Origin: an uncultured Verrucomicrobiota bacterium
Lineage (GTDB): Bacteria > Verrucomicrobiota > Verrucomicrobiia > Limisphaerales > J093
DNA length: 46,506 nt
NCBI GenBank assembly: GCA_964413865.1
Contig: CAYPUR010000001.1
Location: 44,730 to 91,235, forward strand
Direction: 5' to 3'
In this document: piece after piece, positions 1 to 46,506 of the stretch
Layout of the letters: each line of letters begins with the position of its first letter
How positions within the stretch are numbered: position 1 is the first letter of the stretch
The notes under the pieces: model-generated
The model's input: the letters and a program-made list of their open reading frames with translations, nothing else
Told to the model about the DNA's origin: nothing
The model's database searches: none
Made by a program: the position numbers and the translations under genes

Positions 1-18
1 TGACGCACCGCCGCACCG

Positions 19-54
19 ATCTCCGAACTCCCATCTCCGAACTCCCATCTCCGA
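19..54. repeat. Tandem 14-nt repeat ATCTCCGAACTCCC (2 full units plus a partial third)
   Basis: Read directly. Units at 19-32 and 33-46 are identical and 47-54 is partial. It sits just 3' of the minus-strand stop codon (57-59) of the beta-propeller gene. Confidence 0.7.
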
Positions 55-56
55 TC

Positions 57-1307
57 TCACCGCCCTTGAGGCTTCAGATCGTAGCAGAGGAGGATGTCCT
101 GATCGCGCACGTAGAGGCGGCCGTCGCAGACAACCGGGTGCGGCCAACTGTTTTGATTGCTGCGATCGGGCGGATCGAAGCGTCCTGTTTCCTGGAAACC
201 TTCGGGTGTGGCTTTGATCAGGACGATCGTTCCGGGTCCGGACTCGTACCGCAGGATCAGGTGGCCGTCGGCGCAGGTCAGCGAGCCTTTGCCCAGCTTG
301 CGTCTCTCAGCCCAGAGGGTCGTCCCGGTTTTGAATTCCTGGCAGATCCAGCCCTTGCCGTCCGAGTATCCGTAAAGATGGCCGCCCACCCGCAAAACTC
401 CGCCGTGGTGATTCACCATGTCTCTGTTCGCATAGACCTGTTGGGCGGAGAACGCCGCGCCGGTCTTCGTCACCTTGAACAGGTTGCACCCGACGCCGTA
501 GCCCGACGTCACGTAGACATGATCGTCATGCCAGATGGGCGTCGGCACCACCGCCGTCCGACCCGCGCGGGCAGCGCGCCACAGGACCTTGCCGTCAGCG
601 GGCGACACGCCAAAGACGTGGGCGTCGGTGATTTGAACGTACTGGGGCGTCCCCGCGAGTGTGGCCATGACGATCGAGGAATATGCGGCTTGATCGGTCA
701 TCTCCCTGGTTCGCCAGAGGAGCTTGCCCGATCCTTTGTCAAAAGCCGCCATGGTGCCTTGCGGCCCTCCGGGCGTCACGACCACCCGGCCTCCATCCAC
801 CAGGGGCGACTCCGAATAGCCCCAACCCGACATCATCTTGCCGCCGTGATCCTTCACCAGATCCACGTGCCAGACCAGTTTCCCACCCGCCTTCTCGAGA
901 CACGCAAGATTCCCCCCGGCGCTCAGCACGTAAACATGATCCCCGTCGACGGTCGGAGTGCAGCGCGGACCTTCGGGATACCCCATGCCCGTGTCGGCCT
1001 GAAGGGTTTTGGTGCTCCAGATCTCCTTGCCGTCTTTGGCGTCCAGCGCCCAGACCACCTCGTCGGCCTCCCGGTATCCCAGGCTGTACACGCGACCGCC
1101 TGAGACGGCAGGCCCGCTGTAGCCGCCGCCCCGTCCGGCCGATTTCCAGAGAAGCGGGGGCCCGCCCTCGGGCCAGGACTGGAGCAGGCCTGTCTCGGAC
1201 GACACATTATCGCGGTTTGGGCCGTGCCATTGCGGCCAGTCGGCAAGAGCAGAGACCAGCGCGATCAGACAGGTCGCCGGAACCAGGAGGCGCATCGACA
1301 TTTGCAT
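57..1307 (-). CDS. Secreted PQQ-like (BamB/YxaL-type) beta-propeller repeat protein
   Basis: ORF 57..1481(-). The internal ATG at 1305-1307 yields the signal-peptide-like N-terminus MQMSMRLLVPATCLIALVSALA. Recurrent blade motifs are present (GGRVY, DGDHVYV, DGKVLW, DGRLYVRD). The 174 nt upstream of this ATG look non-coding. Confidence 0.8.
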   Translation of the reverse strand: MQMSMRLLVPATCLIALVSALADWPQWHGPNRDNVSSETGLLQSWPEGGPPLLWKSAGRGGGYSGPAVSGGRVYSLGYREADEVVWALDAKDGKEIWSTKTLQADTGMGYPEGPRCTPTVDGDHVYVLSAGGNLACLEKAGGKLVWHVDLVKDHGGKMMSGWGYSESPLVDGGRVVVTPGGPQGTMAAFDKGSGKLLWRTREMTDQAAYSSIVMATLAGTPQYVQITDAHVFGVSPADGKVLWRAARAGRTAVVPTPIWHDDHVYVTSGYGVGCNLFKVTKTGAAFSAQQVYANRDMVNHHGGVLRVGGHLYGYSDGKGWICQEFKTGTTLWAERRKLGKGSLTCADGHLILRYESGPGTIVLIKATPEGFQETGRFDPPDRSNQNSWPHPVVCDGRLYVRDQDILLCYDLKPQGR

Positions 1308-1434
1308 GGGCGGCAGGCTTTCAATTTCGGACGCGGGTGTCGAGCGGCAACTGCTCGGTTTTATGGTAATCGTGTTCACGGTAATCGTTGACGGGGCACC
1401 GGGGCAGTCCGCACTATAGCGCCTGAATTTAAAC

Positions 1435-1680
1435 ATGACCAAGCAACGGAAAGTCCTGGTGATCATGTCGAACCGGCTCAACCGGTCCCAGAAGTCGCGC
1501 TTCCTTGAACTCGAGTGCGATCAGAAGGGCAACATTATCAAGGAAACACCGCTCCGCGCTGAGCCGCGGAAGGCCGTATACGACGAGGTGTGGGAAAACG
1601 ACGAGGGCCGGACCAGCCTCTCCTCCTGCTACCGGATCAAGCGCCACTACCGGCACCCGCTGGCGAAGACGACACAGTGA
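1435..1680 (+). CDS. Small basic hypothetical protein (81 aa)
   Basis: ATG-initiated ORF divergent from the propeller gene. Third codon positions are GC-rich as in neighbouring real genes. No family recognised. Confidence 0.4.
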   Translation: MTKQRKVLVIMSNRLNRSQKSRFLELECDQKGNIIKETPLRAEPRKAVYDEVWENDEGRTSLSSCYRIKRHYRHPLAKTTQ

Positions 1681-1719
1681 TCTCGAAGAACGGGTGTGAC
1701 ACACGCGGGCCGCCTGGCC

Positions 1720-2427
1720 ATGAAGACACACCCGCATGATCCGAGCCGCGCGCTGACCTGGATGGTCGTTGCGGCTTTTGCCATCGGCATGGCCTGGGTC
1801 GAGGCCGCCTGCGTCTTCTACATCCGCACACTGGTTGACCGGATTGAACCGTACCAGGCGCTTCCACTGCCCGATTCCGCCGCGCTGGGGAGCGCGGAAC
1901 TGGTGCGCGAGTTGGCGACACTCCTGATGCTGGGAACCACCGGCTGGCTCGCTGGAACCACTTGGCGCAGTCGGCTGGCCTTTGGCACCATCGCGTTCGG
2001 ATTCTGGGACATCTTCTATTATGTGTTCCTGCGCGTCATGACGCCCTGGCCGCGGTCGATTCTGGACTGGGACATCCTGTTCCTGTTGCCCTTGCCATGG
2101 TGGGGGCCCGTTTTGGCGCCGGTTTCGATCGCTTTGCTCATGATCGCGGGCGGCACTCTGGTGGTCAGTCGCGATGCCCCCGGCCGCCCCTGCTGGCCAT
2201 CGCGGCTGACGCTCTCCATCTGCTTGATCGGCATCGGGCTCGCGCTTTACGTGTTCATGGCCGATTCCATCCGTGTCGCGGGTCAAGGCATCGATGCCCT
2301 CCGCGGCCTGCTGCCCGGTTCATTCAACTGGCCGTTGTTCCTGGTGGCATGGATCCTGATGGCAACACCCGTTGTGGAACTCGCAGTGCGACGGCCCGCC
2401 GCCCGAGAACAGGCTTGTCAGCTTTGA
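1720..2427 (+). CDS. Polytopic inner-membrane protein of unknown function
   Basis: ORF 1696..2427 has a GTG at 1696 and the first ATG at 1720. Several hydrophobic helices are visible (VVAAFAIGMAWVEAACVFYI, LAFGTIAFGFWDIFYYVFL, LLPLPWWGPVLAPVSIALLMIAGG, LSICLIGIGLALYVF, PLFLVAWILMATPVV). Confidence 0.6.
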   Translation: MKTHPHDPSRALTWMVVAAFAIGMAWVEAACVFYIRTLVDRIEPYQALPLPDSAALGSAELVRELATLLMLGTTGWLAGTTWRSRLAFGTIAFGFWDIFYYVFLRVMTPWPRSILDWDILFLLPLPWWGPVLAPVSIALLMIAGGTLVVSRDAPGRPCWPSRLTLSICLIGIGLALYVFMADSIRVAGQGIDALRGLLPGSFNWPLFLVAWILMATPVVELAVRRPAAREQACQL

Positions 2428-2465
2428 ACAAACGCTGATACACACACGTTGTCCAGGGTTCGACC

Positions 2466-3340
2466 TTGAGCATCAACCATCAACGCGACGCGCAGGCGCG
2501 TGCCGACCGAATCGCCGCGTTCCGGGCAGAGCTTGCCGAGTTGGAACGTGAGGAGGGCCTGCGTTTGACCTCCGAACAGCGCGCAACGCTCGAGGCTCAC
2601 CACACCCGCCTGCTGACAGCCCTCAACCGTCAATACGCGGTCGATATCGATGATTCGGCCAAGCGCATCTCGATGGGGATGCGGATCGTCTCCCTGCTGG
2701 GCGCGGTGGCTTTCTTTGCCGGATTTGTCCTGTTCCTGCATCGGATCTGGGGGTCGCTGCCGTGGTCGGCGCAGGTCGGCGTGCTCGCGGTGGCGCCGCT
2801 GGCTCTGGTGGCAGCGACGGCCTGGTCTCTCGGACGAGCAGTGTCGGACTATTATACCGCCCTGCTGGCTGTGGGTTGGAGCGGCGTTGCTTGTGCTCGC
2901 CGCGAATCTGGGCGCTGTGGTTTCCAGCATCCGCAATCGCAGCGAGGATCGTGGGGGCACAATCGAGCTCACGGAGCGCGAACTGCGTTTGCCGGAGTTC
3001 ATGGGGGAGAGCACGGTCATGCTGCTCCGCCTGCAGTGGGCAGCCCAGGGCAGCGAATCTTGGGATCGAGGTGCGCCGCCTTGGCTTACGGCGGCCAAGC
3101 TCGAGGAGTTGGGATTTGACTGCCGCGAGCCCGCGACCGCTCCTCGTGCGCGGGACTATTACAGCTCGATGGCGCCGCGGACCGTGTACCTCGTTCTCGA
3201 ATTCGAGGGGCAGGCCTGGCAGGAGGCAAGCGATTCGGAGTGTTCGGTTGTTGCCCGGAGAGTAACTGCGGATGCCCGGGGATGTGCATCCGCATACGAT
3301 CTCGCCGCACTGACGCACTGGCGCACTGACGCACATGCAT
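2466..3340 (+). pseudogene. Decayed or frame-shifted membrane-protein region with a DUF4824-like C-terminal part
   Basis: Frame 0 (from TTG 2466) encodes a coiled N-terminus plus transmembrane helices up to about 2880 and then becomes nonsense. Frame 1 from about 2870-2890 continues with a TM helix (AALLVLAANLGAVVSSI) and the motifs RNRSEDRGGTIELTERELRLPEF, WLTAAKLEELGF and VYLVLEFEGQAWQEA. That frame has no stop until 4512 and runs antisense through two well-supported genes. Confidence 0.35.
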
Positions 3341-4053
3341 CAGTCCGCACCGAGCTCGCGCAGGCGCGTCTCGAGGAGTTGCCGCAGATCCTCGCGTTCA
3401 GCGGGGGACGCCTCGCGCGGAACGCTGATCAACTCGCCGAGACAGACGCAGCAACTCGAGAACGGAAGCGGGATTTGGAAGCGATCCCAGCTCCTGGCCT
3501 GCCATTTCCAGCCCAAACGATAACTGACGGGCACGATCGACAGCCCAGTGACCTGGGCCAAGGCGACGACGCCTTCCTGCGCCACGCAACGTGGCCCGCG
3601 CGGGCCGTCGGGGGTGACGGCGAGATCGTATCCTTGCTCGGCCCAGGTCACCATTTCGAGCAGGGCCTGGTGACCGCGGCGGCTTGTCGAGCCGCGGACC
3701 GGTTGAACGCCGAACAATTCGAGGATACGGGCAAGCAAACCGCCGTCCCTGCTGGCGCTCACCATGGCAGCCAGGCGTTGACCGGGGCGCGCGGGGATGA
3801 AGAAGCGCCGATTCAGGCAGAGCGACAAGGCCAGGCGGTTGTGCCAGATCGCGAAGAGCATGGGGCCCGACGTGATGGTGCGCATCGCATTCGAGGGATC
3901 CGACATGCTGTAGCGCAGCGTTGCGTCCACGGTGCAAATCAGCCTGTAAATCGCCGCCGCACCCAGCCGTCCCCGCCAGCCGGGCTGTTGCGGAACAACG
4001 CGTGCCGAGCTGCGGGGGCGTCGCGTTCGAGGTTTGACCGGCTCTGCGGGCAT
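3340..4053 (-). CDS. DUF374-type lysophospholipid-acyltransferase-family protein
   Basis: Motifs FAIWHNRL, SASRDGGLLARILELFGVQPVRGSTSRRG and LAVTPDGPRGP. The GTG-ATG start pair lies at 4056/4053, and the ATG shares one base with the ruvA stop (GTGATG). Confidence 0.75.
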   Translation of the reverse strand: MPAEPVKPRTRRPRSSARVVPQQPGWRGRLGAAAIYRLICTVDATLRYSMSDPSNAMRTITSGPMLFAIWHNRLALSLCLNRRFFIPARPGQRLAAMVSASRDGGLLARILELFGVQPVRGSTSRRGHQALLEMVTWAEQGYDLAVTPDGPRGPRCVAQEGVVALAQVTGLSIVPVSYRLGWKWQARSWDRFQIPLPFSSCCVCLGELISVPREASPAEREDLRQLLETRLRELGAD

Positions 4054-4658
4054 CACTTGCCTTGTTTGAGAGCGACCCGGACCAACTCCTCGATGGTGGC
4101 TTGCGGGCCGAGCAAGGCCTGGGCGGCGCGCACGGCCTCGTGGGCCTGGGGCGGTTTGACATCCAGGGCGATCAACGCCAAAACGGCGTCGTTGGCGCGC
4201 TGGTCCTCGGCGCTCAAGCCCCGCTGGGTGCTGCTGGCTTCCCAGGCGCCCACCGGGCCGACCTTGTCGCGCAGTTCAACGACGATGCGTTCGGCGGTCT
4301 TCTTGCCGACGCCCGTGATGCGCGAGAGGGCCTTGACGTCACTGGTGGCGACCGCCCCCCGAAACACCGTCGGTGTCATGCCGCTCAGGACACTGAGGGC
4401 GATCTTGGGGCCGATCCCGCTCACCGTGTTGATCAGGAGCCGAAACAGGTCGCGCTCCGCCGCTGTCAGAAAGCCGTATAGGACGTGCGCGTCCTCTCGC
4501 ACGGCGAGGTGAGTCAACAACCGAACCTCGCTGCCCACCTTGGGCAGGCGATCGTAGGAAGAAAGCGGGATGAGAGCCTCGTACCCGATGCCGTGGACGT
4601 CCACGGTGACTTGTGTCGGGAGGCTCTCGGTGAGAATGCCATGGAGAAATGCGATCAT
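4053..4658 (-). CDS. ruvA: Holliday junction branch migration complex subunit RuvA
   Basis: 201 aa starting MIAFLHGIL...VDVHGIGYE. HhH motifs are present (VSGIGPKIAL, ITGVGKKTAERI) plus a C-terminal domain III. The ATG at 4656-4658 was verified. The ORF-track extension to 5051 lies antisense to or overlapping ruvC and is rejected. Confidence 0.93.
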   Translation of the reverse strand: MIAFLHGILTESLPTQVTVDVHGIGYEALIPLSSYDRLPKVGSEVRLLTHLAVREDAHVLYGFLTAAERDLFRLLINTVSGIGPKIALSVLSGMTPTVFRGAVATSDVKALSRITGVGKKTAERIVVELRDKVGPVGAWEASSTQRGLSAEDQRANDAVLALIALDVKPPQAHEAVRAAQALLGPQATIEELVRVALKQGK

Positions 4659-5233
4659 ACGCGTCGCAGTGGATTCAGAGAAAACCGCCCATGCTCCTGC
4701 GCCAGCGTCAGGGCCAGGGCCAGGGCATCGGCCGCATCGGGTGCCGGCAGTTCGGTCAGATGGAGCAGGCGCTGCACCATCTTGGCGACGGCCGGCTTGC
4801 CCGCGGCGCCGTAACCGACAATCGCCTGCTTCACCTTGCGCGGCGCAATCTCGTAAATCTCGAGCCCGCCCTCGGCTGCGGCCAGAAGGCTCGCCCCGCG
4901 CGCCTCGCCCATGAGCAGCGCGGTCTGGAGGTTCTGGGCGAAGAACAAGCCCTCGATCGCACACGCGCCAGGCTGATGCCGGGCGATCACCTCGCGCAAG
5001 ACCAGGGCAATCCGCGCCAGACAACGCGAGCGCTGCCACGCCGCGGGGCATCGGATCACTCCCAGCGCAAGCGCTTCCGGTCCCGGACGCGCCGTGCGAA
5101 TCACTCCGTACCCGGTCCCCCGCAGAGAAGGATCGATCCCCAGGATGACCCGGGGCGGATTCGGGCGAGTGGAGGGCGTCGGCGCGGGCGTCTGCTCAGC
5201 CCCTCGATGGCCGGTCGCCAACCGATCCTGCAT
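4655..5233 (-). CDS. ruvC: Crossover junction endodeoxyribonuclease RuvC
   Basis: Motifs ILGIDPSLRGTGYGVI, AIEGLFF, KQAIVGYGAAGK and DAADALALAL. There is a 4-nt overlap with ruvA. The start is uncertain: ATG at 5233 or 5320, or an unlisted alternative start closer to ILGIDPS. Confidence 0.88.
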   Translation of the reverse strand: MQDRLATGHRGAEQTPAPTPSTRPNPPRVILGIDPSLRGTGYGVIRTARPGPEALALGVIRCPAAWQRSRCLARIALVLREVIARHQPGACAIEGLFFAQNLQTALLMGEARGASLLAAAEGGLEIYEIAPRKVKQAIVGYGAAGKPAVAKMVQRLLHLTELPAPDAADALALALTLAQEHGRFSLNPLRRV

Positions 5234-5403
5234 CTGTTCGAATTGCCGTTTGCTGACGCCCACGGCGAGAGCCTGCCAGAATGGCGGGGTTGCTGTCGAG
5301 GTCCGGCGGCGGCAATCCATGCGGCCTTTCGGGTAACACTTGCTTTTCGCGCGGGGCGCGATGTCTCCTTGCAGCCGGCTTCACACCCTGAAGGCCGTGG
5401 AAG

Positions 5404-5704
5404 CCGCGCGTTTTTGCCCGATTCGACCTGGTGAATGAGACACTCCAGGCTCGCCTTGCCTGTCTTGCTCTGCGTTCTTCGAACGCGCATGAAAGCTCGC
5501 CGGGCTGCCTCGATACACGCGCGAAGCGGTTGGATCGCCGCGCGCGGTGTTTACCGCGATGGCGGGGCTTCTCTTGCAGGGGACAGTCCGCGGCAGTGCT
5601 CCCTCTCTGGGTTGGCGATCGGTTTTGTTTTTCGCCCGCATAGCAGTCCTCTCGCGAATTCTAACCGCCCCGTGCACCGTCGGGGTGTGAAATATGCGGG
5701 CTAG
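5404..5704 (+). repeat. Copy A of the modular intergenic repeat family (body plus 'head' hairpin)
   Basis: Head arms GCCCGCATA (5634-5642) and TATGCGGGC (5693-5701) are separated by 50 nt. It ends ...GTGTGAAATATGCGGGCTAG, whose CTA (5701-5703) is the stop codon of the convergent OPT gene. It is homologous, in inverted orientation, to 30884-31075 and 46389-46506. Confidence 0.75.
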
Positions 5705-7611
5705 TTGTGGATTTGCTCGATGAGTTTCCGCGCGATTTCGGGCCCGTTCTCCCAAAGGATGAGAATCACGCCCATCAACGATCCGCCCGCGATAATGCCC
5801 GAGGCCACCGGGAACGTGAATTCCCGGGCCTGCTTGGGCGAGCGACGCTGGAACCACCAGCCGAGGACTGCGCCTGAAAAGAAAAGCAGTCCGTAGTACC
5901 AGTGGAACACCCACGCAAGACCGACCCCGGCGGCCGAGGGCATGTATTTTGCCTTTCGCGGACACCAGATCGGCAACACCGAGAACACGATGCCGAGCGC
6001 GCCGCCGGCGACGATGGACCAGAGCTTGATCGGTTCCATGGCTTTCAACCCGCCCGTCATGGCTTTCGCCACGGCGGCCCAGGTCATGGCGGAGGGGGCG
6101 GGAAACTGGTTGGATCCCAGGATCTCCGCGTTGGGCACCATGGCGGTGAAAGCGAACACGGTCACCACGGTGCCGATGAAGATGCCGGAAAACTGCGCCA
6201 GGAACTGGCGCCGCGGATGCGCGCCCAGGAGGTAGCCGCTCTTCAGGTCCGTGAGCAGATCCGCTGAAGAACTAGCGGCGCCGGCGGTGATGTTCGCCGC
6301 CATCAGGTTGACGTTCGGACTGCTGGGATTGATCACGCCGAACGTGAGCTGCGTCACCTTGCCCATGGCGCCGATCGGTGTCGTGTCGGTCTCGCCCGTG
6401 ACCCGGCACGCCACCAGGGCCAGCAGGAACGAGAGGACGACCGCGAGCGTGCTCTCCCAGTACGGCATGCCGAAGGAGGCCTGGGCCAGCCAGGCCAGGG
6501 CAACCAGCGCCGCCACCTGGCCCACCAGGAACCAGGCGCTGGGCACCTCGATGGCGTCCATTTCATCCGTCCCCTTCGCACCCCGACGGAACATGGCGCC
6601 CAGCCCGCGGAAGGCGCGCAAGGCACTCTTCCATTGGAGACCGAATGAGAGGATGCCGGAACTCACCATGCACGCCGTCCCCCCCCAGAGCGTCCATTGC
6701 ACGAGGTCCCTGAAACCCGTGGCGTCTGTGACGCCATGACTCTGGAGCAGGGGGACAAACACCATCCAGCAAAGCGTGCCGCTGATGAACATGCTCGCGC
6801 ACACCCGCATGCCCGTGATCGCCCCTGCCGCGATGAAGATCGGGTCCCAACTGAACATGACCGTCCGACCGATCCAGGCCTTGCCCCAGATGGCTTCATT
6901 GAGCGTGCCGACAAACTCGCCGAGCTGGAACCGCTCCCACGCGTGGCTGATCAGCCGCAGCCCATCCACCCAGAACTGACTCGCCATGGCCAGCCCGCCG
7001 GCGATCCCCAGGGCCTTGGCCGCGCGCATGCCGCCATCGCCCTTGGAATGGAGCGCATTGAGCGTCTCGGCCGCCGCAATGCCGCTGGGGAAACGCAGTT
7101 GCTCGATGTTGATCATCTGGCGCTTCATGGGCACTGCCATCGTCACGCCCAACACCGCGAGGAAGAACACCCACGCCAGCGTCAGCCCAAGGCCCAGCGG
7201 CTGGCCATTGATGATGATATAGGCGGCGAAGGCGGAGATCAGCGTGCCACCCGTCGAGTAGCCCGCCGCGCTGGCAGTGGACTGCATGCAGTTGTTCTCC
7301 AGAATCGTCATCTGGCTGCCCACCACGCGCAGCTTGTACAGGGTGGTCCAGATGGCGTAGGAGAGGATGCAGGCGGTGATGGCCACGCCAAAACCCCAGC
7401 CGGCCTTCAGCCCGATGTAGATGTTGGTCAGGGAGAGCACGCCCCCCAGCACCGATCCCATCAGCACGGCCCGCGGCGTGAGCTGCTTCATGGTGTCGCC
7501 GCGCCCCCGGTACACCTGCTCGAACCACTGGCGCTCGATCTCCTCAGGGGTCCCCTGGAAACCCTCGGTTGGCAAGTGAAACTCCGGAGCATGGACAGGC
7601 GGGGCCGGCAT
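5701..7611 (-). CDS. OPT-family oligopeptide transporter
   Basis: 636 aa from the ATG at 7609-7611 (MPAPPVHAPEF...). It has many TM helices and N-terminal OPT-like motifs (EEIERQWFEQVYRG, LTPRAVLMGSVLGGVLSLTNIYIGLKAGWGFG). Confidence 0.88.
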   Translation of the reverse strand: MPAPPVHAPEFHLPTEGFQGTPEEIERQWFEQVYRGRGDTMKQLTPRAVLMGSVLGGVLSLTNIYIGLKAGWGFGVAITACILSYAIWTTLYKLRVVGSQMTILENNCMQSTASAAGYSTGGTLISAFAAYIIINGQPLGLGLTLAWVFFLAVLGVTMAVPMKRQMINIEQLRFPSGIAAAETLNALHSKGDGGMRAAKALGIAGGLAMASQFWVDGLRLISHAWERFQLGEFVGTLNEAIWGKAWIGRTVMFSWDPIFIAAGAITGMRVCASMFISGTLCWMVFVPLLQSHGVTDATGFRDLVQWTLWGGTACMVSSGILSFGLQWKSALRAFRGLGAMFRRGAKGTDEMDAIEVPSAWFLVGQVAALVALAWLAQASFGMPYWESTLAVVLSFLLALVACRVTGETDTTPIGAMGKVTQLTFGVINPSSPNVNLMAANITAGAASSSADLLTDLKSGYLLGAHPRRQFLAQFSGIFIGTVVTVFAFTAMVPNAEILGSNQFPAPSAMTWAAVAKAMTGGLKAMEPIKLWSIVAGGALGIVFSVLPIWCPRKAKYMPSAAGVGLAWVFHWYYGLLFFSGAVLGWWFQRRSPKQAREFTFPVASGIIAGGSLMGVILILWENGPEIARKLIEQIHN

Positions 7612-7919
7612 GGAGGCGGCGGTGGAATGACCGTCGTTGCTTCGACTCACGGGCGCGAGTATTTCGGAAACCGCGCGGCCTGCGCGAGCCAATTCTCGCG
7701 CGCTCCGGCGCGGAGTCTGCCCGGCACCGCGCAAGCCCCAGGAACCGGGCACTTCTCAGGTTCGGACTGGAACGAACGGCTGACCCCCCAGACTCTTCGC
7801 CTCGGCGGCGGTGTCGAATACCTGCCCGGCCCCTCCGAGCGGGAGTTGGCCGTGGACGCCGCGCTGCCGACCGGCCTCGACTTCCACAGGGATTCGCGCC
7901 ATTCTCGCGCCAATCGACA

Positions 7920-8321
7920 ATGAAGGGCCGTCCGAAAGTGGGAGCCGTGGGCGAACAGAAGTTCGTCGTGGAGGCAAAACACGCCATCGATTTCGCCGAC
8001 GGCGGCATGCCGCCCGTGCTGTGCACGCCTTGGCTGATTTGGTTCCTGGAACACGCCGCGCGCGCGGCCGTCCTCCCCTGTCTCGAGACCGGCGAGAGCA
8101 CCGTCGGTCTCGAGATCGAGGTGCGTCATGTCGCGCCTACCCCCCTGGGACACACCGTCACCTGTGCGGCCCGCGTGATCCATGTGGATGGGGCGCGCAT
8201 CACCTTCCAGGTCGAGGCTCATGATCAGACGGAGCTCATCGCCCGGGGCGTGCACCGGCTCCAGGTGATCCGCGTGGCCGGCTTCGCCAAGCGGGTCCAG
8301 CAAAAGGCCGTTTCCCGGTGA
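7920..8321 (+). CDS. Hotdog-fold thioesterase family protein
   Basis: 133 aa from ATG 7920 (MKGRPKVGAVGEQKFVV...). The motif TVGLEIEVRHVAPTPLGHTVTCAARV and overall size fit the small predicted-thioesterase (COG5496-like) family. Confidence 0.7.
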   Translation: MKGRPKVGAVGEQKFVVEAKHAIDFADGGMPPVLCTPWLIWFLEHAARAAVLPCLETGESTVGLEIEVRHVAPTPLGHTVTCAARVIHVDGARITFQVEAHDQTELIARGVHRLQVIRVAGFAKRVQQKAVSR

Positions 8322-8410
8322 TGCGACCGCAATCAACTCTGCACTCTCAACTCCCCCTTCCGCATGACTTCCTTCCATTCGTTGTTTCCCGAACTCGCCA
8401 TGCGCGACTC

Positions 8411-10552
8411 ATGAAAACAACCGAACAGGATCCGCCTCGGACATCCGTCGGCGAGGGCGCTGACGCGCGCAAGCGAGGCCCATGCGCTCCCCGGAATCAG
8501 CCGGCGCGGTTCGTGTCCGAGGCAGCGGCAGCAAGCCCGGCTCCCGCAACCGACGCAGTTGACACGGCGGGAGAACGCCCGCTCGGTCTGCCCACGCCCC
8601 AGGAAATCCGGGAGCGCGTGGTAGAGGTCATGCGGCAGGAGTATCCGCCAGCCGAAGCGGGTGGGGACGCCGTGGCCAATCGGACAGTCCAACAGCCGGC
8701 GGCCACCCACGCCAACGCCTCGCCCCCAACTCACCACTCCGCGCGATCGGTGGAGGGGACGGCGGCCGACGTGATCCCCGCCCGCATGCTCAACGAGTTT
8801 GTCTATTGCCCGCGGCTGTTCTACTACGAGTTTGTCGAAGGCGTGTTTGTGGAGAATGCGGACACGCTGCGCGGCAAGGGACTGCATCGGCGGGTGGACA
8901 CAGGCAACGGCGCCCTGCCGCCGGCGGCCGCAGTGGCCGACACCGGCGAACCATCAACCATCAACCACGAACCATCAACCGACGACGTCATTCATTCCCG
9001 TTCGGTGCAGATGGGCTCGGCCCGCCTGGGCGCCACGGCGAAGATGGACCTGATCGAGGCCCGCACGGGCGGTGACGACCTCTTCCGCGCGCTCGAAGTG
9101 TGCCCGGTCGACTACAAGGCGGGAGCGCCCAGGGAAGGAGACGATGGCAACGAACTGTGGGATGCCGACAAGATGCAGCTTGGGGTGCAGGCGCTGATCC
9201 TCCGCGACAACGGCTACACCTGTTCCGAGGGCGTCATCTATTACCGCGCCACCAAGCAGCGGGTGCGGCTGCCGGTCACGCCGGAGCTCGAGGCGTGGGT
9301 GAGAGACAACATCGCCCGGGCCCGCACGGTCGCTGCCGGCGCCATGCCGCCCCCTCTGGCCAATTCGCCCAAGTGCCCGCGCTGTTCGCTGGTCACGGTC
9401 TGCCTGCCCGATGAGACGCGGTTCCTTAAGACCGCGGCGGGGGCGGAGACCGCGGAGGACGTCCGCAGGCCAACCCCGCCGCCCTGTCCTACGCCGCGTC
9501 GGCTGATTGCGGCGCGGGACGACAGCCGCTCGCTCTACCTGAACACGCCGGGTCTGCGGGTGGGGCGGAAAGGCGAAGTGCTGCAAGTCAAGGAAGAGCG
9601 GGCCCTGCTCGACGAGGTGCGGCTGAAAGACGTTTCGCACGTGGCGCTGTTCGGAAACATCCAGATCTCGACGCAGGCCGTGCAGGCCCTCTGCGAGGCG
9701 GAGATCCCGGTCACGTACTTCTCGATGGGCGGCTGGTTCTACGGCATCACCCGCGGGCACGAGCTGAAGAACGTCTTCCTGCGCATCGAGCAGTTCCGTC
9801 GGGTCCGCGACGACGCCTTCGCGCTCGAACTGAGCCGGCAGTTCGTCCACGGCAAGATCCGCAATCACCGCACCATGCTCATGCGGAATCACCTCGAACC
9901 GCCGCCCGGCGTGATCACCCAACTCAAGCACCTCGCGGACAAGGCGCTGACGGCCACCAGCCGTGAGGAACTCCTCGGCCTCGAAGGCGCCGCCGCCGCC
10001 GCGTACTTTGCCGAGTTCAACGGGATGCTCAAAACCGCCGATGAACTGGCCGACGCGCCTGATCCCTGGGATGGTCAGTTGAGGTTCAACTTCGAGCATC
10101 GAAACCGGCGTCCGCCGACCGATCCCGTCAACGCGCTGCTGTCGCTCGGTTACAGTCTCCTGGCAAAGGACTGCACCGTCGCGGCTCTGGCAGTGGGGTT
10201 CGATCCGTACGTCGGTTTCTACCACCAACCGCGTTTTGGCCGTCCCGCCCTGGCCCTGGACGTCATGGAAGAGTTTCGTCCGCTGGTGGCCGAGTCCGTC
10301 GCCCTGGCCTGCATCAACAACCGCATCCTGAGTGTGAAGGACTTCGTCCGGGCCGGCGACGCGGTGAATCTCACCGCTGCCGGACGCAAACGCTACTTCC
10401 AGGCCTACGAACAGCGCCTGACCGCCCTGCTCACCCACCCGCTGTTCGACTACAAAGTCAGCTACCGCCGCGCCCTCGAACTCCAGATGCGCCTCCTGGC
10501 CAAAACCCTCACCGGCGAAATCGCCGAGTACGTGCCCTTGATGACCCGGTGA
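8411..10552 (+). CDS. cas1: CRISPR-associated Cas4-Cas1 fusion protein (type I-G/I-U style)
   Basis: The Cas4 part has MLNEFVYCPRLFYYEF, the RecB-like DLIE/VDYK motifs and the Cys cluster KCPRCSLVTVC. The Cas1 part has YLNTPGLRVGRKGEVLQV, LFGNIQISTQAVQAL, NALLSLGYSLL and GFYHQPRFGRPALALDVMEEFRP. The start is uncertain (ORF opens at 8318; ATGs at 8411 and 8630). Confidence 0.9.
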   Translation: MKTTEQDPPRTSVGEGADARKRGPCAPRNQPARFVSEAAAASPAPATDAVDTAGERPLGLPTPQEIRERVVEVMRQEYPPAEAGGDAVANRTVQQPAATHANASPPTHHSARSVEGTAADVIPARMLNEFVYCPRLFYYEFVEGVFVENADTLRGKGLHRRVDTGNGALPPAAAVADTGEPSTINHEPSTDDVIHSRSVQMGSARLGATAKMDLIEARTGGDDLFRALEVCPVDYKAGAPREGDDGNELWDADKMQLGVQALILRDNGYTCSEGVIYYRATKQRVRLPVTPELEAWVRDNIARARTVAAGAMPPPLANSPKCPRCSLVTVCLPDETRFLKTAAGAETAEDVRRPTPPPCPTPRRLIAARDDSRSLYLNTPGLRVGRKGEVLQVKEERALLDEVRLKDVSHVALFGNIQISTQAVQALCEAEIPVTYFSMGGWFYGITRGHELKNVFLRIEQFRRVRDDAFALELSRQFVHGKIRNHRTMLMRNHLEPPPGVITQLKHLADKALTATSREELLGLEGAAAAAYFAEFNGMLKTADELADAPDPWDGQLRFNFEHRNRRPPTDPVNALLSLGYSLLAKDCTVAALAVGFDPYVGFYHQPRFGRPALALDVMEEFRPLVAESVALACINNRILSVKDFVRAGDAVNLTAAGRKRYFQAYEQRLTALLTHPLFDYKVSYRRALELQMRLLAKTLTGEIAEYVPLMTR

Positions 10553-10749
10553 ACCACGGCGTAGACTCGCGCGCGATCAAGCCTATGGAAACACAACCGT
10601 GAAGCGCGCCTGGCTCGAACCGTTCACCTGGCCGGTCTACGTGCCGTGAGCACCAAGCGCCTCCTGCAGCAGGTCCGCCGCAATCCCATGCGTTTCCCGC
10701 CTCACTATTGCTTCCATTGCTTCCAGTTCTCCGCCGGGGAGTTCGCCGC

Positions 10750-10776
10750 TTTGAGGTCGCACATTGCGACCTCAAA
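10750..10776. promoter_or_regulatory. Perfect 12-bp inverted repeat with a 3-nt loop (TTTGAGGTCGCA-CAT-TGCGACCTCAAA)
   Basis: Read directly. It lies 198 nt after the cas4-cas1 stop and 128 nt before the mini-array. It could be a terminator hairpin or a protein operator. No T-tract follows it. Confidence 0.5.
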
Positions 10777-10904
10777 CCCTGGCCCGGGCGGACGGCGCTG
10801 CGCTCCCCGGGCCTTCACGGCACCCGGCACCCTGATGGCCGCCACCAAAAAGTTACGACCCTACCCCCGTATTTGTCCCACCCCCTGTGCCAGAATTGCC
10901 GCCA

Positions 10905-11016
10905 CATGAAACGAGCCGAAGCGTGGTCGAAAGGCGCCGCTCCAGAAGTTGTCTCGGATGAGACAATCTCCGATACCATGAAACGAGCCGAAGCGTGGTC
11001 GAAAGGCGCCGCTCCA
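10905..11016. CRISPR. Mini-CRISPR array: two identical 40-nt direct repeats flanking one 32-nt spacer
   Basis: CATGAAACGAGCCGAAGCGTGGTCGAAAGGCGCCGCTCCA occurs at 10905-10944 and 10977-11016, a 72-nt period. The spacer is GAAGTTGTCTCGGATGAGACAATCTCCGATAC (10945-10976). It sits inside the cas locus, 83 nt upstream of the csb1 start. With only two copies, repeat/spacer boundaries may be off by a few nt. Transcription orientation is undetermined. Confidence 0.6.
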
Positions 11017-11099
11017 CCGCGCGGGAGTGTGGGTCTTGGAGACTCACCTCGACACCCGGTTGGCGGCCGCTGCGGTGCCGAACACCCAAGGAACGAACT

Positions 11100-12389
11100 A
11101 TGACCAAGCCTGAAACCCTGACTCTGCAAGTCCTTCAACAAGCCGTGGCCGGAACAGCCGCCGCCTTTCGCTGCCGTCGCCGTCTCCAGCCTGGTGGCGG
11201 CGAGGGCGACAAGGTCTTTCCACCCACCTTCGCCGGTGCTGTCTATGCCGTAGAGCAACGACGCGTGCCCGGCCGACCCGACCCCGTGACGTGCGTCGTG
11301 CTCGACACCGTCCAATCCCAGGCCAACCGCATGGAACTGGCCTTGCAAGAGGCGGTGAACGCCGGCCGACTCCAGCTTCCGCTCATCGAGGTGGACTTCA
11401 GCCCGTGGTCGCCGACGGGCGACAAGGAAGCCGGCGACCAAGCCGGGAAACTCATCGAGAGGATTGGCAGAATCACCAGCCTCCAGGTCCCGCACCGCCT
11501 GGCTGACGCCATCCTGCGCGACAGTGAGGTGGACGGCCAACCGTTTCGCAAGTCACCCGCAGCGAAAAGCCTGAACGAAGTCAGCCCGCTTAATGCCACG
11601 CCCCTGTACAAGCTGTGTCCCACCTCTTTGACCTTCGGCATGTGGGACTCCACCGGCCCCAAAGGTGGCCTCGGCGCCAAGTTCGAGCGGGCCGTGGTCT
11701 CGGAGGTGGTGGGCGTAGGCACCGCTGTCGGTGACCTGCTGCGCGGCGTGCGCCGGGACCCGCTGGAAATCCGGGCTGCGGTCAAGGTCCTCAAGGCTGC
11801 GGATAAGAGCTGGAGCGTCGCCGACCCGAGGGCCAAAGGGGCGGTGCCCCCGTCCAAAGTCAACCACAGCAGCGTTCCGTTCCCAGAGCAACGAACCGAG
11901 AAGACCGACGAAAACCACTACGCTGGTGTTACCCTCGAATACGCCGAGCAGATCACCACGCTCTCGCTCATCGTCCTGCGACGGCTCCGCTTTCCACTCG
12001 AACGTAAGGAAGACGAGAAAGACGAGGAGTATTGCAGACGTTGCACGGAAGCCGATGGCGCCGCCCGCACAGTCTTGGCCGCTCTCGGTCTGTGCGCGGC
12101 CACGCTGGCCTTCGAAAACGGCATGGGCCTGCGCTCGCGCTGTCTGCTCTGGCCCGACGGGCCGATGACCTGGGAGCTGCTCGCCAAGCCTGGCGAAGCG
12201 CCGCAGCCCTATTCCCTCACCGCGGATGAAGCCGTGGCCATCCTCACCGACGCCGCCGAGAAGGCAGCCGCTACCGGTCTGGCCTGGGCGACCGCCCCCC
12301 TGCGTTTGCAGCCCCAGCCCAAGCTCGTGGAGTTGGTGCGCCTCAGCCAGGTCGAAGCCACCAAGGAAGCCGGCGAAGGAGCCGACTGA
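11100..12389 (+). CDS. csb1: Type I-G/I-U CRISPR-associated RAMP protein Csb1 (Cas7u/Cas7g)
   Basis: Starts MTKPETLTLQVL at ATG 11100 with AAGGAA upstream. Family-typical motifs: GDKVFPPTFAG, VLDTVQSQANRME, LQVPHRLADAILRDS and CPTSLTFGMWDSTG. Confidence 0.9.
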   Translation: MTKPETLTLQVLQQAVAGTAAAFRCRRRLQPGGGEGDKVFPPTFAGAVYAVEQRRVPGRPDPVTCVVLDTVQSQANRMELALQEAVNAGRLQLPLIEVDFSPWSPTGDKEAGDQAGKLIERIGRITSLQVPHRLADAILRDSEVDGQPFRKSPAAKSLNEVSPLNATPLYKLCPTSLTFGMWDSTGPKGGLGAKFERAVVSEVVGVGTAVGDLLRGVRRDPLEIRAAVKVLKAADKSWSVADPRAKGAVPPSKVNHSSVPFPEQRTEKTDENHYAGVTLEYAEQITTLSLIVLRRLRFPLERKEDEKDEEYCRRCTEADGAARTVLAALGLCAATLAFENGMGLRSRCLLWPDGPMTWELLAKPGEAPQPYSLTADEAVAILTDAAEKAAATGLAWATAPLRLQPQPKLVELVRLSQVEATKEAGEGAD

Positions 12390-12390
12390 C

Positions 12391-13875
12391 ATGCTCACCC
12401 TCGGCATCCGCTATCTCAACGGCTTTGTGGTTGCCTCTCACGGCCGGCATGAGCTGCTCGAGTGGCCGCCGCATCCGGGCCGCTTCTTCATGGCCCTGGT
12501 GGCCGCCCACTACGAAACCGGCGCGGACCCAGCCGAGCGTGAGGCGCTGCTCTGGCTGGAGCGCCTGCCCGAGCCGCCCGAGGTTCACGCGCCGGAGGCC
12601 TGTCCGCGCACCACCGTCACCCAATACGTGCCGGTGAATGACAAGACGGGGCCTTCCACCGCGCCGATGCACTCGTTGCCTCTCACCCGAGACCGCAAGG
12701 ACCGCACTTTCGCCCGCGCCTGGCTGACCGGCGACACCGCCTTTGTGCACTGGCCGCAGGCCGACCCACCACCGGGCATCCGCGCTGCCTTGGAAGCTCT
12801 CTGCGCTAAGACTACGCGCATCGGACATTCGTCCTCCCTGGTCCAGGTGTGGCTGGCGGACCAGCCGTCGGCCTCCCTGCCTCGGTGGGTGCCCGATTCC
12901 GCTCGCGCCACCATCCCGATGCGCGTACCTGTGCCCGGCACCTTGCGGGCGCTGGACGAGGACTTCCAGCAGCGCCACGAGCGGGCACGTGATCCGCGCG
13001 ACCAATCCAAATCCCGCTCCCCGGTCGCGGGCAAACGCCCCTTGGCCGAGCACGGCTACGCGCTCGCGGCCGAGGCCGCAGCTCCCGCTTCGGCCCCTGG
13101 CACGGTCTTCAGCCCGCATTTGCTCCTGTTCGATCTGGAGCGACTAGACGGGCCGTATCGGCACCTCGACGTGGCTTGCACCCTTGCCCTCACCGCACGT
13201 TGGCGCGAAGCCCTCACCAGCCACGCCAACGACCTCTCTGCGGAGGCCCAGCAGGTCATCTGCGGCCACACGCCCGACCACCTGCATTTGGAACGACCGC
13301 ACCTGGCCTTCCTGCCACTGGCGGTCGTGGGGCACCCGCACGCTGACGGTCACCTGCTGGGCGCGGCGCTCGCTTTGCCCGAAGCCATGCCCGCCTCCCT
13401 CCGGCAGGAGGTTCTCCGGGCCGCTGGCCGCGCCCGAGAGCTTGTGCTCGGCCGGCTCGGCAAATGGGCGTTGGGACCCGTCACCATGCCGCGCCCGCCC
13501 TTAGCCTTGCGCCCCGACACTTGGACGGCGTACCCGGCAGGTGCCACCCATTGGGCCACCGTCACGCCCGTGGCCTTTGATCAGCATCCCAAGGCCAAAG
13601 ATAAAGCCGCCTATCAGCAGGAAGCCGCCGAGTTGATTGCCGCCGCCTGCGGGCGCATTGGCCTGCCACACCCGCGCGAGGTGATCCTCACGCCCGTGTC
13701 CGCCCATCTGGGCGCGCCGCCGGCACACGCCTACCCGCGCCTGCGCCGCAAGGACGGCACCGAACGGCGGCACACCCACGCCATCCTGGCGTTTGCCGAG
13801 CCGGTGCGCGGACCGCTTCTGCTGGGCGCGGGGCGGTATCGGGGCTATGGAGTTTTCAGGCCGATGATCGCTTGA
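12391..13875 (+). CDS. csb2: Type I-G/I-U CRISPR-associated protein Csb2 (Cas5/Cas6-like fusion)
   Basis: The ATG at 12391 is 1 nt after the csb1 stop. N-terminus MLTLGIRYLNGFVVAS...WPPHPGRFFMALVAA. C-terminal glycine-rich RAMP loop FAEPVRGPLLLGAGRYRGYGVFRP. Confidence 0.9.
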   Translation: MLTLGIRYLNGFVVASHGRHELLEWPPHPGRFFMALVAAHYETGADPAEREALLWLERLPEPPEVHAPEACPRTTVTQYVPVNDKTGPSTAPMHSLPLTRDRKDRTFARAWLTGDTAFVHWPQADPPPGIRAALEALCAKTTRIGHSSSLVQVWLADQPSASLPRWVPDSARATIPMRVPVPGTLRALDEDFQQRHERARDPRDQSKSRSPVAGKRPLAEHGYALAAEAAAPASAPGTVFSPHLLLFDLERLDGPYRHLDVACTLALTARWREALTSHANDLSAEAQQVICGHTPDHLHLERPHLAFLPLAVVGHPHADGHLLGAALALPEAMPASLRQEVLRAAGRARELVLGRLGKWALGPVTMPRPPLALRPDTWTAYPAGATHWATVTPVAFDQHPKAKDKAAYQQEAAELIAAACGRIGLPHPREVILTPVSAHLGAPPAHAYPRLRRKDGTERRHTHAILAFAEPVRGPLLLGAGRYRGYGVFRPMIA

Positions 13876-13921
13876 TCCGCTGACTCGCTGCCGCTTGCCG
13901 ACGCGCTCTATCTTCACCGCC

Positions 13922-14872
13922 ATGAACACCTCCATGGACCCGAAGCTCCACCACCAAGCCGTGCAGCGCGCCCTCGCCCTGGGCCGGGGCACCGATCCCA
14001 CCGCCCTCCCGGAACTCGCGCGGCTCATCACCTTTCCCTCCGCGGAAATCCGCCGCTTGGCCGCTTCAGCCATTGGCAAACTCGCCTCCTTCGGCGCTGA
14101 GCCGGTCGCTGCCGTCCAGGCCCTGGCTCCCGTGGCGCTGCGCGATCCGCACCCCCAGGCCCAGCAATACGCGCTGAAGGCCCTTAAGCTCTATGGCGCG
14201 GACGCCCGCCACCATCTCCACGATCTCGACGACTTGGCCGTCAACGAGCGCGCCAAAGATTACATCCGCCGCGCCGCCGATTCCGCAGCCCAAGCGATCC
14301 GAGACGCTCTCCGCCTCGAACAGGAGCACGCCCAGCATAAGTGCGTCCGCTGCGGTCGCGAAGTCACGCCCGACGAACACACCCGCAGCCAGCAAGCCTT
14401 CCAACGCACCTTCTGCGACGCCTGCTTCGACCAGGTCTTCCTCGACCGCCGCAACTTCGACACCAAGGTCGAGCTGCAAAAAACCATCCTCGCCCAAGCC
14501 GGCACCCTGGTGCAGTCCGACGGCGAACGGCTCATTGCCGACTGGCTCGCCGCCCACCACATCGCTTACCGGTACGACGAGCGCTTCCGGATCCTCAGCG
14601 GCCACGCCATCCGCCCCGATTTCTACCTGCCCGAGCTCGACCTCTATATCGAATACTGGGGCCTGGACACCGCTGACTACCAGATCGGCATGCTCAAGAA
14701 ACAGCAACTCTATCAGCAGGAAGGCAAACGTCTCATTTCGCTCCGTCCCGCCGACAAGCCGCGTCTCGATGCAGTGCTCCGCTCCAAACTCGCTCTTTTC
14801 GGCTACCATGTCCCGCCCGCCACACCATCCGGCTTTCGCAAGCCGCCCCCACCGGGCGTCGGCGAGCCCTAG
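13922..14872 (+). CDS. Uncharacterised cas-embedded protein: HEAT-like repeats + CxxC...CxxC zinc ribbon + PD-(D/E)XK-like nuclease domain
   Basis: 316 aa from ATG 13922 (an alternative TTG lies at 13895). HEAT-like helices: SAEIRRLAASAIGKLASFG, DPHPQAQQYALKALKLYG. Zinc ribbon: CVRCGREV...FCDACF. C-terminus: GERLIADWLAAHHIAYRYDERF...IRPDFYLPELDLYIEYWG...KKQ. It is same-strand and tightly spaced between csb2 (46-nt gap) and cas3 (13-nt gap). Confidence 0.7.
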   Translation: MNTSMDPKLHHQAVQRALALGRGTDPTALPELARLITFPSAEIRRLAASAIGKLASFGAEPVAAVQALAPVALRDPHPQAQQYALKALKLYGADARHHLHDLDDLAVNERAKDYIRRAADSAAQAIRDALRLEQEHAQHKCVRCGREVTPDEHTRSQQAFQRTFCDACFDQVFLDRRNFDTKVELQKTILAQAGTLVQSDGERLIADWLAAHHIAYRYDERFRILSGHAIRPDFYLPELDLYIEYWGLDTADYQIGMLKKQQLYQQEGKRLISLRPADKPRLDAVLRSKLALFGYHVPPATPSGFRKPPPPGVGEP

Positions 14873-14885
14873 CGAGTCAGCCCTC

Positions 14886-17861
14886 ATGCTTCCCGACTTC
14901 TCCACCTTCTTCCACACCCTCTGGGCCTGCGAGCCTTTCCCCTGGCAAACCCAGCTCGCCGACCGTGTGGCCACGGCCGCCTGGCCCGACGCCGTTGACC
15001 TCCCTACCGCAGCCGGCAAGACCGCCTGTCTGGACATCGCCATCTGGGCGCTCGCCGCCCAGGCCGAACGGCCCCGCGGCCAGCGCTCCGCCGCCCGACG
15101 CATCTGGTTCGTCGTGGACCGCCGCATCGTGGTGGACGAAGCCTTCGATCGCGCCAAGTGCCTCGCGAACAAACTGGCCACCGACTCCGCCCCGGCCATT
15201 CGCACCGTGGCCGAACGCCTTTTGGACCTCCGCGGCATGCCCTCACGCGAGCGCCCGCTTGCCGTCGGCCGCCTCCGCGGCGGCGTGCTGCGCGATGACC
15301 ACCGGGCACGCATCCCCTCCCAGCCCGCCATCATCACCAGCACCGTGGACCAACTCGGCTCGCGTTTGCTTTTCCGCAGCTACGGCGACAGCCAGCTCGC
15401 CGCGCCCATCTATGCCGGCCTCGCGGCCAACGACAGCCTCATCCTGCTGGACGAAGCCCATTGCGCCGTGCCCTTCCTCCAAACCCTTCGCGCCGTCCGT
15501 CGCTTTCGCTCCGCCAGATGGTCGGAGGTGGGAAACGACACTCCGTTTCACGTCGTCGTTCTCTCCGCCACCCCGCCCGCCGCAGCCGATGGAGAACCAC
15601 TTGAGGCCTTTCCCGCTCCAGGCGAACGCGCCGGGGCGCTGGACCACCCGCTCCTCCAACGACGGCTCAATGCCTGCAAACCCGCCGTCCTTGAGTCCGT
15701 GCACGACGAGGAGGCACTCACCAGGCGCCTAACCGAGACTGCCGCGGACTTTGCCCGCGCCGGCAAACGCCGCGTCGGCGTCATCGTCAACCGCGTCGGC
15801 CGCGCCACGGACATCGCGGGGTCGCTCCGCGCCGAAGCCCTGAAAGGCCGCGCCTCGGACGAAGGCCCCGCCTTCGATGTCGCCCTCCTCACCGGCCGTA
15901 TCCGGCCCTTCGAACGCGACCTCCTGGTCGGTCCCGGCACGTCCCTGCACCGCGTGCTCCGCGCCACCAACCCCGAGGAGCCTCCGCGTCCCCTCATTCT
16001 TGTCGCGACTCAGTGCCTCGAAGTCGGCGCCGACTTCAGCTTCGACGCCCTCGTCACCGAATGCGCCAGCCTCGATGCCCTCCGCCAGCGCTTCGGCCGC
16101 CTCAACCGCCTCGGCCTGCCCGGCGACGCACCCGCGCTCATCGCTGTCGCCCGGTCCCAGCTCAAAGACCCCGACCCCATCTATGGCGACGCCTTGAAGG
16201 CCACCTGGGAATTCCTCCAAAGCCGGGCCACCGCCGAGCGCAGCGCGAAAGGCAAAGAAACTCGCCGCGTGGACTTCGGCATCCACGCCCTCACCCCGCT
16301 CCTGCCCGTCGGCAACGATCGCCTCCCGTTGCTCGCCCCGGCCCCCGACGCGCCCATCCTCCTGCCCGCGCACCTGGATCTCCTTTGCCAGACATCCCCG
16401 TCGCCGCACCCCGATCCGGACATCGCCCCATTCCTCCACGGCAAGGGCCGCGGCCAGCCAGAAGCCCGTGTCGTCTGGCGCTGCGACCTCGACCCACAGC
16501 GGCCCGAAGACTGGCCCGAAATCCTCAGCCTCTGCCGGCCCGTCGTGGGCGAGATGTTGCCCGTGCCTCTCTTCCGTCTTCGCCAGTGGATGCGCGACCG
16601 CGCCAGCGCCGACCTCACCGGCGACGTGCAAAGCTCGGCGCCCGCGACCGACACTCCACCAGTCCGAGCCGCCGCCACGCCCTTCCTGCTCTGGCGCGGG
16701 CGCGAACATTCCGAAGTCCTCACCGACCCGGCGCGCATCCCGCCCGGCGCCGTGGTCATCCTGTCCGTGCCCGCGAGTCCGGTCGAAGCCGACGCCCTAG
16801 GCCAAGCCTTGCGCGAGCAGGCCCTAGGCCCTGGCCGCTTCGACCTCTGGGAACTCGCCTGGCAACAGACCGGCCGCCCCGCCAGCCTGCGCCTGCACCG
16901 CGCCAGCCTCGCCCCCTGGCTGCCGACCTGCCGGCCCCTGGCCGGCCTCTTGGACCTCGCCGGGCGCGACGACTGGACCCTCGCCGAACTCCACGACGCC
17001 CTTGCCGCCGTCCGCGACTGGACGCCGGAAGACGGCGCACCCTCGCCACTGGACCTCTGGCTGCGCGACCTGTTCGCCGCGGTGGCCCACGTTCGCAAAC
17101 GCGACGTGGCCGTTCATCCCGGCGGTGGCCTCGTGCTCCGCGCGCCCGCTGCCGTCCCTGCGGAAGAACCCGACCTTTTCGCCGACGAAGACGACCAGTG
17201 GAGCGAAGCACCGGGCGAAATTCCGCTTACCGACCACACCGAGCAAGTCGAGCAGACCGTCGGGGTCCTGGCCCGCTCCTGCCTCGACGAAGCCACCGCA
17301 GCGCTGCTCCAGGCCGCCGCCCGCTGGCACGACGCCGGCAAACTCGACCCCCGCTTCCAGGTCCTCCTGCGTGGCGGACTCCCGGACCTGGACCATCCGC
17401 TCGCCAAATCCCCCGACCTGCCGCGCTCCCAGGATCAGGCCCGTCGTAACCGCGAAGCCGCCGGCCTGCCCGAGGTCTTTCGCCACGAAATGCTCTCCCT
17501 GCAACTGGCTGAACGCGTCGCCGCCTCCTCCCTCGGCCCGGAGGACCGCGAACTGTTCCTCCATCTGATCGCCAGCCACCACGGCCGCGCCCGGCCCTTT
17601 GCGCCCGTGTGTGAAGACCCCGTGCCGCCGCCGGTTGAAAGCCATCTCGGCGGCATGCCTATCTCCCTCACGGCCACCGATCGCCAGGCCCTCACCCCAC
17701 CGCACCGGCTCGATTCCGGCGTGAGCGACCGTTTCTGGCGGCTCGTCCGCCGCTTCGGCTGGTGGGGCCTGGCCTACCGCGAAGCTATCCTACGCTTGGC
17801 CGACTGGCACGCCAGCGCCCATCCAAAAACCTCGTCCGCCGCCCCCGCCTCCCAGCCATGA
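14886..17861 (+). CDS. cas3: Type I-G/I-U Cas3 helicase with C-terminal HD nuclease domain
   Basis: Starts MLPDFSTFFHTLW at ATG 14886. Motif I is PTAAGKTA and the DEAH box is ILLDEAHC. The C-terminal HD-type motifs are LTDHTEQV, ARWHDAGKLD, FRHEMLS and IASHHG. The ORF-track start at 14193 overlaps the preceding gene and is rejected. Confidence 0.9.
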   Translation: MLPDFSTFFHTLWACEPFPWQTQLADRVATAAWPDAVDLPTAAGKTACLDIAIWALAAQAERPRGQRSAARRIWFVVDRRIVVDEAFDRAKCLANKLATDSAPAIRTVAERLLDLRGMPSRERPLAVGRLRGGVLRDDHRARIPSQPAIITSTVDQLGSRLLFRSYGDSQLAAPIYAGLAANDSLILLDEAHCAVPFLQTLRAVRRFRSARWSEVGNDTPFHVVVLSATPPAAADGEPLEAFPAPGERAGALDHPLLQRRLNACKPAVLESVHDEEALTRRLTETAADFARAGKRRVGVIVNRVGRATDIAGSLRAEALKGRASDEGPAFDVALLTGRIRPFERDLLVGPGTSLHRVLRATNPEEPPRPLILVATQCLEVGADFSFDALVTECASLDALRQRFGRLNRLGLPGDAPALIAVARSQLKDPDPIYGDALKATWEFLQSRATAERSAKGKETRRVDFGIHALTPLLPVGNDRLPLLAPAPDAPILLPAHLDLLCQTSPSPHPDPDIAPFLHGKGRGQPEARVVWRCDLDPQRPEDWPEILSLCRPVVGEMLPVPLFRLRQWMRDRASADLTGDVQSSAPATDTPPVRAAATPFLLWRGREHSEVLTDPARIPPGAVVILSVPASPVEADALGQALREQALGPGRFDLWELAWQQTGRPASLRLHRASLAPWLPTCRPLAGLLDLAGRDDWTLAELHDALAAVRDWTPEDGAPSPLDLWLRDLFAAVAHVRKRDVAVHPGGGLVLRAPAAVPAEEPDLFADEDDQWSEAPGEIPLTDHTEQVEQTVGVLARSCLDEATAALLQAAARWHDAGKLDPRFQVLLRGGLPDLDHPLAKSPDLPRSQDQARRNREAAGLPEVFRHEMLSLQLAERVAASSLGPEDRELFLHLIASHHGRARPFAPVCEDPVPPPVESHLGGMPISLTATDRQALTPPHRLDSGVSDRFWRLVRRFGWWGLAYREAILRLADWHASAHPKTSSAAPASQP

Positions 17862-18994
17862 GCGCGCCGCCTCAACCACTCGACCTCCCCGCCCTGGACG
17901 GCACCAACCCGCTCGGCTTCCTCGCCGCCCTCGGCACGCTCGCCGTGCTCTCCGAGACCGACCCCGACCTCCGCCTCGGCTGGCGCCGCGGGCCGAGATG
18001 GACGGCGTTTCTGTCGAGGCTCAGGCCTTTGACCGAGTCAGGCCTGGCGAGGTTTCTGGGGCGAAAGCTCCGAGGCAAGCCGGTCACCGCGAGCGCGGCC
18101 GTGCAATGCACGGCTGCGAGAAAGGCGCTAGATCGGGCGAAGAAAGCCCGGGGAGACGCCGAGAAAAGAGTCAAAGCGCAGAAACTACGCGGCAAGGAGC
18201 GCGAGTCCGCGTGGCAGGCCGACGTCGAACCGCTGGTCCGCCACTTCAACGAGGCAAGGCAGGGTTACCTCCGTGCGCTGAAGTCCGTGAGTCCCTCAGC
18301 GGAGCTGGCCTTGGGCGACCGCCCCGATTGCACCAGCGAAGAATTCCGCGGCCACAGTGGCGAGGCCCTGCTCGCCGCCGGCCTCAAGAGCCGGGGCGTC
18401 CCCGACCTTCTTATGGCCTTCGGCTGCGAGGCCAGCCCGAATGACGGACAGCGCATCGCCCCCACACCCTTTTGCTTCATCACAGGCAGTGGCCATCAGT
18501 GGTTCCTCAAGACGGCGCGGGATTTGATGGCCGAGGCCTCTGTTGCCGGGTTCCATAAAGCCATATTCCAGTCCTGGCGCTACTCCGACCCCGGCCTCTC
18601 CATGCGCTGGGATCCGGTCGAGGACACCCGCTACGCCCTGCGCCTGGACGACCCCGGCCCGGCCGGCGTGAGCACCGTCTGGATGGCCAACCTTCTCGCT
18701 TACCGCGCGCTGGCCTTCTTCCCCTGCGCCTGGGATGGCCGCGCCTCGGCCGCCGCCGGTTGGACCCACGACCGTGAGCATCCCTGCTTCACCTGGCCCT
18801 TGTGGGAAACACCCCTCACCGCTGACACCGTGCGCTCCTTGCTGCGTCACCCCGCGTTCGGTGAACCCGACCTTGCAGACTGGAAAGCCGAACTCCGCGC
18901 CCGGGGCGTGTCCGCCATCTACCGATCCCGCCGCATCCAGGTCGGCAGCGGCACCAACTACAAAGTGAACTTCACCCCAGCCCAGTCCGTTTGA
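17858..18994 (+). CDS. Putative type I-G/I-U large-subunit protein (Cas8u/Cas8g; Csx17/Csb3-like), short form (378 aa)
   Basis: The ATG at 17858 overlaps the cas3 stop (ATGA). The N-terminus LDGTNPLGFLAALGTLAVLSE...LGWRR resembles the Csx17-type N-terminal motif. Its position in the operon fits a large subunit. The family assignment is from memory of motifs only. Confidence 0.55.
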   Translation: MSAPPQPLDLPALDGTNPLGFLAALGTLAVLSETDPDLRLGWRRGPRWTAFLSRLRPLTESGLARFLGRKLRGKPVTASAAVQCTAARKALDRAKKARGDAEKRVKAQKLRGKERESAWQADVEPLVRHFNEARQGYLRALKSVSPSAELALGDRPDCTSEEFRGHSGEALLAAGLKSRGVPDLLMAFGCEASPNDGQRIAPTPFCFITGSGHQWFLKTARDLMAEASVAGFHKAIFQSWRYSDPGLSMRWDPVEDTRYALRLDDPGPAGVSTVWMANLLAYRALAFFPCAWDGRASAAAGWTHDREHPCFTWPLWETPLTADTVRSLLRHPAFGEPDLADWKAELRARGVSAIYRSRRIQVGSGTNYKVNFTPAQSV

Positions 18995-19021
18995 GCAACT
19001 GCCCTCAACCCGAAACAGACC

Positions 19022-19189
19022 ATGCGCACTACTTACCCCGTCTGCTACGACATCACCGACGACAATCGGTTGCGCCGTGTTTTCAAGGGCTGCAAGAACT
19101 ACGGCGATCATCTGCAATGCTCGGTGTTCGAATGCGATCTGTCCGTGGCCGAGCGCGTCCATCAGTCGCTGGTGAAGTTCTCGGACTAG
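19022..19189 (+). pseudogene. cas2: Truncated cas2 (55 codons; N-terminal half only)
   Basis: MRTTYPVCYDITDDNRLRRVFKGCKNYGDHLQCSVFECDLSVAERVHQSLVKFSD* carries the Cas2 beta1 motif with its Asp and the LQ-SVFEC motif. It stops at about 55 aa, whereas Cas2 is normally about 90-100 aa. At under 60 aa it is absent from the ORF track. Confidence 0.75.
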
Positions 19190-19339
19190 GCCCCGGTCTT
19201 CACCGGCAACGCCGGCGTGGCCTTCAGACTGACGTTCGCCCAACCGGTCAGCGGCCTGCTCGCCCTGGGCTACGGCGCCCACTTTGGACTGGGTTTGTTT
19301 GTGCCGCTTGACCGATGCGGGGGCGCGGTGCCAGCCTGA
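19190..19339 (+). pseudogene. Csb2-like C-terminal remnant fused directly behind the truncated cas2
   Basis: The frame starting at 19190 reads APVFTGNAGVAFRLTFAQPVSGLLALGYGAHFGLGLFVPLDRCGGAVPA*. This parallels the intact Csb2 C-terminus LAFAEPVRGPLLLGAGRYRGYGVFRP at 13780-13875. Confidence 0.5.
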
Positions 19340-19348
19340 AAGCACAAC

Positions 19349-19834
19349 ATGGATATCGACAACATCGACCAGCAGCGCCTGATCGAGAAACTCCGGCGGA
19401 TCGAGTCGCTGTTCGCTGACCGGGCGGCCACGGCGGGGGAGAAGGCCGCGGCCAGTGAGGCGCGGGAGCGGATCCGTCAGCGCCTGGCTGCGTCGGCTGA
19501 GGCCGATCCGCCCGTCGAGTACACCTTCGCCCTGCGCAATCCGTGGTCTTACCGCCTGTTTGTCGCGCTGCTGCGCCGCTATCAGATCCGGCCCTACCGT
19601 TACGCCCGCCAGCGCCACACCACCGTCGTGGCCCGCCTGCCGGCCCGGTTCGTGAACGAGACCCTCTGGCCGGAGTTCACCGAACTGGACCGCACGCTCC
19701 ATCAGTACCTCACCGAGGAGACCAACCGCGTCATCGCCGAGACCATCAATCGCGACACGTCCGAGGTCGAAGTCCGCTCGGGCCAGGCCCTGCCTGCCGG
19801 CCCTGTATTCGCTGAACCCGACCAAGGTCAATAA
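19349..19834 (+). CDS. Hypothetical protein, DUF2786-like organisation (161 aa)
   Basis: N-terminal helix QQRLIEKLRRIESLFADRAATAGEKAAASEARERIRQRL, followed by W..L...L.....-type core NPWSYRLFVALLRRYQIRPY...VVARLPARFVNETLWPEFTELDRTL. The assignment is tentative. Confidence 0.45.
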   Translation: MDIDNIDQQRLIEKLRRIESLFADRAATAGEKAAASEARERIRQRLAASAEADPPVEYTFALRNPWSYRLFVALLRRYQIRPYRYARQRHTTVVARLPARFVNETLWPEFTELDRTLHQYLTEETNRVIAETINRDTSEVEVRSGQALPAGPVFAEPDQGQ

Positions 19835-19847
19835 CTCGAGGGGAAGG

Positions 19848-20344
19848 GGAAATGGAGAATGGAAAATGGAGAAGGAGGGGGGAGTGGGCGGTTTAGGGAT
19901 TATGTTCGGCGCGACGACGGATCGTGGTGAAGATGGCGACCAATTGACTGGCTTCGTCCAACGCCGCGGTGAGGGCCGGGGTGTCGGCGACCCCCTCCGC
20001 GGCAATCAGTTCGATCCAATAGGTGGTTTCGTCGGCTTCCTTGAGGCAATCGCCGATCTTCGCGATGAACTCGGCCTTGCTCCGGGCCTGGTCGCTCTCG
20101 CGGTAGTTGGCCCCAACCGACGTTCCGGCGCGCAACATCTGCCGTCCGAGAGTCTGGGCGAGCACGCCACGATCCAGCGACACATAGAGCCGGACGATCT
20201 GTCGGGCAAAGCGGAGAGTGCGCTCCCGCAAGTCCCGCGGGCGCCCGTGCCCCTGCCCCCTCGGCTCTGTTCCTTCGTTCATGGCTTCCACCTCCTCACC
20301 CACAAGTAACACGCCCTTTCTCCATTTTCCATTTTCCATTCTCC
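19848..20344. mobile_element. Four-helix-bundle gene cassette bounded by imperfect inverted repeats built from ATGGA(G/A)A units
   Basis: The left arm GGAAATGGAGAATGGAAAATGGAGAA (19848-19873) pairs with the right arm TTCTCCATTTTCCATTTTCCATTCTCC (20318-20344). The reverse complement of the right arm shares AATGGAAAATGGAGAA with the left arm. The cassette lies between two cas2 5' fragments. Confidence 0.55.
19893..20282 (-). CDS. Four-helix-bundle protein (23S rRNA intervening-sequence protein family)
   Basis: Starts MNEGTEP at ATG 20282. Motifs FARQIVRLY, LGRQMLRAGTSVGANYRES, AEFIAKIGDCLKEADETTYWIELI. Confidence 0.85.
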   Translation of the reverse strand: MNEGTEPRGQGHGRPRDLRERTLRFARQIVRLYVSLDRGVLAQTLGRQMLRAGTSVGANYRESDQARSKAEFIAKIGDCLKEADETTYWIELIAAEGVADTPALTAALDEASQLVAIFTTIRRRAEHNP

Positions 20345-20356
20345 ACTTCACTTCCC

Positions 20357-20497
20357 ATGCGCACGACCTACCTCGTCTGCTACGACATTACCGACGACAA
20401 GCGGTTGCGGCGCGCCGAGGCACAGGACAGAGGCGGCGACCGCCAGCGTTGTGGCGAGGAAGGCATGTGTGTTCGTGGAGTGTGGGAACTGGACTGA
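20357..20497 (+). pseudogene. cas2: Second cas2 5' fragment (first ~19 codons only, then unrelated sequence)
   Basis: MRTTYLVCYDITDDKRLRR matches the start of the 19022 copy (about 85% nt identity over about 57 nt), then diverges after about 20413. The frame closes at 20495-20497. Confidence 0.65.
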
Positions 20498-20521
20498 GCG
20501 GCATGAATCAACAACGCCGGG

Positions 20522-22738
20522 TCAGGGGGCCCAGCCCACGGGGCTTTGTAAGCCGCGTGCCCTCACGCGGCGTTCCTTCTGAGTTTGTGCGTCGCAGGAA
20601 GCGACAGGTTCGTTGGCGAAACGCACCGACCACCGGACTTCGCGGTTCGCCGGAGCGCCTAGGGTGACGCGCACCAGTCCGCCCTCCTCCTTCAGGGACG
20701 CCGTCGCACCGGCTTCGCGGTCGGCTGAGGCGACGTCCGCGGCCACCGGTTTCCACGCACCACGCGTCGAGGCCAAGGCAATGCGCAGTTCCGTCGGGTC
20801 GCCTCCCACCACCTTGCATGTCCCCGAGAGAACCGGGCGGGTCCATTGGTCAGCGCCGACATCGACGAAGCACTGGGTGATGTGACGGGACGTGCCAAGG
20901 AGTTGGGGACGGTCGCGGAGCGGGGCCAGCGCGACAATGCCGCAGCCCGAGGGCGGAAGTTCGACCGAGAGGGTAGCGCCGTCGATGGGGACCGGCCCGC
21001 CGCTCCAGTAGTCCAGGCCGACAAATCGCGCGCCGGCGGTTTCGAGGCCGAGTTGTTCGAGTTTGACGCTGGCAGTGATGGGCTTGCCGGCATCCCAGTT
21101 GAAGAGGCCCACTACGTGGCGCTGTCCATCGGTCAGATGCCAGACCCGGGCGGGCATGTTCTCGAACAGGTCGAGCGGACGGGCTGCCAGGCCGGTGTTT
21201 GGCATCGAGCGCTTGATACAGTCGAGGCGGTCGGCGGGCAGCCCGGGCGGCCATTCGCTGACCAGATTCAGCGAACCGGAAACGGCGATCCACGACGCGA
21301 AGGAGCGGGCCTGGGTCAGGGTCAGCGGCGCGCGGACCATCAGGCAATCGGGATCGTTGTGCCACACGCGGTTGTGGAGGAAGTACAACCGGGTGCCGAG
21401 ATGAAAGTTGGGCAGGACCGCGCCCCAGTCGGCGCCCGTGTCGGGACCGATCCGCATCGCATCCACCAGGCCGATGGAACCTCCCATCGAACGGAAGTTC
21501 TGGGCGACGTTGCAGGCCGCGATGTAGGTGTCTGGCCCCGCCGAGGCGCGCAGGGCGCGAAGCCCGGCGCGATAGGCTTCGAGGTTGGTCTGGTAAGGAT
21601 CGCCAAACACGGCGTCGCCGAACTGGTCGTCCACGTAGGCCGTGCCCGGGTAGGTGCATTTGGCCGCCAGCCCGCACCACATCGCGTCCGGCTTCAGGTA
21701 ACGGTACCCCCAGTCCCGCGTCATCCGGAGGACGGCGTCGGACAGAAAGGCGCGGGCCTCGGGCCGGGTCATGTCCAGGCACCAACCGGCCCAGAGCACT
21801 TCGTACAAGGAACCGTCCGTTTTCTTCACGAACCAGTCCTGGTGGTCCCGGAACAACGGATCGCGCGGGTCCCACGAGAAGGGGGTGAACCACAGCCCCG
21901 GACGCAGTCCATGGCGGGCGAGTTGGCCGGCGTTGGCCTTCATGCCGGACGGATAGGGGCCTTTGGGATCGTGTCGGGTGAAGTTGCCCGTGGGGCCGCT
22001 CCCGATGATCCCGCCTTTCTTGATGGCGGGCCCCTGCCACTGGTCGTCCACCAGAATCGTGTCGAAGCCGTATCCGGTGAGCTCCTTCGCGCAGAACGCG
22101 GCGAGTTCGGCCAACGCCTTTTCGTCGGACGCGCCGCCATGCGGCTGCGAGTACCAGGTGCAGTAGCCGCTGGGGATCCGCGGCAGCGTGATCCGGTGCG
22201 CCCCGGCAATGGCGTCGGCGTAGGCCTCGAGTCCGCGCCGCGCGTCGGCAAACCGACCCAAGACAAACGCGTCGGTGACGATTCTCTGGCCGGGCTTGAG
22301 ACGCAGCCGGCCAAATTCGAGCCGGGCCGTGATGACGAGCCCCGAGGCGTTGGTGCGGCTGTGGACACTGCCGCTGCCGCGTTCCTGGGTGAGCCAGCCG
22401 CCCACCGCGCCGTCGGTGGCGTCGGGACGGGCCACGCCCAGGAACAAGTAGCTCGCGGCGGGCGCCTCAGCCCCTTTCAAGCCGTCCACACCAAGCGTGC
22501 GATACGCCGAGGCGGGCGCGTCGAGGGGCACTTCCCGAATGAACTCGATCGTGCGGACCTCGCGGTCGGTGGCTCCCGGGTTGCGGAGTTCGCGCCGGTA
22601 GCTCGTGAACGGCGTTCCCGCCAGCGGTTCGATGAGGTCGATGTCGCCATCCGGGCGCGGCATCCGTTCGCCGGCGTTCGAGGCGGCAAGAGGCGGCAGC
22701 AGAAGGGCGAAGGCGACGGCGCGAAGCGTGGCATTCAT
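20522..22738 (-). CDS. Secreted alpha-galactosidase-like glycoside hydrolase (GH36/melibiase-type)
   Basis: Signal peptide MNATLRAVAFALLLPPLAASNA. Motifs GYCTWYSQ, FDTILVDDQWQG, GLRPGLWFTPF and YRYLKPDAM. Confidence 0.75.
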   Translation of the reverse strand: MNATLRAVAFALLLPPLAASNAGERMPRPDGDIDLIEPLAGTPFTSYRRELRNPGATDREVRTIEFIREVPLDAPASAYRTLGVDGLKGAEAPAASYLFLGVARPDATDGAVGGWLTQERGSGSVHSRTNASGLVITARLEFGRLRLKPGQRIVTDAFVLGRFADARRGLEAYADAIAGAHRITLPRIPSGYCTWYSQPHGGASDEKALAELAAFCAKELTGYGFDTILVDDQWQGPAIKKGGIIGSGPTGNFTRHDPKGPYPSGMKANAGQLARHGLRPGLWFTPFSWDPRDPLFRDHQDWFVKKTDGSLYEVLWAGWCLDMTRPEARAFLSDAVLRMTRDWGYRYLKPDAMWCGLAAKCTYPGTAYVDDQFGDAVFGDPYQTNLEAYRAGLRALRASAGPDTYIAACNVAQNFRSMGGSIGLVDAMRIGPDTGADWGAVLPNFHLGTRLYFLHNRVWHNDPDCLMVRAPLTLTQARSFASWIAVSGSLNLVSEWPPGLPADRLDCIKRSMPNTGLAARPLDLFENMPARVWHLTDGQRHVVGLFNWDAGKPITASVKLEQLGLETAGARFVGLDYWSGGPVPIDGATLSVELPPSGCGIVALAPLRDRPQLLGTSRHITQCFVDVGADQWTRPVLSGTCKVVGGDPTELRIALASTRGAWKPVAADVASADREAGATASLKEEGGLVRVTLGAPANREVRWSVRFANEPVASCDAQTQKERRVRARGLQSPVGWAP

Positions 22739-22785
22739 GGCTCGACTGGTTCGGGGGAGATCTTACGCATGCAGGGCACAGGCGT

Positions 22786-24141
22786 TCATGCCGTCAGGTA
22801 GTCGCTTGGGAACTTCCACGGCGCGCGGTATTCCGGAATCGCCCGACGGGCCGCTTCGTCGTCCCCGACGATGCGCTCGGTTTCTGGATCGAAGCGGATC
22901 GAGCGTCCCAATTGCAGGGAGAGCAGGCTGAGCACAATCGGCACATCCACCTTGCCGTGGTGGAACACGCTGCAACTGGGCTGCTGACGCGACTTGATGG
23001 AGTCGAGCCACTCGCGCTCCTGGCCGGGGGAAGGAGGGATGGACATTGGCGGAACGGGCTTGCCCTTCAGGGCTTCACCCTCGGGCACCAGTGTCGAGGC
23101 GCCAAGGTAATCGGCGTAGAACGTGCCGTTGGCTCCGTGGAAGTAGACGCCCAGGCGCGTCCGCGGCTTCGGGTCGCCTTGCAGATCAAAACCATAGCTG
23201 TTGGTGAGCGACATCATCCAGGTGAGCGTGAGGTTGGGGTAGCGCCAAAGCACCTCGTGATGATCGTAAGCGTCACCGTCGTCGCGCACCACGAAACGGC
23301 CGCCGGAGGCGCTGGTCACGAGCGGGTATCCCAAATCCAGCGCCGTGATCGGAAGGTCGAGCATGTGCGGCCCGTTGCCGGGAGTCCAACCGCCGCTGAA
23401 ATCCATCCAGGAACAGTGGTGATACGCATCCATGGCCAGCAGCCGGTTGTAAGGCACAAGCGGCCCGGGTCCGCACCACAGGTCCCAGTCCATCCCTTCC
23501 GGAACGCTCTGCTGGCCCCCGGACCCGATCCCGCGGGGTGTCTGGTTCATCACGTTGAACGCGCGCGCCACGCCGATCGGTCCGAGGTTCCCGGACCGGA
23601 CGTATTCAATGACACGGTGATGCTCTTCCCGTGCGTGGTGTTGCGTGCCCACCTGGCTGATGCGCGCGTGTTTCCTGACGGCGTTGCGCACCGCCAGGCT
23701 CTCGGCCAGGTGCAATGTCATCGGCTTCTGAATGTAGATGTCCTTGCCCGCCTCGCAGGCGGCGATGGCCTGGAGCGCATGCCAGTGCGGGAGCGTGCCG
23801 ATGATCACCGCATCGAGATCCTTCCGTTCGAGCATCTCGCGGTAGTCCCGGTGCCCCCGGCAACCCTTGAACCGATCGACAATCGGTTCGAGTCGGTTCT
23901 CGTCCACATCACAAACCGCGGTCACCACCACGTCCGGATGCACGGCGCAGTTGGCCAGATTCACACGCCCCATGTTGCCGCAGCCGATCAGACCAACGTG
24001 GATCCGGCTGTTTGGACGGGGACTGGCCGAGGGCGTCGGATCGGCCGCCGAGGCCAAGTGCGGCGCGGCAAAGCCGATCGCGGTGATGGTGGCGGCCTTC
24101 TGGATAAAGGCGCGGCGCGGAACGGAGGGGGCGGTGTTCAT
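22786..24141 (-). CDS. Gfo/Idh/MocA-family oxidoreductase with twin-arginine signal
   Basis: TAT motif PRRAFIQKAA. Rossmann motif VGLIGCGNMG. Also DAVIIGTLPHWHA and KDIYIQKPM. Confidence 0.88.
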   Translation of the reverse strand: MNTAPSVPRRAFIQKAATITAIGFAAPHLASAADPTPSASPRPNSRIHVGLIGCGNMGRVNLANCAVHPDVVVTAVCDVDENRLEPIVDRFKGCRGHRDYREMLERKDLDAVIIGTLPHWHALQAIAACEAGKDIYIQKPMTLHLAESLAVRNAVRKHARISQVGTQHHAREEHHRVIEYVRSGNLGPIGVARAFNVMNQTPRGIGSGGQQSVPEGMDWDLWCGPGPLVPYNRLLAMDAYHHCSWMDFSGGWTPGNGPHMLDLPITALDLGYPLVTSASGGRFVVRDDGDAYDHHEVLWRYPNLTLTWMMSLTNSYGFDLQGDPKPRTRLGVYFHGANGTFYADYLGASTLVPEGEALKGKPVPPMSIPPSPGQEREWLDSIKSRQQPSCSVFHHGKVDVPIVLSLLSLQLGRSIRFDPETERIVGDDEAARRAIPEYRAPWKFPSDYLTA

Positions 24142-24181
24142 AGCAGGGTGTTTGGCTCATGCATGCTCGAGTTCATCAGAC

Positions 24182-24412
24182 ATGGCGCTTGGGCGCCGCA
24201 TCGGCCGGCAGTCTCGCGTTCGGCTGTTCTCACCGCAAGCCATCACGATCACGAAGCGGGGACTGCCCTTTGCCACCCTCGTCCCGGCACGGCGGAGAAA
24301 GGTGCCGCTCCCGCCGATCGACCGGCTGGCCCGGCTCCGCCGGATGTTCCCTGGCGGTCCGGCCAAGGGTGACGTGCAATCCGTGACGGACTACGACCGG
24401 GAGAATACATGA
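24182..24412 (+). CDS. Putative Phd/YefM-like antitoxin
   Basis: Carries the motif ITITKRGLPFATLVP. Its stop overlaps the downstream PIN-gene ATG (ATGA at 24409-24412). The start is uncertain (ATG 24182; in-frame TTG/GTG further upstream). Confidence 0.5.
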   Translation: MALGRRIGRQSRVRLFSPQAITITKRGLPFATLVPARRRKVPLPPIDRLARLRRMFPGGPAKGDVQSVTDYDRENT

Positions 24413-24743
24413 TCGCCGAGACCTACATTGACACCGGGATCATGGTCAAGAGCTATGTGCTCGAGGCCAGCAGTTCTCATTTTGCGTGCAGGGGCCTGAC
24501 GCCGGGTGAGGGCACCCGGCCTACAGCATCGAAGAATGCAGCGGTTGTAGGCCGGGTCCCCCGACCCGGCGCCCTGAGCGCTCTCAAAACGAGAACCGCT
24601 GGCTCGAGGCCGATTCTCCAGCGGCTCTGGAAGCCGGTTGCACCGCGTTGGCCTCTTTCGATGACCTGCAACGCAAGCTCGCCGCCCTGACCGGCCTGAA
24701 ACTCATTCCGGCGACGCACGTCGCACACACCGGGGTTCGCTGA
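24409..24743 (+). pseudogene. Disrupted PIN-domain (VapC-like) toxin gene
   Basis: The N-terminus MIAETYIDTGIMVKSYVLEASSS (frame of 24409) is interrupted by a palindromic element. The PIN-like C-terminus ALEAGCTALASFDDLQRKLAALTGLKLIP resumes in another frame (24591-24743). The total PIN-coding length is too short, so there is a deletion as well as an insertion. Confidence 0.6.
24498..24573. repeat. 76-bp palindromic (REP/MITE-like) element inside the vapC pseudogene
   Basis: The left arm GACGCCGGGTGAGGGCACCCGGCCTACA (24498-24525) pairs with the right arm TGTAGGCCGGGTCCCCCGACCCGGCGCC (24546-24573). The arms are reverse complements with a few mismatches, and each arm contains its own small CCGGGT...ACCCGG hairpin. 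Confidence 0.65.
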
Positions 24744-25048
24744 TCCGCTCCAGGACCAGGCAGCCCAGTGAAGTCGGAAATCATGCCACGGGCCGACAAC
24801 CATGAGCTTGGTTGACGATGCTTCCTGGTGCCAAAGAGCGCACGCCCGGTCGGCACCGATCCGCTCACTGGCGTCCGCCAGGAATGGCTGGTGGACTGCA
24901 CGGGACCGGCGATTTGGGCCGGGCCAAGACCGACTCGACCGCCGCGACGGCCTGAGCAGCTTCTACCCTCAGGAGAAGGCGCTCGCCACGCCACAATCCG
25001 TGTAACGCCGCTCCGGCAAGAGGTGAATCCCTTTCCCAGGACCCTGGG

Positions 25049-28000
25049 TTACTCGCAGGTGATCGCGACCAAAAAAGGCGCGGCGGCCGCCATGCGCGAC
25101 ACCAAATCCACGCGGGAGATTTCCACCTCCGGCCAGGGGTTGGACCACCACGTGACGAACAGCCGCAATTCCTCGTCCGCCGGATTCGGCTCGTTCTTGT
25201 ACTCCCAACCGAGCCGGTCGATTGTTGCCGGGTCATCCTTGACCCGCCAGGCGCGCACTTCTTCGCCATAGCGAATCGGAATCTCGCACCGTCGGCCGTC
25301 GCCGAAATGCATCACGTAGCAGCCGAGAATTGTCCCATCGGGAGCGACTCCGCTCGCGGCATGAACGAAGCAGAGCCGGCTTGCCCGTCGCCGGACGGGG
25401 ATGCCTTCGACGCACCGCGGGAAACCGGGGGCATCCCGATCGAGAGTCGGACTGGCCAATTGGACGAGGCCACGCATATCACACCACACGCCTCCAACGC
25501 CCTCGTCCTGCCACCCCACACCGCGGCTTCTCTGCCCAATCCGCGTCGCCGGCAAGTACGTCGCCTGCAGGCTCCGATTGCCGTTCGCTTGGTGACTGTA
25601 CCAAGCCTCGTCCAAGGCGGCGTTGTAGAAGGCCGACAGGTCAAGGGCCCCGGCTTCGAGCGCTGGGTCTCGCGGCGGTATGTTCCATTCCGAACGGTAG
25701 TCAGCCACCGCCTCCGCGCAGCGTCGGAGACGCCTGAGCAACGCCGCCCGATGCAGGAGCATCGTCCGCCGCAGCGAGTCGGGAGCCTGCCGCGAGGCAG
25801 TTGCACATTCCAACGCCTTGGCGTAGGCCTGCTGCGCCTCCTCTCGCCGCCCGCTCCGGTCGAACAGCACGCCGCGGGCGGCCCAGCCGTTGATTGAATC
25901 CGGCTGTCGGGCGATCACGCGATCCATCGCGGCGACACCCTCCGCGTGTTCCCCGGCATTCGCCCAAACGTCAATGGCCGCCCAGAGCACTACGCGGTCG
26001 TCGGGATTGCGTTCGGCCAACCGCGTGATGTGATGGTGGATCGCTGCCAGGAGCAGTGCGTTGGTGCGCAGTTCGTCCTGGCGACTCATCGCCGCGAGGC
26101 GAGAGAGAGCGACCGAGTTGGTCGGCTGAAGTCTCATCACTTCGAGCAACGGCGCCGGGCTTCGGCCAAACATCTGACGTTCGAGATACTGCAGAACGCT
26201 GGACGGCGCGAAGGGCGCCGCCGGTCGGTCCAATCCACTGGCCAAATACCAACGCCCCCAGAGCCCATAGAAATCGTCCGCTGAACTCACTTCGATCCCA
26301 GCGCGAAGCTTCCGCAATGGATCCAAGCCAGAGGCACGAGACGCTTGGATCGTGTCCATTCGATCGGCTGCGAGGAGCAGGGCGAGTTCAGGCAACCACG
26401 CTGGCACTGGGTCGGGCGGCCGCGGCGCCTCCCACCAGGTCGTTGTGCCGTCCCGTGCTCCCGTCACGACCCTTCGCCCGTTCGGACTGAAACGCGCGCA
26501 GAGCACTGCCGCTTGATGCGTCATCGGTTCACTCAGTGGACGGCCGGTCATCGCATCCCAAAGGCGAGCTCCTTCCTGGCCGGGCGTCGCCACCGTCAGC
26601 ACCCGCCCGCCATCGGGACTGAATTCCGCGGCCACAAATCGACCATAGAGCGCCAGGGGGCCTCTGAACGAACCGTCGTCGCCCGCCTCCCACAGGGACG
26701 CGCTGCCGCCCTCGGTCAATGTCAGTACTCTCGATCCGTCCGAGTTGAAGGACGCCCGCAGAACGCGTCGTTCATGCCACAACAGGTTGCCGATTGTCCG
26801 TCCGGTTTCGGCCTCCCAGATGCGTGCCGTCGCATCGGCGGAGGCAGTGACCACACGTTGTCCGTTGGGACTGAACTCGGCCTCATTCACGGCCTCCTCG
26901 TGCCCACGCAACTCATGCAGGCACGGCCCCTCCGGCACAGACCAGATGCGCGCCATGCCGTCCATCGAGGCCGTGACCAACTTGCGCCCGTCCGGACTGA
27001 ACCGTGCGGAGCGCACCTCACCCTCGTGGAGCAGCGGAGGACCGACGCGCGCCCCGCTGGCGACCTCCCAGATCTGCGCAACGCAGTTGGTGCCGCCCGT
27101 GACGACCCAGGTACTATCCGGGCTGAACTCCGCCGCCTGAATGCGGTCCGCAAGCAAACGAGGTTCTCCGCGCAGCTTTCCTGAGTCGATGTCCCAAACC
27201 CGCAAGACGCCATCGCCCGAAACGGCCAACGCCCACCGACCGTCCCGGCTCAAGCGAAAGAGCCGCGTGTCTCGCGGCACTCCGGCTGACAAAAAAACTG
27301 CAGCACTTTCCTCAGCGTGTTTGACTTCGAGCCAGTTGGTGGCCACGCCCTCGAAAGGCCCAAGACCAACCAACAGGCGCGCGCCATCGGCACTTTGGAG
27401 GAGGTCGGTGATGACGAACCCATAGCTAACCCGCCGGCGCGATGCCCGGTTCGGTCTCACATCCCAAAGGCCCGCACTCGAATCTTCCGAGGACGTCACC
27501 ACGCGCTCGCCGTCCGCGCTGAACTCCGCCCAAGTCAGCCGCCGCCCATGCGCGAAGGGTTCCGTCCAAGGTTGCCCGCTGAAGGCATCCCAAACCCGTG
27601 CGGTCCGGTCTTCGGCGCTCGTCACCACACGCAGCCCGTCCGGACTGAACCGTGCGGAGCGGAGCCGGTCGCCGTGCCTCAGCCAACCCGTCACCGCCTG
27701 GCCGTCCCGCGCATCCCAGATCCGGGCCGTCCCGTCTTCGGACGCAGTGACCACGCGCAGTCCGTCGGGACTGAAGCTCGACATCACCACCGGCCCTTGG
27801 TGAACGAGAGCCACGTACTTGCGGCCTTTGCCCGTCGCAGGGACGAGCTCCGCAAGTCGCTGTTCACCCGCATCAGTGTCTTGTGGAACTGGGCACTCCG
27901 AAACCGAGGCGCTCGTCGAGGCTGTGCGGGTCTCCCAGATCCGCGAGGAGCCATCGCGTCCGGCAGTCACGACGCGCAGGCCATTGGGGCTCAAGTCGGC

Positions 28001-29476
28001 CCAAGCTACCCCAGCTTCATGCGCGAACGCACCGCCAACAGGTTGCCCCGTTTCCGTATCCCACACGCGCGCGGTCCCATCGTCGGACGCGGTCACGACC
28101 TGACGCCCATCACGGCTGAACTGAGCGACGTTGACCCGGCCCGCGTGGCGCAAGGTGTTGCCTATTGGTTCGCCGCTGCGCGCGTCCCAGATGCGTGCCG
28201 TCGCATCGGCGGAGGCAGTGACCACCCGCTGTCCGTCGGGACTGAAACTCGCCATGACGATCGGCCCTTGATGAGAAAGGACCACCTGCCGGCGAGCTCG
28301 TTCCATCGACGGGACGCGCGCTGCGACTCCCTGTTCGCTCGAATCAGGGCCTCCTGGAACTTGGCCCTCCGAAAGCGAGCCGCGCCCCGAAGCTCCGGCC
28401 TGAACCTCGGCAGGACCCACGTCCCAAACTTGCGCTGTGCCGTCGTCCGAAGCCGTCACGACCAGACCGCCGTCGGGGCTGAAGTCGGCCCAGCGAACCG
28501 GCCCGCGGTGGCGGAGAGGCCGCGTCACAGGCTGGCCAGTCCGCGCGTCCCAAACGCGCGCTGTCCCATCCCTGGAGGCCGTCACCACCCGCTCTCCGTC
28601 CCGACTCCACCGGGCGATCTCGACATTCCCCTCGTGACGCAACGACGGCGTCAGGGGCCGAGCGAACGTTCGATCCGTGAGCGCGGAGAGCAATCGCTCG
28701 GCCGCGACGTGATTGGAGGGGTCCCGTTGGAGCGACTGCGCCAGATACGCCACCGCCTCCCGCGCGCGGTCGTTGGCGAACTTCTCCTCGACTCGTTGTG
28801 CTTCGAGGTGGGCTGCCAAAACCAGGCGGTCGCGGTCGAGGGCCGCTTCCCTTTCCTGCGCGGTCTTCTCGATATTCGCCGCCTTGAGATCGGCTCGGAG
28901 TCGGGCGACCCGTTCGCGTTGGACCAGGAGGAAGCCCGTGGCCCCAATGAGGATCAAGCCCAGGCCCACCACTGCTCCCCGACGAAACCGCCGGAAGTGC
29001 CGCTCGATCGCCCGCGAGCGCCGCAGCGATTCCCCCGCCTGCACCAACAGCAGTTCGGCCCTCAAAGCCGCCATGCTCGCGTAACGACGGGCGGGATCCG
29101 GTTCGCAGGCCCTGAGGATGACCTCGTTGATTTCCTGAAGCAGCGCCCGATCAGGCGAATCCGCCAGACTCGTCACGGGCGCCGGGTACTTCCCACGGTC
29201 ATGACCGGTCGCAATCTCGTACAACAGCTTTCCGAGGCTGACGATGTCCGCCTGCGGCGTACCCGGACCTTCCGGTGCCACAAATCCCTCGGTGCCGACC
29301 ATCGTCCTGGCTTCACCCAGGCTCGCCACGAGGCCGATGTCGGCCAGTTTGGGACGTCCGCCGACGAAGATGACGTTCGACGGTTTGATGTCCCGGTGGA
29401 CAAGCTGGTTCCGGTGCAGATGCTCGACCGCATCCGCCAAGGTGATTCCGATTTGGATGCATTCGTCCACCGGCAA
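25049..29476 (-). CDS. Giant Ser/Thr-kinase (C-lobe only) - TM - coiled coil - multi-WD40 - TPR - unknown C-terminal domain protein; N-lobe missing
   Basis: The frame opens with TTG at 29476, and an in-frame stop lies at 29513-29515. The sequence begins in kinase subdomain V/VI: HRDIKPSN, LADIGLV (DFG-like), FVAPE. No GxGxxG or VAIK motif is present. A TM helix (AVVGLGLILIGATGFLLV) is followed by more than 14 WD40 units (VVTAS.DGTARVWD...), TPR-like helices, and a C-terminal domain LDLSAFYNAAL...CDMRGLVQL...YVMHFGDGRRCEIPIRYGEEV. Confidence 0.8.
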   Translation of the reverse strand: MPVDECIQIGITLADAVEHLHRNQLVHRDIKPSNVIFVGGRPKLADIGLVASLGEARTMVGTEGFVAPEGPGTPQADIVSLGKLLYEIATGHDRGKYPAPVTSLADSPDRALLQEINEVILRACEPDPARRYASMAALRAELLLVQAGESLRRSRAIERHFRRFRRGAVVGLGLILIGATGFLLVQRERVARLRADLKAANIEKTAQEREAALDRDRLVLAAHLEAQRVEEKFANDRAREAVAYLAQSLQRDPSNHVAAERLLSALTDRTFARPLTPSLRHEGNVEIARWSRDGERVVTASRDGTARVWDARTGQPVTRPLRHRGPVRWADFSPDGGLVVTASDDGTAQVWDVGPAEVQAGASGRGSLSEGQVPGGPDSSEQGVAARVPSMERARRQVVLSHQGPIVMASFSPDGQRVVTASADATARIWDARSGEPIGNTLRHAGRVNVAQFSRDGRQVVTASDDGTARVWDTETGQPVGGAFAHEAGVAWADLSPNGLRVVTAGRDGSSRIWETRTASTSASVSECPVPQDTDAGEQRLAELVPATGKGRKYVALVHQGPVVMSSFSPDGLRVVTASEDGTARIWDARDGQAVTGWLRHGDRLRSARFSPDGLRVVTSAEDRTARVWDAFSGQPWTEPFAHGRRLTWAEFSADGERVVTSSEDSSAGLWDVRPNRASRRRVSYGFVITDLLQSADGARLLVGLGPFEGVATNWLEVKHAEESAAVFLSAGVPRDTRLFRLSRDGRWALAVSGDGVLRVWDIDSGKLRGEPRLLADRIQAAEFSPDSTWVVTGGTNCVAQIWEVASGARVGPPLLHEGEVRSARFSPDGRKLVTASMDGMARIWSVPEGPCLHELRGHEEAVNEAEFSPNGQRVVTASADATARIWEAETGRTIGNLLWHERRVLRASFNSDGSRVLTLTEGGSASLWEAGDDGSFRGPLALYGRFVAAEFSPDGGRVLTVATPGQEGARLWDAMTGRPLSEPMTHQAAVLCARFSPNGRRVVTGARDGTTTWWEAPRPPDPVPAWLPELALLLAADRMDTIQASRASGLDPLRKLRAGIEVSSADDFYGLWGRWYLASGLDRPAAPFAPSSVLQYLERQMFGRSPAPLLEVMRLQPTNSVALSRLAAMSRQDELRTNALLLAAIHHHITRLAERNPDDRVVLWAAIDVWANAGEHAEGVAAMDRVIARQPDSINGWAARGVLFDRSGRREEAQQAYAKALECATASRQAPDSLRRTMLLHRAALLRRLRRCAEAVADYRSEWNIPPRDPALEAGALDLSAFYNAALDEAWYSHQANGNRSLQATYLPATRIGQRSRGVGWQDEGVGGVWCDMRGLVQLASPTLDRDAPGFPRCVEGIPVRRRASRLCFVHAASGVAPDGTILGCYVMHFGDGRRCEIPIRYGEEVRAWRVKDDPATIDRLGWEYKNEPNPADEELRLFVTWWSNPWPEVEISRVDLVSRMAAAAPFLVAITCE

Positions 29477-29501
29477 GCGGCCACCCAGCTTTCGGAATGG
29501 C

Positions 29502-29948
29502 CTACGGCTGACTCAATGAACATGCTGAGTTCGGCGGTGTCGGGCGGAACTGGTTGCCCAGGATCAGGCGTTCGATGCCATCCTTGAGAGCGGGCACATT
29601 GAAGTTGATGAGCAGGCCCAGCGGCTTCCGTTCGAGCTTCATGTAGGTGAGGAGTTGGGCGCGGTGGATGGGCAGAATCTCCTGCACGGCTTTGACCTCT
29701 ACAATCAGTGCACCCGCAACCACAAAGTCGATGCGGTAGCCGCACTCCAGGACAACTTCCCTGTACCGGACGGGACACGGCTGCTGCCGGTCGAATCTCA
29801 GGCCGGCGGGCCGTAGTTCGTAGGCCAGGCACTCTTCGTATGCCGATTCCAGCAAGCCGGGGCCGAGTTCGCGGTGAACCTGCATGGCAAGACCGATGGT
29901 GAGGTAGCTGAGCTGATTGAGATCTGTCTCGTCGAAATGAAGTTCCAT
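29502..29948 (-). CDS. GxxExxY protein (PD-(D/E)XK-superfamily mini-gene)
   Basis: ATG at 29948 preceded by AAGGAGGAATCT. Motifs GPGLLESAYEECLAYEL, YRIDFVV, IVEVKAV and LLINFNV. Confidence 0.85.
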   Translation of the reverse strand: MELHFDETDLNQLSYLTIGLAMQVHRELGPGLLESAYEECLAYELRPAGLRFDRQQPCPVRYREVVLECGYRIDFVVAGALIVEVKAVQEILPIHRAQLLTYMKLERKPLGLLINFNVPALKDGIERLILGNQFRPTPPNSACSLSQP

Positions 29949-30012
29949 AGATTCCTCCTTGGGATGAGAAGGTGCCTGAGCCCCCCGCGAATTCAAAGGG
30001 TTTTCTCTGTGT

Positions 30013-30229
30013 GCTCTGCGTCTCTGTGGTTGATCCGTGTCGGTGACTGTCACCGTCGGGATTGAACCACAGAGGCACAGAGAGCGCAGAGCAACAGGGG
30101 GTGGCGGGCTGACTCCTTTGCCGGTTCGGGCGGACCCGGTTCACCAGCCCACCGTTTCCCCAGCCGATCCCCAGACCCCCCCCGTCCGCTCTAAACCATG
30201 CCCTCCGCGGGCTCTGCGTCTCTGTGGTT
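30013..30229. repeat. Repeat set upstream of the GxxExxY gene: 19-nt perfect direct repeat plus an inverted copy and a 7-bp palindrome
   Basis: GCTCTGCGTCTCTGTGGTT occurs at 30013-30031 and 30211-30229. The inverted, expanded copy AACCACAGAGGCACAGAGAGCGCAGAGC is at 30065-30092. The palindrome CGGTGAC-T-GTCACCG is at 30041-30055. Confidence 0.8.
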
Positions 30230-30252
30230 AATTCCAGCCGGGGCATCACCGA

Positions 30253-30894
30253 TTACAGCAACCTTCCCTCCAACCGCTTCACGATGCGCCTGAACACCGG
30301 CAACAGACGGCACTTGATCAGGTACACTTGCCCCACATTTGTCCCGAGAGCCTTGGCCACTTGGCAGGCAGACTGGCGCTTGATCACATGCAGGTAGAAA
30401 GCCTGGAAATGCCGGGCCTTGGCGACCTGCTTCAGTTGGCCCAAGGCGATCTCCAGAGCGTTCTCCTGCCACTCGGCCTCCCAAGCCTCCTCCAAGGCGT
30501 TTGGCGTTGCATCCGCAATCTTCTCGATCGGGGCTGTCCCCGTGCTACGGCTGCCGGCGTCGGCACGGGGAAACGACGCGATGGCGGCGGCGGCGTAGCG
30601 CGGGCGCTTGTTGAACTGGTTGATAATGCGCCACTGGGCAACCCGGAACAGCCAGTTTTTGAACGAGCCGGCGGCGGGGTCGGCCTTGAAAGCCGGCAGG
30701 CTCTTGAACACCGAAACCAAGGTATCCTGGACCGCCTCGTCGGCTTCCTCGCGCGAGAGGCCGGACTTGAGGGCCAGGCTGCGGAGCAACGGGCCGTAAG
30801 CCGCGTTGAACTCCTGCCACGCCTGTTCGTCCCCGCCCGCCTTGAGCCGCCGGACCAGGCTCCAACGCGTGCGCGTGTGCTCGCTAGCCCGCAT
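30253..30894 (-). CDS. ECF-type RNA polymerase sigma-70 family factor
   Basis: 213 aa. Region 2-like FNAAYGPLLRSLALKSGLSREEADEAVQDTLVSVFKSL. Region 4 HTH is ARHFQAFYLHVIKRQSACQVAKALGTNVGQVYLIKCRL. The start ATG (30892-30894) is embedded in the head-hairpin arm of repeat copy B. Confidence 0.88.
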   Translation of the reverse strand: MRASEHTRTRWSLVRRLKAGGDEQAWQEFNAAYGPLLRSLALKSGLSREEADEAVQDTLVSVFKSLPAFKADPAAGSFKNWLFRVAQWRIINQFNKRPRYAAAAIASFPRADAGSRSTGTAPIEKIADATPNALEEAWEAEWQENALEIALGQLKQVAKARHFQAFYLHVIKRQSACQVAKALGTNVGQVYLIKCRLLPVFRRIVKRLEGRLL

Positions 30895-31276
30895 ATTTCA
30901 CACTCCGGCGGTGCACGCGCCAGTCAGACTCCGCAAGGTGACAGCCATGCGGGCTAGGATAGCAAAACCGCGCCCGAGTGGAGGGATGGAATCGGGCAAC
31001 AGAGTGTCGCCGCACTCGCGAGGTTTCGGAAACGCTCCGAACCTCGTTTTTCCCTGTGCGGGCGCGGTTTTGCCACAGCCCGGGTTTTTTTGTCATCTTC
31101 CCGGTCGTGAGAAATCCGGCTAGAGTTACTCCCTTTGTGAAATCTGTGCCAAACGAGTCAAGTTCCTGCGCCGCGCAGCGGCGCCTCTTAGCGAGGCGTC
31201 GGGCGCCGGTGATGGTGGTGGCCGCCCAGCGCAGACGAGTTGTTTACGCGCCGCCTCGGTCTGTGGCGGAGCCTCG
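30884..31276 (-). repeat. Copy B of the modular intergenic repeat (head hairpin, body with 15-bp inverted repeat, terminator-like tail)
   Basis: Head arms TAGCCCGCAT (30885-30894) and ATGCGGGCTA (30947-30956). Body inverted repeat GCAAAACCGCGCCCG (30962-30976) and CGGGCGCGGTTTTGC (31059-31073). Tail hairpin GCGCCGC-GCA-GCGGCGC (about 31169-31185). An extra 88-nt segment is bounded by TTAGCGAGGC/GCCTCGCTAA (31188-31280). Confidence 0.8.
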
Positions 31277-31726
31277 CTAACGATACTTCTCCGCGTTGAA
31301 CCCACGGGCCAGCGCCAGGGCGTGCTGATCGCCATCCGCAGTGACAAACAGATCGGGCAGGATTTGGTCCAGCAGGGCAACATGCAGGGTGTCGGCCGAC
31401 CGCATTCTTTGCCGCACGCTGAATGCCGCGCTCAGTTCCTGGCAGGTGGCCATCGTCGCCAACCAGTCCACCGAACGGCGCACAAACGGACCGGCGCGGA
31501 ACAAATGCCGCCAGTAGCGTCGCACCGCCTCGACCCGGTTGGGTGATGGTCCTTTCGGCTCGCGGCACATCTGCCGCAGCGCGTTGAGGGTCTCGAATTC
31601 CGCCCACGGCGTGACAAGCCATTCCTCGGCGATGTGAGCCTTGAACCACGAGACAGCCAGACCGTGGTGCGTCTCCCATCCCGCCAGGAACGAAACCAGG
31701 AACGACGTGTCCGGGTAGATTGTCAC
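31277..31726 (-). CDS. vapC: PIN-domain toxin (VapC family)
   Basis: MTIYPDTSFLVSF carries the first acidic residue. EFETLNAL, SADTLHVALL and FVTADGDQ are the further PIN acidic motifs. 149 aa, with a 4-nt overlap with the upstream small gene. Confidence 0.85.
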   Translation of the reverse strand: MTIYPDTSFLVSFLAGWETHHGLAVSWFKAHIAEEWLVTPWAEFETLNALRQMCREPKGPSPNRVEAVRRYWRHLFRAGPFVRRSVDWLATMATCQELSAAFSVRQRMRSADTLHVALLDQILPDLFVTADGDQHALALARGFNAEKYR

Positions 31727-31947
31727 GACCGCAGGTCCTCGAGGAGCGCGTCCGCATCCATCGGTGCGATGCCTTGGGCCAGGGCGGCGAGGTCCCGCTC
31801 GATCTGTTGCGCCGAGAGCCGCGGCAGTTTTTGCCGCGTGAGGACCAGGGGTGTCGGGGAATCCTCCAACTGGACACTTTCCCCGGGCTGCAATTGCGAG
31901 GCGAGCGCCGGACGTTTGACCAAAGATCGTTTGGTTAACTTACGCAT
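31723..31947 (-). CDS. Putative cognate antitoxin (VapB-like, 74 aa)
   Basis: A small ORF directly upstream of and overlapping the PIN gene, the typical TA arrangement. No specific antitoxin fold is recognised from the sequence. Confidence 0.6.
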   Translation of the reverse strand: MRKLTKRSLVKRPALASQLQPGESVQLEDSPTPLVLTRQKLPRLSAQQIERDLAALAQGIAPMDADALLEDLRS

Positions 31948-32004
31948 GTGTACAAACTTGTCCTACGGCGTTGGATTCGTCAACGTGCGCGTCCCTGACG
32001 CATG

Positions 32005-32405
32005 GCGCGCATTTCTGACTAACTTCTGAAGAACGCGGAGCCGATGTCATCGAAAGGTGCACGCATGCGCGCTAGCCAAGCAAAACCGCGCCGGGTTGGA
32101 GGGAGGGGCGAAGGCAACGGGGTGTCGGTTTGCGACTCCGTGTTCCCGCTCGACCAGACTCTGGTTTTCTTCTGTCCCGGCGCGGTTTTGCCAGAGCCCG
32201 TGTTTTTTTCTCATCTCTCCGGTCGTGAGAAATCCGGGCTAGAGTTACTTCCTTTGTGAAATCTGTACCAAACGAGTCAAGTTCTTGCGCCGCGCAGCGG
32301 CGCCTCGCTAACGATACTTCTCCGCGTTGAACCCACGGGCCGGCGCCAAGGCGCCTACAAAGTCTGACTGTCATGTGCACAGACGGGGTGTGAAAGATGC
32401 GGGTT
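32005..32405 (-). repeat. Copy C of the modular repeat (head, body, tail), plus a duplicated vapC 3' remnant and an inverted partial head
   Basis: Head arms GCGCGCAT (32005-32012) and ATGCGCGC (32065-32072). Body inverted repeat GCAAAACCGCGCCGGG and CCCGGCGCGGTTTTGC. The tail, about 93% identical to copy B, runs through 32306. The vapC 3'-end remnant CTAACGATACTTCTCCGCGTTGAACCCACGGGCC is at 32308-32341. The inverted partial head ...GTGTGAAAGATGCGGGTTAG ends at 32405 and overlaps the Dus-family stop codon. Confidence 0.8.
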
Positions 32406-33399
32406 AGAGTCCGGCGACCGTGGGGTGGGCCAGCAACTGCGGCGAGCGGGCGAAGAACACCTGGGCCCGTTCACGGGCCTGTTCGAGATTCGGCGCGTTG
32501 GCAATCTCCACCCGGAATCGGTGGCCGAAGGCGAAGTTGGCCGCAAAATACTTCGTGAACATCTGAACCCGGCGCAGAGCGACCGCCGCGGGAAAATCCT
32601 CGGCCGCATAATCGCACAGCCTGCCCCACACGGCCGAATGGTCGATCTCTCGGGACGCGCCATCCCAGGAGGCGAACAGCCACGGGCAGGCAATCGCCAT
32701 GCGACCGATCATGATCCCGCACGCGGACTCGAGGGGGGGCAAGTGCGCGGCAACGGACTCGACACCGGTCAGGTCGCCGTTGGCGATCAAGGGCAGGCGC
32801 GTCAGTGTGGCCATCCACGGCAGCAATTCGAGCCGCACGCGCCGGCGGAACTTGTCTTCGAAGAACCGCGGATGGACGACCAACGCGTCGAATCCAACGT
32901 CTTCGAGCAGGCGCAGGCGCTCGGCAAAGCGGCTTTCCCAATCGGGGCGCTGGCGGCCGAGCCGGACCTTGGCGGTCAGCAGCCCGGGCCAGTGCCGGCG
33001 GCACTCGCGCGCCACCCGGGCCAGCGCGGCGAGATCTTCGAAAAGGCCGCTGCCGGCTTCGCAGGCGCGGATCGAGAAAGCGTCACAGGCGAGGTTCAAG
33101 TCCACCGCTTCCACCCCCTGCTCTGCCAGGACACCCAGCACCCGGTCCAACGGGTCGCCCGCGCGCACCATGAGTTGGTAGAAAGTGAAGCCGTCCGACG
33201 GACGCCGCTTGACCCATGGGGAGACCCGGAAGTCTTCGGCGATGACCTGGCGCGCAGCCAGCATCTCCGTCCAGAGCGCGCCGCAGCCCCCCAACTCGCC
33301 CAGCAAACGGCGAAAGGCGCTGTGGGTGTAACCGGCCATGGGCGCCAGGAAACGCGCGGGCACGAATCGCGCGCCGCGGATGGTGCATTGCTCGAACAT
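32404..33399 (-). CDS. tRNA-dihydrouridine synthase (Dus) family protein
   Basis: Motifs LAPMAGYTHSAFRRL, VDLNLAC, LTAKVRLG, DALVVHPR and LPLIANGDL. 331 aa. Confidence 0.78.
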   Translation of the reverse strand: MFEQCTIRGARFVPARFLAPMAGYTHSAFRRLLGELGGCGALWTEMLAARQVIAEDFRVSPWVKRRPSDGFTFYQLMVRAGDPLDRVLGVLAEQGVEAVDLNLACDAFSIRACEAGSGLFEDLAALARVARECRRHWPGLLTAKVRLGRQRPDWESRFAERLRLLEDVGFDALVVHPRFFEDKFRRRVRLELLPWMATLTRLPLIANGDLTGVESVAAHLPPLESACGIMIGRMAIACPWLFASWDGASREIDHSAVWGRLCDYAAEDFPAAVALRRVQMFTKYFAANFAFGHRFRVEIANAPNLEQARERAQVFFARSPQLLAHPTVAGL

Positions 33400-33478
33400 C
33401 GCAAATCCTCGCGCATTCCGCGGTCACCGGTGCTCGAGCCGGCTCCAAGCCGGCGCTCCGGTCGCGGGACCTCTCGCG

Positions 33479-34624
33479 TTATCCGTAATGAGGGGCCGAC
33501 GCCCGGCGCAGGCGGTCGGCGATGCCCTCCCACGGCGGATCCTCCGGCACCGCCTCGATGACGATGCCCGCCCCGCCCTGCTGGTCGCATCGGTGGAGTT
33601 CCGCGTAGAGCGCCTGGGCGCAGCCCTCGGGGTGGCGGGGGATCACGCTCACGGCCCCCCAGCCGGCGCGTCCGGGAATGTTCGTGTGCGCGAGGATCTG
33701 GACCGCGCGCCGAGTCCAGCCGAGCCGCTTGACCTGTCGGCGCAGATCCGCCTCATCCTTCCACTCGAGCACGGCGAGCGGCGTGCGCGGCGCGTAATGG
33801 CGCGCCAGTTGCCCCGGGCTGCGACGCGGCGCGCGGGCGACCGGTTCTCCGCCCTCGGTTTGATCGATGCGGATCTCGCCTCCGGAAATCCCCAGGACCG
33901 CCATCAAGGCGTCGCGATGGATCATTCCCGACCGCAGCACCCGAGGCGGCTGAACAGTCAGATCGACCACCGTCGACTCGATTCCCACCTGGGCCGGCCC
34001 GCCATCCACAATCAGCGGGATCCGGCCTCCCAGGCTCGAGCGGACATGCTCGGCACGAGTCGGCGAAAGCGCGGTCGACCGATTCGCGCTGGGAGCCGCC
34101 AGTGGAAAGCCGCACTTGAGGATCACCGACCGGATGAGGGGGTGCCGAGGACAGCGGACGCCGACGGTCGCGCCTCCGCCCGTGACAATATCGGGAATGG
34201 TGCGGGCCTTGGGCAGGACGAGTGTCAGAGGTCCCGGCCAGAATGCCCGGGCCAGGCGCTGGGCCGCGCGCGGCCAGGTGGCCACACACCGCCGCGCCAT
34301 CGCCACATTGGCCACATGCACGATGATGGGATTGTGCGCCGGGCGGCCTTTGGCCGCAAAGAGACGGGCCACGGCCTGTGCGTCGCGGGCGTTGGCAGCC
34401 AGGCCGTAAACGGTCTCCGTCGGCAAGGCGACGATCTCGCCGGCCCGCAGCAGGGCGGAAGAGCGGTCGACCGCAACCGCGAAGGACTCGGCGGTGTGGG
34501 CCGCGAGAATCTCGGTGTCGGGGCGACGCACCGCCCGACTGCTGATTGATCGCGGAGCTCGACCCGGCACGGCGCTTGTCTTGGGATGAAAGAGGCCCAG
34601 CCAGGCCGCGCCCGGCTGGGCCAT
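33479..34624 (-). CDS. L-threonylcarbamoyladenylate synthase (Sua5/YwlC type: YrdC domain + Sua5 C-terminal domain)
   Basis: Motifs GEIVALPTETVYGLAANA, AKGRPAHNPIIVHV, WPGPLTLVL, LAAPSANRS and VGIESTVVDL. The start is uncertain (ATG 34624, or GTG at 34531 which gives a more typical N-terminus). Confidence 0.85.
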   Translation of the reverse strand: MAQPGAAWLGLFHPKTSAVPGRAPRSISSRAVRRPDTEILAAHTAESFAVAVDRSSALLRAGEIVALPTETVYGLAANARDAQAVARLFAAKGRPAHNPIIVHVANVAMARRCVATWPRAAQRLARAFWPGPLTLVLPKARTIPDIVTGGGATVGVRCPRHPLIRSVILKCGFPLAAPSANRSTALSPTRAEHVRSSLGGRIPLIVDGGPAQVGIESTVVDLTVQPPRVLRSGMIHRDALMAVLGISGGEIRIDQTEGGEPVARAPRRSPGQLARHYAPRTPLAVLEWKDEADLRRQVKRLGWTRRAVQILAHTNIPGRAGWGAVSVIPRHPEGCAQALYAELHRCDQQGGAGIVIEAVPEDPPWEGIADRLRRASAPHYG

Positions 34625-34648
34625 CGGTGTGAATGTGTTTCTGGGGCT

Positions 34649-35755
34649 CTAAGGACTCCCGGCCGTGGGCCAACGGCCATCCACCAAGACGCGCCCCTTG
34701 AACCGGGATGGGTCAAGCACGACGTGCTTGATGCGCTCGCGCTTCCAGGTGTAGGTCACGTGGACGAAGCCGTCCTTGCTCAGGATCGCGGCCGGGTACG
34801 AGAACTCGCTGTCCGGCTCATTTTCGAGTTCGCACACGGCTTCCCACGACTTGCCGTCGGTCGAGATCGCGGCGTTCAGGACGCCGCGGCCCTTGTCGGT
34901 GTGATTGTAGATCAAGACGTGGCGCCCGTCATCGAGCGTCACGGCGTCAATCGCGCTGTTGGGGTTCGGCAGCGAGGTGCGGTCCATCGGACTCCAGGAT
35001 TGGCCGTTGTCGTTGGACCAACAGGTCACGACCCGCCCCTGTTTTGACCGGCACAGCAATTGGTATGTGCCCGATCCATGCCGCAGGATGGTCGGTTGAA
35101 TCACGGCCACCGTGAACGCCGCATTCAAATACGGCCCGCAGGACCAGATGCCAAAGGGATCCTTCGCCCACTCCATCCGGGCCCGCCATCCTTTGTCCTC
35201 CGAACTCGAGCCGCAGAGCAATGTGCCGTCCGCCATCTCGATCGGTTTGTTCCGAACCGGCCCGACGTAGCCTGCGGGCAGGCGGCCCTCTTTGATCCAG
35301 GTCCTGCCGTTGTCGGCGGACATGCGGACCATGCCCCACCAGGTGGAGGGGCTGGGGCCGACCTTGTAGAAGAGCAGCAACTGGCCGTTCTTGCGCAGGA
35401 ACAGGACGGGATTCCAGCACGGGTAGCGGCGGAACTGGCGCGGGTCGGTGCCGCTGGCGATTTCCTCGGGCGCCGACCACCCCGTCCCACCCTCGTTGCG
35501 CGAGAGCCAGATGCTGACGTCGGGCGCCCCCTCTTCGCTCCCGCCGAACCAGGCTGCCACCAGGCCGTCGGGTGTCTCGACAAGGGTCGAGGCGTGACTG
35601 CTGGCAAAGGGCGGATTCGGCACGATGATCTCCGAATGGACAATCGCAGGATCCCCTGCGGCAAACGCCTGCTGCCCCATGACCGCGAATCCGACCAAGA
35701 CTCCCGCAGCCATTCCGGCTGAGACGCATCGATTGAGAAATGAAGACGAGTTCAT
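34649..35755 (-). CDS. Secreted BNR-repeat exo-alpha-sialidase-like glycosidase
   Basis: Has a signal peptide. BNR/Asp-box motifs are SADNGRTW, SNDNGQSW and STDGKSW. N-terminal motif ASSHASTLVETPDGLVAAWFGGS. Confidence 0.8.
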   Translation of the reverse strand: MNSSSFLNRCVSAGMAAGVLVGFAVMGQQAFAAGDPAIVHSEIIVPNPPFASSHASTLVETPDGLVAAWFGGSEEGAPDVSIWLSRNEGGTGWSAPEEIASGTDPRQFRRYPCWNPVLFLRKNGQLLLFYKVGPSPSTWWGMVRMSADNGRTWIKEGRLPAGYVGPVRNKPIEMADGTLLCGSSSEDKGWRARMEWAKDPFGIWSCGPYLNAAFTVAVIQPTILRHGSGTYQLLCRSKQGRVVTCWSNDNGQSWSPMDRTSLPNPNSAIDAVTLDDGRHVLIYNHTDKGRGVLNAAISTDGKSWEAVCELENEPDSEFSYPAAILSKDGFVHVTYTWKRERIKHVVLDPSRFKGRVLVDGRWPTAGSP

Positions 35756-35839
35756 GTCATGACAAATTATCGGCCACCGACTGCCGTCTATTGTTAGACG
35801 CGACGCGAGACCTTTTCAATGCCTAATCGACGATCCCGG

Positions 35840-36085
35840 TCAGTCGATCGCCTGCGACAGGGCTTCGATGTCCGGCTTGGGCAGGCTTGTGAGGGTGGCC
35901 TGAATCAAGTGGGCGCTGATCTCCGAGGCGGTCTTGGCGCTGAACTCGAGGGGTTGGTCCAGCATGGCTGGCGATTTGCCGCCTTCTTCGAGGAACTGGG
36001 CGAGGCGGCGCACGCTCTCGCGAGCCTGGCCGGCCTCGAGCAAGTCGTAGAGGCGGCTATCGACCAATTCGGCAACGGGATGCAT
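35840..36085 (-). CDS. Small hypothetical protein (81 aa)
   Basis: The internal ATG at 36085 gives MHPVAELVDSRLYDLLEAGQ... No family is recognised; support is weak. Confidence 0.3.
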   Translation of the reverse strand: MHPVAELVDSRLYDLLEAGQARESVRRLAQFLEEGGKSPAMLDQPLEFSAKTASEISAHLIQATLTSLPKPDIEALSQAID

Positions 36086-36248
36086 ACGTGTTGAATGTGG
36101 CCCTGACCCGAGAAATCTCAAATCTCCCCTTGTTTTCTCACCTGCGTGCGGTCCTGAGTCGAGGGGCGCGCAAGCCCTGGCCGGACTGTTGCCAAATCGT
36201 AACACGGGCTCCACGTGGCCGTAACGCTCTCAACCGAAGCTGACTGCG

Positions 36249-36788
36249 ATGCAAACAGGCATGCGCATTCATTCTCCGGTGATCGGGTGTCATCTCGGCG
36301 CCGGGCCGGCCATGATGGAGGTGCCCGCGGACCTGCGGATTTGGGTGGGTGACTGGGGTCTGGTGACGATGGTATTGGACTCTGTGCAAGCGGAGTGGCC
36401 GGAGGCCGGAGGTGCGCAGGCAGGGTGCTCAGATCGTCTATGCAAGCCGATGATGCTCACCCTGTTGACGTACTGCTACGCGGCGGGCATCTACGCTTCG
36501 GAGGACATCGAGTTGGCGCCCGGTCGCAGCCCGCAGATCCTCTACATCTGCGCCGGCCAGCATCCGGAGGCGGACACAATCCGCCAGTTTCGGCGCGCGA
36601 ACCGCGCTCAGCTCGAACGATGTCTTGCTCGAGTTCTGGGTGAGGCTGCGAGGCTCAAGATCGGGAAGACAGAGTGGGCGTCGGAGCCGGGGCGCCTGTT
36701 GGAAGCCCCCGTGCGGGGCTCAATTCAGCAATTGGTCGGGCACAGGCTCCAGTTGGCTGTCCTCATGGATACGGCGGGCGACGATTAG
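36249..36788 (+). CDS. Stand-alone transposase N-terminal-domain (DUF772/IS1182-IS5-like) protein; no catalytic DDE part
   Basis: CKPMMLTLLTYCYAAGIYASEDIE...QHPEADTIRQFRRANRAQLERCLARVL matches the InsH-type N-terminal domain pattern. The ORF ends after 179 aa without a DDE domain. The start may be MMEV at 36312. Confidence 0.6.
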   Translation: MQTGMRIHSPVIGCHLGAGPAMMEVPADLRIWVGDWGLVTMVLDSVQAEWPEAGGAQAGCSDRLCKPMMLTLLTYCYAAGIYASEDIELAPGRSPQILYICAGQHPEADTIRQFRRANRAQLERCLARVLGEAARLKIGKTEWASEPGRLLEAPVRGSIQQLVGHRLQLAVLMDTAGDD

Positions 36789-36866
36789 CGAGGCTCCGTC
36801 TCAGACCGGCGCGGCGCCGAAACCTGACTCATTCGCCGCGGATTTCATTTGGGGAGTAACTCGAGT
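36786..36866 (+). repeat. Copy E: 'tail' module of the intergenic repeat family
   Basis: TTAGCGAGGCTCCGTCTCAGACCGGCGCGGCGCCGAAACCTGACTCATTCGCCGCGGATTTCATTTGGGGAGTAACTCGAG aligns with the reverse complement of 31121-31280 and 32230-32312. Its TAG is the stop codon of the DUF772 gene. Confidence 0.65.
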
Positions 36867-36876
36867 GTGGTGCCGG

Positions 36877-38169
36877 CTATTCCGGCGCGCGATCAAAAAC
36901 GGCCACATAGGCGCCGTCGACACGATCGCGAAACGGGAGGAGTTCGCGCTCGGTCTGGAGGCGCAGTTCGGGCCGGCGGGTCAGGAGGGCACGGGCGACC
37001 TCTTGATTCTCCTCGGGTTCGAGGCTGCACGTGCTGTAGACGAGGCGGCCTCCCGGTTTCAATTGGGCTGTCGCGCGGTCCAGCAGATCGATTTGGGCTG
37101 CCTTCAAGCGCGGCAGCGCCTCGGGCCGGATCCGCCAACGCAGATCGATGCGTCGCCGCATGACGCCTGTATTCGAGCAAGGGGCATCGACCAGGATGCG
37201 GTCGAAAGCGACGGGCATCGGATCGGTTGTCAGGCAGGTCTGGACGCATGTGATCCCCAGGCGCTTGCAGTTGTCGTGCAGGAGCCCGAGCCGGGCGGCG
37301 GAGGCGTCCTGGGCCACGATCCGGCCCTGATTTGCCATGCGCTGGGCGATGTAGGTGGTCTTGCCTCCGGGTGCCGCGCAGGCGTCCAGAACGGCATCGC
37401 CGGGCTGGGGATCAAGCGCATGAACAGCCAGCAGGGTGCTCGGGTCCTGGAGATAGAACCAACCGTCCTGGAATGTGCCCAACCTGGCGAGGGGCGGATG
37501 AGTCTTGAGCTGGCAGACCAGGCTCTCGGGAATCCAATCCCAGCGTCCGAAATCGTACTCGACATCCTCCTGTCGCCAACGGTCCAGCAGGCGGCCCGGA
37601 TCGGTCTTCAGAGCATTCGCGCGCGCAAACGTGTGGGCTGGGGCGTTGTTCCAGGCCAGCAGCGCGACCGTCGGCTCGATGCCCCACCGTGTCTGCCAGC
37701 GGTCAATCAGCCAGGCGGGATGAGACCATCCGACTGCGGGTTGGGCTTGTTTCAGCACTTCGAGCTGGAGCCGCGTCGACTCTCGCTCGCGCCCGTAGCC
37801 GCGGAGGAGGGCGTTGACGAAGCCGGCTTGGGCGCCGAGGCCGTGTTGGCGGGCCAGGTTGACGGTTTCATTGACCGTGGCGTGGTCGGGGATGCGGTCG
37901 AGCCAGAAGATCTGGTAGAGGCCGAGGCGGAGGAGCATCCGGAGATCAGGCTTCTGCTGGCGTCCCCGGGTCTTCTGATCGATGAGCCAGTCGAGGGCCG
38001 CCTGCCAGCGGACGACGCCGCAGACCAGCTCATGGACGAGCGCGCGGTCGCGCGGGTGGAGGGAGGCGCGTTCGAGGGCGTTATGGAGCAAATCCTCGAC
38101 CCAGGCGGGGCCGGTGGCATGCTGCCACAGGATGTGGCAGGCAATTTCTCTTGGTTTTTGGGCCGTCAC
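36877..38169 (-). CDS. rsmB: 16S rRNA (cytosine967-C5)-methyltransferase RsmB
   Basis: N-terminal NusB-like domain (RDRALVHELVCGVVRW). SAM motif VLDACAAPGGKT. Catalytic motifs ILVDAPCSNTGV and LVYSTCSLEPEENQ. Confidence 0.88.
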   Translation of the reverse strand: MTAQKPREIACHILWQHATGPAWVEDLLHNALERASLHPRDRALVHELVCGVVRWQAALDWLIDQKTRGRQQKPDLRMLLRLGLYQIFWLDRIPDHATVNETVNLARQHGLGAQAGFVNALLRGYGRERESTRLQLEVLKQAQPAVGWSHPAWLIDRWQTRWGIEPTVALLAWNNAPAHTFARANALKTDPGRLLDRWRQEDVEYDFGRWDWIPESLVCQLKTHPPLARLGTFQDGWFYLQDPSTLLAVHALDPQPGDAVLDACAAPGGKTTYIAQRMANQGRIVAQDASAARLGLLHDNCKRLGITCVQTCLTTDPMPVAFDRILVDAPCSNTGVMRRRIDLRWRIRPEALPRLKAAQIDLLDRATAQLKPGGRLVYSTCSLEPEENQEVARALLTRRPELRLQTERELLPFRDRVDGAYVAVFDRAPE

Positions 38170-38218
38170 TTCGCAATAATGTACATCGCTTGCGAGTGTA
38201 AGCGATAGATGCCCTCAT

Positions 38219-40192
38219 ATGAGAGAAGAATTTGAAAAGCTCGTGGCGGCGGGAAAGATTGGACGCCAGCATGTGGAGACGCTGGTGACCCTCGCCGCCT
38301 CTGGTTTCTGCGTGCATCGCAGTTGGGGGTTCGGCCAAATCAAGCAGATCGACACGGTGTTTGGCCGATTCAACATCGATTTCCAGGGCAAACCCGCCCA
38401 TTCGATGGATCTGGCGTTTGCTGCCGAGTCGCTCAAGGCCATCCCTCCAGACCACATCCTAGCCCGAAAGGCCGCGGACATTGCCGGACTGCGCCACATG
38501 GCTGCGCTGCATCACCTGGACCTGATCAGGCTCGTGTTGCAGAGCTATGGGGGGCGGGCGACGGCGGACCAGATCCAGCGGGTGCTGACGCCGGATGTGA
38601 TCGCTTCGGACTGGAAGAAGTGGTGGGACGCTGCGAAGCGCGAAATGAAGAAGAGCGGCCATTTTCAGATCCCGCTCAAGAAGAACGAGCCGATCGTGTA
38701 TCAGGTCCAGGAGGTTTCACTGAAGGACCGGCTGATGGGTGAGTTCAAGGCTGCCAAGGGATTGAAGGCCCGGCTGGCTGTGGCTGCGGAGCTCCTGCAC
38801 AACCTGGACGATCTGACGGATCGCGAGACGGCCATCCCGGACGCCATTGCCGCGCTGAATGCCGAAATCCAGTCGCATCAGCGGACCATGCCGGCCCTTG
38901 CGCTGGAGGCGGTTTTCATGCGCGACGACCTGCGTGCGGCCGCCGGCCTGGCGCGTGGGGAAGGCGAGTTGAGCGACCAGGACCTGTGGGCCCAGATCGA
39001 GCATCCCGGGCGCGTGCTCGAGCAGGTTGCGTCGGCCAGGCACAAGCGCGCGCTGCAATCCTTTCGCGCGGCTCACCCGGCCCTGTGGGCGGACCATGTG
39101 TTGGGTTTCATGAACTCGGTTGGGGCGAAGCTCTGCACCGAATGCGGCAGATTGTTAGTCGAGCACGATCGCCTGGACACGCTCAAGAGCGCCCTGGCCC
39201 GCCTGATCAGTCAGCATACCGCAAGCAGCGAACTCCTCCTCTGGCTGGCAAAGGAACGGTCCGACGCCTATGCGGACATTCTCGGTCCGGAGGTGTTCCG
39301 CGCCATGCTCAGCGCCATCGAGCGCGACCAGTTCAACGAGAAGAAATCCAACCGGTTGCGCGACTACATCCTGGACGACCAGGACCTGCTGGTCGAGTTG
39401 ATCGAGAGCGCCGACATCGAGCTCATCAAGGATCTCACGCGGACGCTCCAGCTCTCGCCCAGCTTCGACGACATGGACAAGCGGTCGTTGCTGGCGCGCA
39501 TCGTCAAGCATTCGCCGGTTGTCCAGTCGATGATCACCGGCGACCACAGCAGACAGGACACCTCGCTGGTGGTTTCGTGGGAGAGCCTGGAACGGCGCAA
39601 GCAGGAGTACGACGAATTGGTCCAGAAAAAAATCCCCGCGAACTCGCGCGACATCGCCATCGCCCGAAGCTACGGCGACCTCAGCGAGAATCATGAGTAC
39701 AAGGCCGCCAAGGAACTCCACCGCCTCCTCATGCGCCGCAAGGCCGAACTCGAAAGCCAGCTTGTCCGGGCCCGCGGCACCGACTTCGCCAACCCGCGCA
39801 CCGATGTCGTCAGCATCGGAACCCGCGTCGAGGTCACCGAGGCCGCCACGGGACGCCGGGAGACTTTTCTGATTCTGGGCGCATGGGATTTCGATGCCGC
39901 CAAGCACATCATTTCGTACCTGAGTCCCATTGCTCAATCGATGCTGAATCGGAAGGTCGGCGACGAGATCGAGTTCGAACTCGACGGCCACAAGAGCCGC
40001 TATCGCATCGAGTCGCTGACCCTCCCCACGGCACCCGCCCCGGCGCCCGCTGAGGCTCCAGGCGCCGGCGACACCGCTCCCGCCGCCGACCCCGGCCAGC
40101 CCGCGCCCGAACCCGCTCGCGAACCGGCGGACCCGGCTCTGACGGCTCAGCCGGGCCACAGCCCGGATACCAACCCCGGCGAATCCTTATGA
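38219..40192 (+). CDS. Long-form GreA/GreB-family transcript cleavage factor (PVC-type, 657 aa)
   Basis: The C-terminus carries YGDLSENHEYKAAKE and a GreA C-terminal domain (VSIGTRVEV...ISYLSPIAQSMLNRKVGDEIEF). A large N-terminal extension resembles chlamydial and verrucomicrobial GreA. Confidence 0.75.
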   Translation: MREEFEKLVAAGKIGRQHVETLVTLAASGFCVHRSWGFGQIKQIDTVFGRFNIDFQGKPAHSMDLAFAAESLKAIPPDHILARKAADIAGLRHMAALHHLDLIRLVLQSYGGRATADQIQRVLTPDVIASDWKKWWDAAKREMKKSGHFQIPLKKNEPIVYQVQEVSLKDRLMGEFKAAKGLKARLAVAAELLHNLDDLTDRETAIPDAIAALNAEIQSHQRTMPALALEAVFMRDDLRAAAGLARGEGELSDQDLWAQIEHPGRVLEQVASARHKRALQSFRAAHPALWADHVLGFMNSVGAKLCTECGRLLVEHDRLDTLKSALARLISQHTASSELLLWLAKERSDAYADILGPEVFRAMLSAIERDQFNEKKSNRLRDYILDDQDLLVELIESADIELIKDLTRTLQLSPSFDDMDKRSLLARIVKHSPVVQSMITGDHSRQDTSLVVSWESLERRKQEYDELVQKKIPANSRDIAIARSYGDLSENHEYKAAKELHRLLMRRKAELESQLVRARGTDFANPRTDVVSIGTRVEVTEAATGRRETFLILGAWDFDAAKHIISYLSPIAQSMLNRKVGDEIEFELDGHKSRYRIESLTLPTAPAPAPAEAPGAGDTAPAADPGQPAPEPAREPADPALTAQPGHSPDTNPGESL

Positions 40193-41547
40193 AGTATCCG
40201 GGCTCGGCCCTGCGCATGTGGCGATCGAGTCCTCCGGTCAGGCGCTCCTGCGCCTCGCGTCTTTCACTCATGACGCTTGTCGTGTCCTGCCTCCTGGTCC
40301 TGACCTGGATTGCGTCCGCGTCTCTGGGTGCGGCGGATTTCTCGTCCGCGGCCCGCGCTTACAGGCGGCAGTTGAGCGAGAAGGTGATGCCCTACTGGTA
40401 TGACACGGCGGTCGATTGGCAGCGCGGCGGCTATGTGTTGTCGGACGACGCGGCCAAGCCCGCATCGCCCGCGCGGGAGAAGCAGATCGTGACCCAGGCC
40501 CGCATGGTCTGGGGATTCGCCCACGCCCATCGAAAGGGCTATCGGAGCGTTGGGCGAGATTATCTGAAGGCGGCCGGGCACGGTTATCGTTTCTTGCTCG
40601 AGCGTTTTCTCGATCGTGAGCATGGCGGCTACACGTGGAAGACCGATCTGGATGGGAAACCGGTCGATGACCGGAAGTACCTGTACGGCGAATCGTTTGT
40701 GATCTACGCCCTGGTTGAATACGCCCGCGCGAGCGGCGATCCCGGCCCGCTGCAACACGCCCTGGATCTGTTTCGGACCATCCAGCGGCATTGTCACGAT
40801 GCGGCACACGGCGGCTGGGGCGAGCATTACGAGCGGGACTGGCGCTTCATTGCCCGACAGGACGATCGCATCGAGGTGGAAGTCGCCGGGCTCAAGAGCG
40901 CCAATGCGCATCTGCACTGGATGGAAGCGCTGGCCGAGCTTTGCGAGGCGACGCGCGACGCGGATGTGCGGCGGTCCCTTGCCGAGTCGTTGCGGCTCAA
41001 CGCGACGCACTTCTATCCGCCCGAGGCGGGAAAGGCCTGTTTTCATCGGAATCCGGACTGGTCGTTCGTGACGGATCCCCGGAGCGCGGGTCTTTCGTAC
41101 GGCCACAACGTCGAGTTCGCGTGGCTGATGATTCGCGCCGAGGACGTGCTCGAGCGCGAGCGCTCATGGCCTCATTTTGCGGGGATCCTCGAACACGCTC
41201 TGGAACACGGCTACGATCACGTCCGCGGCGGCCTGTACAACCGCGGCGTCGGCGACCAACCCGCCCACGACACCGACAAGGTGTGGTGGAGCCAGTCTGA
41301 GATGATGGCGGCCCTGACCGACGGCTTGCGGCATGCGCCGAATCCGGACTACGCGGCTGCTCTGGACCGGCTGGTGTGGTTTCTCGACACCCATCAGATT
41401 CGGCCCGAGGACGGGATTTGGCTCGATACGGTGAGCGCGGAGGGCAAGCCCAAGAGCACGGCCAAGGCCCACAATTGGAAGGCGAACTACCACGATGTCC
41501 GCGCTCTCGTGAAATTCATCGAGGCGTTCGAACGACCTGAGCCCTAA
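40189..41547 (+). CDS. AGE-family (N-acylglucosamine 2-epimerase / cellobiose 2-epimerase-like) isomerase
   Basis: Motifs WYDTAVDWQRGGY, KQIVTQARMVWGFA, GESFVIYALVEYA, SANAHLHWMEAL, GHNVEFAWL, WWSQSEMMAAL and NWKANYHDVRAL. The start is ATG 40189 (overlapping the Gre stop) or ATG 40270 (signal-like MTLVVSCLLVL). Confidence 0.8.
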   Translation: MKYPGSALRMWRSSPPVRRSCASRLSLMTLVVSCLLVLTWIASASLGAADFSSAARAYRRQLSEKVMPYWYDTAVDWQRGGYVLSDDAAKPASPAREKQIVTQARMVWGFAHAHRKGYRSVGRDYLKAAGHGYRFLLERFLDREHGGYTWKTDLDGKPVDDRKYLYGESFVIYALVEYARASGDPGPLQHALDLFRTIQRHCHDAAHGGWGEHYERDWRFIARQDDRIEVEVAGLKSANAHLHWMEALAELCEATRDADVRRSLAESLRLNATHFYPPEAGKACFHRNPDWSFVTDPRSAGLSYGHNVEFAWLMIRAEDVLERERSWPHFAGILEHALEHGYDHVRGGLYNRGVGDQPAHDTDKVWWSQSEMMAALTDGLRHAPNPDYAAALDRLVWFLDTHQIRPEDGIWLDTVSAEGKPKSTAKAHNWKANYHDVRALVKFIEAFERPEP

Positions 41548-41657
41548 CTCGACGATGAGTCGGTGATGAGCGTCGCGTTTTAAAGGACCGGGCCCGATGT
41601 CAGGGCTGCGACGGCGGATGTTGCGCGCACCGCCTTCCTGCAAGGGACACAAGGCGT

Positions 41658-42497
41658 ATGATCAGGATCGCTCTGAGCGTGGTCTCGATGGCCTGGCTCT
41701 TGATTGTGGTGTCGGCGCAGACCCTTTACGACGGCGCGCTGCGCACCCTGCCTGCCGAACAAGGCTGGGCCTTCCTCGCCTTTCCAGGCGGAACGGCCCA
41801 GACGCTGGCCGATGACGCGGTCTGTCTTGAGACCTCAGGCAGCGCGCTCGAGCAGGCCGGGTACGGACGCTCGACACCGATCGCGCTGGACCGGAGCGCG
41901 GGTGTGACGGTGCTGTTTACCGCGCGGGTCGACCAGGAGTCGCACGGCGGTCCCGACCGCGCCGGATTCTCCGTGATCGTGCTGGGGCACGACCAGCGCG
42001 GGATCGAGTTGGGTTTCTGGACCAACGCGGTCTTTGCCCAGTCCGATCTGCCGCTCTTCACCCACGCGGAAGACGTTGTGTTCGACACCCGAACAGCCTT
42101 CGTCGAGTACGCGCTGACCCTCGGGCGCGACCGCTATCAACTCCGGGCAAACGGCGCGCCGATTCTCGAAGGCCCGGCGCGCGATTACACCGCCTTCTCC
42201 GGCTCCATCGATCCGTACGAAACGCCCGACTTCGTTTTTCTTGGCGACGACACCACGTCGGCGCGGGCGGTCGTCTGGATTCGCCGTGTGGTTCTCGTGC
42301 CGGCGCCGGTCCTGCGCATTTCTGCCGGCGGCACGGTGACCTGGGCGGGCGTTGCCGATGTTGCCTACACCATCGAGACCAGCGCCGATCTGGCAGTCTG
42401 GACTCGATTGGCGTCAGTCAGTTCAACCACAGGCCTTTGCACCCACACCGTGGCTCCGGGCACTGGCGCGCGTTTCTTGCGTGTGGCGGGCCCGTGA
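41658..42497 (+). CDS. Secreted hypothetical protein (279 aa)
   Basis: Signal peptide MIRIALSVVSMAWLLIVVSAQ. The sequence is beta-rich with no family recognised. Confidence 0.55.
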   Translation: MIRIALSVVSMAWLLIVVSAQTLYDGALRTLPAEQGWAFLAFPGGTAQTLADDAVCLETSGSALEQAGYGRSTPIALDRSAGVTVLFTARVDQESHGGPDRAGFSVIVLGHDQRGIELGFWTNAVFAQSDLPLFTHAEDVVFDTRTAFVEYALTLGRDRYQLRANGAPILEGPARDYTAFSGSIDPYETPDFVFLGDDTTSARAVVWIRRVVLVPAPVLRISAGGTVTWAGVADVAYTIETSADLAVWTRLASVSSTTGLCTHTVAPGTGARFLRVAGP

Positions 42498-42588
42498 GCG
42501 CTGACGGCTCGGTCGACGCCAGTCGGTCCCGGGGGGCGGAGGGATGGAACGTACGGACGGAGCGGGCTGGCCGTTGAGGCAACCCGCC

Positions 42589-43305
42589 TCAATCCGAAGC
42601 GGACGCCGCGCTGTCCGGCTGCCGGCGCAGGCGCCCAAGGGCGGCGGATGCAGCCTGGCTTTCGGCCTCCTTCTTGCTTTTGCCGATGCCGCGACCCAAC
42701 TCCACGCCCCGGTGATAGACCGCGCACTCGAACTCGATGTTGTGGTCCGGGCCCGAGGTGCGTTCGATGCGGTATTGCGGCGGCGTCTCGGCGCCGGTCT
42801 GGAGCATTTCCTGAAGTTCGCCCTTGGGGTTGTCGGCGTGCAACCGGCCGGAGAGCATGTCGAACGTGGGTGCGAGGCGTCGCAGGACGAACTCCTCCGA
42901 GACGGCGTAGCCTCCATCGATGAAGAGCGCGCCCAGCAGGGCTTCGAAGGCGTCCGCCAAGGTCGAGAGCCGCTCGCGTCCCCCCTGCAGTTCCTCGCCG
43001 CGTCCCAGTGTCAGATACCGGCCCAGCCCCATCTGTCGGCCCTGCTCCGCCAGGGAACGGCGGTTGACGAGCCGGGCGCGGGCTTTGGTCAGATCGCCTT
43101 CGGCGGCATCCGGGTGCCGGACATAGAGGGCGCGGCTGAGGACCAGTTGGAGCACGGCATCGCCGAGGAATTCGAGGCGTTGGTTGGTTTCGTTGGTTTG
43201 ATCCGGTTCGTAGGCGACGGACGGATGCGTGAGGGCGGTGCGCAGCAGCCGTTCATCCCGAAACGTGTATTGAATCTCGTCCTGCAACCGGGCCAGATCA
43301 CTCAT
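42589..43305 (-). CDS. rnc: Ribonuclease III
   Basis: Signature NQRLEFLGDAVL, plus TLADAFEALLGALFIDGG. The C-terminal dsRBD carries GPDHNIEFECAV...GKSKKEAESQAA. Confidence 0.93.
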   Translation of the reverse strand: MSDLARLQDEIQYTFRDERLLRTALTHPSVAYEPDQTNETNQRLEFLGDAVLQLVLSRALYVRHPDAAEGDLTKARARLVNRRSLAEQGRQMGLGRYLTLGRGEELQGGRERLSTLADAFEALLGALFIDGGYAVSEEFVLRRLAPTFDMLSGRLHADNPKGELQEMLQTGAETPPQYRIERTSGPDHNIEFECAVYHRGVELGRGIGKSKKEAESQAASAALGRLRRQPDSAASASD

Positions 43306-43919
43306 GGTTCTGAGGCTCGGCCGGGCTCGAAGCCGGGGCTCGAAGCCGGGGCCGGGTCTTCGCTTGGGGCAACGGGGTCCTCCCGGGGCGGCTCGGGCGC
43401 GCTGGGCGGCGGTGGTTCCAGCCCGTGCTCGAGCAGGCGGGCGACGTCGCGCTGGACGGCCTCCAATTGATCGAGCTGGAGCTTGGGGTCGGAGATGGTG
43501 AACACATCGCCTGTCTTTGAATGTTCATAGATGAGGAGGCGGCGGTCCTGTTCGATCGTCTGGCTCTTCATCTTGAGCAGGCGCTTGCGTTCGAGCATGG
43601 CGGCCAGGATGAAGCAGGCCGGGCCGTGCTCGGGCGCATTGAGTTCGAGCAGCTTGCGCAGGAGGGTTTCGGCGGTTTCCCGGCGGATGGGCTCGGGCGT
43701 CGGCTGCGGGGCGGAGTACTGGCTCTTCCAGTACGAGACAAAGCCGCGCTGATGGTTGGCGCCTTCGGCGTAGCGGCCGGCCCAGCACGGTTCACAGACG
43801 TCGACGCGGAGGTAGGCGTTGTGTTCGTCGCGCAAGAGGGTGTGCAGCGGTTCCTTGTTGCGAAATGCGCGGCCGCATGCTTGGCATTGATGCGATCGGG
43901 CCTGGATGCTCCATTCCAT
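43302..43919 (-). CDS. Hypothetical protein with N-terminal CxxC...CxxC zinc-ribbon (205 aa), translationally coupled to rnc
   Basis: Starts MEWSIQARSHQCQACGRAF...VCEPCW. 4-nt overlap with the rnc start. No family name recognised. Confidence 0.6.
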   Translation of the reverse strand: MEWSIQARSHQCQACGRAFRNKEPLHTLLRDEHNAYLRVDVCEPCWAGRYAEGANHQRGFVSYWKSQYSAPQPTPEPIRRETAETLLRKLLELNAPEHGPACFILAAMLERKRLLKMKSQTIEQDRRLLIYEHSKTGDVFTISDPKLQLDQLEAVQRDVARLLEHGLEPPPPSAPEPPREDPVAPSEDPAPASSPGFEPGRASEP

Positions 43920-43941
43920 GAGAGTGTGGCGGGACTCGGCG

Positions 43942-45045
43942 TCAATGTTGCGTGATCCAGAACAGGGCAGCCATGGCGGCGAGCCCGGCGAGGACGGCGA
44001 GCATGATTTTGACCCAGCTCTTCGGGAAGTGTCCGGCGATGGCGCCGGTGTAGCCGTTGACCATGACCTGAAACACCCTGGCCCCGTATGTGTAGGTCAA
44101 GAGCCAGAGCGGGACCAGGATGTGTTTGAAGGTCTGGCTCGAGTAGTCGGCGCGGACCTCGAGGTTGCGATGCGTATCGCCGGGGACCTGGGCGGCACAG
44201 AGCTGCCGCACAGCCGCATCCATCCGTTCGCGGGCGTTTTGGGCCGCGGCGACGAGGTCGATCTGGTAGCGCTCGACCACCCAGCCCGAGAGGAACCCGG
44301 CGTCGTAACGAACCAGTTCTTTCGTGGGAAAGGGCTCAATCCGGCGGAGCAGGTCGGCCTGGACGCCGCGCGAGGCGCCGACAAGCTCGTCGTCGAAGAA
44401 GTGGTCGAGGGCACCCGCGCTGGCCTGCCACCGGATCTTGCGGACTTGCCGCGTCTTCGTCTGGCCGTTCGCATCGCGGTAACTCTCGGTCACGTAGTAA
44501 TAATAACCCGATTCCGCCGTCCAGTCCGCACGCACCTGGGCGTCGAAGGTCCAATACGGGATGTAGAGTCCCTTGACCGTGTCGGTGAGGGCGCTGGACT
44601 TGAGTTTGTTGGGGGCGAACCACCGGCTCCCGTACCATTTCCGGACGCTTTCCCGCACCTGGGCTTCGCTGACCTTGATGGGCAGGAGCCCCTCGGGCCG
44701 GAATGACTCCTTGATTTCCTGGTAGGGGACCAGGGCGGAAGATCCGCAGAAGTCGCAGCGCTGGCCGACACGCTCTGGATCGAACACCGAGATGGCCTGG
44801 CAACTCTGACAGCGGACGCTCGTCTTGGGCGCCTGCCACCCGCGGCGATCCTGCGGGATCGCCCGCAGGGCGGCTGCAAGGTCGTTTTCCTGAATCACCT
44901 CCTCGCCAGAGGGCGAGACTTCGATCTTGGCCGGCGAGGCCGTGCCGCAAAAGGCGCAGATCAAGGCCTGCTTGGCCGGATTCCACACAGCCTCTCCCCC
45001 GCAGGCCGGACAGGAGAACTTCGATCGGGCCTCTGCCTCAACCAT
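43942..45045 (-). CDS. Multi-zinc-ribbon membrane-anchored protein (B. subtilis YdjG-like)
   Basis: Zinc ribbons: CPACGGEAVW...CAFCG and CQSCQAI...CDFCG. C-terminal TM helix IMLAVLAGLAAMAALFWI. It lies immediately downstream of the SPFH gene. Confidence 0.6.
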   Translation of the reverse strand: MVEAEARSKFSCPACGGEAVWNPAKQALICAFCGTASPAKIEVSPSGEEVIQENDLAAALRAIPQDRRGWQAPKTSVRCQSCQAISVFDPERVGQRCDFCGSSALVPYQEIKESFRPEGLLPIKVSEAQVRESVRKWYGSRWFAPNKLKSSALTDTVKGLYIPYWTFDAQVRADWTAESGYYYYVTESYRDANGQTKTRQVRKIRWQASAGALDHFFDDELVGASRGVQADLLRRIEPFPTKELVRYDAGFLSGWVVERYQIDLVAAAQNARERMDAAVRQLCAAQVPGDTHRNLEVRADYSSQTFKHILVPLWLLTYTYGARVFQVMVNGYTGAIAGHFPKSWVKIMLAVLAGLAAMAALFWITQH

Positions 45046-45088
45046 GGTGCGAATCCCTCAAATGTGGAGCGGTCTGAGGCGTGCCTTT

Positions 45089-46171
45089 TTACGACTTCAG
45101 AAACTCGTCGACAGCGGCACGGGTGATGCGCCAGGTGGCGCCGATCTTCTTGCCCTTCAAGGACCCCTCGCCCAGGGCGGTGAGGACGTCGGCCTCGCTG
45201 ACCCCGAGCAACGTGGCGGCGTCGGCCGGGCTGAGCAGATCGGGCAGGGGCGCGCCGACTGCCGGCGTCGCCGGGGCTCCAGCTCCGGGGATGGCGGGAG
45301 TGGTTTGGGCCGTGACACCGCCGGTTTGCTGCATCATCTGCTGGGCCATGGCCATGCCGACGGCGAACTGTGCGGCCATGCTGCCGGCACCACCGCCGCC
45401 CTCGCCTTTGGCCATGCCTTCGGCCATCTGGAGCTTGACGTAATCGTTGAGGTTGCCGATGGCGGCCATGCTCGACCGTTTGTCGATGGCCTGTTCCACC
45501 TCGGGCGGAACCGAGACGTTCTCGACGATGAAACTGGGCATCTCGAGTCCGTACTTCTCGGCCAGGACGGGGTTGATGAGGGGCAGGAGGGCCTCGCCCA
45601 GCTCGGAGTAGCGCGTGGCGACATCGAGCACGGGCACCTTGGCGCTCGCGAGGGCGTCGGAGAACACGCTCACGAGCCGCGAACGCATGGCGTCGGCGAA
45701 TTCATCCAACCGGAAATGCGCGTCGGTGCCGGCCACCTCCTTCAGGAACAACTTGGGCTCGATCACCCGGAAATCGTAGGTGCCGAACGCCCGCACGCGC
45801 ACGATGCCGAAGTCGGCGTCACGCATCATGACCGGATTGGATGTGCCCCATTTGTTGCCGGTGAACAGGCGGGTCGTGACGAAATAGACGTCGGCCTTGA
45901 ATGGGGACTCGAAGCCGTATTTCCATCCCTTGAGCGTCGAGAGAATGGGGATGTTGTCCGTGGTGAGGGAGTGTTTGCCCGGCCCGAACGTGTCTCCGAA
46001 CTGGCCCAGATAGACAAACTGAGCCACCTGCGATTCCCGCACGATGAGTTGCGCCCCGCGCTTGATTTCCTTGTCCTCGTCCGGGAACCGCCAGGAAACC
46101 GTGTCGCGCGAATCATCCTGCCACTGGATAATGTCGAGCAGTTGCGTTTTCAGATAATCCATGAGTCCCAT
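45089..46171 (-). CDS. SPFH/band-7 'virion core protein'-type (COG4260, YdjI-like) protein with C-terminal excisionase-type HTH
   Basis: The ATG at 46169-46171 gives MGLMDYLKTQLLDIIQW. The SPFH-like body carries IVRESQVAQFVYLGQF and FGTYDFRV. A Gly/Ala/Met-rich linker precedes LLSPADAATLLGVSEADVLTALGEGSLKGKKIGATWRITRAAVDEFL. Confidence 0.75.
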   Translation of the reverse strand: MGLMDYLKTQLLDIIQWQDDSRDTVSWRFPDEDKEIKRGAQLIVRESQVAQFVYLGQFGDTFGPGKHSLTTDNIPILSTLKGWKYGFESPFKADVYFVTTRLFTGNKWGTSNPVMMRDADFGIVRVRAFGTYDFRVIEPKLFLKEVAGTDAHFRLDEFADAMRSRLVSVFSDALASAKVPVLDVATRYSELGEALLPLINPVLAEKYGLEMPSFIVENVSVPPEVEQAIDKRSSMAAIGNLNDYVKLQMAEGMAKGEGGGGAGSMAAQFAVGMAMAQQMMQQTGGVTAQTTPAIPGAGAPATPAVGAPLPDLLSPADAATLLGVSEADVLTALGEGSLKGKKIGATWRITRAAVDEFLKS

Positions 46172-46388
46172 TGTGAATCCTTTCGATCGTGCGCCATGAA
46201 CCGATTCGCCAAATTCATAGCCGGAACGCGCGGCATGAGAAGTAAAATATCCGCAGGTTTGTGTAAGGACCTTGCGGGTGGGAACCGGTCCTGCCGGGCT
46301 CGGGTTTCGTCCCGCTGCATGGGGATTCCGGCCCGGCGGCGTGCAGCGCACCTGGGAATCTGTGTGCGCGTCCCGGCATGAGGGTTCC

Positions 46389-46506
46389 GGCTAGCCCGCA
46401 TATTTTACACCCCGATAGGGCACAGGGCGGTCGGACCTCGCAAGATGACGGCTGTGCGGGCGCGGTTTTGCCCCAGCCCGGATTTCGTTGTCATCTTCCC
46501 AGTGGT
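46389..46506 (-). repeat. Copy D of the modular intergenic repeat (head hairpin plus start of body; cut by the window end)
   Basis: GCTAGCCCGCATATTTTACACCCCGATAGGGCACAGGGCGGTCGGACCTCGCAAGATGACGGCTGTGCGGGCGCGGTTTTGCCCCAGCCCGGATTTCGTTGTCATCTTCCC. Arms GCCCGCAT (46394-46401) and GTGCGGGC (46455-46462). Collinear with copy B. Confidence 0.75.

Follow-up and report, generated by a model that had tools for sequence, protein, structure and literature searches.

A recent 72-bp insertion in the csb1 leader of a verrucomicrobial type I-G cas locus, possibly a scar of off-target spacer integration

The cas locus and the repeat unit in its effector leader

The cas locus in the 46.5-kb stretch of DNA that was analysed here (referred to as the window) is of type I-G. 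Its adaptation gene, effector operon and the remains of its cas2 region follow one another on the plus strand, with a short repeat unit placed between the first two, and the features needed for the discussion are compiled below.

8630..10552, plus strand: cas4g/cas1g fusion, the adaptation integrase, apparently intact (NCBIfam NF049935, scoring 706 bits where the cutoff is 560; start taken from the called protein P0121)
10646..10909, plus strand: remnant of an ORF6N-domain pseudogene (Pfam PF10543, E = 6.8e-10, partial), with a stop codon in the first bases of copy 1
10865..10894, plus strand: promoter/5'-UTR-like motif CCCCGTATTTGTCCCACCCCCTGTGCCAGA, just upstream of the duplicated segment and preceded by an A-run
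10905..10944, plus strand: copy 1 of the duplicated 40-nt leader segment, homologous to the single copy of the relatives
10945..10976, plus strand: insert GAAGTTGTCTCGGATGAGACAATCTCCGATAC, 32 nt, spacer-like (36 nt when taken together with 4 nt from the duplicated ends)
10977..11016, plus strand: copy 2 of the duplicated 40-nt leader segment, continuing into the conserved downstream leader
11012..11041, plus strand: conserved leader hairpin CTCCA-CCGCGC-GGGA-GTGTGG-GTCTT-GGAG, spanning the right end of copy 2
11100..18994, plus strand: effector operon, from csb1 to the Cas3-extension family gene
11100-12389, plus strand: csb1/cas7g
12391-13875, plus strand: csb2
13922-14872, plus strand: HEAT-repeat gene
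14886-17861, plus strand: cas3g
17858-18994, plus strand: "Cas3-extension" family gene
19022..20409, plus strand: broken cas2 region, whose contents are described in the text

Those Cas4/Cas1 homologues (~69% identical) that carry source names stem from Verrucomicrobia, Limisphaerales and similar groups, which makes a verrucomicrobium the probable source of the DNA. Behind the effector operon, a cas2 fragment of 55 aa occupies 19022-19189, and a second cas2 start is found at 20358, with homology to the cas2 of relatives being lost at 20409; the same region also holds a remnant resembling the Csb2 C-terminus, a 161-aa ORF and a minus-strand gene of the 23S_rRNA_IVP family. The CRISPR leader and the canonical array that lie behind cas2 in relatives are missing from the window, together with most of cas2 itself. 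Decay is visible between cas4/cas1 and csb1 as well, where the ORF6N pseudogene persists and a 67-aa ORF of the relatives has been deleted. Decayed versions of the ORF6N gene also occur in the relatives.

A repeat and sequence search of the 46.5-kb window located the 40-nt segment CATGAAACGAGCCGAAGCGTGGTCGAAAGGCGCCGCTCCA exactly twice, at 10905-10944 and 10977-11016, which reproduces the initial annotation of two identical direct repeats around a single 32-nt insert to the nucleotide. The two copies are identical over their entire length (100%, 40/40) and start 72 nt apart; not one of 100 shuffles contained any such match. The unit is oriented like the cas genes and lies between cas4g/cas1g, the end of which is ~350 bp upstream, and csb1, the ATG of which follows 83 nt downstream. 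Both the unusual position inside the cas locus, between cas4-cas1 and csb1 at 83 nt from the ATG, and the 72-nt period, which is typical of type I-G, had been recognized at the outset and stand as described. The same holds for its being the sole repeat-spacer-like unit of the window, as a k-mer periodicity scan over the 46.5 kb returned no second periodic unit of this kind. Among the Logan contigs, four that come from separate runs (L036-L039) all stop at 10934, and two from other runs (L001, L002) begin at 10987. A 40-nt sequence that is present twice with differing flanks is predicted to break at just these points (k-1 = 30), so that the unit is no assembly artefact.

The insert has a GC content of 47% in a surrounding sequence of 62-66%, and contains the 7-bp palindrome TTGTCTC-GGAT-GAGACAA, with a folding energy of -10.7 kcal/mol (z = -2.4). 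This palindrome had been regarded as unusual for a randomly acquired spacer; it is indeed present, with 7 of 200 shuffles folding equally well, which makes it mildly unusual. Local alignment, judged against shuffles, gave no similarity of the insert to either flank on either strand, and no similarity was found to the remainder of the 46.5-kb window. Because the insert is unrelated to its flanks on both strands, a simple tandem duplication or a local templated repair is ruled out. A diverged flank copy, left by an old tandem duplication, had been considered as the source of the insert and was set aside on the basis of the same alignments.

Contigs of relatives were collected by means of Csb1 and Cas4/Cas1 homologues, and four lineages were found to share the cas4/cas1 - csb1 junction:

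L034/35: Cas4/Cas1 91% identical; locus at 89-95% nucleotide identity
L030-33: Cas4/Cas1 90% identical; L030 in the group of 89-95% nucleotide identity, together with L034
L003/4: Csb1 78% identical
L005-8: Csb1 71% identical

In the alignment, all four lineages (represented by L034, L030-33, L003 and L006) carry a homologue of the 40-mer at the same site in single copy, and this single copy runs straight into the sequence that is found 3' of copy 2 in the window. The 32-nt insert is absent from the same junction in each of the four. Compared with every outgroup, the window thus has 72 extra nt, namely one more 40-mer and 32 nt of new sequence. The flanks of the unit share ~90% nucleotide identity with L034 and L030-33, the divergence from L034 amounting to ~9-10%. 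Since the two copies are identical in 40 of 40 positions while their flanks have moved ~9-10% away from L034, the event must be much younger than that split; and since a single copy is present in all four lineages, a single insertion is a more economical explanation than three or four deletions, each of them precise. In a recent event specific to this lineage, the 5' leader of the csb1 operon has gained an insertion of 72 bp.

The duplicated segment and the repeats of the clade

The 40-mer is ordinary csb1-leader sequence and no repeat of this system. The motif CCCCGTATTTGTCCCACCCCCTGTGCCAGA immediately upstream of it is conserved 5' of csb1 in L034, L030, L006 and L003, and according to pattern scans it also stands 8-14 nt before the ATG of several unrelated non-cas ORFs, both in Verrucomicrobia MAGs and in environmental and metagenome contigs. 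A sigma-70 consensus was not found at the motif, which from its distribution is a candidate promoter or 5'-UTR element of this group. It had also been considered as a CRISPR leader or as a degenerate first repeat 5' of the 40-mer, a reading that was abandoned given that the same motif precedes non-cas ORFs. At the right end of copy 2 begins the conserved leader hairpin, whose outer CUCC/GGAG pairs are invariant and whose inner stem is mostly kept among the five lineages analysed with RNAalifold. By eye, a certain likeness of this hairpin to a degenerate solo repeat can be noticed (CTCC-CCGCGC...TTGGAGAC as compared with CTCT-CCGCGC...GTTGAAGC), with which the covariance model described below disagrees. 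The 40-mer itself folds no better than its shuffles (z = +0.35 on the plus strand and -0.97 on the minus strand), and folds of the leader RNA with and without the insertion were uninformative.

The genuine repeats of the clade are of a different kind. In L030-33, a normal array follows cas2, with the 36-nt repeat CTCTCCGCGCTCACGTGAGCGCGGCCCCGTTGAAGC and spacers of 35-38 nt, and the more distant L009 and L015 carry members of the same repeat family (GTTTCCGCGG...CATTGAAGC). The family is 36 nt long and follows the scheme ...CCGCG-stem-loop-CGCGG-CCYC-RTTGAAGC, and the 45 unique spacers of the relatives measure 34-41 nt with a mode of 37, giving units of 71-74 nt. For the type I-G system of T. 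sulfidiphilus, a repeat of 36 nt, a mature crRNA of 72 nt and the PAM TTN have been reported (PMC9638904); its Csb2 binds the 7-bp hairpin of the repeat and cleaves 4 nt past this hairpin, such that an 8-nt handle remains (PMC9638904). The repeats of L030, L009 and L015 were combined into a covariance model, which gave no match at 10800-11100 and none with E < 0.1 in the whole window, and the CRISPR-DR families of Rfam were not found either. When set against known I-G repeats, as had been suggested for fixing its orientation, the 40-mer turned out not to be a degenerate copy of CTCTCCGCGCTCACGTGAGCGCGGCCCCGTTGAAGC and to be without a Csb2-type hairpin.

With respect to length, the 72-nt unit fits the canonical arrays; its exact repeat comprises 40 nt and its unique part 32 nt, and none of the 45 reference spacers is as short as 33 nt or less. 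As regards placement, the unit does not qualify as a canonical array, being a single unit behind a motif that is common to non-cas genes. A normal array with a different repeat as the real partner of the cas genes, named in the initial annotation as the finding that would speak against its own reading, is what the closest relatives have after cas2, the corresponding region being deleted in the window.

Origin of the insertion

How the insertion arose can be rationalized in several ways, among which we favour, at about an even chance, the one that makes the unit a natural "neo-CRISPR" scar from the off-target integration of a spacer by Cas4/Cas1-Cas2. The I-G adaptation complex of Cas4/Cas1 and Cas2 would have cut ordinary leader DNA in a staggered manner, at a distance of approximately one repeat length, and a spacer-sized foreign fragment would have been joined between them; repair of the gaps would then have duplicated the target and given the product 40-mer, 32-nt insert, 40-mer. 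The added DNA does consist of a perfect, approximately repeat-length duplication of non-repeat DNA and a spacer-sized insert, which is the anatomy of neo-CRISPR units, and 40 + 32 nt add up to 72 nt, the length of an I-G repeat-plus-spacer unit. Cas1-Cas2 would be expected to leave a target duplication of 36-40 bp with 32-36 bp of inserted DNA in its middle, while insertion of an IS or MITE typically leaves short target-site duplications and brings in much longer inserts; we know of no other mechanism that would suit the unit equally well. An equal reading would be a 36-bp duplication with a 36-nt spacer that happens to share 4 nt with the flank, which requires a coincidental identity of 4 nt (~2% by chance); alternatively, both the stagger and the spacer may have been atypical in length. 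A resemblance of the site to the canonical leader-repeat junction is not evident. As cas2 is truncated in the window, the integration would have to predate the loss of cas2, and the locus would since then have lost most of cas2 along with the real array. It may be added that one event has been seen, its anatomy being the source of the argument, and that the palindrome would be somewhat out of the ordinary in a random spacer. A protospacer for the insert did not turn up in the loci of relatives that had been fetched, nor in the viral contigs of IMG/VR, which were scanned for an exact 29-mer, for two 20-mers and for three codon-wobble patterns; blastn against phage and plasmid records yielded matches at chance level only. 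Of the earlier proposals on this unit, an origin through the CRISPR machinery stays in place as the best explanation of the anatomy, and the reading as a fixed regulatory or addiction mini-array is not supported.

At present, the promoter-like motif upstream probably drives transcription of the unit along with csb1, and since the flanking "repeats" are without the 7-8-bp hairpin, a mature crRNA would not be expected. The suggestion that Csb2 processes the repeats, and thereby cuts the operon's own leader, loses its footing with the absence from the 40-mer of the hairpin that Csb2 binds; this protein is probably unable to process the unit. Most likely the unit is now a scar and inert, a proto-array being the most that can be envisaged.

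A possible origin outside the CRISPR machinery, at a chance well below even, would be either the repair of a break with filler DNA and a long duplication, or the scar of an element of which a 40-bp attachment-core duplication was left when nearly all the rest was deleted; its present effect would merely be a longer 5' leader. Such an origin agrees with the decay visible between cas4/cas1 and csb1 (the ORF6N pseudogene and the lost 67-aa ORF), with the absence of a protospacer from the viral contigs, phages and plasmids searched, and with lengths of 40 and 32 nt that are off the canonical 36 and 35-38 nt. It would, however, leave the exact 72-nt total beside a gene for an I-G integrase to coincidence, the insert is not templated nearby, and we know of no repair or mobile-element mechanism that typically leaves 32 bp of unrelated DNA between two perfect copies of a 40-bp target. 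If such an origin were true, the decaying cas locus would simply have picked up an ordinary indel that is specific to the strain.

An unlikely extension of the integration scheme would see in the unit the birth of a new array at its one-spacer stage. The integrase would have seeded it around the time at which the canonical array was lost, and the unit, co-transcribed with csb1, would be in use, whether as a guide or for a feedback on cas expression, the 40-mer being a repeat in the making.

Quite unlikely is a functional mini-array that delivers one crRNA-like guide, be it for the regulation of the cas genes or of an addiction module (CreA/CreR-like), or as the sole guide left after loss of the main array. 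Its position inside the cas locus and 3' of a promoter-like motif, where it is probably transcribed, would suit such a role, as would the 72-nt period, which matches type I-G, and the fact that it is the only repeat-spacer unit remaining beside intact effector genes. It is, however, not conserved, the four related lineages being without it; the 40-mer has no significant hairpin, the element of the repeat that Csb2 binds (PMC9638904), and is recognized neither by the covariance model of the clade nor by the Rfam CRISPR-DR models. For neither the insert nor the 40-mer was a partial target, with a PAM or without one, found in the 46.5-kb window, cas upstream regions included. The best match of the insert in the window reached 19 of 32 positions, scattered and at chance level; exact runs of 10 nt were obtained solely for the inner segment of the 40-mer (10913-10944), at chance frequency and with no TTN adjacent. 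One example of such a 10-mer match of the inner segment, at 8650-8659, has no neighbouring TTN. In the four related loci, the insert and the inner 32 nt of the 40-mer likewise gave chance-level matches only. The core of the 40-mer was not found in viral contigs. The target searches that had been recommended for the spacer gave none in the window, in phage and plasmid records or in the viral contigs scanned. The single-guide module fixed in the manner of CreTA/CreR that had been envisaged earlier does not withstand these results, as the unit is absent from four lineages, its repeats are non-cognate and a target in the window is missing.

It is very unlikely that the duplication represents an in-frame expansion, by 24 codons, of an upstream ORF that runs from the ATG at 10906 to the TGA at 11101-11103 and is coupled to csb1, with the duplication being retained for the sake of the frame. 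The ORF is open through both copies and overlaps the csb1 ATG in an ATGA, frame and overlap are also found in L034, and at other genes the upstream motif is followed by genuine start codons. On the other hand, the ATG is ATA in L030, the frame relative to csb1 is different in L003 and L006, GC3 is 0.53 as compared with 0.78-0.84 in the neighbouring genes, and five of the six substitutions between the window and L003 in the first 13 codons are nonsynonymous. Such an ORF would in any case explain the tolerance of the insertion more than its origin.

Highly improbable, finally, is a shift in phase, in which the repeat would be the hairpin-bearing insert with the next 8 nt (GTTGTCTCGGATGAGACAATCTCCGATACCATGAAAC, 37 nt) and the 32-nt stretch GAGCC...CTCCA a spacer present twice, the single copy of the relatives being a promoter-driven crRNA-like RNA: the 37-mer does begin with GTT and contain a 7-bp stem, its end CATGAAAC is similar to the ...C(A/G)TTGAAGC of the clade, 37 and 35 nt do add up to 72, and in L006 the 32-nt segment is strongly different with the flanking motif kept, but CATGAAAC belongs to the ancestral leader outside the insert, the upstream "repeat" is the general promoter/5'-UTR-like motif that non-cas genes have too, hairpin and end are 18 nt apart where real repeats have 12 nt, the covariance model has no match, the 32-nt segment has no target in five loci, and the 29-nt core of the candidate repeat has no exact match in viral contigs.

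If the integrase was indeed at work, the unit would be a natural and datable case in which an environmental type I-G system has integrated a spacer off target, it would represent the proposed first step in the birth of new arrays, and it would imply that such events can hit the cas operon itself. For annotation, some caution is indicated, as two perfect repeats with one spacer between them, found beside cas genes, may be a scar in ordinary leader DNA and not a regulatory cr-like RNA; comparison with close relatives tells the two apart.

Comparison with canonical arrays, cr-like regulators and neo-CRISPR units

The canonical type I-G arrays, i.e. those of Thioalkalivibrio sulfidiphilus (PMC9638904), L030-33, L009 and L015, have a period of 72 nt and lie on the strand of the cas genes, and in both respects the unit in the csb1 leader is like them. 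Their repeats comprise 36 nt with a GC-rich hairpin of 7-8 bp, a 4-nt linker and an 8-nt handle (...CGCGGCCCC GTTGAAGC), none of which is found in the 40-mer. They follow cas2 and hold many spacers of 34-41 nt, whereas here one unit stands upstream of csb1.

Regulators of the cr-like type have been described for type I-B of haloarchaea and, by Shmakov et al. 2023, for types I-E, I-F1, I-D and V-A (PMC10120712; PMC9458426). They possess degenerate cognate repeats, are conserved in related loci, and match a nearby promoter beside a PAM with at least 10 seed bp (PMC10120712, PMC9458426). Like CreTA/CreA and CreR, the present unit is made up of two repeats and one spacer, lies in a cas locus and is close to the promoter of a cas operon. 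Of the three properties that distinguish those elements (cognate degenerate repeats, conservation, and a promoter seed with PAM), it has none, targets having been sought in the 46.5-kb window.

New arrays that arise by off-target integration have been reported from E. coli type I-E, and circumstantial natural cases from two further species (Nivala, Shipman & Church 2018, cited in PMC7054753, PMC6698737 and bioRxiv 10.1101/148544). The present unit differs from these neo-CRISPR units in that the duplication is 40 nt long instead of 36, with a unique insert of 32 nt, that the part played by the integrase is deduced, and that the locus is now without an intact cas2 or array. It would also have arisen naturally, in an I-G system of verrucomicrobial type whose Cas4 and Cas1 are fused, and in the leader of the effector operon. 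In common with them, it has a spacer-sized insert that is unrelated to its flanks, a perfect and approximately repeat-long duplication of DNA that is no repeat, a target that is present in single copy in relatives, an added length equal to that of a repeat-plus-spacer unit, and an adjoining adaptation gene.

The csb1 upstream motif and neighbouring ORF6N fragment

Upstream of csb1 lies a motif of about 30 nt, CCCCGTAnnTGTCC(C/A/G)ACCC(C/T)CTG(T/C)GC, which is preceded by an A-run and recurs on Verrucomicrobia-type contigs from genome and metagenome scans, with start codons of unrelated genes following 8-14 nt downstream. It looks like a lineage-specific promoter or 5'-UTR element.

Sites of the motif
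10865-10894, window
6021-6061, contig L016
3615-3655, contig L017
4390-4426, contig L018
further sites on contigs L019-L027 and L029

A fragment of an ORF6N-domain pseudogene occupies 10646-10909; within it, at 10750-10776, lies a perfect inverted repeat of 12 bp whose arms are 3 nt apart. In the relatives, decay of the pseudogene is further advanced than in the window, and they also have a 67-aa ORF that is intact there and deleted in the window.

Divergence in the effector operon

Compared with L034 and L030, contigs of two related lineages, the centre of csb1 (11528-12390) either gives no blastn match or reaches 71-82% identity, while the rest of the locus is far closer, at 90-95%. Because the centre is so much more diverged than its surroundings, recombination or diversifying change in Cas7g is suggested. 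The position between csb2 and cas3 holds a HEAT-repeat gene in the window (13922-14872) but a 23S_rRNA_IVP-family gene in L030, L034 and the related contig L003, and the window segment is without nucleotide homology to these three contigs.

A 32-mer pair and the composite region of L003

Two near-identical 32-mers, GAACTTGACTCGTTTGG(C/T)ACAGATTTCACAAA, are separated by about 1.1 kb and look like a dispersed repeat of local extent.

Copies of the 32-mer
31134-31165, minus strand
32253-32284, minus strand

L003 (1-21254), the contig of the closest Csb1 relative, bears a composite CRISPR region, with a second, divergent I-G-like effector module upstream of cas2-cas4/cas1 and, on the downstream side, a type III module comprising Cas10, Csm2, RAMPs and a Cas_APE2256-family gene; within 10 kb of csb1 on either side of the gene, an array is absent.

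The broken cas2 region

Between 19022 and 20497 cas2 is present twice, both times broken, and inverted heptamer tracts of the GGAGAAT/GGAAAAT type stand on both sides of the cassette that precedes the second cas2 start.

Features of the cas2 region
19022-19189, N-terminal cas2 fragment of 55 aa
about 19190-19330, Csb2 C-terminus-like remnant directly after this fragment
19349-19834, ORF of 161 aa
19893-20339, minus strand, 23S_rRNA_IVP-family gene
20358, start of the second cas2, truncated at 20409
next gene after the end of homology in cas2, minus strand, melibiase-like gene

Homology with the relatives ends within cas2. The relatives carry a CRISPR leader and canonical array 3' of cas2, the latter with 13 repeats in L030, and the window has neither (20410-20520 versus L030 12786-13887). 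The cassette itself is common to L034 and the window, but in L034 the second cas2 is intact and the CRISPR leader is present.

Follow-up and report, generated by a model that had tools for sequence, protein, structure and literature searches.

What is a gene for HEAT repeats, a zinc ribbon and a nuclease-like domain doing between csb2 and cas3 of a type I-G CRISPR operon, and does it belong to the interference machinery or merely travel with it? The stretch of DNA analysed here (hereafter the window, 46,506 nucleotides) holds such a gene on the plus strand, encoding 316 amino acids with no internal stops (Table 1). With the csb2 stop codon closing at 13875 and cas3g starting with an ATG at 14886, the ORF is separated from its neighbours by 46 nt and 13 nt, in agreement with the position given in an earlier note on this DNA. 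The ORF is a genuine gene and not a chance reading frame in DNA of 66% GC: gene calling done independently on contigs with an identical protein places its boundaries at the same points, its codon-position GC (0.73/0.44/0.81) resembles that of the adjoining cas genes, and a database search yielded over 2,160 homologues (E <= 1e-3). The ATG at 13922 is favoured over an upstream TTG at 13895 because the N-terminal ‘MNxxMD’ is kept among the homologues. Neither a promoter-like nor a terminator-like site was found in the csb2/ORF and ORF/cas3g junctions; such empty junctions are weak evidence for the co-transcription with the interference genes that the earlier note had proposed and that appears likely.

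Table 1. Features of the gene, its product and the neighbouring cas genes (positions in the window; residues of the 316-aa protein)
Feature	Position	Strand	Basis
HEAT + zinc-ribbon + nuclease gene, 316 aa	13922..14872	+	translation, PADLOC PDLC01150 match, >2,160 homologues
HEAT-repeat module, residues 1-135: three helix pairs, then long helix	13922..14326	+	Pfam, AlphaFold, Foldseek
C4 zinc ribbon, residues 139-170, C141-x2-C144-x20-C165-x2-C168	14336..14431	+	invariant Cys
PD-(D/E)XK-fold nuclease domain, residues 197-295	14510..14806	+	model, Foldseek, family profile
Candidate catalytic E202	14525-14527	+	invariant
Candidate catalytic D233	14618-14620	+	invariant
Candidate catalytic E244	14651-14653	+	invariant
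Candidate catalytic K260	14699-14701	+	invariant
Disordered Pro-rich tail ending PGVGE(P/R)	14807..14869	+	pLDDT below 50
cas4g/cas1g fusion	8318..10552	+	NF049935 E 2e-212; model match from ORF residue 153
csb1 (cas7g)	11100..12389	+	Pfam Cas_GSU0053 E 1e-51; gene call on identical contig
csb2 (cas5-6g), upstream neighbour	12391..13875	+	TIGR02165 E 3e-88; gene call on identical contig
cas3g, downstream neighbour	14886..17861	+	TIGR02621 E 5e-206
Small Cas8g (‘Cas3-extension’ family)	17858..18994	+	NF049934 E 1e-63; PADLOC Cas8g E 1e-69

The protein belongs to a family that has been catalogued but not characterised. The earlier note knew of no described family with this architecture, but the PADLOC-DB model PDLC01150, “HEAT_CxxC_PD-DEXK”, matches the protein over its full length, pairing residues 5-291 with positions 1-285 of the model's 288 (E 1.1e-120, 400 bits). 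The name of the model, which resembles the labels of the Koonin group for CRISPR-linked profiles, lists these three modules in this very order, and divergent full-length relatives (33-43% identical) match it as well. The family is known here as a catalogue entry, since no publication, function or mechanism was found for it in full-text searches of the literature or in the supplement of the PADLOC paper.

The three-module architecture read from the sequence holds up, in the order HEAT repeats, CxxC...CxxC zinc ribbon and PD-(D/E)XK-like domain, and all the motifs quoted in support of it are present, including GERLIADWL and IRPDFYLPELDLYIEYWG. The N-terminal module matches HEAT_2 above the Pfam cut-off (30.2 bits against 27.7; E 5.4e-7), is modelled by AlphaFold with a pLDDT of 88-97 (helices H7-134), and in a Foldseek search of the full-length model finds alphaRep and other HEAT proteins. 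The four cysteines are invariant in 31 homologues and retained by all divergent full-length members; their spacing is CxxC-x20-CxxC and not the CxxC-x17-CxxC first reported, and the segment has weak matches to the zinc-ribbon families DUF1272, DUF7685 and RpoP.

Because the full-length Foldseek search was swamped by HEAT and alphaRep matches, residues 135-300 were refolded alone. The resulting model has an alpha-beta-beta-beta-alpha-beta core with a pLDDT of 87 (H200-211, four strands, H251-266 and a strand at 270-274). Its matches were headed by I-Bth0305I, with Bax1 second-best, and included R2 RLE, DrdV, AbaSI, PvuRts1I, Vsr, NGO0050 and VRR-NUC. Among the 16 best matches every nuclease is of the restriction-endonuclease fold, interleaved with T. 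gondii mitoribosomal proteins, presumably RAP-domain proteins, and the best E-value is a weak 5.6e-3. Searching PDB sequences with the C-terminal domain as a single query gave noise only. Run against PDB, the family profile found T7 endonuclease I as the best sequence-profile match of the domain, at a marginal E of 0.09, with E202/D233/E244 aligned to its E20/D55/E65. These three acids and K260 are invariant in alignments of divergent relatives at 27-67% identity. The restriction-endonuclease fold and acidic triad proposed earlier are thus borne out, whereas the (D/E)xK-like spacing is not: two positions after the strand-3 acid, where T7 endonuclease I has its catalytic Lys67, stands W246, which is near-invariant (Y or F in two members). 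The invariant K260 on the next helix may stand in for the canonical lysine, as in known variants. The protein is probably an active DNA endonuclease that requires metal and belongs to the T7-endonuclease-I/Vsr-like branch of PD-(D/E)XK enzymes, a prediction short of certainty on account of the tryptophan in place of the canonical lysine.

The same tryptophan could be taken as the mark of a catalytically dead scaffold or regulator, in which the nuclease-fold domain would just bind DNA and the protein would modulate the expression of cas genes or the activity of Cas3; HEAT repeats commonly serve as scaffolds, and a WYL regulator often adjoins the family gene. We regard this as unlikely, since the three acidic ligands and K260 show no variation even at 27% identity, as one would expect of an active site with a moved lysine, and since the E-x-W motif is retained in relatives fused to helicases.

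These relatives are plasmid-borne UvrD/GajB-like SF1 helicases (e.g. WP_259532874 and WP_065871665), in which the same nuclease domain is inserted. The insert is 33% identical to the domain studied here and carries the motifs GER..ADFL and RPDFYLPEYDLYIEHWGLD, in line with the resemblance to a UvrD-like helicase domain already remarked in the earlier note. The fusion constitutes a Rosetta-stone link between nuclease and helicase and shows this domain working alongside a helicase. The arrangement differs in that the fused proteins have the nuclease inside the helicase and no HEAT module, whereas here a separate protein is encoded beside the SF2 helicase Cas3. In this respect the locus recalls XPB-Bax1 of archaeal nucleotide-excision repair, where a separate PD-(D/E)XK-type nuclease is encoded beside an SF2 helicase and works with it. 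A weak Pfam DUF790 match in the nuclease domain was noted with this comparison, which is an analogy only, the similarity being weak and the accessory domains different.

Other known proteins share parts of the protein. T7 endonuclease I and the enzymes of the Vsr/I-Bth0305I/DUF559 branch have the core fold in common with the nuclease domain but possess neither HEAT module nor zinc ribbon. Cas4 is likewise a PD-(D/E)XK-fold nuclease of cas operons, but belongs to a different branch of the fold. A profile search of the 316-aa protein gave no Cas4 or PDDEXK_1 match and the protein has no C-terminal Fe-S cysteine cluster, whereas the Cas4-Cas1 fusion matches both models. Moreover, Cas4 is already present in the window through that fusion, and the 316-aa gene is missing from most I-G loci. 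Finally, the PADLOC candidates PDC-S69 (E 9e-20) and PDC-S68 (E 3e-9) have the C-terminal nuclease domain in common with it; towards the N-terminus they are built differently, with a TPR-like part or about 1,100 aa of other domains, and they too are uncharacterised.

We tentatively favour, at somewhat below even chances, the reading that the 316-aa protein is a co-expressed endonuclease acting on helicase-generated DNA structures, an optional accessory of Cas3-dependent systems. In its favour count the full-length match to the PADLOC model, the fold with its invariant E202, D233, E244 and K260, the helicase fusions and the Bax1 match, the intact Cas3g, the empty junctions and the cas linkage described below. 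The zinc ribbon and a long helix join the nuclease to the short HEAT-repeat module, and the gene would be transcribed together with csb1-csb2 and cas3g. The protein would act in trans on helicase-made DNA (forks, flaps or single/double-strand junctions) of the kind that would be left where Cas3 unwinds and nicks its target, and its cutting might complete target destruction or yield fragments for adaptation. The HEAT module would bind a partner or ligand without Cas-subtype specificity. The E-values of 5.6e-3 and 0.09 on which the structural and profile comparisons rest are weak and count against this reading. A stronger version, in which the protein is a true Cas3 partner and the type I counterpart of XPB-Bax1, that is, a structure-specific endonuclease co-expressed with Cas3, seems doubtful. 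Such a partner would cut a strand or fork beyond the reach of the Cas3 HD nuclease and so turn single-strand shredding into double-strand destruction, or into defined fragments for Cas4-Cas1, and it would represent a new class of class 1 interference accessory derived from a solitary PVC nuclease.

The neighbourhood of the homologues speaks to these readings. Since the GC3-based gene caller overlooked some genes (csb1 of the window among them), the cas counts rest on tblastn and cluster annotation. In the Verrucomicrobia clade of the family, to which the window belongs, 24 of 30 loci sit within cas operons of type I-G or I-C, mostly adjoining cas3, and the cas genes share the strand of the family gene in all 24. 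The gene order takes at least four forms (csb2-X-cas3g, WYL-X-cas3g, cas3g-X-csx17 and, in I-C operons, cas7c-X-cas4-cas1, X being the family gene); these are interleaved in the protein tree, and the cas linkage has therefore survived rearrangement. In four loci (L012, L020, L024 and L053) the start codon of the family gene overlaps the stop of the upstream cas3 or WYL gene by 4 nt. Linkage to I-C operons recurs in other clades (L032, L052, L070 and L080). On the preferred reading, the Verrucomicrobiota clade has repeatedly taken up the family gene as an optional, non-core accessory of Cas3-dependent I-G/I-C operons.

The gene is nonetheless dispensable for the CRISPR system. None of 66 Csb2-anchored type I-G loci carries a homologue, consistent with the remark that the canonical I-G gene set has no such component. 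Among the loci in which both ends could be placed, five have 12-23 nt between csb2 and cas3. In the closest sister operon (L083-85), with Csb2 92% and Cas3g 88% identical to those of the window, the 316-aa gene is absent and the gap is about 600 nt, occupied by a gene of the 23S_rRNA_IVP type. The 316-aa gene is optional cargo and not a core type I-G Cas protein, and both the Csb2-anchored survey and the sister operon weigh against the preferred reading of an endonuclease of helicase-made structures. This is also the case for the state of the window's own CRISPR locus, which looks degraded: cas2 is truncated and a search across the 46.5 kb window found no CRISPR array. Cas3g has intact Walker A, DEAH and HD motifs in an alignment to the Cas3g of L083, and the idea that the 316-aa gene replaced a dead Cas3 HD nuclease was rejected. 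The suggestion that it replaces Cas2 also fails, because homologous operons carry both the family gene and an intact cas2 (L016, L020, L022, L023, L070 and L080). An ORF6N fragment and a 23S_rRNA_IVP gene are further guests of the operon in the window.

Such guests bring up the possibility that the gene is one of them, a self-contained defence or restriction-like nuclease whose helical repeats and zinc ribbon would sense and whose nuclease would be the effector, settling in permissive cas intergenic slots and co-expressed there without mechanistic link to Cas3 or Cascade. This is a real possibility, nearly as likely as an endonuclease of helicase-made structures. It accords with the two other genes hosted by the operon, with the unrelated small gene in the csb2-cas3 slot of the sister operon, and with the sharing of the nuclease domain with PDC-S68, PDC-S69 and TPR-plus-nuclease proteins such as P0248. 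The HEAT domain also fits it, being 71-79% identical to that of the window whether the adjoining Cas3 is 70% identical, 30% identical or absent; the lack of co-variation with Cas3 subtype or presence argues against specific Cas docking, and thus against the recruitment to Cascade/Cas3 that had been envisaged for the protein. A further point in its favour is that the majority of family loci are solitary (about 50 of 83 sampled, against about 31 that are cas-linked), a proportion that, like the lack of co-variation, also weighs against the preferred reading. On the other hand, the solitary copies lie outside defence islands, their 112 immediate neighbours being mostly housekeeping genes with few matches to defence models. 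Moreover, copies of the Verrucomicrobia clade sit specifically in type I cas operons, usually touching cas3, and not in assorted defence systems, and the recurrence of I-C linkage in other clades also counts against an autonomous guest.

The family occurs only in the PVC superphylum, in at least 431 species, and its ancestral state is that of a solitary gene. Members of the Lentisphaerae and Kiritimatiellae clades almost always have it standing alone, amid housekeeping genes. The large neighbours of solitary loci are PolA, AlaRS, glycosidases and a protease, and a helicase partner at these loci was accordingly rejected. A lineage-specific housekeeping nuclease of DNA repair or recombination, Vsr-like or resolving junctions, that PVC bacteria pass on vertically and that ended up in cas operons by accident, would account for such neighbours, among them polA directly upstream in L041 and L043, for the slow evolution of the family (56-82% identity across phylum-level groups, with a protein tree that roughly tracks taxonomy), and for a best sequence-profile match that is a junction resolvase. 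This explanation is improbable, as synteny is not conserved among the family loci (686 clusters among 964 neighbour proteins), presence and absence differ between near-identical operons, and accident does not explain 24 of 30 copies of one clade in cas operons, at several positions. The distribution also looks patchy, the PVC superphylum being estimated at many thousands of species.

A selfish gene resembling homing endonucleases and inserting itself between genes appears very unlikely. The top structural match is a homing endonuclease, presence and absence at the intergenic junction are clean, and one solitary copy lies beside phage Mu Gam and a terminase-like gene. However, 2.9 million viral contigs (IMG/VR) hold no full-length family member and distant nuclease domains only, results on which a phage origin of the family was also rejected. 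In addition, near-identical DNA copies in different contexts are absent, the GC3 of the gene is like that of host genes, and identity tracks taxonomy. The DNA coding for the C-terminal ‘PGVGE’ is not a repeated extragenic element in the window either (7 matches against 4.5 expected, not significant).

Type I CRISPR interference is generally thought to require just Cascade and Cas3, and few accessory nucleases of type I systems are known; here a family shows tight and repeated linkage to cas3 in one bacterial phylum. Should the protein work together with Cas3, it would reveal how an enzyme that nicks and unwinds gets help in finishing, and could change the deletion patterns of Cas3-based genome-editing tools. 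If it is a mere guest, intergenic slots in cas operons would be landing pads for unrelated small genes, which bears on gene discovery by “guilt by association”. The window and L083-85 form a natural pair of operons with and without the gene, and the protein, being small, lends itself to testing. Finally, the tail of the homologues varies in length, with a recurrent terminal PGVGER motif that is at times repeated.

The 316-residue ORF described in the earlier note between csb2 and cas3 is borne out by translation and coordinates, 46 nt after the csb2 stop and 13 nt before the cas3g ATG, and its neighbours (csb1, csb2, cas3g, cas4g/cas1g) are those that the note had named. Long chance ORFs are common in DNA of 66% GC. 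The codon-position GC of the ORF (0.73/0.44/0.81) is like that of the flanking cas genes, the same boundaries were called independently on other contigs encoding the identical protein, and a database search returned more than 2,160 homologues (E ≤ 1e-3). An N-terminal "MNxxMD" common to the homologues speaks for the ATG at 13922. Judged by codon-position GC, homologues and conserved N-terminus, the ORF is, despite the high GC, a real gene. Promoter-like or terminator-like sites were found in neither of its two junctions. Upstream, the Cas4g/Cas1g match begins only at residue 153 of a 744-aa ORF, the true start of which probably lies well inside it, downstream of the GTG at 8318 that abuts a thioesterase gene.

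Coordinates of the features discussed, in the window and in related loci
Locus	Feature	Position	Strand	Remark
Window	thioesterase gene	7920-8318		
Window	cas4g/cas1g	8318-10552	+	profile match
Window	ORF6N (KilA-N-like) ORF, 87 aa	10646-10906	+	E 7e-10; also matches PADLOC candidate PDC-S05
Window	csb1/cas7g	11100-12389		profile match, gene calls
Window	csb2/cas5-6g	12391-13875		profile match, gene calls
Window	316-aa gene	13922-14872	+	
Window	disordered tail of the 316-aa protein	14807-14869		
Window	cas3g	14886-17861		profile match
Window	small Cas8g, "Cas3-extension" family	17858-18994		profile match
Window	truncated cas2 region	19022-19342	+	TAG at 19187-19189
Window	23S_rRNA_IVP four-helix-bundle gene	19893-20348	-	just downstream of the cas operon
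L083	23S_rRNA_IVP-type gene, related type	6947-7558	+	fills the csb2-cas3 slot in L083-85
L083	13 repeats of ~36 nt, CTCTCCGCGCTCACGTGAGCGCGGCCCCGTTGAAGC	12224-13141		~500 nt after cas8g
L002	Cas3-like/Fic protein, 1,176 aa	10979-14509		
L038	four ~23-nt copies, GCCCCCGCCCCCTGCACTGTCGA	10930-11109		
L041	polA	366-3191		
L043	polA	7186-9993		

The family to which the gene belongs has been catalogued but not characterised. The earlier view that no described family has such an architecture was wrong, because PADLOC-DB v2 already holds the model PDLC01150 ("HEAT_CxxC_PD-DEXK"), which matches end to end (E 1.1e-120; its positions 1-285 of 288 align with residues 5-291) and also detects relatives 33-43% identical to the protein. 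We found no paper mentioning the model, and homologues carry no public name beyond "HEAT repeat domain-containing protein" or "hypothetical protein". With one genome scanned per species, the family is present in at least 431 species; the best 80 of these (56-82% identity) all belong to the PVC superphylum (Opitutaceae and other Verrucomicrobiota, Lentisphaerae, Kiritimatiellae and a few Planctomycetota), the exceptions being one Neomarinimicrobiota bin and a small number of unclassified MAGs. Clustering at 50% gave only ~15 full-length clusters, and no full-length member was found in 2.9 million viral contigs.

Several lines of evidence, each weak alone, agree on a nuclease fold. Residues 135-300, refolded with a more diverse alignment (pLDDT 87, pTM 0.75), have as top PDB structural match the homing endonuclease I-Bth0305I (E 5.6e-3, target TM 0.65); a selfish homing-type gene is a less likely reading. 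Other restriction-endonuclease-fold matches are Bax1, the R2 endonuclease domain, DrdV, AbaSI, PvuRts1I, Vsr, NGO0050 and VRR-NUC, with Toxoplasma mitoribosomal proteins interspersed. Searched with a profile built from 19 divergent C-terminal domains, the PDB sequences yielded T7 endonuclease I (E 0.09), and single members have weak Pfam matches to Vsr, Phage_endo_I and DUF790, which we take to be the Bax1 family. T7 residues E20/D55/E65 align with E202/D233/E244, and K67 aligns with W246, so that Trp stands in place of the canonical Lys; the next helix carries an invariant Lys. G201, E202, Y218, D233, F234, Y235, L236, E244, Y245, Y253, K260 and Y264 are invariant down to 27% identity; the putative metal-binding triad, E202/D233/E244, is thus under strict selection. 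The C-terminal domain is predicted to be an active nuclease, a dead scaffold being less likely.

The N-terminal module passes the Pfam HEAT_2 threshold (30.2 bits against a gathering score of 27.7), residues 7-134 form seven helices in the AlphaFold model (pLDDT 88-97), and Foldseek matches alphaRep and other HEAT proteins. As for the zinc ribbon, the four cysteines (C141, C144, C165, C168) are present and invariant in homologue alignments, the spacing being x20 and not x17 as first read. In the 603-aa relative P0242, which also matches the PADLOC models "HEAT-ARM_XIII" and "WGR_XIII", the order is permuted, with the nuclease mid-protein ahead of C-terminal HEAT repeats, and this suggests that the pairing itself is under selection. 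A conserved PGVGE(R/P) motif, two- or threefold in some homologues, closes the disordered tail (tail noted in P0018, P0051, P0055, P0087 and P0103); the DNA that encodes it is no repeated element within the window. At the 3' end of one homologue and just beyond (L038), four irregularly spaced copies of a different, ~23-nt sequence reach the contig end; in appearance this is not a typical CRISPR array.

In 83 loci carrying family members, all called proteins within 10 kb were clustered and the representative of each of the largest neighbour clusters was annotated. Ten of the 12 annotated clusters are Cas proteins or a CRISPR-associated WYL regulator: Cas3g (21 loci), Cas1/Cas4-Cas1 (14), Csx17 (10), Cas2 (9), Csb2 (8 + 8), Csb1 (7 + 8), small Cas8g (7), WYL (6), Cas5c (6) and Cas7c (4); the other two (5 loci each) have no defence-model match. 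Nearby cas genes are all on the strand of the family gene (X), and four gene orders recur: csb1-csb2-X-cas3g-cas8g(small) (window, L003, L007, L008, L010, L022), WYL-X-cas3g-csx17-csb1-csb2-cas4/1 (L004, L009, L019, L053), cas3g-X-csx17 (L012, L020, L023, L024) and type I-C cas3-cas5c-cas8c-cas7c-X-cas4-cas1-cas2 (L032, L052, L070, L080). At the cas3g-X-csx17 loci and L053 there is a 4-nt overlap between its start codon and the upstream stop. In a neighbour-joining tree, 24 of 30 members of the Verrucomicrobia clade (those with at least about 70% identity to the window) are cas-linked, with all gene orders interleaved, and members of the Lentisphaerae and Kiritimatiellae clades are nearly all solitary. 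The 112 immediate neighbours of 40 solitary loci are mixed housekeeping genes (e.g. PolA, GidA, AlaRS, FTHFS, glycosidases) with only scattered defence matches; a housekeeping repair gene is a less likely reading of the family. At two related solitary loci polA (DNA polymerase I) directly precedes the family gene, overlapping its start by 8 nt in L043. At L002, a Cas3-like protein with a Fic domain (precomputed Pfam matches) lies directly downstream of the homologue, with type III-B genes Cmr2 and Cmr3 a few kb beyond.

The canonical I-G set was said to have no such component, and indeed none of 66 metagenomic I-G loci anchored on the window's Csb2 carries a homologue. The usual csb2-to-cas3 gap, where both ends could be mapped, is 12-23 nt. 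In L083-85, the closest relatives of the window operon (Csb2 92%, Cas3g 88%, Cas4-Cas1 86% identity), the slot holds a different 204-aa gene for a four-helix-bundle protein of the 23S_rRNA_IVP type (E 6e-7, just below the Pfam cut-off). L120 (Cas3g 62% identical) lacks the 316-aa gene as well. The csb2-cas3 junction thus accepts cargo, and the 316-aa gene is one such optional insertion. Small genes of the 23S_rRNA_IVP type seem to settle at junctions within cas operons, and the ORF6N ORF, between cas4/cas1 and csb1, looks like a further guest gene or gene fragment. An autonomous guest gene without mechanistic link to the operon is nearly as likely a reading as that of an accessory endonuclease.

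The latter, the best supported of the readings and held tentatively, is that a solitary PVC nuclease would have been recruited to Cas3-dependent systems as an optional accessory endonuclease, would be co-expressed with cas3 and may act on DNA structures generated by a helicase. Cooperation with helicases is supported indirectly, by a fusion-based argument, since the same domain (33% identical, RPDFYLPEYDLYIEHWGLD) is inserted in UvrD/GajB-like helicases encoded on plasmids of Vibrio and haloarchaea, which confirms a resemblance pointed out in the earlier note. The overall interpretation in the earlier note is partly supported. Recruitment to Cascade or Cas3 by specific docking is not favoured, because identity of the HEAT domain to the window's stays at 71-79% beside a Cas3 that is 70% identical (L003), beside one that is ~30% identical (L004, L009) and where Cas3 is absent (L001), and replacement of a lost Cas2 is rejected, several operons holding both genes. 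The window's Cas3g retains intact HD, Walker A and DEAH motifs, so replacement of a dead Cas3 nuclease is rejected too.

The CRISPR locus of the window looks degraded, with a truncated cas2, the ORF6N fragment and no array in the 46.5 kb, which weakens any claim that the 316-aa gene is at present part of a functional CRISPR system in this genome. The repeat of L083 is matched nowhere in the window, even at 3 mismatches. The cas2 region contains 55 Cas2-like codons (MRTTYPVCYDITDDNRL...) before the TAG, and looks like a deletion scar fusing cas2 to a csb2 3' end, since the frame beyond reads ...GYGAHFGLGLFVPLD, resembling the C-terminus of the second Csb2 variant. In the near-identical contig L232, CAG in place of TAG yields a 105-aa chimera.
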